Origin: Haplodiscus bocki
Lineage: Eukaryota
Assembly: GCA_965655095.1 (NCBI GenBank)
Contig: OZ296657.1
Location: 26,040,001 to 26,104,000, forward strand
Length of the DNA: 64,000 nt
Reading direction: 5' to 3'
Below the pieces are notes generated by a model. The model did no database searches, was not told where the DNA came from, and saw only the letters and a list, made by a program, of their open reading frames with translations. Within the stretch, counting starts at the first letter, position 1, and each line of letters opens with the position of its first letter. The position numbers were made by a program, and so were the translations under genes. This document shows, in pieces, positions 1-64,000 of this stretch.

Positions 1-1483
1 CAGACAAAAAAATCACAAGTTTTTGTTGGTCATCCTACAAAAATTAGCGCTATGGGCTTGAAAGATGCATATGTTTGACTAGGTTTACAAACGATGAACA
101 TATAAAATCGGTTGATTTGGCCCTTTTGTTTTATTTTGAAACTACAAAGTGACTACTATTCAATGGAATTTTTCTGAAAATTTTGATGATGCTCATAGTA
201 TGTCTTTACTTTACAAGTTCTTAACATCTTCTAAAGGCGGCGACGTTTTGTCATATGGACTTCATCATAGTTTCACAATCCGTGGACTAGAGTTGACTAA
301 TAAATAGGACAAGGCATAGGTCAATGAAGTCAAAAAATTCATTAAAATCAGTATCGACAGCCAAGTTAGCCTATAGGTCAAAAATAGGTCAAAATGGCGG
401 CAATGGGAGAGCGCGCTTCTGACTAAGACTACTCTGGCTGTTTCAGGGCCAGGGATCAAGAGTAGTCTGTCAACCTTACAACGAACTTTTGGTGAATTTT
501 AGCAGCTGATAGCCGATTCGTCGTCTGATTTGTGCTCTCAATTGGTCGTTTACCAAAAAAAAATGCAAATTATTGAAATTTTGGAAATAGTAGTGGCTTT
601 CGTGAAGCAATTCGTCGTATCGCCTTTGTCTAGAATGCCAGATCTTCAATCGTTTCTCACTTTTGCTGAGACGCAAAACCCGGCAGATTACGCTTCACGT
701 CAGAGCTCGCCAGCCTCAGATGCTGCTATAGAGTGATCAGTTTCGAAACTTCGAAAGCTGCAACAAAGGACAAAAGTTTTGCTGATAAATAGAGGAATTT
801 TTTTGTCGCACTTTAGGTGAACAATGAATAAAAGTGTGAACAACTTGTCTAGTTTTCCGTGAACAAACTCAGCTGTTTCAGGTGAACCTGGCTGTTTTCA
901 TGTCAAATAAAGTCAAAATAGTGACAAAATATAGTCAGTTCTTTAGACTTAACCAAGCATTTTCAGGTCAAAATCTGCCTCAATCAGCCAGTAATAAAGC
1001 AGAAACACATAAAAGAAAATTTCATAAGACAGTTGTTTTGAAGGAAGGTTTCAAATTTGGCGACCATCAAGAGAAGGTTAAAAATGGTTCGGTGTGTAAA
1101 TCAACAACAAAGATAATAATGAGGAGAGTGTATTGGTTCATGTAGTCTGCGGTGATGGTGCTAGTCGTGCTATAAAAGGAAAACTTATTATTTTTGATAA
1201 CACTAGGTGTGTACCTCATTATACTCCGAAAATGTGTTGTGAAGCAAAACTAACAAAAAAGTTTTATCTAAGGCACCTACTGAATTGAACGACGTGTAAA
1301 GATCTGTTTTGGTAACAGATATGACAATGGAAAGTAAATGCTTTCTTGAGTTAAGGGTGGAAATTGGAACTCTTGTTTCTATCTTTATTATAGTGGAATT
1401 TCAAAATAGTGATTAGAAAGGACGTAAAACTCAAAACAATGGCGTATTTTATAGGCAACTGTTTGTAAGTGCTCATTTGTTTA
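1..1483 (+). pseudogene. Polinton-like major capsid protein remnant, split by the insertion at 305-991 and 3'-truncated
   Basis: Manual translation DAHSMSLLYKFLTSSKGGDVLSYG...LELTNK | NKAETHKRKFHKTVVLKEGFKFGDHQEK...VPHYTP...KAPTELN..RSV is collinear with the capsid remnants at 20435-21340 and 22935-24146. Confidence 0.7.
305..991. mobile_element. 687-bp non-autonomous insertion with a TAATAAA target-site duplication
   Basis: TAATAAA at 298-304 and 992-998; the capsid reading frame resumes across it; clustered motifs (AGGTCAA, GTGAACAA, GCTGTTTCAGG) near both ends. Confidence 0.7.
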
Positions 1484-2305
1484 TTTGTTTCAACTCTTTT
1501 TGGTTGAGTAAAGTACATGCAATGTCCTAACTAAGATTTCCATTTCCATTATGGGCAACGTAGTTTTTTCCAATCAGACTCTTTGTAAGTCAATTTGTCA
1601 TGAGGTTTTTTAATATGCGGCATTTTGTTTGCCACAGAATCTGTTGACTACGATAGATCAACCTATGTAGCAATTAAGCAAAATGGAAAAAATCTTGTTT
1701 TTTATTTTAAATTAATTGGCTGTTACAAATTTATTTCTACAATAAAACCAGCATCATCTGATTCAAGTATAGTTTCCAGAGATGTGTTTGTATCAGATTC
1801 AGTATATGCATATGGTCAACGCTTCGTCGTAGATAACGTTTACATAAGTTGTTTGCAATATCACCTACTGCTTCACTTCCGCATTTTATAGTATACTTTG
1901 AGCCCATAACACCTGCTAACCATCGTCATTCATTTTCAGTTGCAAGATAATGGTCCTGATTGTGAAAACTTTGCGTTCCTTGATTACTCCCATATAAGTC
2001 ACATTGATAAGTATACCTTGTACAGGGACATACTCCAAAGGATTCAAACCATTCGTTTCATTGGTTTTTTTTCAAACTTATCTATTAAAACAACTTTAAA
2101 AAGTTTACAAAAATGACTGATATTATCCTCTCCTGTTTCATGTTCAGTTCGTTCAAAATTTTTCCACATCTAGTTGTTTCGTCACGATTTGCAGTTTTTC
2201 CTGCTGACTTTGAGAATCATTTTTTGAATTTGAGGTTGATTTTTGGTTTCTATTCGTCGCCAGTTTTTCGAAAAACTCAAAAAGTTTTATCTAATTTTTA
2301 TTAAA

Positions 2306-2512
2306 TTATCTCTCTTTATCTCTAGATGCTTGTATAGTATGAAAAATAGCTTCTTTAAGAGTTGATAAAACACTTTCATCACAACTCGTTTTCATAAACT
2401 TTAAGGAATCAGTGAATGTTTTTCGCCCATAAGTGATTGAAACGATAATCCTTGTCAGAAATTCAACGGTGGAAATTGTTCTTTTTGGCTGATAATTAAC
2501 TGATAAACCCAT
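2306..2512 (-). pseudogene. Degenerate homolog of the small HTH-like gene of these elements
   Basis: Weak similarity (HTIQASRD vs STSQRYRRE) to 50671-50868. Confidence 0.3.
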
Positions 2513-3329
2513 ATGAGTCGTAATTGGTCAACTTATATGAAACCCTTGATACAAAATGTGCAATTATTTCTGTCCATTTAAAACATAATGAGTACTTGCT
2601 GCTCCACGATACTTTCGTGTTTTACGTGTTATACGCATTCATCTTGAGAGTCCTTTTTTACTCCTTTTTCTCCACAAAATTTACTGTAGCATAACCAACA
2701 CTTTTTAGTATCAAAAGTTTTCCTCCACTTTCTTCGAAAATTAAAAATTTTGTCGACAGGTTCTCGTTGTTTTCGATATGTTTTGTCCTTAAAGTTTTTT
2801 TTTCTAAGAATTCTCCTAAACAAGTTTTAATAAACACCTTAGAATATTAGGTAAAAAACAAATATGAAAATTACTTTGATTGTTGGGAATGTGCACCACC
2901 AAAAACAAGAACAGACTTTATTACGAAACGACATAAAAATGAATTTGTTTTCATAAAATAAGGCCCGAGCCGTTGAGATAATGAAACAATTCGAACAGTA
3001 TTATGTTTATATGCAAGGAAAAGGATGAAGAAAAGAAAAGAGAAAATAGTTGATTCTGAAATTGAGATGAGAATCTGTTCTTTCTTTGTCAGATCTTGAT
3101 TAGGAAATCCCAAAAAAAATCGTTTCAAGGTTCGAAAACAGCAAGTTATGCGAGATGCCAATCACTTTCTTTCACGCCTAACGGTGTATTCTTGAAGGTT
3201 GCGAAAAGTGTTTTGACAGACGGATCTGTTAAAAGATTCTATTAATTTTTCAAGTATCAAATTAGACAGTAAAAATAACAACAAAAACATTGTTGAGCCT
3301 GCACGTTTACAATGGAAAATATTGAAAAA

Positions 3330-3718
3330 TTACTTGAAGTCACTTTTAAAAGGAAGATTAATAACATCGTGAAATCCAGCAACTTCTTCTTTTCAAAACT
3401 TGCAGTGATGAAATCCTGCAAATCGTGTTAAAACCGCCAGCGTGGCGTGGATTGTAGTGGCTCTGGAATCAACTTTTTGTACTGCTGCTTGAGGAAACCG
3501 TAGTTTTCAGCTCCAAGGTAGCCTGCAAAAGACAATTTGTGACAAGAGGTTGCAATCATTATCCAATGCTCACCCTACATATTGCTGGGTTGCGTATTTG
3601 TAAGGGCAAAAGTCTCAATAAGAAGAATTGGAACGTATTCAGAGGGAAATGAAGCAAGCTGCCGGTAGCTGAACAGCGGGATACGACTGAGTGTTTCCTG
3701 GAGAGAATTAGTATCCGT
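3330..3718 (-). pseudogene. Classic Maverick/Polinton adenain-like cysteine protease
   Basis: SRIPLFSYRQLASFPSEYVP...FALTNTQPSNM*GEHWIMIA...PEPLQS; GEHW is the catalytic His motif of Polinton proteases. Confidence 0.8.
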
Positions 3719-3719
3719 T

Positions 3720-3915
3720 CTAGAAGTTTTTTCCAACAACACCAAACTTGTCAACTGCAATGGAAGACAATTGTTCTCCCAATACAATGCGTTCAGTGAC
3801 TTGCTCCAGAAGTTAAGTAATGTTTAGCTCCAGCCTCATTGGTTCTGCAACTAGTTCTGGATAATGACAATTTTCAGTAGCATCTTGCATTGAATTCAAA
3901 TCGAGCACTAGTTTA
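3720..3915 (-). pseudogene. C-terminus of a classic Maverick major capsid protein
   Basis: VLDLNSMQDATENCHYPELVAEPMRLELNIT*LLEQVTERIVLGEQLSSIAVDKFGVVGKNF*, directly upstream of the protease. Confidence 0.7.
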
Positions 3916-4088
3916 GATTTCGAAGATATGATATACAGAATGAAACAAAAAATTGAAAAGATGAAAGCAATACTAGAGGTCAAAGAGTTTCATTCTGAAA
4001 ATTTTTCATTTTCATTACCAGAAATAACTCATAATTTAATAAAAAAATCGAAAGAAGTTTTTTCACCATTTATAAAAGCTTCAACCAA

Positions 4089-4480
4089 ATGAGGCTGGAA
4101 AGTTTGAATATGAACTTCTTTCCATACAAAGCTACATTTTTAACCTTATAAAAAAACACAACAGATGCCCAAAATGTGACAAAAAATTATCACTACATTT
4201 GAAAAAAAAAATGTAAAACACGATCGTTTTGATGAAAGTTCAGTGATTGGTACCAGTCAGCCTACTTTTCGAAGTTTTGGAAAAATGAAACGGAGCCTCA
4301 AAACCTAAAGCAGTGAAAACTCCTGGACATATATGCTTTAAAAACCAGAAAAAAATCTTTTCGAATAAGACAACTTTTCTCCGTAAGACGGTGTTGGAAC
4401 CATAATTTAGTTCAAAAAAGGACCAAAACATTTACAGTGTTTTTAGTATAGTAATAAATTTAAACATAAAAATATCTTCA
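4089..4480 (+). pseudogene. Highly degenerate adenain-like protease (element C)
   Basis: Syntenic position before the penton gene; weak similarity to 49070-49500. Confidence 0.35.
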
Positions 4481-4589
4481 AGTACTAACGCTTAAACAAC
4501 CCTTTTTGGAAACAGCTTTAAAAAAAGTAACTTTTACAGTTGTATCGTCAACAAAAAAACGTAGTTTCAAACAATTATACCATTGAAAG

Positions 4590-5660
4590 TTAAGTGGAAG
4601 AAGTATTTCCTCTGGTTACTGAAACACAAAGACACCAAACAACGTAACAGAAACAAGACCGCAGACTCGAGAACTTCTTTTACTAAAACGATTGAAAATA
4701 TTCCGTTTTTATACTCTCAAAAAACAAAAACAAAATCATTGGAAGATACGACTAACCAGTTTAGAAATGAACAGTTTCATTTGAGACTAACAAATGAGAA
4801 TGGGATTTTTAGAAAAAGTATAACGGAACATAAAATTGATCGTTTTAAATTTAATAGATGTGTTTTTAGATGAAAATGTAGCAAATTTTGAAATCAACAA
4901 AGGCTTAGTTTCTGATGAAAGATTAGAACAACAAACTAATGATAAAAGATTGAAGATGGTAAACTACCATACTGTAAAAAGAAATAAAATGTGTTAAATT
5001 TGATGGAAGAACAATTAGTTTTGACTTTCGATAATGGTGGTAATATTGTTAAAGAGAACATCCTAAACACTTACAATCGATATTTTTTCAGTAAGTTAAA
5101 CTTTTTCATTGAATGAAAGGGTTAAAATGAGATTTTAGATATTTTTGGAAACAACGTGATTCTCAATGGTTGGGTTGTGATTTATCAATAGGCGTTTATA
5201 AACACGAAGAGAAAATTAAAACTCCTCCGTTATCTGTTATGTGTAAAGTTTTTGTTGTAACTCTGAAAGCAACTTTGAGGACTTTATAATTTATTGATTC
5301 AACAAAAGATGTTTTTTATGTCTCTGCAGAAATCACCCCACGCTGTTAATACACACCTGCTAAATTTCAAACGTTTACCAAAGTTGAAGAAATGATTGAG
5401 TTTTTGAAGTTAATTATAAAACCGGCTCAACTGACGGAAGCGCTGTAAATGGTCTTTCACAATTTTTTTTCTTTAGATCTGCTCTAGATGAACCACCAGC
5501 GTTCGACTTTTTCCAGGACCCGGACGTTACACATCATGAAAAAATGAAAAAAAGGACTTCAAAAAAAAGTTTACTTTACTTAGAAGATGATAAGAAAAGT
5601 AAAACTGATTTCAGTATTGAGATCCCATCGCTTACAACAATTTTGATAGAAACTAAGGTA
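4590..5660 (+). pseudogene. Minor capsid (penton-like) protein remnant
   Basis: C-terminal DEPPAFDFFQDP...FYLEDDKKSKTDFS matches DKPPDQK...FHLKDNDHKPVTF at 47760-48830. Confidence 0.6.
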
Positions 5661-5699
5661 CAATCCTGGTTTGAAGAATCACAAAGATTCGAAGTTTAA

Positions 5700-6125
5700 T
5701 CTCAATCTTAGTTTCTGAATTTAGTCCAAAAAAATCTCTTTGGGTAATTCGCATTGTGTTGGTGGGTATCACTGGTCTAGTAGCCCAATTTTTGTTGAAT
5801 GTGAACTCACTTTTGTTGGGAAAACGATTCTTTTGTAAATGTACGACGTATCAAAAAATCAAGGATTTTTAATCGAAAAGCTGTAAAAGATGATTGGCTA
5901 GTTAAATTTTTTGTTAGAAACGTAGAACTTTTGCTATATCGGCTAAGAAGTTTGCTACAAACGTAACAAAAGAATCCGGTAGAGCCTCAAAGTAGAAGTA
6001 ATACATGGTAGTTCGGCATCTTAGAATCTATAGAGCTGAAAAGATTTTTAATAACCATCCCATTGCTAAAAGTATCATACTGGTAAGAGTTTAAGTTTCG
6101 GAAGATTTGTCTGGATAAAGTCTGA
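5700..6125 (+). pseudogene. Small Zn-ribbon plus amphipathic-helix virion protein remnant
   Basis: HCVGGYHWS...YHTGKSLSFGRFV; homologous to 25775-26190 and 46260-46640. Confidence 0.5.
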
Positions 6126-6180
6126 CTTCATAAAATATTTATTCCATATTATCTTTTTCGTCGATTGTTTTATATTATAG

Positions 6181-6660
6181 ATGCTTAAACAATAATGAAT
6201 TAACATAAGTTATCTCTATCAGCACCAAAAGATCCATTTATGGATATGATGAACAGATTACAAGACAACAAAACAACTTTCCTAGCTTCAAAAAATCGAC
6301 TAACTGAAAAAATCACTACATGTCTCAGTGACAAAAACACAGAAAAAAAAGAAAATAACAAACACAGGTTGTTAGATACAATTTTGAAGTAAGTTGTTAT
6401 AATCGTATTTCTGCAGCAAACTCTACTCCTGTCTCAAGACTTCCTGCAGGATTTGGACGTATGGTAATTTCGATGTCAACAGGAAGTGACTGTTTTTTCT
6501 GAGATAGAAACGAAGTCCTAAATGACGTTTTTTTATGAAAAAAAACAAACTTGGTATGGAAAACAATTCCGGCGAGCTCAACAATTTTATTGTTTCGAAG
6601 AATCAAAAAGAATTGATTACAAGATTTTGCGGCTGAAAAATACAAAACGTGAACTTCTTC
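6181..6660 (+). pseudogene. Conserved small membrane protein remnant
   Basis: Syntenic with and similar to 45720-46230 (basic stretch followed by hydrophobic helices). Confidence 0.45.
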
Positions 6661-6789
6661 TTAGGATTTTGGACTGAAAGTGTTATTGAGAATAAAAACG
6701 AAAATTTTAAAAACTAAAACAAAAGAAAACAAAAAACTTTTTCAATAACACAATTTTGAACGTAAAACTTCCAGAGAAAAAAACTTGGG

Positions 6790-7529
6790 CAAAAACCTGA
6801 AAGTCAAACCTATTATAGTTTTTGTTCAAAATGATTTTGTGTTTGTTTAAATTATGTTAGGATCAAATGATACATGATAAATTTTGAAAGGAAACAAATA
6901 TGGTGCGTTTTCAATTATAATAGAAGAACGTTTCATCGAAAAACAGTTGTCAAACCTTAAATGTGAGTACAACGAAACTATCATAAATGGAAAAAAGGTA
7001 AAACAATTTTTTGATGCTTTTTTCCAGTCAAAAATTATCCTATATTAAAAAAATAACGAAAAACACAATGGAGTTGTTTGTATAATAACCACATTAATTG
7101 AAGTTGATTCAAAGTTCGATATAGAGGGGAAAATCACCAAAGTTTTTGATAGTGAAGGAGGTATTGTAGTTTCCGATGAATTAGTCGATTAAAGAAAAAG
7201 CAGTCGTTCCTCTACTTACACGAAGATTTAGATGTTTTTTAAGTCCCAATCCTATTTTGACTTATCCTTGAGAACAAGTAGAAAAAACAGTGATTAAAAA
7301 TTTGATAGGAACCTCAGACGATATGGCAGCCAAATATACAGTCATCTTTGGATTTGACATGAGTTATGATGGATTTACTTGTTTTTGTTGAGAACAATGC
7401 AAAGATGAAGCTTTCAAACTTCTGTATGCAGTTGAATTTAAGAAAAGAAATTAGAGAAGGAAATGTATTTGCGAGGAAGGTGAACTTGACAGACACATAG
7501 AATTGAGACCACAAACGAAGCCTTTTTAA
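6790..7529 (+). pseudogene. A32/FtsK-like packaging ATPase remnant
   Basis: HEDLDVF..SQSYFDLSLRTSRKNSD...GFDMSYDGF...QTKPF*, matching the RH..SQ.Y motif region of the other ATPases here. Confidence 0.7.
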
Positions 7530-8410
7530 TGACAAATTTTTATTTATCTTCATTTTCCAAAATTTTTCTTTTTTTTTCTTCTCAGTTTAGAATTGATCTG
7601 GATGCATTAAAAAAATTAGGACGAGTAGAAGAGGAATCAAAACAAGAACGTCTAGAAGGAAAACTAGGTGAACAAGATTTCAAATTTGATCGCCTAGAAT
7701 GTTTGGAACCAATTACAAATACTGTTAAAGAAACGAAAAAAGAAATAAGTAGAGAGACTGGAACACAAACGCTAAAACACTTGTTTGAAAAGATACTCAA
7801 AAAGAATAAGGCGAAAACAAATGCAATTCAAGAATTTCTGGAATGAAAAAATGTACGAGAAAGATGAAAGAGCGAAAGAGATGATGATGAATATGGTGGC
7901 TCCATGGGACACGTTCGCTTTGTGAATGATATGGATAAAGTCCCACGCAATCCTAAAAACAGATACTGACAGTTTGAATTTAGTAAAGAGAGGCTTTCCA
8001 AAGAACATCTTATTTCCGTTTTTGATTGGCCACGACTGGATGTAAGCTTATTTACGAGAGCAATTATTTAAACCTAAAGACAAAATGTAAAGAAATCCAC
8101 TTCTTTTGGACGAGGATTGTCTTCCCACGGCTCCTATTTTTTCTCAAAACAAATGATTGATCTTTTCAAAGTAAAGATAAAATTCTTTGTTTTTTGCCTG
8201 AAGCAGATTTTAGTAGACTGCAAAATGAAGACCTCCTAACTTTTAGAAGAATTAGAGGTTTTATCAGCCAAAAAACTCTCCAGTTGAAGAAGTTAATGAA
8301 AGTTTTTCAAAAAAAAGCTTTCAAAAAAGAAATTGAAGATGTAGCGTAAGAGTCTTTAAAAAATTATTGGATGGGGAAAACCAAATTTCATCAGAATCGG
8401 GTTAAAATAG
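7530..8410 (+). pseudogene. Conserved coiled-coil gene following the ATPase
   Basis: DLDALKKL..KQERLEGKLGEQDF...LEPIT matches DFEKLNKL..RLQDKLGKQKF..FEPVT (44220-44767) and the 60914 ORF. Confidence 0.6.
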
Positions 8411-8559
8411 TCTCCAATCAGAAAACACAAACGCATTTTGTCATTCACAACTATTCTGACGAAAAAACAAAATGACCTGAAAATTGTTGGTGATGGTTTA
8501 ACAGCTACTTATCAATAAATATTCGAAACTGATTGATTTACCCCAACTCAGCTCAAAAA

Positions 8560-10123
8560 AGTTTGATCATTTTTATTGTCAGGTAGATAAATGTATCAAA
8601 TAGGTTTGTTTTTACACTACACCCCATCTTCAACTATTCGACAGACAAAAAAATCACAAGTTTTTGTTGGTCATCCTACAAAAATTAGCGCTATGGGCTT
8701 GAAAGATGCATATGTTTGACTAGGTTTACAAACGATGAACATATAAAATCGGTTGATTTGGCCCTTTTGTTTTATTTTGAAACTACAAAGTGACTACTAT
8801 TCAATGGAATTTTTCTGAAAATTTTGATGATGCTCATAGTATGTCTTTACTTTACAAGTTCTTAACATCTTCTAAAGGCGGCGACGTTTTGTCATATGGA
8901 CTTCATCATAGATTCACAATCCGTGGACTAGAGTTGACTAATAAATGGGACAAGGCATAGGTCAATGAAGTCAAAAAATTCATTAAAATCAGTATCGACA
9001 GCCAAGTTAGCCTATAGGTCAAAAATAGGTCAAAATGGCGGCAATGGGAGAGCGCGCTTCTGACTAAGACTACTCTGGCTGTTTCAGGGCCAGGGATCAA
9101 GAGTAGTCTGTCAACCTTACAACGAACTTTTGGTGAATTTTAGCAGCTGATAGCCGATTTGTCGTCTGATTTGTGCTCTCAATTGGTCGTTTACCAAAAA
9201 AAATGCAAATTATTGAACTTTTGGAAATAGTAGTGGCTTTCGTGAAGCAATTCGTCGTATCGCCTCTGTCTAGAATGCCAGATCTTCAATCGTTTCTCAC
9301 TTTTGCTGAGACGCAAAACCCGGCAGATTACGCTTCACGTCAGAGCTCGCCAGCCTCAGATGCTGCTATAGAGTGATCAGTTTCGAAACTTCGAAAGCTG
9401 CAACAAAGGACAAAAGTTTTGCTGATAAATAGAGGAATTTTTTTGTCGCACTTTAGGTGAACAATGAATAAAAGTGTGAACAACTTGTCTAGTTTTCCGT
9501 GAACAAACTCAGCTGTTTCAGGTGAACCTGGCTGTTTTCATGTCAAATAAAGTCAAAATAGTGACAAAATATAGTCAGTTCTTTAGACTTAACCAAGCAT
9601 TTTCAGGTCAAAATCTGCCTCAATCAGCCAGTAATAAAGCAGAAACACATAAAAGAAAATTTCATAAGACAGTTGTTTTGAAGGAAGGTTTCAAATTTGG
9701 CGACCATCAAGAGAAGGTTAAAAATGGTTCGGTGTGTAAATCAACAACAAAGATAATAATGAGGAGAGTGTATTGGTTCATGTAGTCTGCGGTGATGGTG
9801 CTAGTCGTGCTATAAAAGGAAAACTTATTATTTTTGATAACACTAGGTGTGTACCTCATTATACTCCGAAAATGTGTTGTGAAGCAAAACTAACAAAAAA
9901 GTTTTATCTAAGGCACCTACTGAATTGAACGACGTGTAAAGATCTGTTTTGGTAACAGATATGACAATGGAAAGTAAATGCTTTCTTGAGTTAAGGGTGG
10001 AAATTGGAACTCTTGTTTCTATCTTTATTATAGTGGAATTTCAAAATAGTGATTAGAAAGGACGTAAAACTCAAAACAATGGCGTATTTTATAGGCAACT
10101 GTTTGTAAGTGCTCATTTGTTTA
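8560..10123 (+). pseudogene. Major capsid protein remnant of element C with the insertion at 8946-9631
   Basis: Same sequence as 1-1483 plus the N-terminal part. Confidence 0.7.
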
Positions 10124-11494
10124 TTTGTTTCAACTCTTTTTGGTTGAGTAAAGTACATGCAATGTCCTAACTAAGATTTCCATTTCCATTATGGGCAACG
10201 TAGTTTTTTCCAATCAGACTCTTTGTAAGTCAATTTGTCATGAGGTTTTTTAATATGCGGCATTTTGTTTGCCACAGAATCTGTTGACTACGATAGATCA
10301 ACCTATGTAGCAATTAAGCAAAATGGAAAAAATCTTGTTTTTTATTTTAAATTAATTGGCTGTTACAAATTTATTTCTACAATAAAACCAGCATCATCTG
10401 ATTCAAGTATAGTTTCCAGAGATGTGTTTGTATCAGATTCAGTATATGCATATGGTCAACGCTTCGTCGTAGATAACGTTTACATAAGTTGTTTGCAATA
10501 TCACCTACTGCTTCACTTCCGCATTTTATAGTATACTTTGAGCCCATAACACCTGCTAACCATCGTCATTCATTTTCAGTTGCAAGATAATGGTCCTGAT
10601 TGTGAAAACTTTGCGTTCCTTGATTACTCCCATATAAGTCACATTGATAAGTATACCTTGTACAGGGACATACTCCAAAGGATTCAAACCATTCGTTTCA
10701 TTGGTTTTTTTTCAAACTTATCTATTAAAACAACTTTAAAAAGTTTACAAAAATGACTGATATTATCCTCTCCTGTTTCATGTTCAGTTCGTTCAAAATT
10801 TTTCCACATCTAGTTGTTTCATCACGATTTGCAGTTTTTCCTGCTGACTTTGAGAATCATTTTTTGAATTTGAGGTTGATTTTTGGTTTCTATTCGTCGC
10901 CAGTTTTTCGAAAAACTCAAAAAGTTTTATCTAGTTTTTATTAAATTATCTCTCTTTATCTCTAGATGCTTGTATAGTATGAAAAATAGCTTCTTTAAGA
11001 GTTGATAAAACACTTTCATCACTACTCGTTTTCATAAACTTTAAGGAATCAGTGAATGTTTTTCGCCCATAAGTGATTGAATCAATAATCCTTGTCCGAA
11101 ATTCAACGGTGGAAATTGTTCTTTTTGGCTGATCACTAACTGATAAACCCATATGAGTCGTAGTTGGTCAACTTATATGAAACCCTTGATACAAAATTAC
11201 AAAATATGCAATTATTTCTGTCCATTTAAAACATAATCAGTACTTGCTGCTCCACGATACTTTCGTGTTTTACGTGTTGTACGCATTCATCTTGAGAGTC
11301 GTTTTTCACTCCTCTTTCTCCACAAAATTTACTGTAGCATAACCAACAATTTTTAGTATCAAAAGTTTTCCTCCACCTTCTTCGAAAATAAAAAATTTTG
11401 TCGAGAGGTTCTCGTTGTTTTCGATATGTTTTGTCCTTAAAGTCTTTTTTTTTCTAGAAATTCTCCTAAACAAGTTTTAATAAACACCTTAGAA
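8642..11494 (+). repeat. Copy 2 of the duplication
   Basis: Direct alignment to 1-2844. Confidence 0.97.
8946..9631. mobile_element. Second copy of the 687-bp insertion (one base shorter)
   Basis: Flanked by TAATAAA at 8939-8945 and 9632-9638. Confidence 0.7.
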
Positions 11495-14400
11495 ACTGAT
11501 GGTTTAGTTAAGTCAGTCTTCTCAAAACACGAACGCTAACAAAAATTTGCTCACAACTCTCTCTTGTTCCTCTTCTTTTTAGTGTTCCTTCTTTCTTCTT
11601 AAAAGCTGCAACTTCTAAAAACCCAACGAAATTTAACAATTTTTTCTGACAGTTTTTAGTAGAACTAAAAGAAATTTTTGGCAATCTGTAAAAAAATAAC
11701 TTATTTTTTATACGTGTTTTTGGTAGTTTTTATTAAAACTCAAAAAGAGGCGCAAAAGCAGGTGCGGATTTTCCACGAAATTTGTTGCAATGAGTGGCTC
11801 CTATACGAATATGTGTCTTTTTTTAATCTAAACAAAGATGATTTATAGACTACATCAAATCTTTTATTCCTTAACTTCATCTTCATCGTCTGGTACCTTT
11901 CGAGTTAAATGTAATGGTAAAAACAATGCTGGACATGTTCGGTTTTTATCTAGTTTGAAAGTTTGTCTCAAAACTTTTCTCACTTGTCTGGTCGCGACTG
12001 TTAAATAAACCCTCTACCAGTTTTTAACTTCATATTACAGTTCTCCTCATAGTTTTTCTTCTACGTGGACTTTTCTTTGCAGTGAATTAATGCGGTATAA
12101 CAAATAAAACTGCAGAACAATTGTTTTTTTTTATTTTAGAAAACTCATCTGTGTTTTACAGGAAAATAAACATGGTTACTCCCACCTTTTGTTTCTCCTT
12201 CCTAAAGATTAAAGTTCATGCTACTCTGATGATCAAACATTCAACGTTACCTGGAGTGTGGCCTACTTTAAAAAAACAAATCACATTATGATTCAATTGT
12301 TTTTTCATCCATGTCTTATAAAGTAAATACTGGCGTATTTTTAACGTATTTTTGAAGCTACCTTTTTCGCTACAGCTGTTTCATTGCTATTATAATTGTA
12401 ATCTTCAAAACCAAATTACCAGAAAATATTCGAAATGTAAAGTGAGGTTGCTTTTTCAAATAAGCATAATTTGTACAAACTTTTTTAAGTAATGGATTGA
12501 CATCCCTTTCACTATTTTGATCCATGAATCTTTTGTAAATCAACAGAAGTACGATTGAAGCCTGGTGAAAAAGATCACGTTTTTGATGGTTGTTTTTCTT
12601 TTTGGGGAAATTTGGACAGAATTTTTTTATATTGCTGCCATTTTCTTTTTCGGGACTTTACATTTTGTTCATTCAAAAACTTTTTCGGGACCTGTTCTTT
12701 GCTTGCTGATTTTTTATGATGTGATTCCGAATATACATGTTCAGCGATTGTTTTTTCCTAACATGAATTTTCAACAGATCAGTAAGGATTTTTCACGCTG
12801 ACAAACGTTAGAATTTGTTTTCCGATAGCTAATATTTCTATCAAATCTTATCTGCTCGGACAATGTTACAGATTTTACATTTTGTGCTCTGAGGATTTGT
12901 TGCATACATCCATTTCATGGTGGTGTCTGTTGCTCACTCCATCAAATAAAAGTGAAATTATTATCCGAATTGGTTGCGAAGCTAACTGTTGGCAAATATG
13001 TTTTTTCTATTTCACTCAGCTATCATAGTTGTTCTAAAATAGTTAGGTTTTCAACTGTTTTATACGCCTACACTAGGCAGTGCAGCTAAAATTTCTAAGG
13101 CACATCCCCAAACCTCGAAAAGTGACTTGGATTCATTTAATTTTGAAAGTTCACCATCATAACTTTTTACTGTCCGTGATTTGCAAACAAACACTATGCT
13201 AATGAAGTTTTCAAAAGCAATTCAGGAGTTAAATCAGGTTCGCGTTTGAGAACCTAACATTTTGAAAGTCTTTGATGCAATATCTTCTAACTTAATGTTT
13301 TGTGAAAAAACAAAATAAACAACATGATTTTGCTTTAATTATTTTACCTGATTTTGATTAAATTTTTTTCTTCACATACCCAAAACCACGTCCAAGGGAA
13401 TTGCAAAAAAGTTGAAAGAATTATGCTTCAACCCTCCAACACAAAAAAATCTGTCCAAATCTCTAACTATGTTTCTATACACTCCAGATACATACACAAT
13501 TGCAAGTAAACGAACGTAATTGCAAAACCTTTAACGTTATCTTCAAGTTTTTCTACAAAACACCTGGTTTCCGGGCCTGCAAATGAGAGTTATACCAGAT
13601 GCAAAATGTTACAAAAAAACAGATTCTCACCAGTAGTCTTTTTCCGGAAAAAAGCCTAAATATACTATTTTTGTTTTCATTACCTTTAAATACATAAATT
13701 GGGATTTTCGGAACAAGGTTTTAAAAACAAACATTTCTCATTGTGTCAAAAGAATTTAGATGGCTTGGCCCCATGATTGAAATTGATTCCGTTTCGAATT
13801 TTTGTCACTACTACCGCCGGACCAAATCAATCTTGCCAGAAACACAGACGAATAAATGTTTTACCGTTTTGTGGAGTAAAAGACGGGAGTTTTTCTTTCA
13901 ATGCAACTGAGCGGGTTTGCATGGAAACGTAATGAGAGAGGGGAGAAGTTTCTTTGGACACCGATATCGGTAATTTCAAAGGCAATTGATTGATTTCTAA
14001 ATTGGGACATCGTGCCCTAAATACTGCTTCAGAAACGTTTCCATGATTGAGTTAATCTGCGTGGCTGATTGCTAAAGTTATTCGGAATTGTGCCTGCCTT
14101 TTTCACTTTTTTCTCTTCAGTTTGGTTTCAACTACAGGCCTCAAAACTAAATATGCATCATTGTTTTTGTCTAGTAGTTATAATAGTTCTGAGAAAAGTG
14201 TCAAATTTTCAAGCATCAAGATTTTATCATTTTCCTATTTGAATTCTGGAAGCAGTAATTTTTGATTGACTTAAAATTGTTCGATCTGAAAGCATCAGAA
14301 TAAACTATTGGACGCATTGACATTGACAAAAACAAGCACACTCAAAGTTTTTTAACGCTGTGATTACGCTTCAGTTTTTTCACGCTGTGGGAAAATTTGC

Positions 14401-16789
14401 TTAATTCTGTTTCGAAGTATTTTTTACTTTTCTGAATTCTCGCAGCTTAAAGTCTTGAGCCTTTCGCTCCAGTCTACTTCTTCTGAAACGCTGGAGTGGT
14501 TTGGCGACTTGAAGAAGCTGAACGCTTAAATGAACTGGATCATTCTTTCTGTCAAAAAACTTTCAATCTTTCTTGTTTATCATCCCTCGCTTCCCTCAGC
14601 TAGAGCGGGTATCACTGTTTACTCTAACATTTCAAGGACCTGTTGTACATTTCTTTTTCGTCGATTCATTTCGTATCCGTTTTTTGCGTTTTCTCGGTGT
14701 TGACTTTCTATCGCGTCAAGTTATTGTTGATTCACAAAATGCCACAAAGGGACCAACAAACACTCGAAAACAAAACTTTCGATCGTTTGGAAAGCATGCA
14801 GATTTTTGAAAGGATTAGGATTTTACTGAGTTGTCCCAATCCATAAAATTTTCATTTTAGGTTTTTAGCGTTTAATGCCCATCATCCTTGTTACTTATGT
14901 TTAATGCATCACAAACTCAAGCTAAGTAGATAAGTAGAGCCATTTCGGAATAAACAACTGAAATTTTTTACCGACTCGAAATAGCGCACAACGTAAAATT
15001 AAAATTTAGAAGGAAACCGTAAAAATGAAGTAAAACTAGTAAAAAAAACAATAAAATTTAGGTGAAATTGGTAAAAATAGTGCAAAATGTTGTAAAATCA
15101 TACAATATCGAGGGATACACAGGAAAATATAGTAGTCATACTATATGATGGTTATGCCGGTGGTGTGCTTTGCACACATCAATGGGGTTACACTGGAAAG
15201 TTGACCAAAAAACTCTTGTTTAAGGAAAGTATTTTTCAAAGAAGTATATTTTGGTAAAAGCTCTTTTGAAAGGTATCTTTTGAGAAAGTCGTATATGACA
15301 AATTTCCAATAAACTAGAATTCGTATTTTTATTTCTCTCCACTAACAAAAATTTATCACTTTTTTCCTCTTCGCCTAATAAAACTTCTTCACTTCAAATT
15401 TTGTTAATCTCAAAACCAAAAATTTATTCCACTTAGCCATGCACTTTTTACATAACAAGATTATATATTTCAACTTTACGGAACTTAAAAAAATCAAAAT
15501 TGAAACCTTCATTTGCACTTACTCTTCATCAATACATTGAATTTCGTTTCCATGATTGTTGAAATCAACCTTCATTAGCGTGAATTTTTACCTTTTTTCT
15601 CCATCTGTCTTTAATTTTAACTGATTCCAGTCTGTTACGAAGAACTTCTATTGTGTCTCCACTAAATCGGTTTTCCATCTTTTGCCCAGTTTCCTCCAAA
15701 AAGTTGATTCTTTCTTCCAGTAACAGTTTTCTTTTTTCTTTTCGCTGTTTCATGCTTTGCAAGTTTTTTCGTTCCTTCAAAAAAGACGAACGCGTTCTAT
15801 ATAGCTCTCATTATGCATTTGTAATCTTTGATGACAATATATTACGTAAAGTAGGACTTCTGTGTTTACGTCAAACAGACTAGTTTCATTTAAAACTATC
15901 GAGCTCCAAAAAACGTGAAGTTTTTACTTTTTTCTAGAATTTTTTTGACGCTTATCGGAATGCTTATTCAAGAATCCAGAGATTGAGGAATTGAGAGTTG
16001 TATATGAATTCAGATCTGTGGTCAAACGCGGCGGCCAAATAAACTGGAGGCAACAAAAACATCACTAAATAACTCTTTTCACCGCTTTTTTCTTCTTCGA
16101 AAGTCATCACTTCACGTGTTGGTGGTCGTATTGAAATGAAAATTAAATACACCTCCTGAGTTTTCATTTTCTAAGCCCTTGGAGGAGCAAACATTCCACT
16201 GAACAGCCGCTCACAAAGAACTTTTCAATGAGTGGTAACTTTTTTTCTTCTTTAAAATTTTTTCCGAAGCTTATTGCAATGTGAAATTTGGGAGATTGAG
16301 AAAAGACAACAACTTAGGAAAATGGGAAAGGAAACTTGATTGAGTATTGCAATATGTTGACTGCCACTTAGTTGTTCAAGGAAATCTCCATGAACACTTA
16401 CTCAATTGATGTCAAATAAGAAAAGTTGTCAAATAAGAAGTGTTGTAACCTGCATTAAAATGGAAATTCTATCGCTAGAAAAAAATTGAACAAATTGGGA
16501 CTTAGCATCGTTCCATGGTAATAAAAAAACTTACCGTCCTAACGTGGTATGATCAGAGGTTGGCGGCTTTGATTCTAATCAGCTCTTTAGTGTCTAGTTA
16601 GTCTACCCTGAAAGTTTTAGTATCATGTCTATCATAGTTCACGAGAAATGTAACCTTGAAATAGATCAAGGTTCAAAAAGTAATCAAAAACCAGTCAGGT
16701 GGATTTTTTTTCATTTCCCTTTCAGATTTTCCCACGGTGGAGTAGGTTAGAAAAATCAATGAACTTTTAAGCTACGCAAAAGTCTAATT

Positions 16790-17290
16790 TATTATGAGAA
16801 ACGTCTTGAAAAGGGCTATTCAATGGTAATTTTTTTGAAAACGTCAGTCGGAACTAATACCATCAAAAACCTTAAAAAAACCCTAAAACAAGCCCTCGAA
16901 CATGGAATGACATTCAATTTTTTTTTAATTTGGTGGAGTGTTATATATCGCTAGAAATGTCCTGAAAAAACCAATTTTTTAGTAATTTTTTCTGAAACGT
17001 TGGCTGAAACTTTCACCATCGAAAACCCAGAAAAAAACCTAAAACTAACCCTGGAACATGGTATGTCAACGAAAAACTTTCAAACAAGTGGGATGTTATA
17101 TATAAGTAGAAAAGTCTTGAAAAAAATCAATCTAAAAGTGAAAGTTTCTGAAACGCCGACTGGAACTATTATCATCAAAAATCCTAAAACTAATTCAAAT
17201 ATGGTAAATGAATGAAATTTTTTAGAAAAGATAAAGTGATATATACTGTTTAAAAAGATTTTGAAAAGGGCCTTTCAACATTAATAAAAT
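16790..17290 (+). repeat. About 3.3 diverged tandem copies of a ~155-bp unit in the terminal region
   Basis: Recurring GAAA.GTCTTGAAAA...GAAACG....GAAACT..CATC.AAAA...AACATGG; related arrays at 35490-35825, 38160-38520 and 51690-52030. Confidence 0.75.
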
Positions 17291-18059
17291 CTGAATCTTC
17301 GGCTGAAACAATATTTTTCATTGATTTTTATATTATAAATGAAGAATCCTGAAATATAAATTCTAAAAATGAACCGCTTTAATAGACGCTTGCTTGTTGT
17401 TTTTACTGATGAAAGAAAAGCAGTGAGTTCTAAAGCTCCCAACAGAGCTACAGGTTTTGATGGATTAACAAAAATTCTAACCATAAACTTTTTGAATGTC
17501 TTTTCTGCTAAAGAAAACAGAGAAGTATTTGGTTTGAAACAAAAGAAAAGGAAGATCTTCCTGTAGGAACAAACATTTTTTTCGTTCGATACTATTTCAA
17601 ACAAAGCTAAATTTAGAAAATGAAATTTTTATTAGAGTTATTGATATCCAGTTTTCCTTTATGTGTGGAGAAAAAGAGTTATTATATGATCTACCATAAA
17701 CGCGCACCTTATAGTTTAATCCACATCAAAGGAAAATCATGCAGCAGAAGATGTGTATGAATTTTTATTGAAAAACTTTGGAATTAAAAGGATATGACGA
17801 TGAGCTTGAAGGTCTTGATATGGCGTAAGATGCCGATTTTCTAAACTATAAAATCAATAATTAAGTCAACATAACTGACATGTAAGAGTTCAACTTTTAA
17901 ATTTTCAAGCGGATTCTCGAAATCAATTTCGTCCTCACAATATTTAAGGAGTTTTTCCAAACATTCTGAATATATTTGGAACGAGATGTCTTGTTCAATT
18001 TTCCGTTTCCTTTTCATTTTGATCTTCTTTTTATCTTAAGGAACGTAAAATTTATAGTC

Positions 18060-18430
18060 TATGAAAAAGATGATTTCCTCCTCATAAGCCACAGGATACG
18101 ATACACAGTTGTTGCCTCTTTTTGAACTGTTTTTTTTCTCATCATCTGTTGAGAAAAAAAATCATTGTGCCCAAAAAGAAAAGTTTTTTTCCCAAATCTA
18201 ATACAGTAGTCTTTGGTTTCCATCTCTCATGGGTTAGAGGTCCAGAGGATTTTGTCATTTCGTTAAACAATTATCACCCAACATGTTAGATTTAGAATTA
18301 ACAATAACAATTTAGTATGATAATTTATCTATTTGAAAGTAAGAAATTGCCACAATTCTTGGCGATGTTTCGCAAATTATAACTATATATTTTGATATTC
18401 AATTATACTGACCTAAATAGTATTTCTTTT
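18060..18430 (-). pseudogene. Homolog of the 58459-58977 gene
   Basis: EMTKSSGPLTHERWKPKTTVLDLGKK vs DMTEFSGAMDKEVFNGNTILLKIGKK. Confidence 0.5.
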
Positions 18431-18574
18431 ATTTATTTTAAAAAACGTAGAAGGTGAATTGAAAAGCGAACTTACTTCAAAAATTTATTGACTTTGTTGA
18501 CACCACCATGAAAAAAATAGGTACTTAAAAACATTTACTTTTTCTCAAAGTTTTATCTTTGTCTTTTTTACTAA

Positions 18575-19015
18575 ATGAATATTTTTTCATTAGAACTGAT
18601 CTCTAAAACGGAACAAATTGATGTTAATTTGATACCACGTCAAACTCAACTAGATTGAATGTCAGGTTTGTTGGAAAATAAATTTATAGACCAAAACTAA
18701 CACAAAAACAGATAGCAGAAGAATTAGGTTATTCTGATTCTGCATTAGAAAGGTATAGAAGTGACATGAAAGTGAAAAGTACTCATAGGTCCACTGAGAA
18801 TCACAGTGGACTCGAAAGAACTCAAAAGAGCACAGAAGAACCCTCCTAAGTGAATGAACCTCAGACTAAACCTGCTGAACCTATTACAAATACGGTCTCA
18901 GTGAGCCACACACGTTCTGTGAATAAGAAAAAAAAATTGGAAAGTGGACCTTTTGAGAGAAATCTTGGAAATGTTGAAATATATTTAGATGAAGTTGTTT
19001 ATTCAAATCAGATAA
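18575..19015 (+). pseudogene. Small helix-turn-helix DNA-binding protein remnant
   Basis: PKLTQKQIAEELGYSDSALERYRSD is a canonical HTH pattern. Confidence 0.7.
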
Positions 19016-20434
19016 AAGGGACTAGCAAGGCAAATTACTTCTAATGACAAAACTGTAATCAGTTAAACGGTACAGGTATTAAAAAATTTAACTCACAATC
19101 TTCAGTAACACTTGTTAAAACTACTTTTTTTTTCGATACCTGCCAATAAAAAGCTTTTGATTTGAGGGATGATGACATAGCAGAGTTAACCACAGAAAAC
19201 GAATCCCTAAAAGATTTAAAAAGTTCTCACTACGAAATTTGGTTGGAAGAATCTAACGCAAAGCTTTCAAACAGCCTGATGATGGGAAAAAAGCAAACAT
19301 AAGTATGGCAAGAGTGGAAAAACAATTGAATTAAATTACAAAAGGGTGTCTAAGACCAAATAAGTAATGAGTTAGGTTCCAATGCATGAATGTGGTTATA
19401 CGGGAGAATAGCTTTATTAAAATTAATTGAAAGGATGAAAAAAAAGCAGGAATATCAAGAAAAGCTATCTCATACTGAAGTAGAATCCCCTGAAAACGAT
19501 ATAAGAAATTATATGGTAGAATAACGTTTTTGGAAAAAAATATTAGCTTCTTTGGCAAACAATTAAAAAAAATGAAAACTTTGAAGGATGAAAACGATGT
19601 TTTAGAGAAGACAAAACACTTTCTATATGATAAAAGACCAATTGCTAATTTCGCAAAAAAAGATCAAGTTCTTGAAAATCATTTGAGGTTTATTGATTAT
19701 TATAGTTCAGAAAAATATTCAGAAGGAATCCTAAAAGTTGACACTGTTTCCTATATGTCAGATTGGGATTATGAAACGTCCAGTGAAAGTTTTTTGGCAG
19801 GGATTGCTTTTAAAAAAGTAGACTTGGTAGACATGAAACAAAGAATGAAATTAACAAAAGATGTGGTTTCTCGAATACTAAATCAACGAAAAACTATATT
19901 CAGACAAAATTTATGAAAAATGTTTCCACGAAAAACTAGAAAAAGTCATTAGTTCCAATAATTTTCTGAACATCATAAATCTAATTGCAAAGTTTTACGA
20001 AGAAAAACTTTAAAAACTTAAAAAGAAGTATAACAAACGTAAGAACCCATATAAAATTCCAAATACAATTGATTCTCCTTTTTTTTGGATCAAGAAGCAC
20101 CTCCACATCACTCAATGTAACTGGATTTCGATAAATTGTAGTACCAATAACAGCTGGTGTTGGATGCGGATTTTGAATTTCTATAAAACTAGCAAGTGAA
20201 GTTTTGAAGACAGATTTTGAGGAAAATGTATCAAAAATCATGAAGAAAATAAAAAAGATCGAGCGGACTATAAAAAGTTTTTTGCTATGAATAAACGGCA
20301 TAATAGCTTGGATGTAATTCACAAAACAATCTTGACACTGAGAAACATTCCTTTTTATGATAAGTTTTACAAGTGATAATATTTTTTATTTATATTAAAC
20401 GCTATTAAATTTAAAAAACAATTCATTTTTATCC

Positions 20435-21340
20435 ATGAAGCTTTACAAAGCAATTTTTATAGATATTCTACAATTTCTCCGGCGACGTTAAACAACAAAA
20501 AACAGTTTTGTTGATAAACATACCACGGAAAGATAGTTATATGTCCCTACAAAACAGTTACATTTTACTAGAGTTGGAGGTAACACAAAATAAAGCTACC
20601 GAAACCCAGTGTAATAATTTTATTGAAACCTACCTAAAAAACATAGGCCCAGTAGCTCTTTTTGGCGAAGCATAAATGTCAACAAGTTCTGAAAACAACA
20701 GACAAGTGGGAAAAAAGGAACTTCTTACAATAGAATACGATCATTTGATTGTTTTGGATTTGCTAACCAAAGTAAGATAACATACGACTTTGGATAAACT
20801 TTTATCCTAAAACGAGATGCAAAGAACAATGCCATAAACAGAGAAAATGGCCTTGGAGCAACAAAAGTTGTTACAAAATTCGTTGAATTGTTTTTCGAAA
20901 AATTACGTCCTAAACTTGATAATGAACAACAAAATGTAGATCAAAATTTTTCCTAAATAGACACAGAATTATAATATGAAGAACGGACTGTGTTTCAGAG
21001 AAGAGAATAAAAAGAGTTGGTAGTTGCAATTTCGAATTAGGAAGAGAAAGCAGAAAACATACACCAACTTGGATCATGATAGGATTTATGGAAAGCAATA
21101 AATTTGATTCTCAACTGCCTGATTATTTTGTTTTCGGTTGGTTACGTTTATCATCGGCTGTTTGTAGACTAGGCAATGGTAGATCTCCTGAAAATTATTT
21201 AGGTCTTGAATATACAGGAACTAATTTTCATGAATCTGTCTCTGGAGTATAATGTTTTTTCCCCAAACATGCTGAAGATAGGGTACAAAAATATTTTAGC
21301 TTATCTTCAGATGGAAAACGAATGTTTGACTGACCCTAAA
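20435..21340 (+). pseudogene. Major capsid protein remnant with internal deletions
   Basis: GPVALFGEA...IEYDHLIVLDLLT...ELGRESRKHTPTWIMIGF. Confidence 0.65.
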
Positions 21341-21579
21341 CGAAAAAAAAAATTTCCTAAATGAAAAAATTACGAAAAAGTCCTTAGTTGAATGAGAAAA
21401 ATCTTCTGAACAACTTAAGAAAAATTTTTATAATGACAATTTTTACTTTCACAAATAGGAAAACAAATGCTTTAGTTTATGTAAAAAGTGTATTAATGAA
21501 AATATCAAAGATCTAGATTGTGAAAATCTTTTTTTTTTGAACTTAGTCTAACTAATCAAAAAAATGATTTCATGCTAAC

Positions 21580-21800
21580 AATGTTGGCTGTCAACAGAGC
21601 GCAAATGTCAGCGAAGCTGATACTGAAGAAAGCGAAACTGATATTGTGAACAGAACTTTGATTGTAGGTCCATGTCTCTGTAGAAAGACTTTTTTTGGTG
21701 ATGATAAAATTCTTTTAAGTGAGTTCACTAGTCCAGATAGGCAAATAAAACAGTTAACAAGATATTCTTCTCAAAATCCAATATAGGAAACAACGGAAAG
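21580..21800 (+). pseudogene. Truncated ATPase N-terminus
   Basis: NRTLIVGPCLCRKT is a degenerate Walker A motif. Confidence 0.6.
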
Positions 21801-22934
21801 AAAGAACAATTAAACAAACTTGGATAATTGTTTTTCAGACTTAGTAAATAGTGAGTTATATTCCAGTGCACAAATATGGTTATACGGAGGAAATGCTACA
21901 AACAAAAGTATTGGAAGGGATGATAGAAAAGCAGCAATCTCATCAGAAGTTATCTCAGACAAAAAATGAATTGCATGAAAACGATTCAAGAAGACTGTAT
22001 GATAGAATCACTTAATTGGAAAAGAAAGTCAAAAATCAGCTCTTTTGACAAGAATTAAAAACCTGAAAACTTTGGAGAATAAAGAAAATATCCTAAAAAA
22101 AGACAATAGACTTTTTATATGATAAAGGACTATTTGATAGTTTCCCAGATAAAGACCAAGTGTTCGAAAGTTGTTTGAAATGCCATGATGACTGTCTCTT
22201 AAAAAAACATGGAGAAAAGTGTTTAAGAGGAGACATTGATTTCAATTTGTCTGATGTGGACTATGGAACTCCCAGAAGAAGTATTATCTAAGGATTAGTT
22301 CAGAAAAATTGGTCTCGTAGATTTAAAGCAAAGAAGGAATTTAACGAAAGATTAAAATTCAAGAACACGAAATCAACGAAAAATTAAACCCATACACTAA
22401 ACACGAAGAATTTTTTTTACAAAACCTTGAAGATGTTAGTAGTTTCGGGAATTCTACAAACAAAATAAATCAAAATTCAAGCTTCTTCCAAGAAGAATTT
22501 TAAAAAAAATTGAAAAGAGCTGTAACAAATTTAAAAACGTAAACAAAATTCTAAATATATTCGACTCTCCTATTTTTACAGGATCAACAAGCACTTCCTC
22601 AACAGTCAGTATAACTGGATTTAGATTAATAGTTTAACCAATATCAGCTGGTGTTGACTGCGGACTTGCAATTGCTGCCAAAATAGCAATTGAAGTTTTG
22701 ACGAATTCTTTTTCCGGAGAATGTATCAAAGAACTCAAGAAGAAAATAAAATAGATGAAGCTGAATATTGAAAACGTATTGGTATGTATAACCGGAAAAA
22801 TAGCTTCGGTGGCAATTCATAAAACAATCATGATACTGACAAACATTTTTCAATGATAAGTTTTCTAAGTGATATTATGTTATCTTCATAAAGAAACGCC
22901 ATTTATTTTAAAAACCAAAAAAAAATTATCCATA

Positions 22935-24146
22935 TAGTTTTTTGCAAAGCAGTTTTTTAAAGATATTCTCCCACTTCTCTAACAACGGTATTCAACAATC
23001 GCAAATTTCTTGATATGAATATACCACGCGAAGATAATTATGTTTCCCTACAAATCAACTACTTTTTACTAGAATTTGAGGTAACACAAAATGTAGCTGC
23101 TATCACCGAACCTGGTAAAATTATTGAAACTTAACAACTGAACTCAGGCCCATTAGCTCTTTTTAGCGAAGCACAAATTTCAGCAATTTCCGAAAACATC
23201 TTGAAAGTGTTGAGAATCTCCACAATGTGTTTTTTTGCACGAACTTTATGATCCCCTGCTAACACAACGGACTGATTTTATGTTTTCGATAAAAATTTAA
23301 CCCGTAGAAGAGAAGGATTAACAAAAAACAAATAAGTGGGGAAAAAAGGAATATTTACAAAAGAATACGAATATTTGATAGCTTTGGATTTGCTGACCAA
23401 GATTTGAAAACAACTGGCTGAGGATAAAATCGAACTCTGAAACGAGATACAAAGAAAAATGCCAAACACAGATATAAAGGCGTTGCGGCAGCAGAGCTTG
23501 GTGTAAAGATTATTTCATTTTATGTTCAGAATTTTACATCTCATCTTGGTATTCAGCAATTGGTTTCAGATCAAGAGTTATCAGAAAGACTCACAGAACT
23601 ATATTACGAAGAAACGAATAACGCACTGATTTCAGAGAAAACAATACAAAAAGCTGGTAGTTGCAAGTTCGAATTAAGAATAGAAAGCCGCAAAAAAACA
23701 GCAACCTGAATAACGGTAAGTTTTCTGGAAAGCAATGAATTTGATTCTCAACTTTAGATAATTCTGTTTTTGATTGGTTACCTTTATAATCTGCTGTATG
23801 TAGACTAGGCAGTGATAGATATCCTGTTATTTATTATAACCGTGATTATACAAGAACTAACTTATCTGAAACTTACCATGGAGTTTAAAGTTTTTTATTC
23901 TAAACATAGTGAAGATACGGCATCAGATTTTTTATAGACACAATTTCATTCAATAGAAACTAGAATTTTTTAGTATTTGATATTAGTAACCAAAAAGAAC
24001 ATATACCAGCACAACCAAGTTTTTTGGAAGAGTTTTTTTATGATAAATGAGATACTGGTGTCATTAATTATACAACATTTGCGCTAGTTTTAGCTAATGG
24101 GTTTAGCATATCTTCTGATGGAAAACGGATGTTTGATTTACCCTAA
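22935..24146 (+). pseudogene. Major capsid protein remnant, near full length
   Basis: IPREDNYVSLQINYFLLEFEV...GPLALFSEA...GSDRYP...VFDISNQKEH...FALVLA. Confidence 0.7.
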
Positions 24147-24369
24147 ACGAAAAACTTTTCTGCCAAAGGAAAAAGTTATGAAAAAGTCCTTATTTAAATA
24201 GAAAAAAGGTCTGAATCATTCATGAAAAGGTTTGATACTTTTAGTTTTTACTTTTGAAAAAACAAAATCAAATGTTTGTATATATAAGACTGTAATAATG
24301 AAAAAGTCAAAAGTCTAGTTTTTGAAAAATCTATTTTTATAAGCAGCCTAACTGCTCAAAAATCGATTT

Positions 24370-24997
24370 TATGCCATCAAAGTTGGCAGTAAACAAAGCG
24401 TACATGTCAGCGACGCTCATTCTAAAGGAAGCCATACTGAAAATGTGAACAGAACATTGGTTGTAGGTCCACGTTTTGTGGAAAGATTTACCGTATCATT
24501 GATAAAAACTTTTTAAATGAATTTAAAAATGAAAATAGGCAAAAAGAAATAAATGAAAGATACTTTTCTCATTATTCAAACGTTGAAACAACAGAAGAAG
24601 TTTTATCTATAGACAAAAACAAAGACTTTTGCGTTTTTTGATGAATTGTTAGATGTCAAACCATAACATTTTTCACCCTTTTTTACTCGTGTTAGGCATA
24701 AAAAGTTAGATGTGTATTTTTAACACAATGTTATTTTGAATGATTGTTTTTAAAATGAGATAAGACTCAAGTCATTAGTCCATTTAGGCAAACTGCAGAA
24801 TTAGTAAAGTGTTTGTTTATTGATTAAACAGGCTTTGATATGAGTTTTGAGGATTTCGAAGATTTATGTAGAGAAAGTTGGAAGGAAAAAATAGATATCT
24901 TAAGGTTAATAGATAGGATGATGAACAAAAATATTGTATTTGAAATGAAAGTGAAAAAGAACAGAACGTTTTCAAACCTGTGACTGATTGTTTTTAA
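24370..24997 (+). pseudogene. A32/FtsK-like packaging ATPase remnant
   Basis: NRTLVVGP.. (Walker A), FDELL (Walker B), PFFTRVRHKKLDVYF, GFDMSFEDFEDLCRESWK. Confidence 0.8.
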
Positions 24998-25774
24998 CCA
25001 ACTTCATAGGATTACTTCCGTTAAACAACCCTATTCCAAAGTTTTTTCGATTTTTGCTACTCTTTTTCATTAATTTTTTTAGGAATTTTTCCAGCCATTT
25101 TCTCCTGATGAAGTAGTCTTATTATACTCACTAATTCTTTAGGATTGGAGGAAGGAAAAGCTCTTTCTAATCCACTAGTTTCTTCTTTTCGCGCAGTTCG
25201 TAGAGCAACTGTCGGTTTACGTTTATCTGAATTTTCATCATCATGATTTTTATTATAATGTAAATCAATAGAAAATTGTAACAGTTAATTGTTTTGAGTA
25301 AACTGACTTTTTTCAAATTTTGTTTTTGATAAAAATAACTAAGATCAGATTTGTTGAAATCATTTTCATTTTTATTATCAGATGTTAAGGTTTTTCATTT
25401 TGTTATAACTTCTTGGGGATTTTTTTCGTTCGCATAAACTTATTACCAATAAGATGAGATAAAGTGAATTGACTGTTATTGGATGGTTAACAAGAGTTGT
25501 GGCTGTACTACTGTCTCTTGCAATCGATTTAAAAGAATCAGCTAAATTTTCTTTAGATCTTTGAGTTTTTTGTTGAAAATTTTCTACTCTTTTAAAGTTG
25601 GCTTTTCCTAATTTTTCATTTCTTATTCTTATTGATCTGGTTATGTCTTTTTGTTGAATAATTGAAGTTTTTTCCATATCATGATAAAAAGTTTTGATCG
25701 CTTAGTTTTTCTTCATTTTTTGTTTCATAGGTTCATCTTCAGTTTCAATATATATTTTTCATTTTCCAGAACTG

Positions 25775-26190
25775 TCATTGTTTAAAATCATAAACATTTA
25801 TAAAAGATGATATTTTCACTCTTCCCATATGCAAGCCTTTTCCTTGATGAACTACATGGATTACAGACAAGGCAAATGCTATCACTGGATTAGGTTTTCT
25901 AGTTGCAGCAGCAGTTGATAAATCCGCAGCAAATTCTACTGTTCTAAATGGGTTTTTAGTTACTTCAAAAGCAAGATTTTTTTCCCAATTTGTCAAAGAA
26001 AGTTCCTAATCTATCAGTTTCAGTCGTATTATTTTAAACTAGTTTAGTTTTGGATCAATTTACATTTAATACAAGGTCCTCTAAAAAATTTAACCTCTTT
26101 CCAGATTTTTTTTGTTGAAATTTATATCTGCTTCAATGTTAACTGTTGAGTGGTGTCTACCTCCTATACTTTAACTTTATTTCTTGAATC
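25775..26190 (-). pseudogene. Zn-ribbon plus amphipathic-helix virion protein remnant
   Basis: IGGRHHST...NPFRTVEFAADLSTAAATRKP...HQGKGLHMG. Confidence 0.55.
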
Positions 26191-27240
26191 TGTCGTAACG
26201 CCTCATTTGGATGGGGTAAAAGCTCTCAGGATTGTAACACAATCCTTAATTATTTGAAAAGGTTTTTTTCAATAAAATTAACCTCATTAGCATCGTCACC
26301 TCCTAGACAAAACGTTTCGTTATCAATCTTACCTTTATTCATTTTTGTAAACAGAACAGAAGAAGGTTCTTTAAAAATGTTCCAACCTGGTCTCGCGCTA
26401 AAATTAAGAAAAAATAGAATGCTTTCACGTAATCCGTTAAAAAGGGCGCTATCTATGCCAGCAGATTTTGTTTTAAGGTTACCAACATTAGTTATGTTTG
26501 CAAACTATTCAGTTGAATGTGTTCCAGTTTTATAGTTTTCAATTGTGAAACCTAAAACTTGATTCGAATCAGAAATGAAAATTATATCATATTTTGTTGT
26601 TAAAATTGATTTCTTGAATTCTTCCGCTTTTTCTCGAGATTTGTTGAGAAGACTGCTTTAAAGTCAGTTAGTTCTTACAGCCCAGGAGATTCATTGTTCT
26701 TTTGCTCAAAATAATTATATCCTAAAATCTATTCAATTTCATCTAAAGTTAGTTGCATTCTGTAATACATATTAAAAACTTCATCATTTTATTGGCGACC
26801 ACAATTCATTTCTTAAATCCTTCTCTAAAGTTTTTTATAGGCGTCCCTTAACCAAAGTCTGATAAATAAAATTTTTTCTTCCTTTCGATATTCACATTTT
26901 ACTTTTATCTAATTTTCATATTTATCACCTAAATTTATCTTTGTTTGCAGGATTTTTTCTGGAGTGTTTTGTTTTGATTTTGCTATAGATTTGCAAATTT
27001 TACACATTCGTTTTCATAAGACGTAGGTAAATATTGCTGAAAATTTTTTATTTCATTCTGTTATTCTGTAAAAGGTGTCATAAACTTGTAGAATACTAAC
27101 AACCATCATTCTTTTTGGAAGACGATTAAAGGTTTATCAAAATTAAAGTTTTGTTTCGGCCCTGTCAGTTTGACATCTAAAGTCTTTTGGAGTTAGGTAT
27201 GGGTTTTTTTCCGCTTTCTGCAATCTTCTCACCATCTGTA
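26180..27240 (-). pseudogene. Minor capsid (penton-like) remnant
   Basis: NLKTKSAGIDSALFNGLRESIL...RPGWNIFKEP matches HLNCDCIDGSIVNGIREAIL. Confidence 0.65.
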
Positions 27241-27489
27241 GTAAAAGTGTTTCGTTTTTTTTGTGGGCGTAAAGTCTGAAAGATCCAATTTTATGCCACA
27301 GAGTCTGAAAATGTTTCATATACCTGAGTAGAACCTATTTTGTCTAGGGCTATTTTCTGTTGTTTACGTTTTTTGCCACATCTCGTTTTTTGTTGTCACA
27401 TCTCCTTTGAGTATTTGTTTCATTTGTTAGGTTTTATTTGTCCTTTGAGTCATTTAATATTATACAAATTCAACACTGCTGTCTTAAAA

Positions 27490-27898
27490 TCCATTGGAAG
27501 TGAAAGTGTACAAAAACTAATTCGCATACAATACTCAACCATGAAAACTATGTTTTAGATTTATTATTCAGAATAAACACTTTTCCATGTTTTACCTCTT
27601 ATGTAATTAACTATTATTTTAGGTGGATGGCACCCACAAGACCTAAAAAAAAATTTCCTTATATAACAAATCGTCTGTGTTCCTTTACTAGGTTGAAGAT
27701 TGAATATCAAATGTTGTGTTGAAAAATTGTCAACCCTCGTGGAAATTCCCACTTAGGAATCTAATCTTAATGATTTCAATACTTGTTGTAACCTAATATT
27801 ACTTGTTGCTTTATTTCTTAAATTGAAACTGGATAAAAATTCTGAAAAAGTATACTTTTATTTATTTAGTTTTTTCATCACAAATATATTTACTTCCA
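27490..27898 (-). pseudogene. Adenain-like protease remnant
   Basis: IFNLQPSKGTQTICY...SCGCHPPK; homologous to 49231-49500. Confidence 0.7.
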
Positions 27899-27899
27899 T

Positions 27900-28700
27900 T
27901 GTTATTTATGTTTTTTTCAACAAAGCTTCGTTATATCTCTCATGGTAATCATCTATTTTATAACTCGAAATTGTATCTTTAATAATTTCTGTAATATACA
28001 CTTCTGTACAATTCATATGACGAGTTAGTTGCATCTCCTCCTGAGAAAGTTCGCTTTGAATCTGCTGTTCCGACGAGATCACCTAATTCTTTTTTTTAAC
28101 TAGTTTTTTTTCGTCTAATACTTTTTGCTAAACATATCTTTCACTCTTTTCTAAAGAAGTATGGATTGATGTTAATTTAGTAGAAAAATGTTTTCTCTTA
28201 TTATATTGCCTTGTTTTTGTGTGTAAAATATCAGTCCAATTGCCATCTTTTTGTTGAAAACAGGTTGTTTACCAAGATCAATACAAGTGCGGTTGAATCT
28301 TTATGCAATAACTGTTCCTACTGAGTTATTGCTGGAATATGTTTTAACGTTTTTGATAATTAAGAGGTTAGTAAATATTTTTTTTCAAAGTTTTTACCAT
28401 CATCTGGTTCAATTATGTTTGGTTTTCTACTGAAAGACTTGATAATATTTTGAAAAAAGATTTTCATGGTTGAAGCATTTTTTTCACCAGGTTTTTTCCA
28501 ACCAAACCTGCCAACTATATCAATCATCACCAAAAATTATCTATTACCTCTATTTTTGTGTACCATTTTCCTTCAAATCTTTTACGTTTAAGTTCCGAGT
28601 ATAATCAATATGACAAACCGTGGCTTTTTTGGTGATATATTATTTTGGTAGTTTAGCATATAGTTCAGCGTTAAAAACCTAATCGTTCACTGAGATTTTA
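27900..28700 (-). pseudogene. rve-family (retroviral-like) integrase remnant
   Basis: LVMIDIVGRFG, RKPNIIEPDDGKNF, A*RFNRT, HFSTKLT, GDLVGTAD. Confidence 0.85.
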
Positions 28701-28879
28701 TTTGAATCTTCACAAAATTAACAACGGACAAATTTTGAAATTTTTTCCAAAGACTTCTCACATATTGAGCGGATCAAAAGAGAAAACTTGAACGATATAA
28801 CGTATGTACGCAACACATTCATCGAACTGAATTTGCAGCAAACTTGAGAAGTAACAATCACTTGCTAAAAACCGGTGTT

Positions 28880-31800
28880 ATGGTAAGGTGTGAAATTTGT
28901 GAGTTAGTTCCTAAATCGGGCCTGAACATAATAACCTGTTGTTTAGTGACGGCCATCTTTCCAGAACGGTTTTAGCAACGCCCATACGAAAATTAGGATG
29001 TGAAACATTTAATAAAAAATTTAGTGGGAAAGTCTTTGAAAACCATTTAAAAACACAACTCATTAATAGCATTCTAAAAAGAGGTGATGTACAAAAAAGA
29101 AATTGTGAAGTCTCTACTGTTGAACTTAGAATTTCAATTCGGGATAAACATTCAAGATCAACGAAACATAAAATTAATAAAGATCGGATAGCAGTTTCAA
29201 AGGTTGCAGATATGTCTTTTCCATCACTTAGAGAAGTAGCTTTTTAAGTCTTAATGAGAACAACAACCCAGTTCAGGGTAGTTGGACTTCAATCAACGCC
29301 TATAATATTGATGATGATGTTTATACTCTATTGCTTGAGTATCATACTCTAGATTCTAGCGGCAAGCCAAATATGTCAATACTTAGAATCAAACCCAATG
29401 ATCATAGGAGAATAGAAAATGATAATATTGAACCAACAAAGGAGATAACTCAAAAATTGGTTAAATTAAAAGATGAAATATTTTTCAAATATCAATTAGG
29501 TTTCTATTGCCATTTTGGAAAAAAATCTCATGATGGAGATTATGAAAAAGAAGATCATCATAATAGGCTAGAAATGAAACCTCTCGAAACTCTCAGATCT
29601 AGATTTATCAATGAATGAAATAAACACTGAATTGCAGACAAGGATTGAAAATCTAGACGGTCGGGGATCTGGATTGGTTTTTAAAAAGATTATGTCAATG
29701 CAGATCGAAGCGTACGAAACAAACTTTTTCAGTGGATGGACGTACAGAGAGTTACCTATTGTCAACCATGCAGTTCTCAAAATTGAAAAATTTGATTTGT
29801 TTTGTGCACTGTGGTCCATTTTAGCCAAAATGTTTCCTTAAAAAACGAATCAAATTGCTACATCTAAATGTTTTCACTCATTTAATCAAGGAGATTTAAC
29901 AGGTGTTGACTTTACTAATAGATTGAAATTTGAAGATATTCCGAAATTAGAATCTGAGAATTTTGTAAATCTTAACTTATTCGAACTCAAGGTTACGGTT
30001 AAAGATGATTTAGGTGCAGCTTCTGAACTCTTACCAATTTATATCTCAGAGATTGATAGTGAACCAATAGACTTATCCTGGTATAAGAATCAAAATTACC
30101 TAATTAAAAAGTATCATGTGTTCATAGATAATCATAATAAGACACAGGTTTGAAGAAATTGTTTGACTTCTTTTGATGGTGAGTATAGATTGGTAAAAAA
30201 TCAAAAATTTTGTCTGACAAATGACCCTTGAATAAAAAAATTTCCAAAGAAATGGCTGTCCTTCGAACCAAATAACTATAAAAGTTCTATACGTTTTAGA
30301 GGCTATGTCAATTCTGAATCTTTAAATGAAAGGGTTGAAGAAGCTTTGGAAAAATCAAAAACACAAAAAAATGTCATCAGAAACCAGTTGCTCCAAACTA
30401 TTACATTGTATCTGAATTGTTTGAGGTGTTGAAACCTGGTTCTCATGAATTTTTTTGATCTTGTAAAAAGGAATGGTTTGTTGATGTATTGATGAAACAA
30501 GAAAACAAATTGGAATATCACTTTGATAACACAATTATTCCTCTAAAAATGACTCCAGGCGATGACGGAAAAAACAAAACATCTGCTGAGTATTGGTTAT
30601 AAAATCAACTTTAGTGATTGATAAGATTGGGAAAGTATATGGAAAGGTCACACATCGTTGTCATCTGTTTGTTAAATTTTTTGGTGCAGCTCTTAAACAT
30701 TGCAACACCAATGCGAAAGAACTAAAATTTTTTCAAAGAATTGTTCATAGCTTAACTGGCCATCTTTTGTGTAAAAAATCAGTTGCAGGGAAGACTCAGT
30801 AAATTCATATCAAGATAATTGCAAAAACAAAAGAGAATCTCAAAACCATTACATATGAGTTGTTGAAAGTTTATTGACTTTATAAGATTATTGCAAGGAA
30901 GTTTAGATTGTTTAACGAGCAGCCTGAAAAAGGAAGGCTTACTTTCTTTGGAGAAAGAATCAGGATCTTTAGATCTTTATGTAGAAAGTTGTCATACACA
31001 ACTGAGTATTCCAATTCAATTGATGATTATTATAAGCTAATGGATGAACTCAATAAAGAGCATTTTAAAGACCTTTCAATTGAAACAGATCAAAGAACTT
31101 TTGAAATCATAAAAGAAAACAAAAGAAAAAATCAGAAAGAACTATCACTGTTCTATTTAAAAACAGATGTATGTCGTCCACTTGACGTCTGTGAAAAATT
31201 TATTAGAATCTCGTTTTAAGAGCATGAAATCAATCCATTGTATTTTAAAAATCTTCCTGGCTTTACATTGCAATGTGGTTTGAACTAGTTTGGTATTAAA
31301 CTACAGAAGCTAAAATATTTATTATCTATTTTTAACAATTGAAGAAAAACTTACGTGGCGGTATTTCAGGAGTATTGAGTGATAGATATATAAAAAGCAT
31401 TGAAAAAAATGTTTTCGCATTTTGATTATAATGATTTTTATGGTGCGAGTATGTCGCAATAACTACCTAATAAAGATATTCGTTTTACAAATGATGTTGA
31501 AGCAAATTAAATTTTTCATACCGATGATTCTGCAGGAAACTGACTACTTTGTGTAAGTTGATTTGCATTAACCAAATAAAATCAAGGAAAAAATAAAAAA
31601 CTTCCCGCTTTGTCCGGTTAACAAAAGGCACACTTTATTGGTTTCACTGAATACACGAACGCTTTTAAACAAAAAAAGTTGAGACCATACGATAAAGTAA
31701 TATGTGATTGAAGTGATAAGAGAAATATTTAGTTCGTTATATACGTGTAAGTTTTTTGGTATGAATGGGGATGAAACTTAAAAAAGTAAGTAAAGTGATT

Positions 31801-32687
31801 AGTTTCAAGCAAAAACGCTGGTTGGCTCCTTATGTTGCCCTATACACAAAAAAACTGCTACAGATGACCCTTTCAAATAACATTTCTGCAAATTGTCAAA
31901 CAGTGCTTTTTGTGAAGGAACAATGGGAAATGAAGGGAATAAAATAAGAGTAACTTTTATGTGATAATGAAGTACTTAAAATGCCAAAAAGGCAAAGTTA
32001 AATAGAATTTGATAGTGTAAAATCAAATGATGGTTTTGATGTTCTTAACCTGAAAAATAAAAAAAGTTTTAATCGATGAACCAATTTAAATAGGTTTTAC
32101 TGTTTTAGAGTCATCAAAACATATTTTGTATGAAACTTAATATGACACCTTGCAACGATTTTTGATACCGAATTGGAAAATAATCTGCACTTATAATAAG
32201 TGGATTGTGATTCATTTGTATTGAGTATTGAAAGAAATGACTTCAGAAAAGATTTGATTAAATTGAAAGAAGATAAAGATTTGTTTGATTTTAATAAAAC
32301 TGCTGGAGACTATCTTTTTTTTTGTATTAAGAATACGGATATAATTGGTAAACTCAAAATTGAGACTCCTGATAAATTATACATAAAAACGTTTTGTGCA
32401 CTGAGATCAAAAGCATATGCTTTTCTCAAACCCATTGAAAAACAAAAGAACTGAAACTTACAACTGAAATTAATGCGAAAAGAATGAAAATTGATGAAAA
32501 TATGCAGTGTTCATATTGAATTGTTTCAAACAAAAACAAAGATTTTACTGAAACTGTTGATGACTGTGTTGTTCGAAACAAAAATCAAAAAAAAATTTAA
32601 TTACAAAGCTTTATCAAAGTGGCTTTAAATGATTTTGATGACAAACGAAAAATTTTCAAAAAGGTAAAAAGCCAGCCATGGTCTTAA
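28880..32687 (+). pseudogene. polB: Protein-primed family B DNA polymerase, many frameshifts
   Basis: GSGLVF, YLKTDV, LRGGISGV, DYNDFYGASMSQ (motif A), VISFKQKRWL, VDCDSF (motif C), GKLKIE, FCALRSKAY, DDKR. Confidence 0.92.
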
Positions 32688-35600
32688 ATTCAATTTTGCT
32701 AGCGAAGATAGCAGTAAACACGTCTCCATCACAATCTTTTGATGGTATGATGCAATGTCTGTATTCATACCAAACATTCTCAAATACATTTTGATTGAGA
32801 GAAAAAATTTAAAAAAGTTTTTTATGAAATATACTTTTCTTTTTTTTTAACATCTTATCAGTACTCCGCCTTTGATAAAGTTTTTTTGATAATTTCTGGA
32901 AAAACAAATTTTCATAAAAACAATTTTTTTACAATATAGTTTTCGTTTTTTTTTTGGGTGGAGCCAGCATGACTCGGACAGTCCATAACTTTGAATCAGT
33001 AGCCCTCCTTTGACATAATACGTTTGAAAAATTTTTAAACTTTTCTTCTGTTAAAAAAATGTTTCGTTTAGAAAATAAGTTAGAATATTTTTTATCTTGC
33101 CTTTGTACCAACCCACTGATGTGTGCAAAAAACACAGCTGGCATATCTGGAGTATGTTATCGTTATCAGATTTTTTTCCCGATTTTCTACTTTCTTCTGT
33201 TTTATTTTTTTTAATTTTAGCCTCTAAATCATTATTCATGAGTACCCTCGTTGATGTGTGCAAAACACACAGTTCGCATAGCCACCATTTAAAATAGTTC
33301 TTTTTTTTTCAAAATATTTTTGAATTTTCAAACATGTTTGATTTTTTCATCTTTTAGATTTTATCCAAAGATTTTTCAAAAACTTATCTTATTTTTTTAA
33401 TTTCTGGTTTTGTGCAACTTTTTCATTTTTATTTGGTTTTAGTTTGTTTTATCTTACCTTTGTAATTTTCTTTTCGTTCTATTGGTAAATTTTTAGTTTT
33501 TTTGCAATTTTTTCATTTTCATTTTTTAGATTTTTTTAGTTTTCGTTTTTTAGTTTTAATTAATTTTTTTAAATTTTTTTCTTTTAATTAAATAACTTCT
33601 TTTTACCTTTTTACCTGTTTTTTTTCGCGTCATTCTTGTCTACCTCCATTGATGTATAGCGAACAATTCACGATCAACTAAAACAAAAACATTAGTAGTG
33701 TGTAAAACAGCATTTGACGCGAAAAACCGCGGACGCAGTAAAAATTAATAGAAAATTTAATGAAAGTTTATACTATAACAACGGGGGTTCACAAGAATGA
33801 AAAATAATTTTTGTAAAAAGTTTTATGAATGATATTATCATTGGGTGTACTCTGGAAGGAGAAAAGTTTTTAACGTACTTGTTTTTTATCTACAGCATAA
33901 AAGTTTTTGTAGCCTAAATTTTGTCTGTTGCTGTGATGACTTTCAATTGTTTTCGATGAATTTCATAAAATTAGGCGGATAGCTTCCGAACACTTAGTGG
34001 TGCGTGCGCAAACCAAAGATTTTCGAAAAATTTTCGCATGTTTGTCAGTTTTTGGATTGTTATTAGGTGTCTCAAAAAACATTACCAGCTGACCCACCTT
34101 GTTGCTAATTTCGTCAGCCTTAGCAACTTATTGCATCACTCGGAACCTAGACTACAGGTAAATCTACAACTTTCATAATGGGATTTTGAAATCAGCAAAA
34201 GCTTCAAGTGACCGAAAAAATAAGTCATTGACCAATATCAGTAAACAGTTTGGGTGAATGACAGTTCCCACACTCTGAGCGTTGTCTCAACCAACAAACT
34301 GTCTCTTCTAGAGGGGGATGAAGAAACGTATTTTTAAATAATGTTAGTTAACATGGGAGAATGGTTCACAAAACAGCGGCAAATATCGATGTCGGTGAAG
34401 TTAGTAGGTTTATTGATGTCGATGATCATTCAAAGATACCGGCTGCATCAGTAATCTTGGACCCCCTTCTTCCAAATTTTTCGGTCAAAGTTCAAAATTC
34501 AAAGTCTTCGAAATAAGTTTTCTGCCGCAAAATGTCCACCATCACACCAAGAAATCAATTTTGAGCAGAGCAGCCAAAAAAAGCAAAGTTTTACAACTCA
34601 CAGCCGGAATGAAGTTTTATATTTCTAAGTTTTTTCATAAATAACTCAAAGCGTTCTTTTGAAAATCATTTTCAAGAGTACCATTTTCTGTCAAAAACTA
34701 TACTTACTGAGCTAAGAGCGAGCTTCCTCCGACGATGGGTTCCCTTTTTCAACATTTCAGCAAGTTTTTTTACCATTTCTGACCCACTACCGGCGAAATT
34801 TTTGCAGCGCTGTTGAGTCTTTTGTTTAGCGTCTGCTCATTGTTGGGAAAGTTTACTTATTCGAAATACTTTCACTCAGCCAACATTATTTGAAGGCAAT
34901 GGAAAACATCGCCTCAATGAGCAACTGGTTCGAATTGCAGTTGCCTAGTTGATAAAGAATCAATGAGGTAGCTTAGTAGAATCATTTTAGCATAACCATA
35001 TAAAACATTTTACACACCCAAAATAGCGCACAACGTAAAACAAATTAGTAAAAAACAGCAAAAATTAAGTGAAATTAGTAAAAAACCGCAAAGTTTAGGT
35101 AAAATTATATAAAAAAAGTGCAGGATAATGTAAAATTATACTATATCAATGGGAGAACACAGGAAACTATAGAAATTGTACTATATGATGGCTAGGCCAA
35201 TTCTGTGCTTGGCACACATCAATGGAGGTACACGGGAATGTTGATGAAAAATAAAAATTCTATTTCGGGAAAACAAAGGTACACTCAGAGGGAGGTTGTC
35301 GGTCTCAATTAAAATCAATAGCTCATAGTTTAATTAGTCCACGCTGAAAGTTTGAGCCTCACATCTATCATAGTTTTCGAGAAAACAAATTTTAAAATAG
35401 ATCAAAGGGCTCAAAAGTAAGTAGAAAACCACTCGAGCGGAAACTTTTTTTACGAAAGCAACGAAGTTTTAAGCTACAGAAAATTATAATATAACATTGA
35501 AAACGTTTTGAAAAATGCTATTCAATGGTAATTTTTTCGAAAACGTTGACTGAAACTATTATCATCAAAAACCTGAAACTAAACTTGAAACATGGTATAC

Positions 35601-35839
35601 CAAAAAAAAGTGTAAATTTTAGTGGAGTGTTATACATCCTTGGAAAGTTCTTGAAAAAAGGTACTCAATAGTAATGTTCTAGACAACGTTGGCTGAAACT
35701 ATTCCCATCTGAAACTGCAAAGATTGGTTATTTCAATGAAAAATTTTCGAAAAATTATGACATATTATATACCGTTCAAAAGGTGTTGAAAAGCTTTATT
35801 CAATGATACCATTTTCGAAACGTTGTATAATACATTTAG

Positions 35840-36410
35840 CTTGAATCTCTGTCGTGAATAGGTTTACAATTTTTAAAATCATTACCATATTCAACGATAC
35901 CTTCATTTTCAACTGTAAATTTATTGCCTTTCCTTTCATCATCTTTTTTATATAACTAAACATACTCATCTTTTTGTGTTGAATTTTTATGTTCTTCAAA
36001 AGGGATATTTTCTCGATGGAACAGAAACTAAATATTTTCTATACCGTGAGCATATGGGTATTTTACATCATTAAAAGCATCAATTGAACTGTATTCAACT
36101 ATGGTATAAGTCGTTTCAAAGCTGACTATTTTTTCTCCCGCATGAATATATTTTTCATGTTCAATTTCCAATAGGAGTTTTTTATCGTTTAGTCTTCTAT
36201 TATAAAAATCTTCTGGGTGTTCATTTGGTTTAAGCAAATTCAAATAATTAGGATTCATAAGTATTTCAGTTTCATGATGTGGACCTTTTCTACAGGGCAT
36301 TTTATAAACCTGAGTTTTGTTTGAATTACTAAAAATTAAAACCATATAAGTATGAAATCTATTATGTCAGAACGGTTGGATTTCAGGGTTGTTTTTGCCA
36401 AATATAGATT
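35840..36410 (-). pseudogene. Conserved terminal accessory gene (family of 58459-58977)
   Basis: LLEIEHEKYIHAGEKIVSFET...NDVKYPYAHGIENI. Confidence 0.6.
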
Positions 36411-36653
36411 TCATTTTTATTTTCATTTTATCATCCATTTCTTTGAAACAATTTCACCCGATGTGAAAATTGTCATATGGAAACCACATTTTTTTCTTTT
36501 TATGTCTTTTTTATTAATATCACTGAATATATAATTCACCTCAATGTCTAGATTTTCAAAACCGTATTCCTTAACAACGATACCATTTTTTTGTTTATAT
36601 GTGTTTTGATTTACTTTTAATTATATATATTTTTCATATAAATACCTGAGAAA

Positions 36654-36944
36654 TGAAAAACACATTTTGTTGAGAACAACTATCAAAAACCGGTGATCTC
36701 AAGGTTGGTTTGATAATGAGACAAAATAAGTTGGATAAAATGGCTAAACTTATGGAAATCAACAATTTCAAACCAAAACTAAAAAAATCTAAAAAAGCTA
36801 GATGGTTGAAAGCATCACCTTCTACATCACAACGTTATAGAAGAGAATAAAATATGCTTTCACCCTATAGAATACCAAGCATTGCCACAAGAAAACAAAA
36901 TTCATCCGACCATGATCACAAAATGACCTCAAATGACCACAAAA
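36654..36944 (+). pseudogene. HTH gene remnant, truncated
   Basis: Reverse-complement copy of 50577-50868. Confidence 0.65.
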
Positions 36945-37431
36945 TTCTTTCTTTTAATCCTCTCGACTATTAAGAGTTCGTCATTTTTTCGTCTACGCTA
37001 AATGAAAATTCATCGTTTTTTTCCTCTCCAGAAAACAACAAACCAAGTTGCAAAGCAAATGGTTTTCGATTTGGTTCCGTTTGACAAAATGAATTTTTGT
37101 AGTGCGTGAAACAGCTTTTGACGCAAAAAACCGCGGAGGCAGTAAAAATTAAGCAAAATTTATTTAAAAATTATACTATAACAATGGGTGTACACAAGAA
37201 AGAAAGTTTTTTCAATGTACCTGTTTTTTATCTACAGCGTATGAAAGTTTGCTCTTTAATTTTTTATATTTACATAAACATAGACTTAAAGAAAAGTTTG
37301 CACGTGTATTTCTTATGTTTAAGCGATACTGAAAAAACCACCACCACCACACACTAAAAAGGGTGTTTGTATCTCGAAGATGGTAGTCTACCATGTATAC
37401 ATACCATAACTAGTTTTTTTCTTTCTTTTTT

Positions 37432-37690
37432 GTCTCCTATAGCTGATTGGTATATGCAAAGTGGCATTGACTAAAGTTAAGGCTGTACTTGCATAGTCGT
37501 AGTGTGTTGTGGTTCACTATTATCCAACGTCCCACTGTCTATGTCGTGCAACCATCATGAAACTTTAGGAGGAACTGTCGATATCACGATGCCTAAGAAG
37601 CTTACATGTTCGATAGGAAAGCTTCGCCAGGAACGATCACTCGAAGACAGTTGAAAAACTAGACATGAATTTTGGCCCGTAACGTTTTTT
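37432..37690 (+). ncRNA. Putative structured non-coding RNA (~259 nt), more eroded copy
   Basis: Aligns end to end with the reverse complement of 56725-56978; covarying stems; ends in a T6 run. Confidence 0.55.
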
Positions 37691-39387
37691 GTTTTTGGTT
37701 GATTGATAAGATTTCTCATATTTATATGTACACCGTGTAGTGTCAGTTTTACTGGTACATATTTTTTTATTGATATCTCCACGAATTCTTATCCGATTGA
37801 TGTCAAACAAAAACTAGCGTAATTTTAATTGATATGAAAGTTTTGATTTGAGAGAAAAAATTGAATTTACCGTCCTACCATGGCAAAACTAGACTTACCA
37901 TCTCACTATCGTAAACTCAGAGGGTGTCGGTCTCAATTAAAATCAATAGTTCATAGTTTAATCAGTCCAACCTGAAAGTTTGAGCCTCACATCTATCATA
38001 GTTTTCGAGAAAAGTTGATTTCAAAAAGATCAAAGGGCTAAAAGTTTAGTAGTAAACCACTCAAAAGGAAAATTTTTTATTTTCGATTCAGATTTTACCA
38101 CGGTCACTTAAACATGTTAAATTTACGAAATCAACGAAGTTTGAGCTACAGAAAAGTATAATATACATTGAAAACGTCTTCAAAAATGCTGTTCAAGTGT
38201 AATATTTTCGAAAACGTTGACTGAAACTATTATCAATAAAAACCTGAAACTAACCCTGAAACATGGTATGTCAAGGAAAAAGTAAAAATATTGGTGGAGT
38301 GTTGTGTAATATTGGAAAGTTCTTGAAAAGGGTTATTCAATGTTAATGTTTTCGAAAACGTTCGCTAAAACAAATACCATCTGAAACGTCAAACATGGTG
38401 TTTTTCAAAGAAATGTTTTTAGGTGTTTTTGACATATTATATACCGTTCAAAATGTGTTGAAAAGCACTATTCAATGATGCAATTTTCGAAAACAGCGAC
38501 TGAAAATATTACCATATCATATTTAAAAGAACAACCACTTTTCAGAATTTTTTCAATTTACTGATTAATTATCCTTTTTCTACACGCGAAATTAAAAGGT
38601 TTTCAAAATTTCTTACAATGAGTTCCTACATATTCTGGATTTCGAGATAATATTTTGATAAATTGTCTATGACACAATGGTTTTTGAAATTTTAAATCAT
38701 AACATAAGTTTACATTTGATAGGTTTGAATCATCTTTTTTGTTAATTTAACTTTTTCAATAATTTTGAAACCATTGTTTTTTGCATTTTCTAATTTTTCA
38801 TTTAATTCATAGTGTTCAGATGTAACTTTCACAAATCTATGACTAATAGTCAAAATAATTCTCCATTATTTTTAAAACTTGTCAATTTAACATCATACAC
38901 ACATGTACATTCAAATCTATGAAAAAAGTTATTTTAACAATCAGTAATAACATCATCGAGTATAAAATTTACTTCATTGATTTCTGGTTTTAAAAACTCA
39001 TAATCTTTTACAACAGTACTTTCGTTCAATTTACCATTCATTCATTAAGGATGTTTTCCTTGAACCAAAAAATCTTTTCAAAAAAAAATAATAGCTTGAG
39101 TTTGTTAAAAAGAAAGAAATTTTAGCCTTGGAAAAAATGTCCATGAGAATCTTTTGGTTATTATTTAAACGCTCAGCTGTTCTAACAACAATAGGTTTAG
39201 CAATATAGAAACTTTTTTCTTCCTTGTAAAAAAGTTCATCCAATTGATTCCAAACAATCTTGTACATACTATTGTGACGTTTTTCTTGAAGTCTTCCTTT
39301 TGATTTTGCATAATATCTCACAATTTTTCTCCTTGTGAAAGTATTTTTCCTACAGATTTCTTTTGTTTTTTAAACCCTTCAACACTT

Positions 39388-42300
39388 CTAATTCAAAGGT
39401 AAACTTTCAATATTATTTTATAACAACGTTTATCACCAAAAGGTGATATTTTAGATTTTTTTATTTTTTGAAGATACTTTTCATGATTAAGTGATCTAAG
39501 AATATAATTATCACTTTCTGTTTGTTACTTTTCACCATCTAAACAATTTTTATTTTCATATTTAACATGTTTCGATTGAGCTTCAGAAATAACTTTTAAT
39601 TTCTCCGTGTTTTTATCATTATATTTAAATGAATGAGTTTTACTCCTCAAAGCAATAAATTCATCTATCCAAATATTTTTAGGAGCTTCAATTTTATATT
39701 CACCAAGAACTTTTTTTATTTCTATTACTGAATAAGTCATAATCTTTGATTAAATTGCCGATATCAAACAAGTCTTCAAATTTTTTTAAATCAATATTAA
39801 TTTTTTCAGTTCTGATACTCAACACAAAAATGTCACAGTCCACATACAGTAATTTTAAAAGTTCCTGTCCAAAACATGGTTGTAAATTATCATAATTTCT
39901 TGCATACAATAATAATTTTCAAAAAGCTAATACAGTAAATCTTAAAAAAATTGGTTTCATTCTTCTTAAAAATATAACTATCATAATTTTCATATGACTT
40001 ATGAATTTCATTGAGGGTTAATTTAAATTGTTGTTTTAATATTTTTTTTTACTCATATTTCTTTATTTAAAAAATCTAATCTCACACAATTTTGTACGTT
40101 TTCCATTGTTTTCCCATAAAGTGATTTTTAAAGTGATTATTAAAATTACCTTTCAAAATAATTTTTTGCTAATATTCTTTTTTGTGTATCAAAATTATTT
40201 TTTTTTCTACCACTCACTTTGTTTAGAAGAAATAGTCTCATGATTTTTTCTACTATAATCCCACGTCTTACATAAATTTTTAACATTCTTTATTGAATCA
40301 AGTAATTTTTTTATCCGTCCAATTGCAAATTAACTTTTCATTTTTTGGATAAAGAACTGGTTTTGTCTTTTTTTATGTATTCAGTAAACTTAGCTCGGAG
40401 CAAAAGGAATTCTTTTGTATTTAGTTTTATATTATCAGGATATTTCGATTCAACTTCAACGAAATAACCAAAATTACTATCATCCTCATTATTTATAAAA
40501 ATTTCAAAATTATCCATCTAAAGATCACGATGACCATGCCACATCTCAATTCGACCATAAGGTAACATTTGAGACATTGCCCAACAATACGAATTATTTG
40601 CATCAAAATACAAGATCTTTTGCCTTTCATCTGATAGAACATAACTATCACCCATTACAGAGCCTAATGCATCTCTAACATTGTTCTCTAATGACAAAAT
40701 TAAATGTTATCTTGAAGGGTTGTAGTTTAATATTAGTTTGTTTCAATGCACAACGCCAAGTATAACCAGGTGAACTCACACAATACAAAGTTAAAACCTT
40801 TAATTGATAGATTAAAAAGTTTCTCAAAAACATCAGCTAAATTAATTACAATACTTCTCAAAAATAGTACTGTAATTTCTTCTCCACTTTTAATATTAAA
40901 AAAGTTAATAGTTTCTTTTTTTCGTTCGTTTTGTTCGTCCTTAGGATATTTGTTTTTAAGTTACTGAAGGAGCCTTCTTTCTTTAAATCTTCAACAGCTT
41001 TTTAATAACCCTCAAGACCAGTAAAGTATTTTTGAGGATAGGCTAATTTTTATTTAGATATTGCCAATTATCTGGAAATTCATTTTTCGAAACCACGAAT
41101 TCATCACTATCTAAACTTTTAACTAGTGAATCTAAGCTACTTGATAACAATCGGTAGCTATCAATAAATCCTATACAACCATAAGTAACACAAAGGTATT
41201 CTTCGTTCGTTTCAGGTATAAAATCAAATTTAACTTTATCATTCTTTCTATCAACTAACTCTTTAAAAAACAGATGGCAATCAAAATTAGTGAAATTAAG
41301 CAGTGCAACTGGTATAAATTTACTTTGTGTTTGTATGATATTAATATTACATTTGTTTTTAGCTTGTCCTCGGTATTTAATTGTTAAGCGACAATGACAT
41401 CTAACTTTATCAGATTCTAGAGTTTTTCACAAAAATGACAAACCTAATTGTAATCCAAATCCTCTCTTTCTTTTTGCATCAAAAAACATCTTTCCTAGTG
41501 TTTTTTAAAAGAAAACCATTTTAGTTTCCAATTTAATAATTTCCTTCACAAACCATTTTACATTATCATATCCTATAGCAGATTTATAATAACCACTTTT
41601 CAAACACCCTCCAATTCAGAAACTATACAACAACCATTACACGCAGGGTTTTCTATATGAATAATAAATGTTTTAAAACCTTTACTAGATTTATCGATTT
41701 CATTAGCGGCTTCAAATTCTGCAATAATCCTAAAATATAACGCATTCTTATTAAAATGTTTTTTCCCTTGACGTTGAGGTTCGTTTGAAATTATAATAGT
41801 AGTTATTTCTTTAACTTCACATCTTGGTTTATGTATCATTAACAAAAATTCACTTCTATAGGAAATTAAACACCGTCTATGTATGACTTTGTTTATGATT
41901 CCCCAAAATGACACGTAGTTTTTTTAAGGAGAGCACAAGGATTTTCATAGATTAATATGTCAACAAATCTATCTGGTTCAGTTTTTCACTAATGTCTTTA
42001 GGAAATAAATTATATTTCCTTTTGTTTTGATCTTGATAAAACTTCAGTTCAAATATGGTAGTAGATAAGTTAAATAATTTCTCAGATATATACATATCAC
42101 TACACCTAAATCCTTCAGTAAAATCAAAACCTTGAATGTTTGATTCGTTGAAGTTTTGTCCATAAAAATATTTACTCTTGTTGGATGACCATTTTGACAA
42201 GGACGAAGTTGAGCTATTAGAGATCAAAGGAAGCGATATTTATCAATATGTTCAATTTTTAAGATAGCATTTGATCTCAACGGAAGAATAATACAACTCG

Positions 42301-43020
42301 AACCATTCAATTCATCAGTTTTATAAAATCGTTTTCTCATTGAGTTAACTTTATCAAATATCAATCCACTATCCTTTTTTTCCTGAATTTGATTTTGATG
42401 TTCTAATTGTCATTTATCGTCAATGGTATTAAAATCAGATTCTGTTAACTTTTTCCTAATACTCAAAATGATAAATACTTCGAATTCATCACCTCTTTGA
42501 TCTTCTTCACTATTCTCATGAAAGCTGGCTGAATATAATATATGATATTTAATTTTTTATTGATCTAATATTGCAGCGTAAACAAAAGTCAATTTTTAAA
42601 AAGATTTTGTGAATATAACTGGTTTCAATCCCAAAATTTATGAGAATTGGTATAATGGTTAAAACAGAACTTGAAAGAATATTATTATAACTATGAAGAA
42701 TATTTTGGAAACCAAATTTCAAGCTATTATCAGTGGAATATTATGGATTAATCGTTTTTTTAGCTACCTTGTCATCTATTTTTTTCTCATTTGTTTTAGT
42801 ATTTTCTATAACTATCTGTCTTAGGAGTTTAGGATTCTTTATTTTCAAAATTTTTTATCAATAGGTTTTTGCTCTTCTCTAATTGACCATTCTGATACAA
42901 TTATAACATCTTGTTTTATTTTCTCCGAATGATTTTCAGTTCTCAAATGTTTTGCATAACACGCTCGATGAAAATCAATATCACAAAATTTACACCTGCG
43001 GCTGTTTTTCCATTTTGCGT
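39388..43020 (-). pseudogene. polB: Protein-primed family B DNA polymerase
   Basis: N-terminal CKFC..H..H finger, DSGLIFD, CHCRLTIKYRGQA..CN, FIDSYRLLSSSLDSL, YFDANNSYCWAMSQ, YVDCD, FIALRSK, SPFGDKR. Confidence 0.92.
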
Positions 43021-43084
43021 GTCTATTTATTATGGATGAATTCGTTGAAATAAAAACCCCTTTTCAAAAAAAAATAATAAATCA

Positions 43085-43400
43085 GTGGAAAGTAAAATCT
43101 TTGCCATGTGTAATATTGAAAAACATATCAACAACTTTTACAAAAAAAATTCAGAACGTACAGATTGCAAAAGCAGAAGAAACTTAAACCGTTACTATGA
43201 TAATAAAGATGAAATATCAAGTCAACGAAATATATATTATAAAAAGCTAAACTATTACAGAAACAAAATGATGTTTCATACACTTCATTTTGATAAACAA
43301 GATGAAATATACACTTCAAAGAATAATTTAGAATCTACATTGATTTAGAAAACAGGTTGAAAGCATTAGAAGAAAATTTCTCAAAAAACGAGTCAGAAAG
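43085..43400 (+). pseudogene. Small Cys-rich/coiled-coil protein remnant
   Basis: MCNIEKHINNFYKK..TDCK pattern of eroded CxxC pairs. Confidence 0.4.
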
Positions 43401-43419
43401 CTATATTTTTTTTTATAGA

Positions 43420-43850
43420 TGAAATGGAGATCCTCATAAAAGACATGTCTTGCAAAAGGGCGACGGTAATTCGGTTGATGTATCAACCACAATAACGAAA
43501 CAATTTTTTAATAAAATACATTCTTCTACTAAATTAACACCAATACAAGCTTCTTTAAAAACCAATGAAGGATATGTTTACCATTATTTATTAAACAAAC
43601 AAACGAAAATAGAACCAAAAATTCAAGTAGACAATCTCGTCATAACAGCAGACTTGAAAACAACTTTCTCAAAACGAGATGCGACTCATTGTTCCTATAA
43701 AATGTTTAAAATAACAGAAATTATAAATGATACAATACCGAGTTATCGCATTGATAATTGAAAAAAACGATATAATGAAGCCATGTTGAAAAAAAAAATT
43801 TAACTTTGAAAGAAAAAAAAACAGTTATGAAAGCCCTAAACTTTATTTAA
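43420..43850 (+). pseudogene. Integrase C-terminal half; catalytic core deleted
   Basis: KIHSSTKLTPIQASLK...VDNLVITADLKTTFSKRD...ITEIINDTIPSYRID; homologous to 27900-28250. Confidence 0.85.
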
Positions 43851-44210
43851 ATCAGAATGTTTTTGTCCATGACTAATTCTTTCGTTAACACCAAAGCATA
43901 ACCATTTAAATCGAGAGGAACAAATCCATCAAATTTAAAATCTACTTTAGTCGGGTAGGAGGCTGTATAATTTTGTTGATATCTTATATCGAAAACATAC
44001 AAAATATAACCAATTTCAACAACCCCTGCGTTTGAACATCTAAAATCATCATCACTGATATATGGTTGAAGGTTATCATTTTTCGATAAAATTCTAAAAA
44101 TTTCTCCAAATTGAGCTTAGGTTTGAGAATAATCTTCATCAAAACAATTTAATATTATACCAGCATCAGGGTATTTTTCTGTCCCGATATTACAAGGACC
44201 ACTAGTAACA
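43850..44210 (-). pseudogene. Major capsid protein C-terminal fragment
   Basis: CNIGTEKYPDAGIILN...LQPYISDDDFR...LYVFDIRYQ...NGYALVLT. Confidence 0.75.
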
Positions 44211-44219
44211 GGTCATTTC

Positions 44220-44767
44220 TTTTGCAAAGTCTTACAATAGTTTTTTGTCCGCTAAATTAGCAAGATCATTGTTATAGTTTTCGTTAGACATCATTTTCAA
44301 GAGATCGCCGTGTAATTCGGTTTTTTGTCCTTATCACGGAATGTCAACAAATTGTTATCTGGAGTAACTGGTGGTTTTTTGTTTATCAACAAATCGTTTA
44401 CCCAATTTGAGTTATAATCTTTCATTAGTTCGATGTGGCTGTTATTTTTAGAACTAGTTATTTTAGATAGAAGAAATAACAATTGAGATGCTATTATACC
44501 TTTGTCTATCAATATTTCTAAAAGTTTGTCGTTGAAAATCTCCAATGCTTTGTTGTTTTTAATTGAATTTTCCGTCATAGTTTGTGTTACTTCTTAAGAG
44601 ACATCTAAATTAGTTATAGTGACGGGTTCAAAAACTTTTTTCATGTCCTCATGAAACTTCTGTTTACCAAGCTTATCTTGTAATCTTACTGCTTTTACTT
44701 GGCTTTCTAATAAAACTAACTTGTTTAATTTTTCAAAATCTTCTCTATCTTTAATCGAGTACAACAT
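44220..44767 (-). pseudogene. Conserved coiled-coil gene after the ATPase
   Basis: MLYSIKDREDFEKLNKL...; homologous to the genes at 7530 and 60914. Confidence 0.6.
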
Positions 44768-44774
44768 TTATGTT

Positions 44775-45340
44775 AATCGGAAATGTTTCGTTTCAGGAGT
44801 GCATTATGTATAGGTAGTTTTATTAAAATTTCTTAAAGACTACCTACCCTCTCCTGTTCTAACGAACTTGTCTATTTGTATTTATTCAGAATCAATTTTC
44901 CAAGCCTTAGGACATAGACAATTCCATTCTTCTAAATTCACAACTAATCCAGTTATGTCATGAAATAATAGTAGGATATCTCTTAGAGTTTGTTTACTTG
45001 AAGGAAATTATATTAGAAGTATTAGGATTAGTAGTTTTTGGGAAATGAATTTGGTTTTGAGATATATAATAAAAATCATTGTTTCTATGACCTCCTCGAG
45101 TAAAAAACGATTCATTATTTATTTCTTGTTTTGATAGCAACATATCTTCAAAAACAACAGTGCTGTTTTCATATTTTTTTTTGGTTGAGTTTCGCTTGAT
45201 GTTTGAGTTTTAATAATTAGATAATAATTTAGTGATTTTGTAATCATAAAAAATGTTTCCTGTTTTTGAAGTAGAAAATAATTCTGTAGATAAATTTTGC
45301 CACAATTTGAAAGTCCTTTGGTTAGGGTTTGATTATAATG
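44775..45340 (-). pseudogene. A32/FtsK-like packaging ATPase
   Basis: GLSNCGKI (Walker A), VVFEDML (Walker B), FFTRGGH..YYISQ, KQTLRDI. Confidence 0.85.
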
Positions 45341-45719
45341 AATATTATTATCGAGGCTTGGATGTTGGTGTGAAATTTTGATTTCATTTCCAGAAGAGAG
45401 ATTCTGTTTTTTTTCTAATCCTATTGTAACAGCTTTTGCAAACGGTTCTATCTTTTAGAAAGTTATTTGAATCTATCTTTCTGTTACATGCAGTACAAAA
45501 CTTTTCAACATTCATTCAATGTAAACAGATCTGAATATTTCTCGTTCAATATAAACAGAACAGAACAGTTCTCATCATACCAAAACCAAAAGAGTTCAAG
45601 TTTTATTAAAGCAGAACAGAACAGTTCTATGTTCTAGGTGTTCTAGGTTCTAGGTTAAATTTTAATAAAATTTTATTGGAAAAATTTCCTTTTTGTATGT
45701 CCATATTCATAACAAAAAT

Positions 45720-46230
45720 TCGTTTTTCGTTTCATTTAAATAATTAGTAAAACTATTACCTAGAGGTTCATCTTCACTTTTATCAATTAAATTTTCTTGG
45801 AAACTTTTTCTTTATAATTAATCGAACAATTCAATAGTTTGTTGGTCTTTTTCATATAAATTTTTGTTTTTATTAAACATTTTCAAAACTAATTTATGTA
45901 TTACTTTTCTACCCAATGATAGAGCACAAGCAATACCAGAGAAAAATGACACTACTACTAATCCAACACCGGTAACCGATAAAGTTACAGAGGTTGTGGT
46001 TGCTCCAACGATTACAATTGTATCAACTGATTCTAAAATTGATGTGAGTGTTTTATAATTCTTATTTTTCTTTTTTGAATTGTTTTTTTTATCTTTAAAA
46101 TTAGTATTCACTTCTTCAGAGTTATTAATTGAAATATTAAAATTGTTTACATCATTTGTTTTTCTACTAATCTCTGCTCTAAAACAACATTTTCTAACGG
46201 TGCTGAGGGGTACAATCGGTCTGTTTCTTG
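45720..46230 (-). pseudogene. Conserved membrane protein with two hydrophobic helices
   Basis: VDTIVIVGATTTSVTLSVTGVGLVVVSFFSGIACALSLG; homologs at 6181, ~19950 and ~22420. Confidence 0.65.
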
Positions 46231-46259
46231 TTCCACTTATATAGTATAAATTATACAAA

Positions 46260-46640
46260 TTTATCCAAGTATAATGCTTTCCCTGTGTGATAGAAGTTGA
46301 TCGCCTCTGGCTGCCTGGAGAAAGCTGCTTTAAAGCTTCGGGGAGCAAATGCACTACCAACGTTTGCTGCAAACTCCAATGCTCATCCTGGGTCTTTTAA
46401 AATGTTTTTTTTTTTGCCAGTTTTTTGAAACATTAATTCCTTCTCATAAATAAAACCTTGAAAACGTCACCGAAACCTTGTGCTTGTGTAGTTTGATTAC
46501 TAACAGTCGTCGATTTCTTTCTATTACAAATTAAACAAGAACTAATTAGTAATTTACATATTTTAGAAGTTATATTACCATTAAATTTTTTTGTAGCAGA
46601 TCAATGTCTACCTCCAACGCAATAAGAATCCATTTTGAAT
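46260..46640 (-). pseudogene. Zn-ribbon plus amphipathic-helix virion protein
   Basis: YCVGGRH...CLICNRKKS...QAQGFGDVFK...ALEFAANVGSAFA. Confidence 0.6.
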
Positions 46641-46699
46641 TTTTCAAAGCTCTTTTAGAAGTTCAAATTTTGATCTATTGCACAGAAAAAGTCATCGTC

Positions 46700-47759
46700 T
46701 CTCCGTTAAAATAAATTATCATCTTCTAAAGAAATTGTTATAGTATTCAAAACAGATTTATTTGTTTCTTAAAATGAATTGTTTCAAGTTGGCAAAAAAC
46801 TGTATAACCATATCGTTTATCTAAAACAAAACCTTAGAATGGCTCATTCTAAACCATTCACTGCACTACCATCAATACAATCACATTTCAAATAGAGTTT
46901 AGTTTTTGTACTTAAATTTAAATTTTTATCACTAATTTAATAAACGTGGGTTAGCAGCATGACTTGCATCAGAAGGCTTGTTATCCCAATATGGTGTAAA
47001 ACCTACTAAAGTTATGAGTAAGGTTTTTTCAACAAATCCCAGCGTTCCAAAAGTTCCAACAATACGAGTTAAAATAAGTTTTGTTTCCATGCTAATATCA
47101 TCATATTCAATCTTTAGGGTTCCTTAATGATCACCCATGGTGTAAACAGTCACTGAAATATCTTTAATTGTGAATGCTCCGGGTGTTATTTTATAAGTGA
47201 TAGAGTTTGAATTGTTTTGTTCTAAAATCAATTCAATAACATCTTCATCTAAACTAACCACAATTCTAAAAAAAACTTTCAAAGTCTCGAAATGGTGATC
47301 TAGCATAACCCTTTAATAGTATAATTTAACCATCAGTCCTTCTCGTTTCAGTTTCTAGTTTTTTATGTGCTGAAATTTTAGGCGGTCTTTTTATTTTACC
47401 TTGTAGATGCTCGAGTGTAATATTTGAAGTTTCGAGGATCTCCTCAAGTTGATCTTTTAATTCTGCAAAAAAATCTTCCAAAGTGTCTATATAAAGTTCG
47501 AATTTGTTAATTTCTTCAGTTACATTAAAAAATTAAATTGTATATTTCCAAACTTGTTAATCTAACCATCCATTAAGGGTCACGACTAAAATTTTTAAAT
47601 GGTTTAAATGAAAAAGTTTCTCGCAGTTCGATAAGTCTAAATTCAAGTGTTCTTTGTGGTTTTGTATGGGTTTGATGAATAGGCATTTGAGAAATTTTTC
47701 CTAATTGATAGTAATAGATTTTTTGTTTCATTTTCAGGTCGAACCATGTTTAGGTTCAT
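46700..47759 (-). pseudogene. Minor capsid (penton-like) protein, paralog 2
   Basis: KPQRTLEF...WMVRLTSLE...YKITPGAFTIKDIS...LGFTPYWD...LKCDCIDGSAVNG. Confidence 0.7.
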
Positions 47760-48830
47760 TTAACATTACAAAATTTTATTTTCACTAATTGACCAATAAT
47801 TGCTAACGTTTTTCTATGAAAAGTAACTGGTTTGTGATCGTTGTCTTTCAAATGAAATGTTATACGAGACAGAACAGGTTTATTTTTTTTTTAAAAAAAT
47901 TTACTGTTAATTCTTAGTAAATTTTTTGATCCGGAGGTTTATCTAATGCAAAATTATACAAAATAGCTTCTCTAATACCATTTACTATACTTCCATCGAT
48001 GCAATCACAATTTAGGTGAATTTTATCGATTCCTGTAATGTCAATAGGTCTGTCGCTTTTAAAGGATCCTAATATTAGTTGAAAAAATCTGCAGTATCAC
48101 CTAGTGGACTTGAATGAGATTGGATAAATCCTAATATGGTATTAAAAAATATTTTTCAGTAAACCTCATTGTTTCAGTTATGGTCAATTTTGATTTCAGT
48201 CTAATATTATCAATTGTAAACATTATTTTTACATTATTAGGAAGTAAAAACTTTAACATCAAGTTAATATGAGTGCTTTCATGTATTCCCGGTGGTAATG
48301 TATATCCAATAGTTGATCCAGCAATCTTTTTACAACCAAGATATCCACAACCTTATTAGAGGTTAATTCCATTCTATAAACCATATCTTCAAGATGTTTA
48401 TATTCTACTCTCTTCAATTCTTCAGTTATCTCAGCTTTACGAGTGTCAAGATCTGATAAGTTATGTTCTTTGTCTCCTACTTTTAACTGTTTTCCTCTTT
48501 TTTTAACTTCTTTTACATGCACATCGATATGATTTTAGATCAAAGGTCTAATAAATCATCTAGCTTGTTAGCAAGTTCTTCATCTCCTTCGGGAGTCCAA
48601 TTACTTGGCGTTGAAACTGAAAAACTGTTATTTTCATGAATTATATCAAAAACAGAAATGGTTGTTTCAAAACTCGTTACCGCTAATGACCATTTTTCTT
48701 AGGAAAGGTTTCCTGAGGGGTTAATTGAAAAAGACTGCCTTAGCTTATTCATTTTAAATTCAAGCGTTCCTTGTGGTTTTGTCTTTGTTTTTTCATTTAA
48801 CGTATCTGTATGTTTTTTATTTGAAAATAA
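47760..48830 (-). pseudogene. Minor capsid (penton-like) protein, paralog 1
   Basis: KPQGTLEFKM...WSLAVTSFE...IDITGIDKIHLNCDCIDGSIVNGIREAILYNFALDKPP. Confidence 0.7.
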
Positions 48831-49069
48831 CAAATCCAAATTCGTTCGAGTATACCAAATGTTTCTCCTGTTATGTAATATTTAATGAACTTTTTATTAT
48901 TTTTTGACAGTTTTTTGTTTTGTTTATATGTTAGTGAGTTTTTCTTTATCGACTTTGGTCTAACCCCCCCTCTCTCTTGAAATAGATTGAGTTTGTTCAC
49001 TTTTTGCGATATAAAATACACTTTTATCAATAGTTAATTTCCGTAACGTCAATTAATTTGAAGAAAACT

Positions 49070-49500
49070 TCAACTTTTATATATCCTTTGATAATACACA
49101 GTCAAAAAAGCAGATATAAATCTAAACCTATAACTTCCATCAAAAAAATTTTATATAAACAAAAATTCGCTCTAAAAATATTTCTTTTATCTGTTACAAA
49201 TTGTATTTTGTATTCAGTATATAAACAAAATCAATTTCGTTTTATGATAAACTTAGATACTTTTTGAGGAGGCGGACAACCATTTGAATCAAAATAGCAT
49301 TCGTGAATGTATAATACCCAGTGATTACTTTGAAATGGATGTAAATTAACGATTCCTGTATCAAATTCAAGTGATCCTTCCCCTAAATTGATTCCTACAT
49401 CATTCAAAGACAAAAACCGCAGGACCTGTTGAGTTTTTGTATTTGGTGTTGCTTTATTTTTGAAATTGTATTCTTGAAATAAATCATTGACAGACAACAT
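49070..49500 (-). pseudogene. Adenain-like cysteine protease
   Basis: GIVNLHPFQSNHWVLYIHECYFDSNGCPPP: HW and YFDS.G catalytic motifs. Confidence 0.85.
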
Positions 49501-50576
49501 TACCTCCTTCTAAATCACCTCTACGTCTTCCAACAAACAAAAAGTTTTTTCAAACTGCATCAGGTTTGGGTAAACTACCAAATAAACCTTCATTATCAAG
49601 TACTTGTATATTTGTTTTAACAGCTCTTTGAACTAACACCTCTTTTACAGACCGTTTGCTATCGTTGTTATCTTCTTCATTATTTGAAATATGAGCTTCT
49701 GCTTTTGATGAAATTTCATCTAAAAACCTTTGTTCATGACATGTGTATCATTGGAAGGTTCAAAATTTGTTGTTTTTTTTCATCTTTTTTAAAAATATCG
49801 AATTTTTCAAGTTTTAATTTGTTAAGATTAATATCTTGTACTTTATCTCTTTTAGAGACAATACTATCCAACTCGTTTTACCATGGTTTTTTGTAACTTT
49901 TTTGTTCCATTTTTTAACAAGGATAATCGGGATTGCATACAATAGTAGATAAAGAAACACATAATTTTTATGAAATTGTTTCTATAAACAAATCAAAATC
50001 AAAACAAAAATTTAAAATAAAGATTTTAGTTTCGTTGTTGTTTTTTATGTTTAAGGTGTTTGTGATTATTAAGCAAAATATTCAATATATCCATAATACT
50101 ATCACGTTTTTTCAAGTGTTATTTTATTTAACCCTAATCGTTTGTTCTCTTTTTTAACTTCAGAATCTGGCAACCATATTTTATTCTCCAAAAATTCTGT
50201 TCCAGTACCTTTTTGCTCTATTTCTTTATCCATATCTTCAATTGTGTCTCCCATTATTATTATTGCTTGTTCAAAAACGTTACCTCGGTTCAAAGCAGTC
50301 TGCCTTATTTTTGATTGTGTTGAAAACGTTTCCTCATCATCTTTTCCAAGGGTTTGTGATATTTCGTTTTGGATATTTGAATGTTTTCATTTATAATTTC
50401 TCTAAATTCAGCCATTTAAACATTTTAAAAAGATTATTCGGAAAGAATATTTCCTTGAGTAGGACTATCATCATTTGGACCTCCATCTCTTAAGTTATTT
50501 TTTGTTTTTTTTTAGGAACCAGGTTCATCATTTTCATTTGAGTTTTTTGAGGTCACTTTGAGGTCATTTGAAGTCA

Positions 50577-50868
50577 TTTTGTGGTCATTTGAGGTCAATT
50601 TCTGATCATGGTCGGATGAATTTTGTTTGCATGTCGGAATGTTTGGTATTCTATAGGGTAAAAGCATATTTTATTCTCTTCTATAACGTTGTGATGTAGA
50701 AGGTGATGTCTTCAACTCTCTAGCTATTTCCGATTTTTTTAATTTTGGGTTGAAAGAGTTGATTTCTATAAGTTTAGCCATTATATCCATATTATTTTGT
50801 CTCATTATCAAATCAGCTTTGAGATCACTGGTTTTTGATATTTGTTCTGAAGAAAATGTGTAATTCAT
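50577..50868 (-). pseudogene. HTH DNA-binding protein
   Basis: NPKLKKSEIARELKTSPSTSQRYRRE. Confidence 0.7.
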
Positions 50869-51167
50869 TATTCAGGTATTTATATAAAAAATATATATAT
50901 TTAAAAGTAAATCAAAACACGTATACACAAAAAAATGGTATGGTTGTTAAAAAATACGAATTTAATAATATAGACATTGAAGTGAATTATATATTCAATA
51001 TTATTATTAAAATAGACATAAAAAGAAAAAAATGTGGTTTCTATATGATAATTTTCACATCGGGTAAATTTGTTTCAAATAAGTGAATGATAACAAAAAT
51101 GAAATCTAGACTTGGAAAAAACAACCCCGAAATCCACACGTTCAGACTTAATAGATTTCATACTTAT

Positions 51168-51677
51168 ATGGTTTTAATTTTTAGTAATTCAAACAAAGCT
51201 CAGATTTATAAAATGGTTTATAGAAATAGTACACATCATGAAATTGAAACATTTATGAATCCTACTTATTTGAATTTGGTTAAACCAAATGAAGACACAG
51301 AAGATTTTCATAATAGAGGACTAAACGATAAAAAATTCCTCTTTGAAATTGAAGATTAAAATTATATTCATGTGGGAGAAAAATTAGTTAGCTTTGAAAC
51401 ACTGACACCATAGTGGAGTACAATTCAATTGATGATTTTAATGATGTAAAATACCCATATGCTCACGGTATAGAAAACATTTAATTTCTGTTCCATCGAA
51501 AATATATCTCTTTTGAAGAATATAAAAATTCAACACAAAAGGATGAGTTTGTTTAGTTATATAAAAAAGATGATGAAAGGAAAGGCAACAAATTTACAGT
51601 TGAAAATGAACGTATCGTTGAATATGGTAATGATTTTATAAATTGTAAACTTATTCACGACAGAGATTCGAAATAAA
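51168..51677 (+). pseudogene. Terminal accessory gene (inverted copy of 35840-36410)
   Basis: MVLIFSNSNKAQIYKM...NDVKYPYAHGIENI. Confidence 0.6.
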
Positions 51678-54420
51678 TGTAATATACAACGTATCGGAAA
51701 ATGGTATCATTGAATAGAGCTTTTCAACACCTTTTGAACGATATATAATATGTCATAATTTTTCAAAAATTTTTCATTGAAATACCCAATCTTTGGAGTT
51801 TCAGATTGTAATAGTTTTAGCCAACGTTGTCGAAAACATTACTTTTGAATAACTTTTTCCAAGAACTTTCTAATGACTTATAACACTCCACTAATATTTA
51901 TACTTTTTATTGGTATACCATGTTTCATGTTTAGTTTCAGGTTTTTGATGTTAATAGTTTCAGTCAACGTTTTCGACAAAATTACCATTGAATAGTATTT
52001 TTCAGGACGTTTTCAATGATATATTATATTTTTCTGTAGCCTAAAACTTCGTTGCTTTCGTAATTGTTACATGTTTAAAAGACCGTGGGAAAGTCTGAAT
52101 AGAAAATAAAAGAAATTTCCACTTGAGTGGTTTTCTACTTACCTTTTAGCCTTTGATCTGTTTTAAAATTGTTTTTCTCGAAAACTATGATAAATATGAG
52201 GCTCAAACTTTCAGGGTGGACTAATTAGACTATGAGCTTATGATTTTAATTGAGACCGACAACCTCTGAGTATACCATTGTTTTCCCGAAACAGAACTTT
52301 TTTTTCATCAACATTCCTGTGTTACTACATTGATGTGTGCCAAGCACAGAGTTGGCCTAGCTATCATATAGTATAATTACTATAGTTTCCTGTGTTCTCC
52401 CATTGGTATAGTATAATTTTACATTATCCTACACTTTTTTTATTAATTTTACCTAAACTTTGCTGTTTTTTACTAATTTTACTTAATTTTTCCTGTTTTT
52501 TACTAGTTTGTTTTACGTTGTTTGCTATTTTGAGTGTGTAAAAAGTTTTATATGGTTATGCTAAAATGATTCTGCTAAGCTACCTCATCGATTCTATATC
52601 AACTAGGCAACTGCAATTTGAACCAGTTGCTCATTGAGGCGATGTTTTCCATTGCCTTCAAATAATGTTGGCTGAGTGAAAGTATTTCGAATAAGTAAAC
52701 TTTCCCAACAATGAGCAGACGCTAAACAAAAGACTCAGCAGCGCTGCAAAAGTTTCGCCGGTGATGGGTCAGAAATGGTAAGGAAACTTGATGAAATGTT
52801 AAAAAAAGGGAACCCATCGTCGGAGGAGGCTCGCTCTTAGCTCAGTAAGTATAGTTTTCGACAGAAAATGGTACTCCTAAAAGCTACTTTCAAAAGAACG
52901 CTTTGAGTTATTTATGAAAAAGTTTAGAAATTTAAAATTTCCTTCCGGCTGTGAGTCGAAAAACTTTGCTTTTTTTGGTTGCTGTGCTCAAAATTGATTT
53001 CTTGGTGTGAAGACGGACAATTTCGGGCAGAAAAGTTATTTCGAAGACTTTGAATTTTGAACTTTGACCGAAAAATTTGGAAGAAGGGGGTCCAACATTA
53101 CTGATGCAGCCGGTATCTTTGAATGATCATCGACATCAATAAACCTACTAACTTCACCGACATCGATATTTGCCGCTGTTTTGTGAACCATTCTCCCATG
53201 TTAACTAACATTATTTAAAAATACGTTTCTTCATCCCCCTCTAGAAGAGACAGTTTGTTGGTTGAGACAACGCTCAGAGTGTGGGAACTGTCATTCACTC
53301 AAACTGTTTACTGATATTGGTCAATGACTCATTGACTTGACGGCCTTTGCTGATTTTAAGTTCCCATTATGAAAGTTGTAGACTTACTTGTAATCTAGGT
53401 TCCGAGTGATGCAAAAAGTTGCTAAGGCTGACGAAAATAGAACAAGGTGGTTCAGCTGGTAATGTTTTTTGAGACACCTAAAAACAATCCAAAAACTGAC
53501 AAACATGCGAAAATTTTTTAAAAATCATTGGTTTGCGCACGCACCACTAAGTGTTCGGAAGCTGTCTGCTCGTGGTTTGAAAGTGACCATTTATCAAGTT
53601 TTTCTACAAGTTTGATCCCCATTAGCTGGAAAGTTATGCTTTGGGCGCTAATAGTACTTAGAGCTGAAGAGTCATTCCATGTTTCAAGTTGGCTGCTGAT
53701 CAAACTGATTTTTTTCTTCTGGAGCAGTTAAAGTCTCAAAAATGTCTTTTGTTATTTTTCTTCGGAAGACTACTAACCCTAGTGGGACGTGCAGATATTT
53801 TTGTGAAGTGCATGCATGCAGGCAGCCAATTTCTTTATGAACCATGGAAAATTAAGACTTTTAGCATACAAAAATTTTGATTGTTGTCGCTGCAGCAGCA
53901 GCAAAAGTTTGTTCAAGATGTCAAGGTAATACAGAAAACGTAAGAGTTATCACACCTCTATTGATTGACTCAATCATTACTACCTCTGAGGTGCTCATAT
54001 TAGTTATTTCCTTTAGGCTTTGACCATTCACCTTTTTTTTGCTTAGTAAGTGACTCGGCGCGGGTACTTATAAAGATAATCTGTATTGTTGCTAATGTAA
54101 TGCGCGACAAATTTGTAAGTCTGTCCGTTGTAAGAGTAATCAGGCTGCATCCAAAAGCCTGCAAGACGTTTTCTAAATTTTTGTCTGCCAATTTCTGAAA
54201 GCAAATTACACAACCCCGCCTAATTTTTCGAAATTCATTGAAGAAACTTGAAAGATATCACAGCAATAGACAAAACTTAGGCATGGAAAATTTAATATGA
54301 ATCATTAAAAAACTTTGGAAAAGTGTTTAGAACCATATAAAATCTAACAAAACTTTCCTGATTTTCGACTAGGAAGGTTTTCCACAAATTATTAGTTAAA
54401 TGTAATGGTTTTAAAGAGAT

Positions 54421-56439
54421 TTGATGCTAATAGTTTCAGTCAACGTTTTCCAAAAAATTACCATTGAACAGCTTTTTTCAGGACGTTTTCAAAGATATAT
54501 TTAATTTTTTGGAGCTCAAAATTTCGTAGCTTCTGGAATTTTTACATGTTTAAGTGACCGTGGGAAAGTCTGAATAGAAAATAAAAAAAGTTTCCACTTG
54601 TATGGTTTTCTACTTACCTTTTAGCCTTTTGATCAATTTTAAGTTTTTTTTCTCAAAAACTATGATAGATATGAGTCTCAAACTTTCAGGGTGGACTAAT
54701 TAGACTATGAGCCATTGATTTTAATTGAGACCGACAACCTCTGAGTATACCTTTCTTTTCCCGAAATAGATTTTTTATTTTCTATCAACATTCCTGTGTA
54801 CCTCCATTGATGTGTGCAAAGCACAGAGTGAGCCTAGCCATCATATAGTATGATTACTATAAATTCCTGTGTTCCCCCATTGATACAGTACAATTTTACG
54901 TTATCCTACACTTTTTTTTATTAATTTTACCTAAACTTTGCTGTTTTTTACTAATTTTACTTAATCTTTGCTGTTTTTTACTAATTTGTTTTACGTTGTG
55001 CGCTATTTTGGGTGTAAAAAAAGTTTTATATGGTTATGCTAAAATGATTCTACTAAGCTACACCATCGATTCTATATCAACTAGGCAACTGCTATTTGGA
55101 CCAGTTGCTCATTGAGACGATTTCTTCCATTGCCTTCAAATAAAATTGGCTGAGTGAAAGTAATTCGGATAAGTAAACCTTCCCAACAATGAGCAGACGC
55201 TAAACAAAAGACTCAGCAGCGCTGCAAAATTTTAGCCGGTGGTGGGTCAGAAATGGCAAAAAAAACTTGCTGAAAACTTAAAAAAAGGGAACCCATGGTC
55301 GGCGGAGGCTCGCTCTTAGCTCAGTAAGTATAGTATTAGACAGAATATGGTACTCTTGAAAGTGATTTTCAAAAGAACGCTGTGAGTTATATATGAAAAA
55401 AGTTAGAAAAATAGAACTTCCTTCCGGCTGTGAGTTGAAAGACTTTGGTTTTTTGGCTGCTGTGCTCAAAATTGATTTCTTGGTGTGATGACGGACTTTT
55501 TCGGGCAGAAATATTTTTTGGAAGACTTTGAGTTCTGAGTTTTAACCGAAAATTTTGCAAGAAGGGGGTCTAAGATCACTGATGCAGCCGGTATCTTTGA
55601 ATGATCATCAACATCAGTAAACCAACTAATTTCACCGACGTCGATATTTGCCGCTGTTTTCTGAAGCACCCTCCCATGTTAACTGACATCATTTAAAAAT
55701 ACGTTTCTTCATCCCACTGTAGAAGAGACACTTTGCTGGTCGAGTCAACGCTCAGAGTGTTGAAACTGTCATTCACTCAAACTGTTTACTGTTATTGGTC
55801 AATGACTCATTTTCTGGGTCACTTGACGGCTTTTGCTGATTTCAAGTTCCCAATATCAAAGCTGTAGACTTACTTGTAATCTAGGTTCCGAGTGATGCAA
55901 AAAGTTGCTACGGCTGACGAAAATAGAACAAGGTGGTTCAGCTGGTAATGTTTTTTGAGACACCTAAAAACAATCCAAAAACTGACAAACATGCGAAAAT
56001 TTTTTAAAAATCATTGGTTTGCGCACGCACCACTAAGTGTTCGGAAGCTGTCTGCTCGTGGTTTGAAAGTGACCATTTATCAAGTTTTTCTACAAGTTTG
56101 ATCCCCATTAGCTGGAAAGTTATGCTTTGGGCGCTAATAGTACTTAGAGCTGAAGAGTCATTCCATGTTTCATTTTGGCTGCTGATCAAACTGAATTTTT
56201 TTCTTCTGAAGCAGTTAAAGTCTCAAAAATATCTTTTGGTATTTTTCTTCGGAAGACTACTAACCCTAGTTGGACGTGCAGATAATTTTGCAAAGTGCAT
56301 GCATGCATGCAGCCAATTTTTTTTATCAACCATGGAAAATTAGGACTCTTAGCATACTTGTATTTTGATTTTTTTCGCTGCAGCAGCAGCAAAAATTTGT
56401 TCAAGATGTCAAGGTAATACAGAAAACGTAAAAGTTATC
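54421..56439 (+). repeat. Direct tandem copy of terminal region 51945-53951
   Basis: Collinear alignment; duplicated ORF-track entries at 53518/56004 and 53528/56014. Confidence 0.92.
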
Positions 56440-56453
56440 GCAAATATTATAGT

Positions 56454-56541
56454 ATATTGCGGATAATATCAGTAGTCCTCACCGAGCTCATTCGCTTCGC
56501 TCATTCACTCAATTCGTCCCAATGATATTATCCGACAATAT
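56454..56541. other. Long imperfect hairpin with GCTC-rich loop at the left boundary of element D
   Basis: ATATTG-CGGATAATATCA (56454-56471) is complementary to TGATATTATCCGACAATAT (56523-56541). Confidence 0.7.
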
Positions 56542-56724
56542 CCACGCTCGGTCGTTCGCTAAGCTCACTCACCGGCTTCCCTCCAGTCAGCCTCTCGCTT
56601 ATTTTATTGGCTGCGCCACTCACTTGCCTTTTTTTATACACTACTTAGTCGTGAAACTATTGAATTAAGTTTAAAAAGAAATAAAATTGAAATTATAAAA
56701 TTATGTACAATTTTTAATTTTTAC

Positions 56725-56978
56725 AAAAACGTCACTGGCCAAGCCTGATGTCTACGTTTTCAAGCAGCTTACAGGAACCTTTCCTGGCAACGTTTCCCAT
56801 CGATCTAGTCAGCTTTTTCAAGCATTAAGATATAGACAGTGCCTCCATATAGCTTTCGTGCATGATGACAAAGACTGGGGGACGTTGGCTAACAGTGAAC
56901 CCCAAACACTGTGACTACCAATTAAGCATCGTCTTAACTTTAGTCAATGTAGCAAATACCACTAGGCTATACAGAGGC
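56725..56978 (-). ncRNA. Putative Pol III-type structured RNA (~254 nt), better preserved copy
   Basis: 13-bp closing stem with two G.U pairs, pseudoknot, GAAA tetraloop hairpin, TATATATA at -32..-25, T5 run at the 3' end. Confidence 0.6.
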
Positions 56979-57089
56979 AGTATAAAGGTAGAGAAACTAG
57001 AATATATATACAAATTCTATTATGGTTCACACAATTTCTCAGTCTCGTGCACGTGTATGTTGTAATAAGTCGACAGACCTTAAACATGC

Positions 57090-57365
57090 ACAGATTTTGA
57101 AGTTTTAAGGTACAACAAAGTGTGATATATCAATGGATAGCCCTTTAAAAGTTTAGTTTGTGCTGAAAAATTCAGCTCTGTAATTTTTGTAATCTTCGAG
57201 AAAATTGATAAAATCAGTATATGTCAACATACCTCAAACATGAAGAGATTACAAATTTTCGAGCTCGAACAATGTGTGATATATCATTCAATAGCCGTCA
57301 AAAAATTAGTATACCCTGAAAATTTCAACTCTGTATCCATTATAATCTTCGAGAAATTGATATTA
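57090..57365 (+). repeat. Two diverged ~154-bp tandem units
   Basis: TGTGATATATCA at 57121 and 57275, each followed by ATAGCC..CTGAAAA..TCA.CTCTGTA..TAATCTTCGAGAAA. Confidence 0.8.
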
Positions 57366-58075
57366 TAAATTTACAAAATTATTAGATTTCTTTTTATTTG
57401 ATAATATTTTTTCATGATATCTTGCATTTCTTTGTCCATGTATATTGTACTTTTTAGATTTGTTGTTATTTTTAAAATATAAATACTTACTTTTATATGA
57501 GTACGAATACTAGAGTATACTTACAATTATAAGAGTTTTAATACAATCACTGATAATTAACTGATATACAATTATGCGAGTATTTTTACTAGGGTATACT
57601 TACAATTATAAGTGTTTATTACCTGTCTAGTTTTTTCGAAGTATTCTTTTATTTTTACAACCTTTTATATGTCCTCAAATGTTATGCGTTATCACTTTCC
57701 TCAACCATTTTCTGTTCGTACATCTCAAAGATTTTAGGCCTCAAAGTTGTTATTAACGATTTATCAAAATAAAGTTTATTTCCATTGTAAGCTATCTACA
57801 AATTATCGAGATTTCCTATCAATTCTTTCAATTTGTTAAAATTTACGTTACCAAATTCATCCATTAAAAACTTTCAAATATTGATAAATGTATTTTTTTC
57901 CAAACCAATTATGATGTTGAAAATTTCTATTTGATTTAGAAAACCCAACACATCCTTAATCGTATCCATTTATATAGTATAAATCGTCATATCCATTCAA
58001 CAAACCATCTAATAGGTTTTTTTTATTCGTTGTTTTTTTTCAACCATTTAAAATTATTTATAAAACATCGTACTC

Positions 58076-58438
58076 TTAATTGAATGTTTGCTTGATATAC
58101 CATTCAATATTAAATTCTTTGTTATTTTCAGCAAATTCTGTTTCAAAAACGAGTTTTTTGACATTAGCAGTCTTTTCAAATGAAAGTTTATATAATATAT
58201 TCTCTCTTAGATCATGAACAATTATTAGAATTTTTTGAATTTCATCACTAAGATTTTTCAAAATTATATCATCGATTAGAGACAAACTTGCAAGAATTCT
58301 AGTATAAGGAATTGTTTTATAAAAACTGTTAATCATACAATTTCGTACTTGATTGATTTCTACTTTATTTTTCATATTTTTATAATCACAAAATACTGCA
58401 GAATTACAAAAATTTAATATATCTTCTTTTGTTTGCAT
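58076..58438 (-). CDS. Hypothetical viral protein, 120 aa
   Basis: Intact ORF with ATG in a co-oriented gene run. Confidence 0.55.
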   Translation of the reverse strand: MQTKEDILNFCNSAVFCDYKNMKNKVEINQVRNCMINSFYKTIPYTRILASLSLIDDIILKNLSDEIQKILIIVHDLRENILYKLSFEKTANVKKLVFETEFAENNKEFNIEWYIKQTFN

Positions 58439-58458
58439 TTGTTTATAATAAAAATATA

Positions 58459-58977
58459 TTAATCATAATTTGAACGAGTTTTATATACTCGTAATTTTTG
58501 ACAATTTGAAATATCGTGATAATCAAATAACTTATCAATATCATTCTCATCAGTTTTTTCATTCTTAGTATATTTAAAATATGGTGTTAAATAATATTTA
58601 TTTTCCCATCCTACTGCTATACTACAAGGTGTTAAATTATTCTCCATATTTGAGATGTATTTGTATATTCTATCATTAGTTAGAAATGAACATATCATAT
58701 CACCTCCGATATACACATACCTATATCTTTTATTCTTTTTTCCTATTTTAAGTAAAATAGTATTTCCATTAAATACTTCTTTATCCATTGCTCCCGAAAA
58801 TTCTGTCATATCATGTAGATGACTTTTGCCTAAAAATGTTTCCATAGGATTAACTTCGTTTATAATACTTTTATCATTAGAAAAATCTTCAAATGTTTGT
58901 ACCTTAGTCATTCCATTATTTTGAAAGGTTATATCATAACAAACACAATTGTATTTGGTTACATATATAATAGTCAT
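58459..58977 (-). CDS. Conserved viral hypothetical protein, 172 aa
   Basis: Intact ORF; GNTILL..YVYIG..SF..D.I..Y.S..NN..P..A.G.EN pattern shared with three other loci in the window. Confidence 0.7.
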   Translation of the reverse strand: MTIIYVTKYNCVCYDITFQNNGMTKVQTFEDFSNDKSIINEVNPMETFLGKSHLHDMTEFSGAMDKEVFNGNTILLKIGKKNKRYRYVYIGGDMICSFLTNDRIYKYISNMENNLTPCSIAVGWENKYYLTPYFKYTKNEKTDENDIDKLFDYHDISNCQKLRVYKTRSNYD

Positions 58978-59306
58978 TTATATAGTATAAAATTAGAATA
59001 GATGAATACATACAATTATATATGTCTTTTTTTTCCTAATTATTCTTTTTTACTAATTTTTCTTTTCAATTCTATATCTGAATCTTTTATTGTTCCACCC
59101 ATTATGTTAATCAATTCTACAAGAATCACATTTTGAATCAAAGTATCATAACCTCTTTTTGATTGATAATTATAAGGTAATCTATTATATCTATCTAACA
59201 TATCACTTATTTTAACTCAAACTATAGGATCTTTTCTAATTACATTTATAAAATCTTCCATTTCAATAATGATAAATCATTCCAAGTAATCTTGCTTATA
59301 TGAAAA

Positions 59307-59822
59307 ATGCATCGCCTTTGTTTTATTTGTAATCGAAACTATCTAGTTACTTTACATAATAAAAAGGATAAAAGTACATATATAAAATTTACTAATAATA
59401 ATATTAACCTAGACGAAGTAGATAATATATTAAACGATTATATCACTTTTCATTGTGAAAAATTTAACTCTTATTTAATTAGGTGTGAAGTTGTAATAGA
59501 ATTCGATAATAATTTCGAAGAAAATATAGAAAGTGAATATTTTTATTTTTATAATAAAGATATCAATAATTTAAAGAGAAATTTATTATATGGCATTATA
59601 CCAAAAATATACAAAGATAGAAATGATTGTAATATCAAACAAATGATTCTTAAAACAATTAATGATAGTGGTGATATGACAAACAAATATAATAAGAATC
59701 TCCCAATGAGTATGGTTGAAAAAAGGTTAAAGATTACTACTGCCAAAAAACCATCATTAATAAAAGTACTAGACAGAAATAAAAATCAACCTCTGTTCAG
59801 GAAAAACTCACATTTTATTTAA
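59307..59822 (+). CDS. Hypothetical viral protein, 171 aa
   Basis: Intact ORF; eroded homolog at ~38530-39050 (INEVNFILDDVIT). Confidence 0.6.
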   Translation: MHRLCFICNRNYLVTLHNKKDKSTYIKFTNNNINLDEVDNILNDYITFHCEKFNSYLIRCEVVIEFDNNFEENIESEYFYFYNKDINNLKRNLLYGIIPKIYKDRNDCNIKQMILKTINDSGDMTNKYNKNLPMSMVEKRLKITTAKKPSLIKVLDRNKNQPLFRKNSHFI

Positions 59823-59832
59823 TAACTAAAAA

Positions 59833-60021
59833 ATGAATGTGACAAATATTACTGATGATTATATTGATAATTGTACAGACAATGAAAACAATATTGATAT
59901 AATTATACCAGCATTGTTCTTTACAATACCATGTGGTCTATCATTTTTATGTTTGATGAGTTTGATGGTATATACTTTAATCAAACCTGTAATAAATAAA
60001 AAAGAAAAATACTTATTATAA
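59833..60021 (+). CDS. Small single-pass membrane protein, 62 aa
   Basis: Three N-x-T sequons, hydrophobic segment, basic tail. Confidence 0.55.
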   Translation: MNVTNITDDYIDNCTDNENNIDIIIPALFFTIPCGLSFLCLMSLMVYTLIKPVINKKEKYLL

Positions 60022-60139
60022 TAATATTTATACATATTCTTCATATATGAATACACACAAATATTCGAGTACTTATACTAGGGTATAATTACACATAGTT
60101 GAATACTTATACCAAGGTATAATTATATGTCAAACAAAA

Positions 60140-60866
60140 ATGGAGAAATATTTATATCCAAATCATGCAGTTCGTTGTATTATAACCGGTCCATGAAATT
60201 CGGGCAAAAGTGTTTTTCTAACAAATTTTATTTTTGAATGTTATTAACGAATAAAATAAAATATACATCTATTCACCTAGTCTTCATCAAGAATTATATC
60301 AAAAATTAAATGAATGTTTCAGTAAATATATACCTATTCACATAATCCCAATTACCTTGAATGAAGAAAATATAGATATAGTAATTGAAGAGATAGTTAA
60401 TAATGAAGACTTTGAAAAATCAGATACTGAGATAGAAACGTATGAAAGTATACAAGAATTAAAATTTCCCCAAGAGTATGATGATGGGGGTAATATTATA
60501 CTAGATGATCTCAATGGAAAAGAAATGAATGATCCTCGAGTACAAGCAATGTTCAAAAGATCTAGACATAATAATTTATCTATGTTTATAATCTCTCAAT
60601 ATTACTACGAATTACCAAAGAGAACTAGAAGAGCTAAAGGTAATGTCTATCATATCTTCAAACCAAACAATTTCAGAGATGTTCAGAATTTATATCGAGA
60701 TAAAGCTTCCATGGATATGGCACTCATTGAATTTAAATAACTAACCAGTACTTGTTGGAATGAAATGTTCTAAACTCTCACTATTGATATGACTAAAGAT
60801 AAATATACTGGTCGATATCATCTCGGATTAGATAGTATATATATACCAGATAGCTCTCCTTTTTGA
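60140..60866 (+). pseudogene. A32/FtsK-like packaging ATPase
   Basis: IITGP*NSGKS (Walker A with a stop), IILDDL (Walker B), FKRSRHNNLSMFIISQYYYELPKRT. Confidence 0.92.
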
Positions 60867-60913
60867 AAAATAATTGATATTGTTATACGAATAGTTGTAT
60901 TTAAGTCTTATAA

Positions 60914-61770
60914 ATGAGTATTTATTCTATTGTAATAGAAGAAGATTTAATTATTCTACGTAAATTAGCAGAGCAACAAAAAGAACAACCAGTACTGAAA
61001 ATTAAAAGTAGAATTTTAAAACAAACACATGATTTTAGGCTGGCAGAATCTTTATCACCAAAAACTAAAGAATTTGATACCATTAATGAGAGTACTAGAA
61101 ACTCAGGTAAATCTATTAAGGAATCGAATTCTAAAATTGAATTAAAATCTCTACCAAATTGCTCTAAATTTTGTAATTCAATGCGACAGATGTTAGGATC
61201 GCTAATGAATAGTCGGAAATCTCTAAAAATTACTCGAGATGAATTAGGTAGGGCAAATATTTTAGGCGTTCCTATTCAAATATTACAAGGTGATACAATA
61301 AAAATAAATGAAAATCTCTATGAATTAACTCCAGAAAAATAAAAAGCATTAACACAACCTTTATACACTGGTAAAACTATGAAGATTGATGATGATTTTT
61401 TAATGTTGTATAATATTTTAAAAGATGTTAAATATACAGGTGTAGAAGATAGACCATCTAACAGAAAAACATTCTCCACAATCAATCTGCCTGAAAACGT
61501 CAGTGAAATTAACAACATAAAATATATTGAAAATACAGACGATTCTGATAGTGATTAACAAGGAGAAAGAATTGAAAAAATTATCATACCCTCTAACATA
61601 ATTGATATTTACACTAGACTTGAAATGTTACTCGGACTCAAACTGAGTGGTCATACTGATACTCTAACAGAAGCAACAAGCAACTTAAAAGATGATTTAT
61701 ACAAGACAGGTGAAATACAAAACAAACAACAATATCGAAATGCTCTCAATAAATTTTCATCTTTTTTAAT
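60914..61770 (+). pseudogene. Conserved coiled-coil gene after the ATPase
   Basis: ORF pieces 60914-61342 and 61625 onward; IDIYTRLEMLLGLKLSGHT. Confidence 0.65.
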
Positions 61771-62558
61771 GGAACTACCAAGTAAATTATTAGAACAAAA
61801 AGCATTTAATACGAGATGCAGAATTGAAGAGCATATGTTAATTTTTATGGATAAGTATACTCATGAATAGCATTTATTTCAACCACTTGAAACGAATAAT
61901 AAACAATTTAAAAGAGCAGTCACTTTTCTATCTGCTTATAACGGCATTTTCAATGTTACAAATAGAAACAATAAGTTTCAAATCAAAAAATATCTTATCT
62001 TTATCTTATCGATGAGGATTTTATTCAAATTAGAATCCCCATAGGAGCTTACAAAATTGAAAGTTTGAATATTGAAATGAAACGGATTATTATTGATAAC
62101 GAACATTACAGTGAAGGAATTTATCCGTTCATAATCAAGCGAATTTTTTCAACTCTCGGCAGTATTGTACAAATATCACCTCAAGGACCGATAATTGATT
62201 TTGTGTTTGATGATAGTATTGGAAATTTACTAGGATTTAACGGGACTATTTTATGGGAAGAATACAATTTATCACCTAATCCTATTGACATTCTTTCATT
62301 TGATAATATTTTCATTGAATGTTATATAGCTCAACGTTTGATTTTCAAAGGAAAAAAAGTAGGATTTTTCATAATTTTACAATGGACGTTATTCAGGGAT
62401 TTATATTCGTTGGGCGGTTTCGGGGGGTTTGATGTGGTATATGATGGATAGCAAAGATGTTGATTCAAGTATTAATTCTAAATTCAAAAATGGAAATGGA
62501 ACTTTTGTATCATTTAACGGGTAATCAGTTAGTTTTTGATTATCAATTAAGGAAAATT
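61769..62558 (+). pseudogene. Minor capsid (penton-like) protein
   Basis: IFNVTNRNNKF..IPIGAYKIESLN..LLGF..SPNPIDILSFDNIFIEC. Confidence 0.75.
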
Positions 62559-62887
62559 AATATTGAAGTGATGGATACATACAACTATTTAGTTATTCAT
62601 ACATTCATTGAAATTACGTGATATGACTTTTTATATTAGTATTTATACTTACAAATATAATTATTTAATACTTAATAGTTGTCCAAGATATTAATAAAAT
62701 CGAAATTACATTCTATTAAAGACAAACCAAAAAATAAACAAGAATTGAATAATACCAAACTAAATCTACCTCCAAATCTACATTCTTTTAAACAGAACTT
62801 ATTATCAGGAAATGTTTTTTCTAAAATATAATTATTTTTTATTGAATTGCGATTACCTGAAAAATTATCATTGAAATTTTAGGTGGT

Positions 62888-64000
62888 GTTTGTACTTTAT
62901 AATTGAGCTTAGAAGATTTTCAGTTATTAGAAAATGAACCATTTCATAATAGTATCATAAAAAGAGATTTTTAAAGAATTTATCACCAACAAGGAGCTCA
63001 ATTAAATAACAGTGATCAAAATATTGAATTTATTTTCGGAGATAATAACAATTTTCATCAAATAGGAGGTGCATATCTCGAATTTGATATAACAGTTCGT
63101 AGAGAAGATAATGCTAATTTTACTGATAATAGTCCCATAAGATTGACAAACAAGGCATTCGCGTGTTGTTTCAAAGAGACTCGTTTAGGTATAACATCAG
63201 GGAGTGATCTAGAACATAATAAATGCGTCGGCCCTGTATCAACTCTTTTGAGACTTTTAACTATCAAAGACGGTGATTTACTATCCCAGTTTGATAATAA
63301 TAATGAGGGTAACGGTAACGCTAATTTTGACTCTACTTCGTTGAAAAAAATGTTGATAAGTAATCATGATTTAGCTAATAAAGGGAAAAAAAGGACAATT
63401 AGCCTTAGAACCTGATTTCGGATTTTGTAAATCCTTCAAGAAAACTACAAAAATTTTAGGCTTTCATATAACAATCAGAACAGCTGATCTACAAAATATC
63501 ATTTTTACATCAATAGGTGATAACATTAATGTAACTGAAAGTAGTTTATATTTGTTCGTACCCACTCTAATTCCAAATACTGAAACTCGTTTCTTGTTTA
63601 ATGAATCTATCCGAAATAATTATAGAATATTTTTCGATGATTGGTATACTGCAAGAACAGTTATGTCTGATACAATAATTCAATTCGATACAGGAAGCGC
63701 TCAACAGGTCAATAGCCCAAAATACTTGATAGCATCTCACCAAACAGCAGCAAGATTAAATGCTCCTGATAAAAATATAAATGTATCAAGATTTGATAAT
63801 CTTAATGTAAGAAAATAGTTTGTAGAAATTGATGGAGTACAATATCTTTGTGATGGTGTTCTTACAAAGTCTGCTGAGAATGATTATATAGTTCATTATA
63901 AAGACTTAAAATTATTTTATAAAGTTTACGTTGGTGAAGAACTATTAAATCCCTATGTATCTCACCCCGAAAAAAAACTAAATATCCCGTACAAGTAATT
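62888..64000 (+). pseudogene. Major capsid protein, runs off the window
   Basis: NSIIKRDF*RIYHQQGAQLN..AYLEFDITVR..IRLTN..FKETRL..GSDLEH..LFVPTLIP..EIDGVQY. Confidence 0.8.

Follow-up and report, generated by a model that had tools for sequence, protein, structure and literature searches.

The question raised by this locus of an acoel worm is whether the decayed virus-like elements that it carries were worn down by a mutator aimed at them or by a process that acts on the whole host genome. Between copies of these elements in the window (the whole stretch of 64,000 nucleotides analysed here), alternating AT seemed to be destroyed repeatedly, and the original prediction saw in this a context-specific directional mutator: a repeat-targeted defence, mutagenic processing of ApT adenine methylation, or TA photoproduct damage. 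We find that a directional, context-specific process does exist, that it depends on run length, that it is present in six sets of sequences and that it matches the dinucleotide signature of the host, but that all three proposed causes fit poorly. What erodes these copies appears to be a mutation bias of the whole genome, by which any base 3' of an A tends toward A, T>A being the most affected change.

The bias was first noticed in element B (33694..54290), a decayed Polinton/Maverick-like element with AGTAGT at its start (33694), 3-kb inverted arms and, by tblastn, remnants of integrase, capsid and polymerase-like genes. Its left terminal inverted repeat (33694..36945, forward strand) pairs from 33975 to 36945 with 53569-50576 at 91.6% identity over 2,946 aligned columns; the right one (50576..53569, reverse strand) is broken off at 53570, with a short outer remnant at about 54220-54290, the right end of the element being truncated and its junctions rearranged. 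A third terminal copy had been claimed and is indeed present (54420..56442, forward strand; a direct duplicate of 51944-53954 at 90.6%), and it was included in our three-way counts in the window. Inside element B, the broken remnant of a large replication gene, with many stops and frame changes (39420..43015, reverse strand), was located by tblastn with a 1,226-aa ORF of the related locus L080; from its motifs we take it to be pPolB-like, the probe ORF itself having no Pfam match, and another Polinton-like copy has a weak match to protein-primed polymerase B (PF03175, 25.5 bits for a cut-off of 25.8). Broken remnants of an rve-type integrase (43378..43785, forward strand) and of a double-jelly-roll capsid (43871..44212, reverse strand) are 60% and 54% alike to L080 ORFs that match PF00665 and PF21738, respectively.

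Element D (56640..64000, forward strand), also Polinton-like and broken, runs about 11 kb past the end of the window; it contains an A32 ATPase (PF04665, 60255-60740), and its arms (56638-57678 versus positions 124-1164 of locus L065) are 91.4% identical. The two elements have the body expected of Polintons, that is long terminal inverted repeats and a length of 15-25 kb (3-kb arms and about 20.6 kb for B, 1-kb arms and about 18.5 kb for D), and the integrase, ATPase and capsid genes as well, PF04665 being found in D itself and PF00665 and PF21738 in related copies, from which they were placed on B and D by tblastn. Sharing these features, and a polymerase-like gene, with the Polinton/Maverick group, B and D are ordinary decayed members of it, and the elements themselves have nothing unusual. 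Element D had been considered young, which its terminal repeats, as diverged as those of B, do not bear out, although its interior is better kept (ORF cover 0.57 versus 0.22, ApT observed/expected 0.98 versus 0.84; TpA in D is 0.83). The window also holds an older Polinton-like remnant with integrase and polymerase-like pieces (27867..32424), which is more eroded (ApT 0.79 over 17-33 kb), and an old tandem duplicate, about 72% alike, with capsid remnants (19318..24596, forward strand), where A<>T differences again peak at AWT (16/65).

The motif pairs quoted in favour of the erosion do sit at aligned positions of the two arms of element B (36547, 36656, 36734 and 36791, against the arm at 50576-53569). 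Among the 37 A<>T differences between arms with identical flanks, 34 have ApT in one allele, compared with 936 of the 1553 A/T sites that do not vary (p=2e-5). TAT/ATA is not the real context, which is a 5' A (ATN): the arms show 0/111 differences at TWA, 0/176 at CWA and 2/177 at GWA. Assembly error was rejected as a source of these differences, short-read contigs showing 0-1 other letters against element B in the 24 longest pieces shown; at 97% likeness, five places differ.

We then rely on a polarised spectrum drawn from six sets, which together hold 3,221 copy-private substitutions and are all duplicated sequence: two Polinton-related sets, three other repeat families and duplicated nuclear mitochondrial DNA (a seventh repeat family, of 30 copies at about 91%, was left out of the counts). 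The directionality that had been proposed is borne out in the pooled data (ATA>AAA 0.65, reverse 0.15). A<->T exchanges are not the main change, however, T>A accounting for only 527 of the 3,221 events and transitions for 1,588 (ts/tv about 1). T>A is 3.2 times commoner with a 5' A (95% CI 2.7-3.8, six sets pooled). After A and otherwise, respectively, it was counted at 18/659 and 15/1894 in element B, 31/5252 and 13/7875 in a Polinton-related 1.19-kb family, 30/4438 and 45/14931 in an LTR-like family, 39/6129 and 27/13936 in a DUF659 transposon family, 151/20994 and 117/52998 in an unnamed family, and 19/400 and 22/1845 in the nuclear mitochondrial duplicates. All 29 copies with T>A events show the same direction, and the effect persists when four identical bases are required on each flank (36/5957 versus 32/16438). 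It weakens in a looser triplet count that includes satellites (8.3 versus 3.7 per 1000), and pairs of fusion-gene retroelements have no AWT excess (1/130).

The effect of A is not confined to T. C>A (1.59, 1.24-2.04) and G>A (1.43, 1.19-1.73) are also raised after A, as is A>T after T (1.61); none of the remaining eight directed changes copies its neighbour, and a general neighbour copying is ruled out, C and G not being copied. T>A stands at 0.17, 0.44, 0.68, 0.53 and 1.04 after zero, one, two, three and four or more As (0.44 after one versus 0.70 after two or more, p=2e-4), and the flanking influence lies mainly at positions -2, -1 and +1. After A, T likewise changes more often to C (1.19-fold) and to G (1.38-fold), and T within T-runs is protected (0.6-fold). 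An A at position -3 is the hallmark of colibactin-like minor-groove damage, and this signature was discarded, A at -3 having no effect once -1 is A.

Is this a defence directed at repeats or viruses, as fungal RIP is, but acting on A/T? RIP is triggered by repeats and changes C to T, chiefly at CpA, and old repeats here do resemble its products in their directional compositional shift. Since the six polarised sets are all duplicated, the mitochondrial insertions included, a trigger by duplication is conceivable, and normalised T>A at ApT is higher in the viral sets than in the other repeats (0.64 versus 0.49). On the other hand, it is highest in the mitochondrial duplicates (0.89), and there is no heterogeneity of the T>A ratio among sets (p=0.71). 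C>T reaches its lowest value when an A follows (0.41), the reverse of hypermutation at CpA, and neither is the shift limited to repeats: in a compositional test, sampled DNA without repeat match is depleted at least as much as repeats (ApT 0.81 versus 0.84, TpA 0.61 versus 0.68), and fourfold sites of three host genes point the same way, at p=0.04 only. The ApT rate equals the ordinary transition rate, without hypermutation, and young copies are 96-99% alike. The original prediction, which confined the erosion to viral copies, was right that neither RIP nor CpG decay explains it (CpG C>T is raised only 1.3-fold, and CpG decay was dropped as a driver); it also held that an identical spectrum in single-copy DNA would make this a genome-wide bias, and our data largely go that way, non-viral repeats and duplicated nuclear mitochondrial DNA having the same enrichment and DNA without repeat match the same depletion. 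We give very little credence to such a defence; that old insertions of mitochondrial DNA and non-viral repeats undergo the same 5'-A erosion as the viral copies points to a genome-wide bias.

A genome-wide bias is also what the composition of the host suggests. Random sequence evolved under the measured spectrum reaches TpA 0.63, AA 1.28, CpG 0.88 and CpA 1.11, and the genome, sampled at 60 evenly spaced 10-kb loci, has 0.64, 1.24, 0.89 and 1.11; the spectrum thus reproduces most of the dinucleotide signature, with too strong a loss of ApT (0.73, observed 0.83) and too high a GC content (0.40, observed 0.37). Mitochondrial ApT depletion was left out because it is inflated by strand skew. Among 11 Polinton stretches, ORF intactness follows ApT observed/expected with a rho of 0.94, decaying copies moving toward the genome signature. 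AT-rich Polintons would start near an ApT of 1.0, which may be why the drift is most visible in them.

Two other proposed causes can be weighed on the same spectrum. Damage by TA photoproducts, in a sun-exposed and possibly photosymbiotic worm, would agree with ATA being the top context, with an independent effect of A at +1 (1.5) and with a 1.6-fold excess of T>A at CTA/GTA/TTA over background (0.245 versus 0.152 at BTB). The published signature, however, is T>A at NTA (PMC7709870), and here ATC/ATG/ATT (0.49) double CTA/GTA/TTA, whose excess appears in just two of the six sets; in the LTR-like family T>A is raised at CTA (13/1423) and the 5'-A ratio is lower (2.2). Nor is C>T raised after a pyrimidine (TCN 0.60, ACN 0.56). 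TA photoproducts are thus a minor contributor at most, and as the main cause, which we consider most improbable, they are largely refuted. Mutagenic processing of ApT methylation would agree with the depletion of ApT (0.83) and with the A of ApT being more mutable to all three other bases, but it leaves the run-length effect unexplained, and likewise the excess of C>A and G>A downstream of an A. An MT-A70 search, of a kind that can miss split genes, gave three matches from four candidates, METTL14 and two METTL3 exons, and no AMT1-class gene; the AMT1 pathway has been lost in animals, and ApT depletion does not track the level of 6mA (PMC12695648). Methylation as the source of the erosion is hardly to be expected.

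We lean, though only just, towards transient polymerase misalignment at A/T tracts as the source of the bias. The new strand would slip on a template T or T-run, gain one extra A and then realign, leaving a mispair that may evade repair; equivalently, a T would be put in early ahead of a T on the opposite strand, and sequence comparison cannot say which strand erred. In Box 1 of PMC13250602, nascent-strand misalignment changes the base downstream of a run to the run base. This is what happens with A (3.2-, 1.6- and 1.4-fold for T, C and G), with T only in A>T and with C and G not at all, and the rate rises with run length, as it should. Several observations count against misalignment. One A is enough for a strong effect, although it offers slippage little register to work with, and the near restriction to A is not expected of simple slippage. 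The rise of T>C and T>G after A may reflect damage, or proofreading that is poor at the A-T step. The misfit of the simulated ApT and GC, the figures for the LTR-like family and the fusion-gene retroelements, and the looser triplet count also weigh against it.

A genome-wide bias could indeed arise from lesions, if abasic sites, purine damage or gaps derived from uracil lie 5' of a template T and are bypassed with A (the A-rule), a primer-terminal A favouring this, or from a dTTP-rich pool in which a wrong T becomes fixed if another T comes next. Where a base is missing, insertion of A turns A, G or C into T, and precisely these three changes are raised before T; a single A suffices for this route, and T>C and T>G are likewise up after A. 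The run-length dependence and the protection of T-runs, however, suit alignment-based mechanisms at least equally, and we regard this route as unlikely, if worth keeping in mind.

A further rival is weak or altered mismatch repair, with MSH2 absent or highly diverged, so that slippage mispairs at A/T junctions would get fixed. MSH2 was not found with three Pfam families, TIGR01070, four motif patterns or four MSH2 protein queries in an exon-by-exon search of the genome, MSH6 being the sole strong match in each MutS-type search; of 141 diverse MSH2-like proteins, just three have both main motifs altered. A motif match (C7) was rejected as MSH2, sitting inside a retroelement-like ORF, as were two weak matches (C6, C5) without score in the MSH2 profile, and among 20 of 150 MSH2 representatives checked none was named as acoel, seven having no name. 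Worms with msh-2 knockdown have their strongest context at AAT<>ATT (PMC8727991), and human knockouts show T>A at ATT (10.1101/2020.08.04.234245), a context that stands at 0.61 here. Yet the exon-by-exon search also failed on the ATPase part of an MSH5-like gene, MSH2 is found in every animal genome surveyed in PMC8438181, and MSH6 (a 1,265-aa frame) and PMS2 (738 aa) are open, with an MLH1-like exon present. The signature of deficient repair, a large excess of one-base indels in homopolymers and of transitions, is missing: one-base indels number 12, 61, 8 and 23 against 392, 3,309, 322 and 402 substitutions, respectively (2-6%). Knockdown of msh-2, by contrast, multiplies indels about 328-fold and substitutions 23-fold, and transitions go up too. 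Plain loss of mismatch repair is disfavoured because indels are too rare, and altered repair in general seems improbable. It would be a bold conjecture, with small odds, that this acoel retains MSH6, MLH1 and PMS2 but has lost MSH2, or changed it beyond recognition, making it a free-living animal whose non-canonical repair mends indels but passes A-after-A slippage errors, reshaping its dinucleotides and partly explaining the long branches of acoels.

Several known systems come close to this bias without matching it. As in the misalignment at mononucleotide runs described by Kunkel and in E. coli (PMC13250602), the base adjacent to a run becomes the run base, the effect rises with run length and only certain runs are active; the strongest trigger in E. 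coli is a template C-run, whereas here it is A (weakly T) only, from one A upward, shaping the dinucleotides of a whole animal genome. The A/T->T/A bias of C. elegans (PMC8727991) likewise concerns transversions at the edges of A/T runs, and AAT<>ATT is on top under msh-2 knockdown, but the wild type has its maximum at TAA/TTA, low here (TTA 0.20), and the large indel excess of the knockdown is absent here. The 'reverse template slippage' of human mismatch-repair knockouts (10.1101/2020.08.04.234245) gives run-length-dependent T>A at junctions of A- and T-tracts; it is a minor peak of less than 3% at both AnTm and TnAm, compared with about 9% here (288/3,221), one-sided and including ATA, ATG and ATC.

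The fast evolution of acoels confounds animal phylogeny, and these data provide a substitution spectrum, measured context by context, for one of them; we found no earlier one of this sort in the article texts searched. The argument for a novel antiviral mutator falls away. The bias accounts for the loss of TpA and ApT and for the enrichment in A/T runs without methylation, ApT observed/expected becomes a rough clock for the AT-rich elements of this genome, and it should be taken into account when codon and amino-acid composition are modelled in acoels.

The motif pairs that the original prediction quoted from copies of element B (a decayed Polinton-like element at 33694-54290 with inverted arms of 3 kb, and a third terminal copy at 54420-56442) are real, and the element agrees almost letter for letter with short-read contigs. 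Among A<>T differences between its arms with identical neighbours, 34 of 37 carry ApT in one of the alleles, compared with 60% of the sites that do not vary (p=2e-5). The erosion is real, but TAT/ATA is not its context; it is the 5' A that is decisive: with W for A or T, such differences occur at 10/165 AWT, 7/161 AWG and 15/474 AWA sites, and hardly at all at TpA lacking a 5' A (TWA 0/111, CWA 0/176, GWA 2/177).

To polarise changes we scored bases private to a single copy, provided that the two positions on either side were identical, in six sets: the terminal copies of B (158 events), nuclear mitochondrial duplicates on contig C8 (169), a Polinton-related 1.19-kb family (162, from 28 of 30 loci after dropping two near-identical duplicates), a DUF659 transposon family (370; its hit lies just under the cut-off, and we take it to be hAT), an LTR-like family (452) and an unnamed family with no Pfam match (1,910). 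Family loci are, for each family, the best 30 of up to 4,075 search candidates. Some private changes may date from transposition or come from active lineages outside the sample, neither of which applies to the mitochondrial set. That set derives from an old insertion (C8:16.884-16.909 Mb) whose similarity to today's mitochondrial contig is about 68% and whose internal tandem duplicates are 83-87% alike. A decayed 18-kb mitochondrial copy occupies its own contig, C1991, and the mitochondrial contig itself (C6626; L062:477-6212) contains three copies of a segment of about 2.3 kb, either a real repeat or an assembly artefact.

T>A is commoner after A than elsewhere in all six sets, with ratios of 3.5 for B, 4.0 for the mitochondrial duplicates (the highest), 3.6 for the Polinton-related, 3.3 for the DUF659, 2.2 for the LTR-like and 3.3 for the unnamed family; the pooled ratio is 3.2 (2.7-3.8). 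The change is directional (ATA>AAA 0.65 vs 0.15 for the reverse, ATG>AAG 0.42 vs 0.20, ATC>AAC 0.35 vs 0.18), and longer 5' A-runs bring higher rates. A like 5' neighbour raises four of the twelve directed changes (T>A 3.2, A>T 1.6, C>A 1.6, G>A 1.4) and none of the other eight. The LTR-like family fits less well, with a peak at CTA; the ratio weakens to 2.2 in a triplet count that includes satellites, and the AWT excess is absent from fusion-gene retroelement pairs. Retroelements at L092:5797-7998, L093 and L125 have a Monjiviricetes-type fusion glycoprotein (PF24664) adjoining the integrase, one copy with a MATH-domain ORF alongside.

The same signature marks the 1.5-Gb genome, whose contig C10 carries the window. 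Sixty evenly spaced 10-kb loci (L076-L135) give observed/expected values of 0.83 for ApT, 0.64 for TpA, 1.24 for AA/TT and 0.89 for CpG; the 312 kb without a repeat match within this sample, which may hold rarer repeats, give ApT 0.81 and TpA 0.61. Fourfold sites in three host genes carry A less often when a T follows (33/176) than when C or G does (95/354; p=0.04). A defence against repeats, one of the mechanisms originally proposed, is very unlikely, the six sets being alike (heterogeneity p=0.71) and the depletion extending to DNA without a repeat match. Random 25%-GC sequence evolved under the measured substitution matrix ends at TpA 0.63, AA 1.28, CpG 0.88, CpA 1.11, ApT 0.73 and GC 0.40, and the outcome is unchanged when only non-Polinton sets are used; removing the T>A context alone abolishes most of the AA excess (1.10). 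The simulation fits ApT less well, overshooting its loss (0.73 vs 0.83). In the sixty loci A/T runs of 5-9 bases are enriched 2-5x, and runs of at least 10 bases number only 17 for A/T and 16 for G/C in 600 kb. Two abundant repeat families there (one in L088, L095, L099, L106 and L111, the other in L104) keep long ORF remnants and have no Pfam match; one has 9,316 search candidates. Positions 1-11494 of the window, with locus L066, belong to an 8.64-kb tandem duplication (98-99% identity).

Nascent-strand transient misalignment, described in Box 1 of PMC13250602, would predict the observed pattern, except that here the effect is restricted to A. A-rule insertion opposite damaged bases, or an effect of the nucleotide pool, would yield the same three changes (T>A, C>A and G>A after A), and sequence cannot separate these from misalignment. 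The mechanisms first suggested fare worse than misalignment: TA photoproducts are described as giving T>A at NTA (PMC7709870), whereas the context here is a 5' A, and AMT1-type 6mA is described as lost in animals and as not depleting ApT (PMC12695648). Our whole-genome MT-A70 search recovered METTL3 and METTL14 only, with no METTL4-like match among four candidates.

The acoel bias also resembles the AAT<>ATT context reported for msh-2 knockdown worms (PMC8727991) and the reverse-template-slippage peak reported for human knockouts (10.1101/2020.08.04.234245). Altered or lost mismatch repair is nonetheless an improbable lead. MSH6 (C10:9347959-9350928) and PMS2, identified by their best solved-structure matches, read as long open frames, and exons that we presume MLH1-like and MSH5-like are present, while MSH2 was not found by exon-by-exon Pfam, TIGR01070, motif and MSH2-protein queries. 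However, the assembly may have gaps and the same search missed the MSH5 ATPase; one-base indels amount to 2-6% of substitutions and transitions to about half, which argues against plain repair loss; and MSH2 is reported from every animal genome examined in PMC8438181.

We take the host to be an acoel because the closest named proteins to its mitochondrial cox1 are those of Symsagittifera (81%) and Baltalimania (78%). We found no report of such a spectrum in acoels in the literature covered, which included PMC9911081.

Element D, a second Polinton-like element running from 56640 beyond the window end, was predicted to be young and B old. D is indeed richer in ApT (0.98 vs 0.84 in the B interior), TpA (0.83 vs 0.71) and open frame (0.57 vs 0.22), but its arms (56638-57678) are no more alike than those of B (33975-36945/50576-53569), at 91.4% and 91.6%. 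Since the B interior is far more decayed, this suggests that its arms were homogenised, or that B was already broken when last mobilised. Integrase, capsid and ATPase labels come from Pfam matches in D or related copies; the polymerase label is our presumption from motifs. Long Polinton-like stretches occur in at least eight of the sixty loci, so Polintons make up a large share of the genome.

Across 11 Polinton stretches ORF cover follows ApT observed/expected (rho 0.94). Together with the host-wide signature, this trend suggests that Polintons arrive AT-rich and unbiased and then drift towards the signature of their host. The bias is real, directional and statistically strong, and apparently a host-wide context effect of a known kind rather than a defence.

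Follow-up and report, generated by a model that had tools for sequence, protein, structure and literature searches.

A candidate gene for a structured RNA, present as an optional cassette in a family of Polinton-like elements

What kind of gene, if any, is represented by a unit of about 255 nt that occurs in two diverged copies within a 64,000-nucleotide stretch of DNA (the window)? A first-pass annotation had proposed a discrete, strand-specific, virus-encoded RNA with a pseudoknot and a U6-type promoter, and the question is how much of this proposal stands. By aligning copy B (minus strand, 56725-56978) with copy A (plus strand, 37432-37690) over the whole 254-259-nt unit, 67.6% identity with 13 gapped columns was obtained, whereas the 250-nt flanks, taken upstream of -45 and downstream of the T-run, are 46-47% identical, which is the random level. 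The unit is discrete and aligns end to end, and approximately 40 nt upstream of the two copies also align, with a T/A box followed by CTAG. The window itself lies on contig ctg86775 (237,842 bp) of ERZ26859043, an ENA metagenome assembly; it contains no N, has a GC content of 23-36% and holds only three ORFs of at least 150 aa. A 17-mer that had been called invariant has just two exact occurrences in the window, 37465-37481 (plus strand) and 56933-56949 (minus strand); its invariance does not extend across the wider family.

A homolog search, which had been proposed along with the original reading, was carried out with a sequence profile and then with a covariance model (R1), the latter over about 280 kb. 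Four further copies were recovered with covariance-model E values of 1e-49 to 1e-69, each in a Polinton-like element, bringing the total to six: 6476-6730 (plus strand) in locus L003, 6940-7196 (minus strand) in L004, 6276-6531 (plus strand) in L010 and 5487-5743 (plus strand) in L012. Copy B, whose limits were set by alignment and covariance model at the first G of the closing stem and the T5 run, is 254 nt long and scores 253 bits (E 6e-60); copy A, at 259 nt and 209 bits, is the most divergent and is 64-72% identical to the remaining copies. All six come from one ENA metagenome assembly (ERZ26859043), presumably from one organism, and represent about three lineages, so that the covariation counts given below rest on few independent events. 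The RNA unit is better conserved than its flanks and than ATPase-coding DNA. In the L003/L010 pair, the RNA is 97% identical, compared to 75% downstream and 87% in the ATPase gene; in the pair of copy B and L004, the RNA is 85% identical, compared to 52-70% in the surroundings and 78% in the ATPase gene. The GC content of the unit is 42-45%, as opposed to 23-30% in the element. The unit contains no ORF, each sense frame has 3-8 stops, and the antisense open stretches are not conserved. Codon-periodic conservation, which had been named as a sign of a protein exon, was looked for in the variable columns of the RNA alignment and is absent (p = 0.62). A protein-coding reading is rejected by the stops in all sense frames and the lack of codon periodicity.

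In the model-fitted alignment of the six copies, standard pairs make up 93.4% of 393 cells, compared to 32-47% when the partners are slid. Fourteen pairs are changed on both sides, whereas shuffling yields 8.0 on average and none of 500 shuffles reaches 14; these counts come from the same six sequences from which the structure was derived. The double changes fall in the pseudoknot hairpin (three), the 3' terminal stem (five), its continuation (three) and the two GAAA hairpins (two and one). In a separate helix set that includes the pseudoknot, 90% of the cells are paired and 12 pairs are compensatory, whereas 1000 random placements gave 3 on average and never more than 8. Copy B has a minimum free energy of -78.2 kcal/mol with a z-score of -2.41, compared to -1.34 for the opposite strand; the sense strand folds better than the antisense strand. 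The single-sequence z-scores are uneven (-3.1, -2.4, -0.95 and -0.13, the last being that of copy A). The compensatory changes, together with conserved G.U pairs, fix the strand of the RNA. In general, the pair counts support the reading as a discrete, strand-specific structured non-coding RNA with a pseudoknot.

The RNA folds into three domains: a 138-nt pseudoknot-bearing domain, a GAAA-tipped hairpin, and a long 3' stem with a second GAAA hairpin. In copy B, the 5' domain (RNA nt 1-138; 56841-56978, minus strand), as delimited by pair counts, is closed by a 13-bp stem (1-13/126-138) that has the two G.U pairs already recognized. This stem shows only one-sided changes (C-G to U.G) and thus rests on conservation rather than on double changes; likewise, double changes are absent from the long-range helices of the 5' domain in all six copies. 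Inside the closing stem lie a small hairpin (17-30), a stem-loop (34-66) and a further hairpin (67-87). This last hairpin (67-72/82-87, with a 9-nt loop) is part of a predicted H-type pseudoknot (56877-56912, minus strand), in which GGGG (76-79) of the loop pairs with CCCC (99-102). All 60 cells of the pseudoknot are standard in the six copies, and three of the six hairpin pairs and one of the four pseudoknot pairs are double-changed; at the second pair of the pseudoknot, two copies have G-C and four have U-A. The replacements read from the window copies, ACAGUG/CACUGU to GUAGUG/CACUAU in the hairpin and GGGG/CCCC to GUGG/CCAC between its loop and the downstream segment, were confirmed. The pseudoknot linker UA.CCAACGUC is invariant, and so is the UUG/CAA stem. 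The central hairpin domain (nt 140-182; 56797-56839, minus strand) has a CUGUC/GAUGG base, an AUCU/AGAU helix and the GCUU-GAAA-AAGC tip that had been described for copy B, and five of the six copies retain this GAAA-tipped hairpin. The UGUC/GACA pairing suggested to close this domain had to be given up, since it is broken in L004 and L012, and CUGUC with GAUGG, GACGG or GAUAG fits better. The 3' domain (nt 183-254; 56725-56796, minus strand) is formed by a long stem, an internal loop in which CCAGGAA and UUGGCC are invariant, and the second GAAA-tipped hairpin. The terminal U-run is paired with GGRAA within the covarying stem, and double changes are found in five pairs of the terminal stem and two pairs of the tip hairpin.

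The transcription signals of the unit can be compared across the same six copies. Upstream of copy B (56979-57050, minus strand), the T/A box lies at about -34 to -23 (57001-57012), with TATATATA at 57003-57010 as annotated, followed by CTAG at -22 (56997-57000) and preceded by a GAGACTG block at -68. Upstream of copy A (37390-37431, plus strand), the T/A box starts at -38 and CTAG again lies at -22. In fact, CTAG follows the T/A box in all six copies (at -22, in L003 at -20), and the T/A box occupies -34 to -24 in four of them; it starts at -42 in L012 (second A/T run near -30). Within the predicted transcribed region, all six copies share an A-box-like block (+9 or +10), a B-box-like block (+74 to +80) and a terminal run of five or six T. 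For the two window copies, the first description of the A-box-like block, at +10 and +9, and of the T5 and T6 ends is confirmed. Both internal blocks match the tRNA consensus as given by Rfam, and the B-box-like block is changed in L012. On the sense strand, five of the six copies lack any internal T4 run, as do only 4.6% of the 250-nt windows of the same DNA; copy A has one such run, and the antisense strand of the unit has 1-4. The GAGACTG block is found in only three of the six copies (at -68, -69 or about -47), and a strict U6-type promoter is therefore unsupported. What stands of the annotated U6-type promoter is the T/A box near -30 with the conserved CTAG, and what speaks against it is the upstream block in half of the copies together with the conservation of the internal blocks. 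The unit resembles type 3 genes (U6, 7SK and RNase MRP-type) in the T/A box near -30 and the T-run end, but it differs from them in having no conserved proximal element near -55, in keeping an internal A-like block in six of six copies and in matching no model.

The protein genes of the elements begin in another manner. In L004, L005 and L006, TAA directly precedes ATG (TAAATG) in 39 of 58 element protein genes, compared to 7% of all ATGs. This context looks like a virus-type initiator, and an analogue is known in the late promoters of poxviruses; it suggests that the element protein genes depend on a viral, not a host, transcription system. The RNA promoter, on the other hand, appears to be host-type and of a different class from those of the protein genes. 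Judged by the signals of the unit, it is moderately likely that polymerase III makes the RNA. No host polymerase-III genes that could serve for promoter comparison are present in the sampled loci. GTATA-type 6-mers are enriched upstream of the element genes of L004, L005 and L006.

To characterize the carrier, loci round eleven ATPase relatives were compared. They share a collinear gene set of small leftward genes, an ATPase, a protein with a double-jelly-roll (DJR)-like domain, an ORF of 430-530 aa, a protease-like gene and an rve integrase. Among the called genes, the integrase (PF00665), the A32 ATPase (PF04665) and the double-jelly-roll capsid protein (PF21738) were recognized by Pfam, and an adenain-like protease match is weak (E 0.0013, below the cut-off). 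The A32-type ATPase has 3390 relatives, nearly all on long ENA contigs, the intact ones being 241 aa long; an ATPase-based search of IMG/VR found none. The element in L003 is 14 kb long and is bounded by terminal inverted repeats (TIRs) of 252 nt that are 98% identical. No called gene at 10 loci has a Pfam match to a family B polymerase, and the collinear genes are all shorter than 540 aa. As polymerase B is not seen in the 14-kb TIR-bounded copy, we describe the family as Polinton-like rather than as Polintons in the strict sense. The term Polinton in the first-pass annotation therefore holds for the ATPase, capsid, integrase and TIRs and fails for the protein-primed polymerase B. Two subtypes can be told apart by their terminal repeats. 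In one, the terminal block is palindromic, with 61-nt arms that are 95-100% complementary and about 113 nt apart (L004, 6546-6896; L012, 5074-5392; L006, 6717-7068; L011, 5864-6187); the second has a different terminal repeat (L003, window 56443-56632 and L005). RNA-bearing and RNA-free members occur in both. An ABC-2 transporter exon that looks host-like lies about 3.2 kb outside the element in L012 (1196-1876, plus strand), and its best named relatives, at 54-60% identity, are from oomycetes. This single gene hints that the host of the elements may be a stramenopile-like protist and not an animal or plant.

The element that contains copy B (element B) begins near 56443 and extends past the window end (locus L001 extends to window coordinate 69822). 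Its terminal-repeat-like block (56443-56632) was identified by blastn homology to both TIR arms of L003 (6136-6326 and 19969-20159). Tandem repeats of about 150 bp and a conserved segment, block C, lie at 57062-57636, between the RNA cassette and the first genes. The first protein gene (58462-58977, minus strand) is open, encodes 172 aa and has homologs among the small leftward genes in L004 and L005 and no Pfam family. Element B is decayed, and most of its protein genes are broken; the frameshifts and stops given here were counted by tblastn and are outer bounds only. Several small genes have one or two stops each, among them a small leftward gene at 59025-59261 (minus strand), with two in frame. 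The A32-type packaging ATPase (60140-60863, plus strand; Pox_A32 E 2.3e-5) has at least one frameshift and up to six in-frame stops, counted over overlapping pieces. On the same strand follow a homolog of a 302-aa L005 protein (60914-61762) with two in-frame stops, a homolog of a 258-260-aa protein of L004 and L005 (61769-62558) in four pieces and three frames with at least two frameshifts and about five stops, a homolog of a 201-252-aa protein of L004 and L005 (62903-63629) with at least one frameshift and one stop, and the DJR-like-domain (capsid-type) gene (63513-64000), which runs off the window end and likewise has at least one frameshift and one stop. Beyond the window, the 533-aa ORF has at least two frameshifts and about seven stops, and the integrase has at least one frameshift and three stops. 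Inside this element of mostly broken protein genes, the fold of copy B is kept: nine of its nine lineage-specific changes in paired columns preserve the pair.

In agreement with the expectation that homologs are associated with element ends, five of the six RNA copies sit just inside the terminus of Polinton-like elements, after the terminal block and ahead of the first genes. The L003 copy starts 89 nt inside the TIR. The cassette is found in five of ten informative elements and is absent from L005, L006, L009, L011 and L014, each of which includes at least 4 kb upstream of the ATPase (L014 was compared by DNA similarity only). It faces outward in two elements, those of copy B and L004, and inward in the other three (L003, L010 and L012), with the terminal block on one side and block C on the other. 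At the empty sites in L006 and L011, these two blocks are 16-18 nt apart, and the RNA with its promoter is thus a clean indel of 340-355 bp. Elements with and without the RNA are intermixed across ATPase clusters, and the cassette is evidently dispensable, since half of the elements, including the intact-looking L005, lack it.

Such a distribution could also be produced by a SINE- or MITE-like selfish unit, derived from a tRNA and made by polymerase III, that entered the elements, travels with them and keeps its fold for its own propagation, a reading that we consider rather unlikely. The discrete indel with clean empty sites, the two orientations, the mosaic presence across ATPase clusters and both kinds of terminal block, the A- and B-box-like blocks and the dispensability are all what such a unit would display. 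However, the homology spans 35-70 nt of upstream untranscribed promoter, so that the copies spread as DNA rather than through retroposition; an A-rich or repeat tail is absent, target duplications were not seen, and in the approximately 280 kb searched five of the six copies are at one element site, copy A lies among repeats and element relics, and no RNA was found elsewhere. A retroposed SINE in particular is rejected by the promoter DNA within the homology, the fixed site and the lack of a tail and of target duplications. A strong match to a known host RNA or SINE, which had been regarded as damaging to the original proposal, was not encountered: the Rfam searches described below gave none, and the SINE hallmarks are absent.

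The surroundings of copy A are of another kind. The statement that the RNA is conserved in two divergent elements is borne out for copy B, and copy A has no recognizable element: beyond integrase relics 6-9 kb away, no element homology was found round it. These rve integrase relics (27864-28378, minus strand, and 43438-43785, plus strand) were identified by similarity to related elements, and the stretch that contains them is a graveyard of such elements. A relic of the region downstream of the integrase lies at 42010-43051, and the relics between 27864 and 43785 are in scrambled order. The left arm of an inverted repeat of about 3 kb (33975-36945; partner 50576-53569, about 90% identity) has its inner edge 487 nt before copy A and may mark where another, decayed element ends; the pair brackets 13.6 kb. 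Copy A itself is probably decaying, as judged by its internal T4 run and by 13 of 20 lineage-specific changes in paired columns that break the pair, a count to which misalignment adds. The window is rich in other repeats as well. A 2.48-kb tandem duplication (51944-53836 and 54420-56323, 86-98%) adjoins the left end of element B within the inverted repeat; satellite-like repeats of 143-156 bp are found inside the inverted repeat, at 16.5-17.2 kb and at 37.9-38.5 kb; and positions 1-3000 and 8642-11500 form a direct duplication about 8.64 kb apart with 96-100% identity.

No known family accounts for the RNA, as had been stated. At gathering score, Rfam gave nothing on the RNA unit in searches of the whole window and seven loci, and at E up to 10, three copies gave nothing except a weak match to RAGATH-11. 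Rfam includes models for the U6, 7SK, RNase P/MRP, SRP, Y and vault classes, and these cellular polymerase-III RNAs are rejected on the basis of the three-copy search. A tRNA or tmRNA is rejected as well, since ARAGORN finds no cloverleaf and the unit has no Rfam tRNA match, and a guide or antisense reading is rejected because the RNA and its own element show no conserved complementarity. Somewhat less likely than a selfish unit is a captured host polymerase-III RNA gene that is too divergent for Rfam, copy A being the cellular gene or a relic of it. The ends of RNase P/MRP, Y and vault RNAs pair with each other, and the ends of the present RNA, unlike these, do not; moreover, no weak match to a cellular class was found with the three copies, and copy A looks decayed amid repeats and element relics. 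On the other hand, capture would fit both the lack of a recognizable element round copy A and a promoter that is host-type, unlike those of the element's own genes, and tRNA and snRNA genes have been reported in Polinton-like viruses by a survey of these viruses and virophages that covered known Rfam families only (PMC12220804). The first 40 nt and the B-box-like block of the unit resemble the promoter regions of tRNAs, but the unit differs from the RNA genes of that survey in having no cloverleaf and no Rfam family. We found no comparable RNA described for Polintons, Polinton-like viruses or virophages, the survey being limited to Rfam classes.

Based on the results presented above, the unit is very probably a functional structured RNA gene that forms an optional cassette of a Polinton-like element family. 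Our best guess for its nature is a host-transcribed, protein-binding viral RNA, and we lean slightly towards the joint reading of an RNA gene of a Polinton-like virus family, made by polymerase III and having a trans-acting, protein-binding role. By this mechanism, a Polinton-like virus family endogenous to an AT-rich protist would carry an accessory structured-RNA gene of about 255 nt within a 340-355-bp cassette that includes the promoter and is placed between the terminal block and the first genes. Host RNA polymerase III would transcribe the RNA from integrated copies, as the signals in the DNA suggest, and would terminate in T5-6; the A- and B-box-like internal blocks were probably inherited from a tRNA gene. 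Expression of the RNA would be independent of the protein genes of the element, with their TAAATG starts. The weakest step is the proposal that the RNA acts in trans as a stable protein-binding particle, for which the invariant pseudoknot linker and the CCAGGAA/UUGGCC loop may provide the binding surfaces. Finally, the RNA may adjust a host or helper-virus process to the benefit of the element, as is the case for small RNAs that polymerase III makes from larger DNA viruses.

Adenoviruses and herpesviruses rely on small, structured polymerase-III RNAs as key tools in their interaction with the host. Like the VA, EBER and herpesvirus tRNA-linked RNAs, the present RNA is virus-carried, falls in the range of 150-260 nt, is highly structured and is dispensable for particle genes, with internal blocks of the A/B type and an oligo-T terminus. 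It differs from VA and EBER RNAs in its H-type pseudoknot and two GAAA hairpins, in the lack of any sequence or model match, and in 5' and 3' ends that form no common terminal stem; the vertebrate targets of VA and EBER RNAs do not apply, the predicted host being a protist. Adenoviruses and Polinton-like viruses are evolutionarily related (PMC10328495). A more specific and improbable extension of the preferred reading is that the RNA is the only host-transcribed gene of the element, made from the silent integrated copy while the protein genes all await a virus-type transcription signal (TAAATG starts), and that its invariant pseudoknot module senses or interferes with an incoming helper or giant virus, or controls the exit from latency. 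If so, the RNA would contribute to the antiviral role that has been proposed for Polinton-like viruses in their integrated state.

The group of Polintons, Polinton-like viruses and virophages is ancient and very abundant, and a family-specific, covarying RNA with a host-type promoter would add a non-protein gene to it. Such an RNA would mark integrated copies that are possibly active at the RNA level despite dead protein genes, and would offer a new pseudoknot-containing fold for structural study; the optional, invertible cassette bears on the exchange of accessory genes among elements. The position next to the genome end raises a further alternative, a cis-acting or virion-linked RNA for genome handling, such as a phi29-type packaging-motor RNA or a terminus signal. 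The element encodes a packaging ATPase, and the pairing of the loop with a distant segment could equally take place between molecules. We nevertheless regard this as very unlikely, since half of the elements, intact-looking ones among them, lack the RNA, its orientation with respect to the terminus varies, Rfam gives no match to the phage packaging RNA and A32-type motors are not known to use RNA. A small-RNA precursor with a tRNA-like head and excised hairpins, as in some herpesvirus polymerase-III transcripts, would match the layout of a head domain, two hairpins and a T-run, but it is the least probable reading, because the stems covary with no constant arm and are short and interrupted, the invariant bases are in loops, the GAAA tips suggest tertiary contacts and the head is not a cloverleaf.

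The single resemblance that emerged from Rfam concerns the pseudoknot module of the preferred RNA gene and is treated here as a lead only. RAGATH-11 (RF03148), a bacterial and metagenomic RNA motif, gives 24.0 bits with copy B and 26.4 bits with L008 and nothing with copy A or L003, the gathering score being 79.4. The RNA shares with this motif the order of a hairpin, a hairpin with a GUUUGNGGUUC-type loop, UA and AACGUCCC, but it stays below the threshold score and the 55-nt middle hairpin is missing, the two having been compared via the model alignment only. A pattern scan for RAGATH-11 in bacterial and archaeal genomes gave matches at about the chance rate (approximately 500 expected by our own estimate); the hairpin was present round the loop in only 7 of 120, and none reached the Rfam threshold. 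No literature naming the motif was found. An exact-pattern scan for the pseudoknot module gave nothing in IMG/VR and one partial match, L008, in a metagenome collection. This match is a 59-nt stretch with 38.5 bits, and 37 of 39 nt are identical to the L003 module. Should the antiviral or latency reading be true, the module in L008, and perhaps RAGATH-11, would represent a functional RNA module that is both old and portable. The L008 contig, of 3.6 kb, is GC-rich and comes from another sample; in it, only the pseudoknot hairpin and the CCAACGUCCC linker (448-506, minus strand) are shared and the context is otherwise unrelated; the module lies approximately 500 nt downstream of an orphan ORF of 481 aa.
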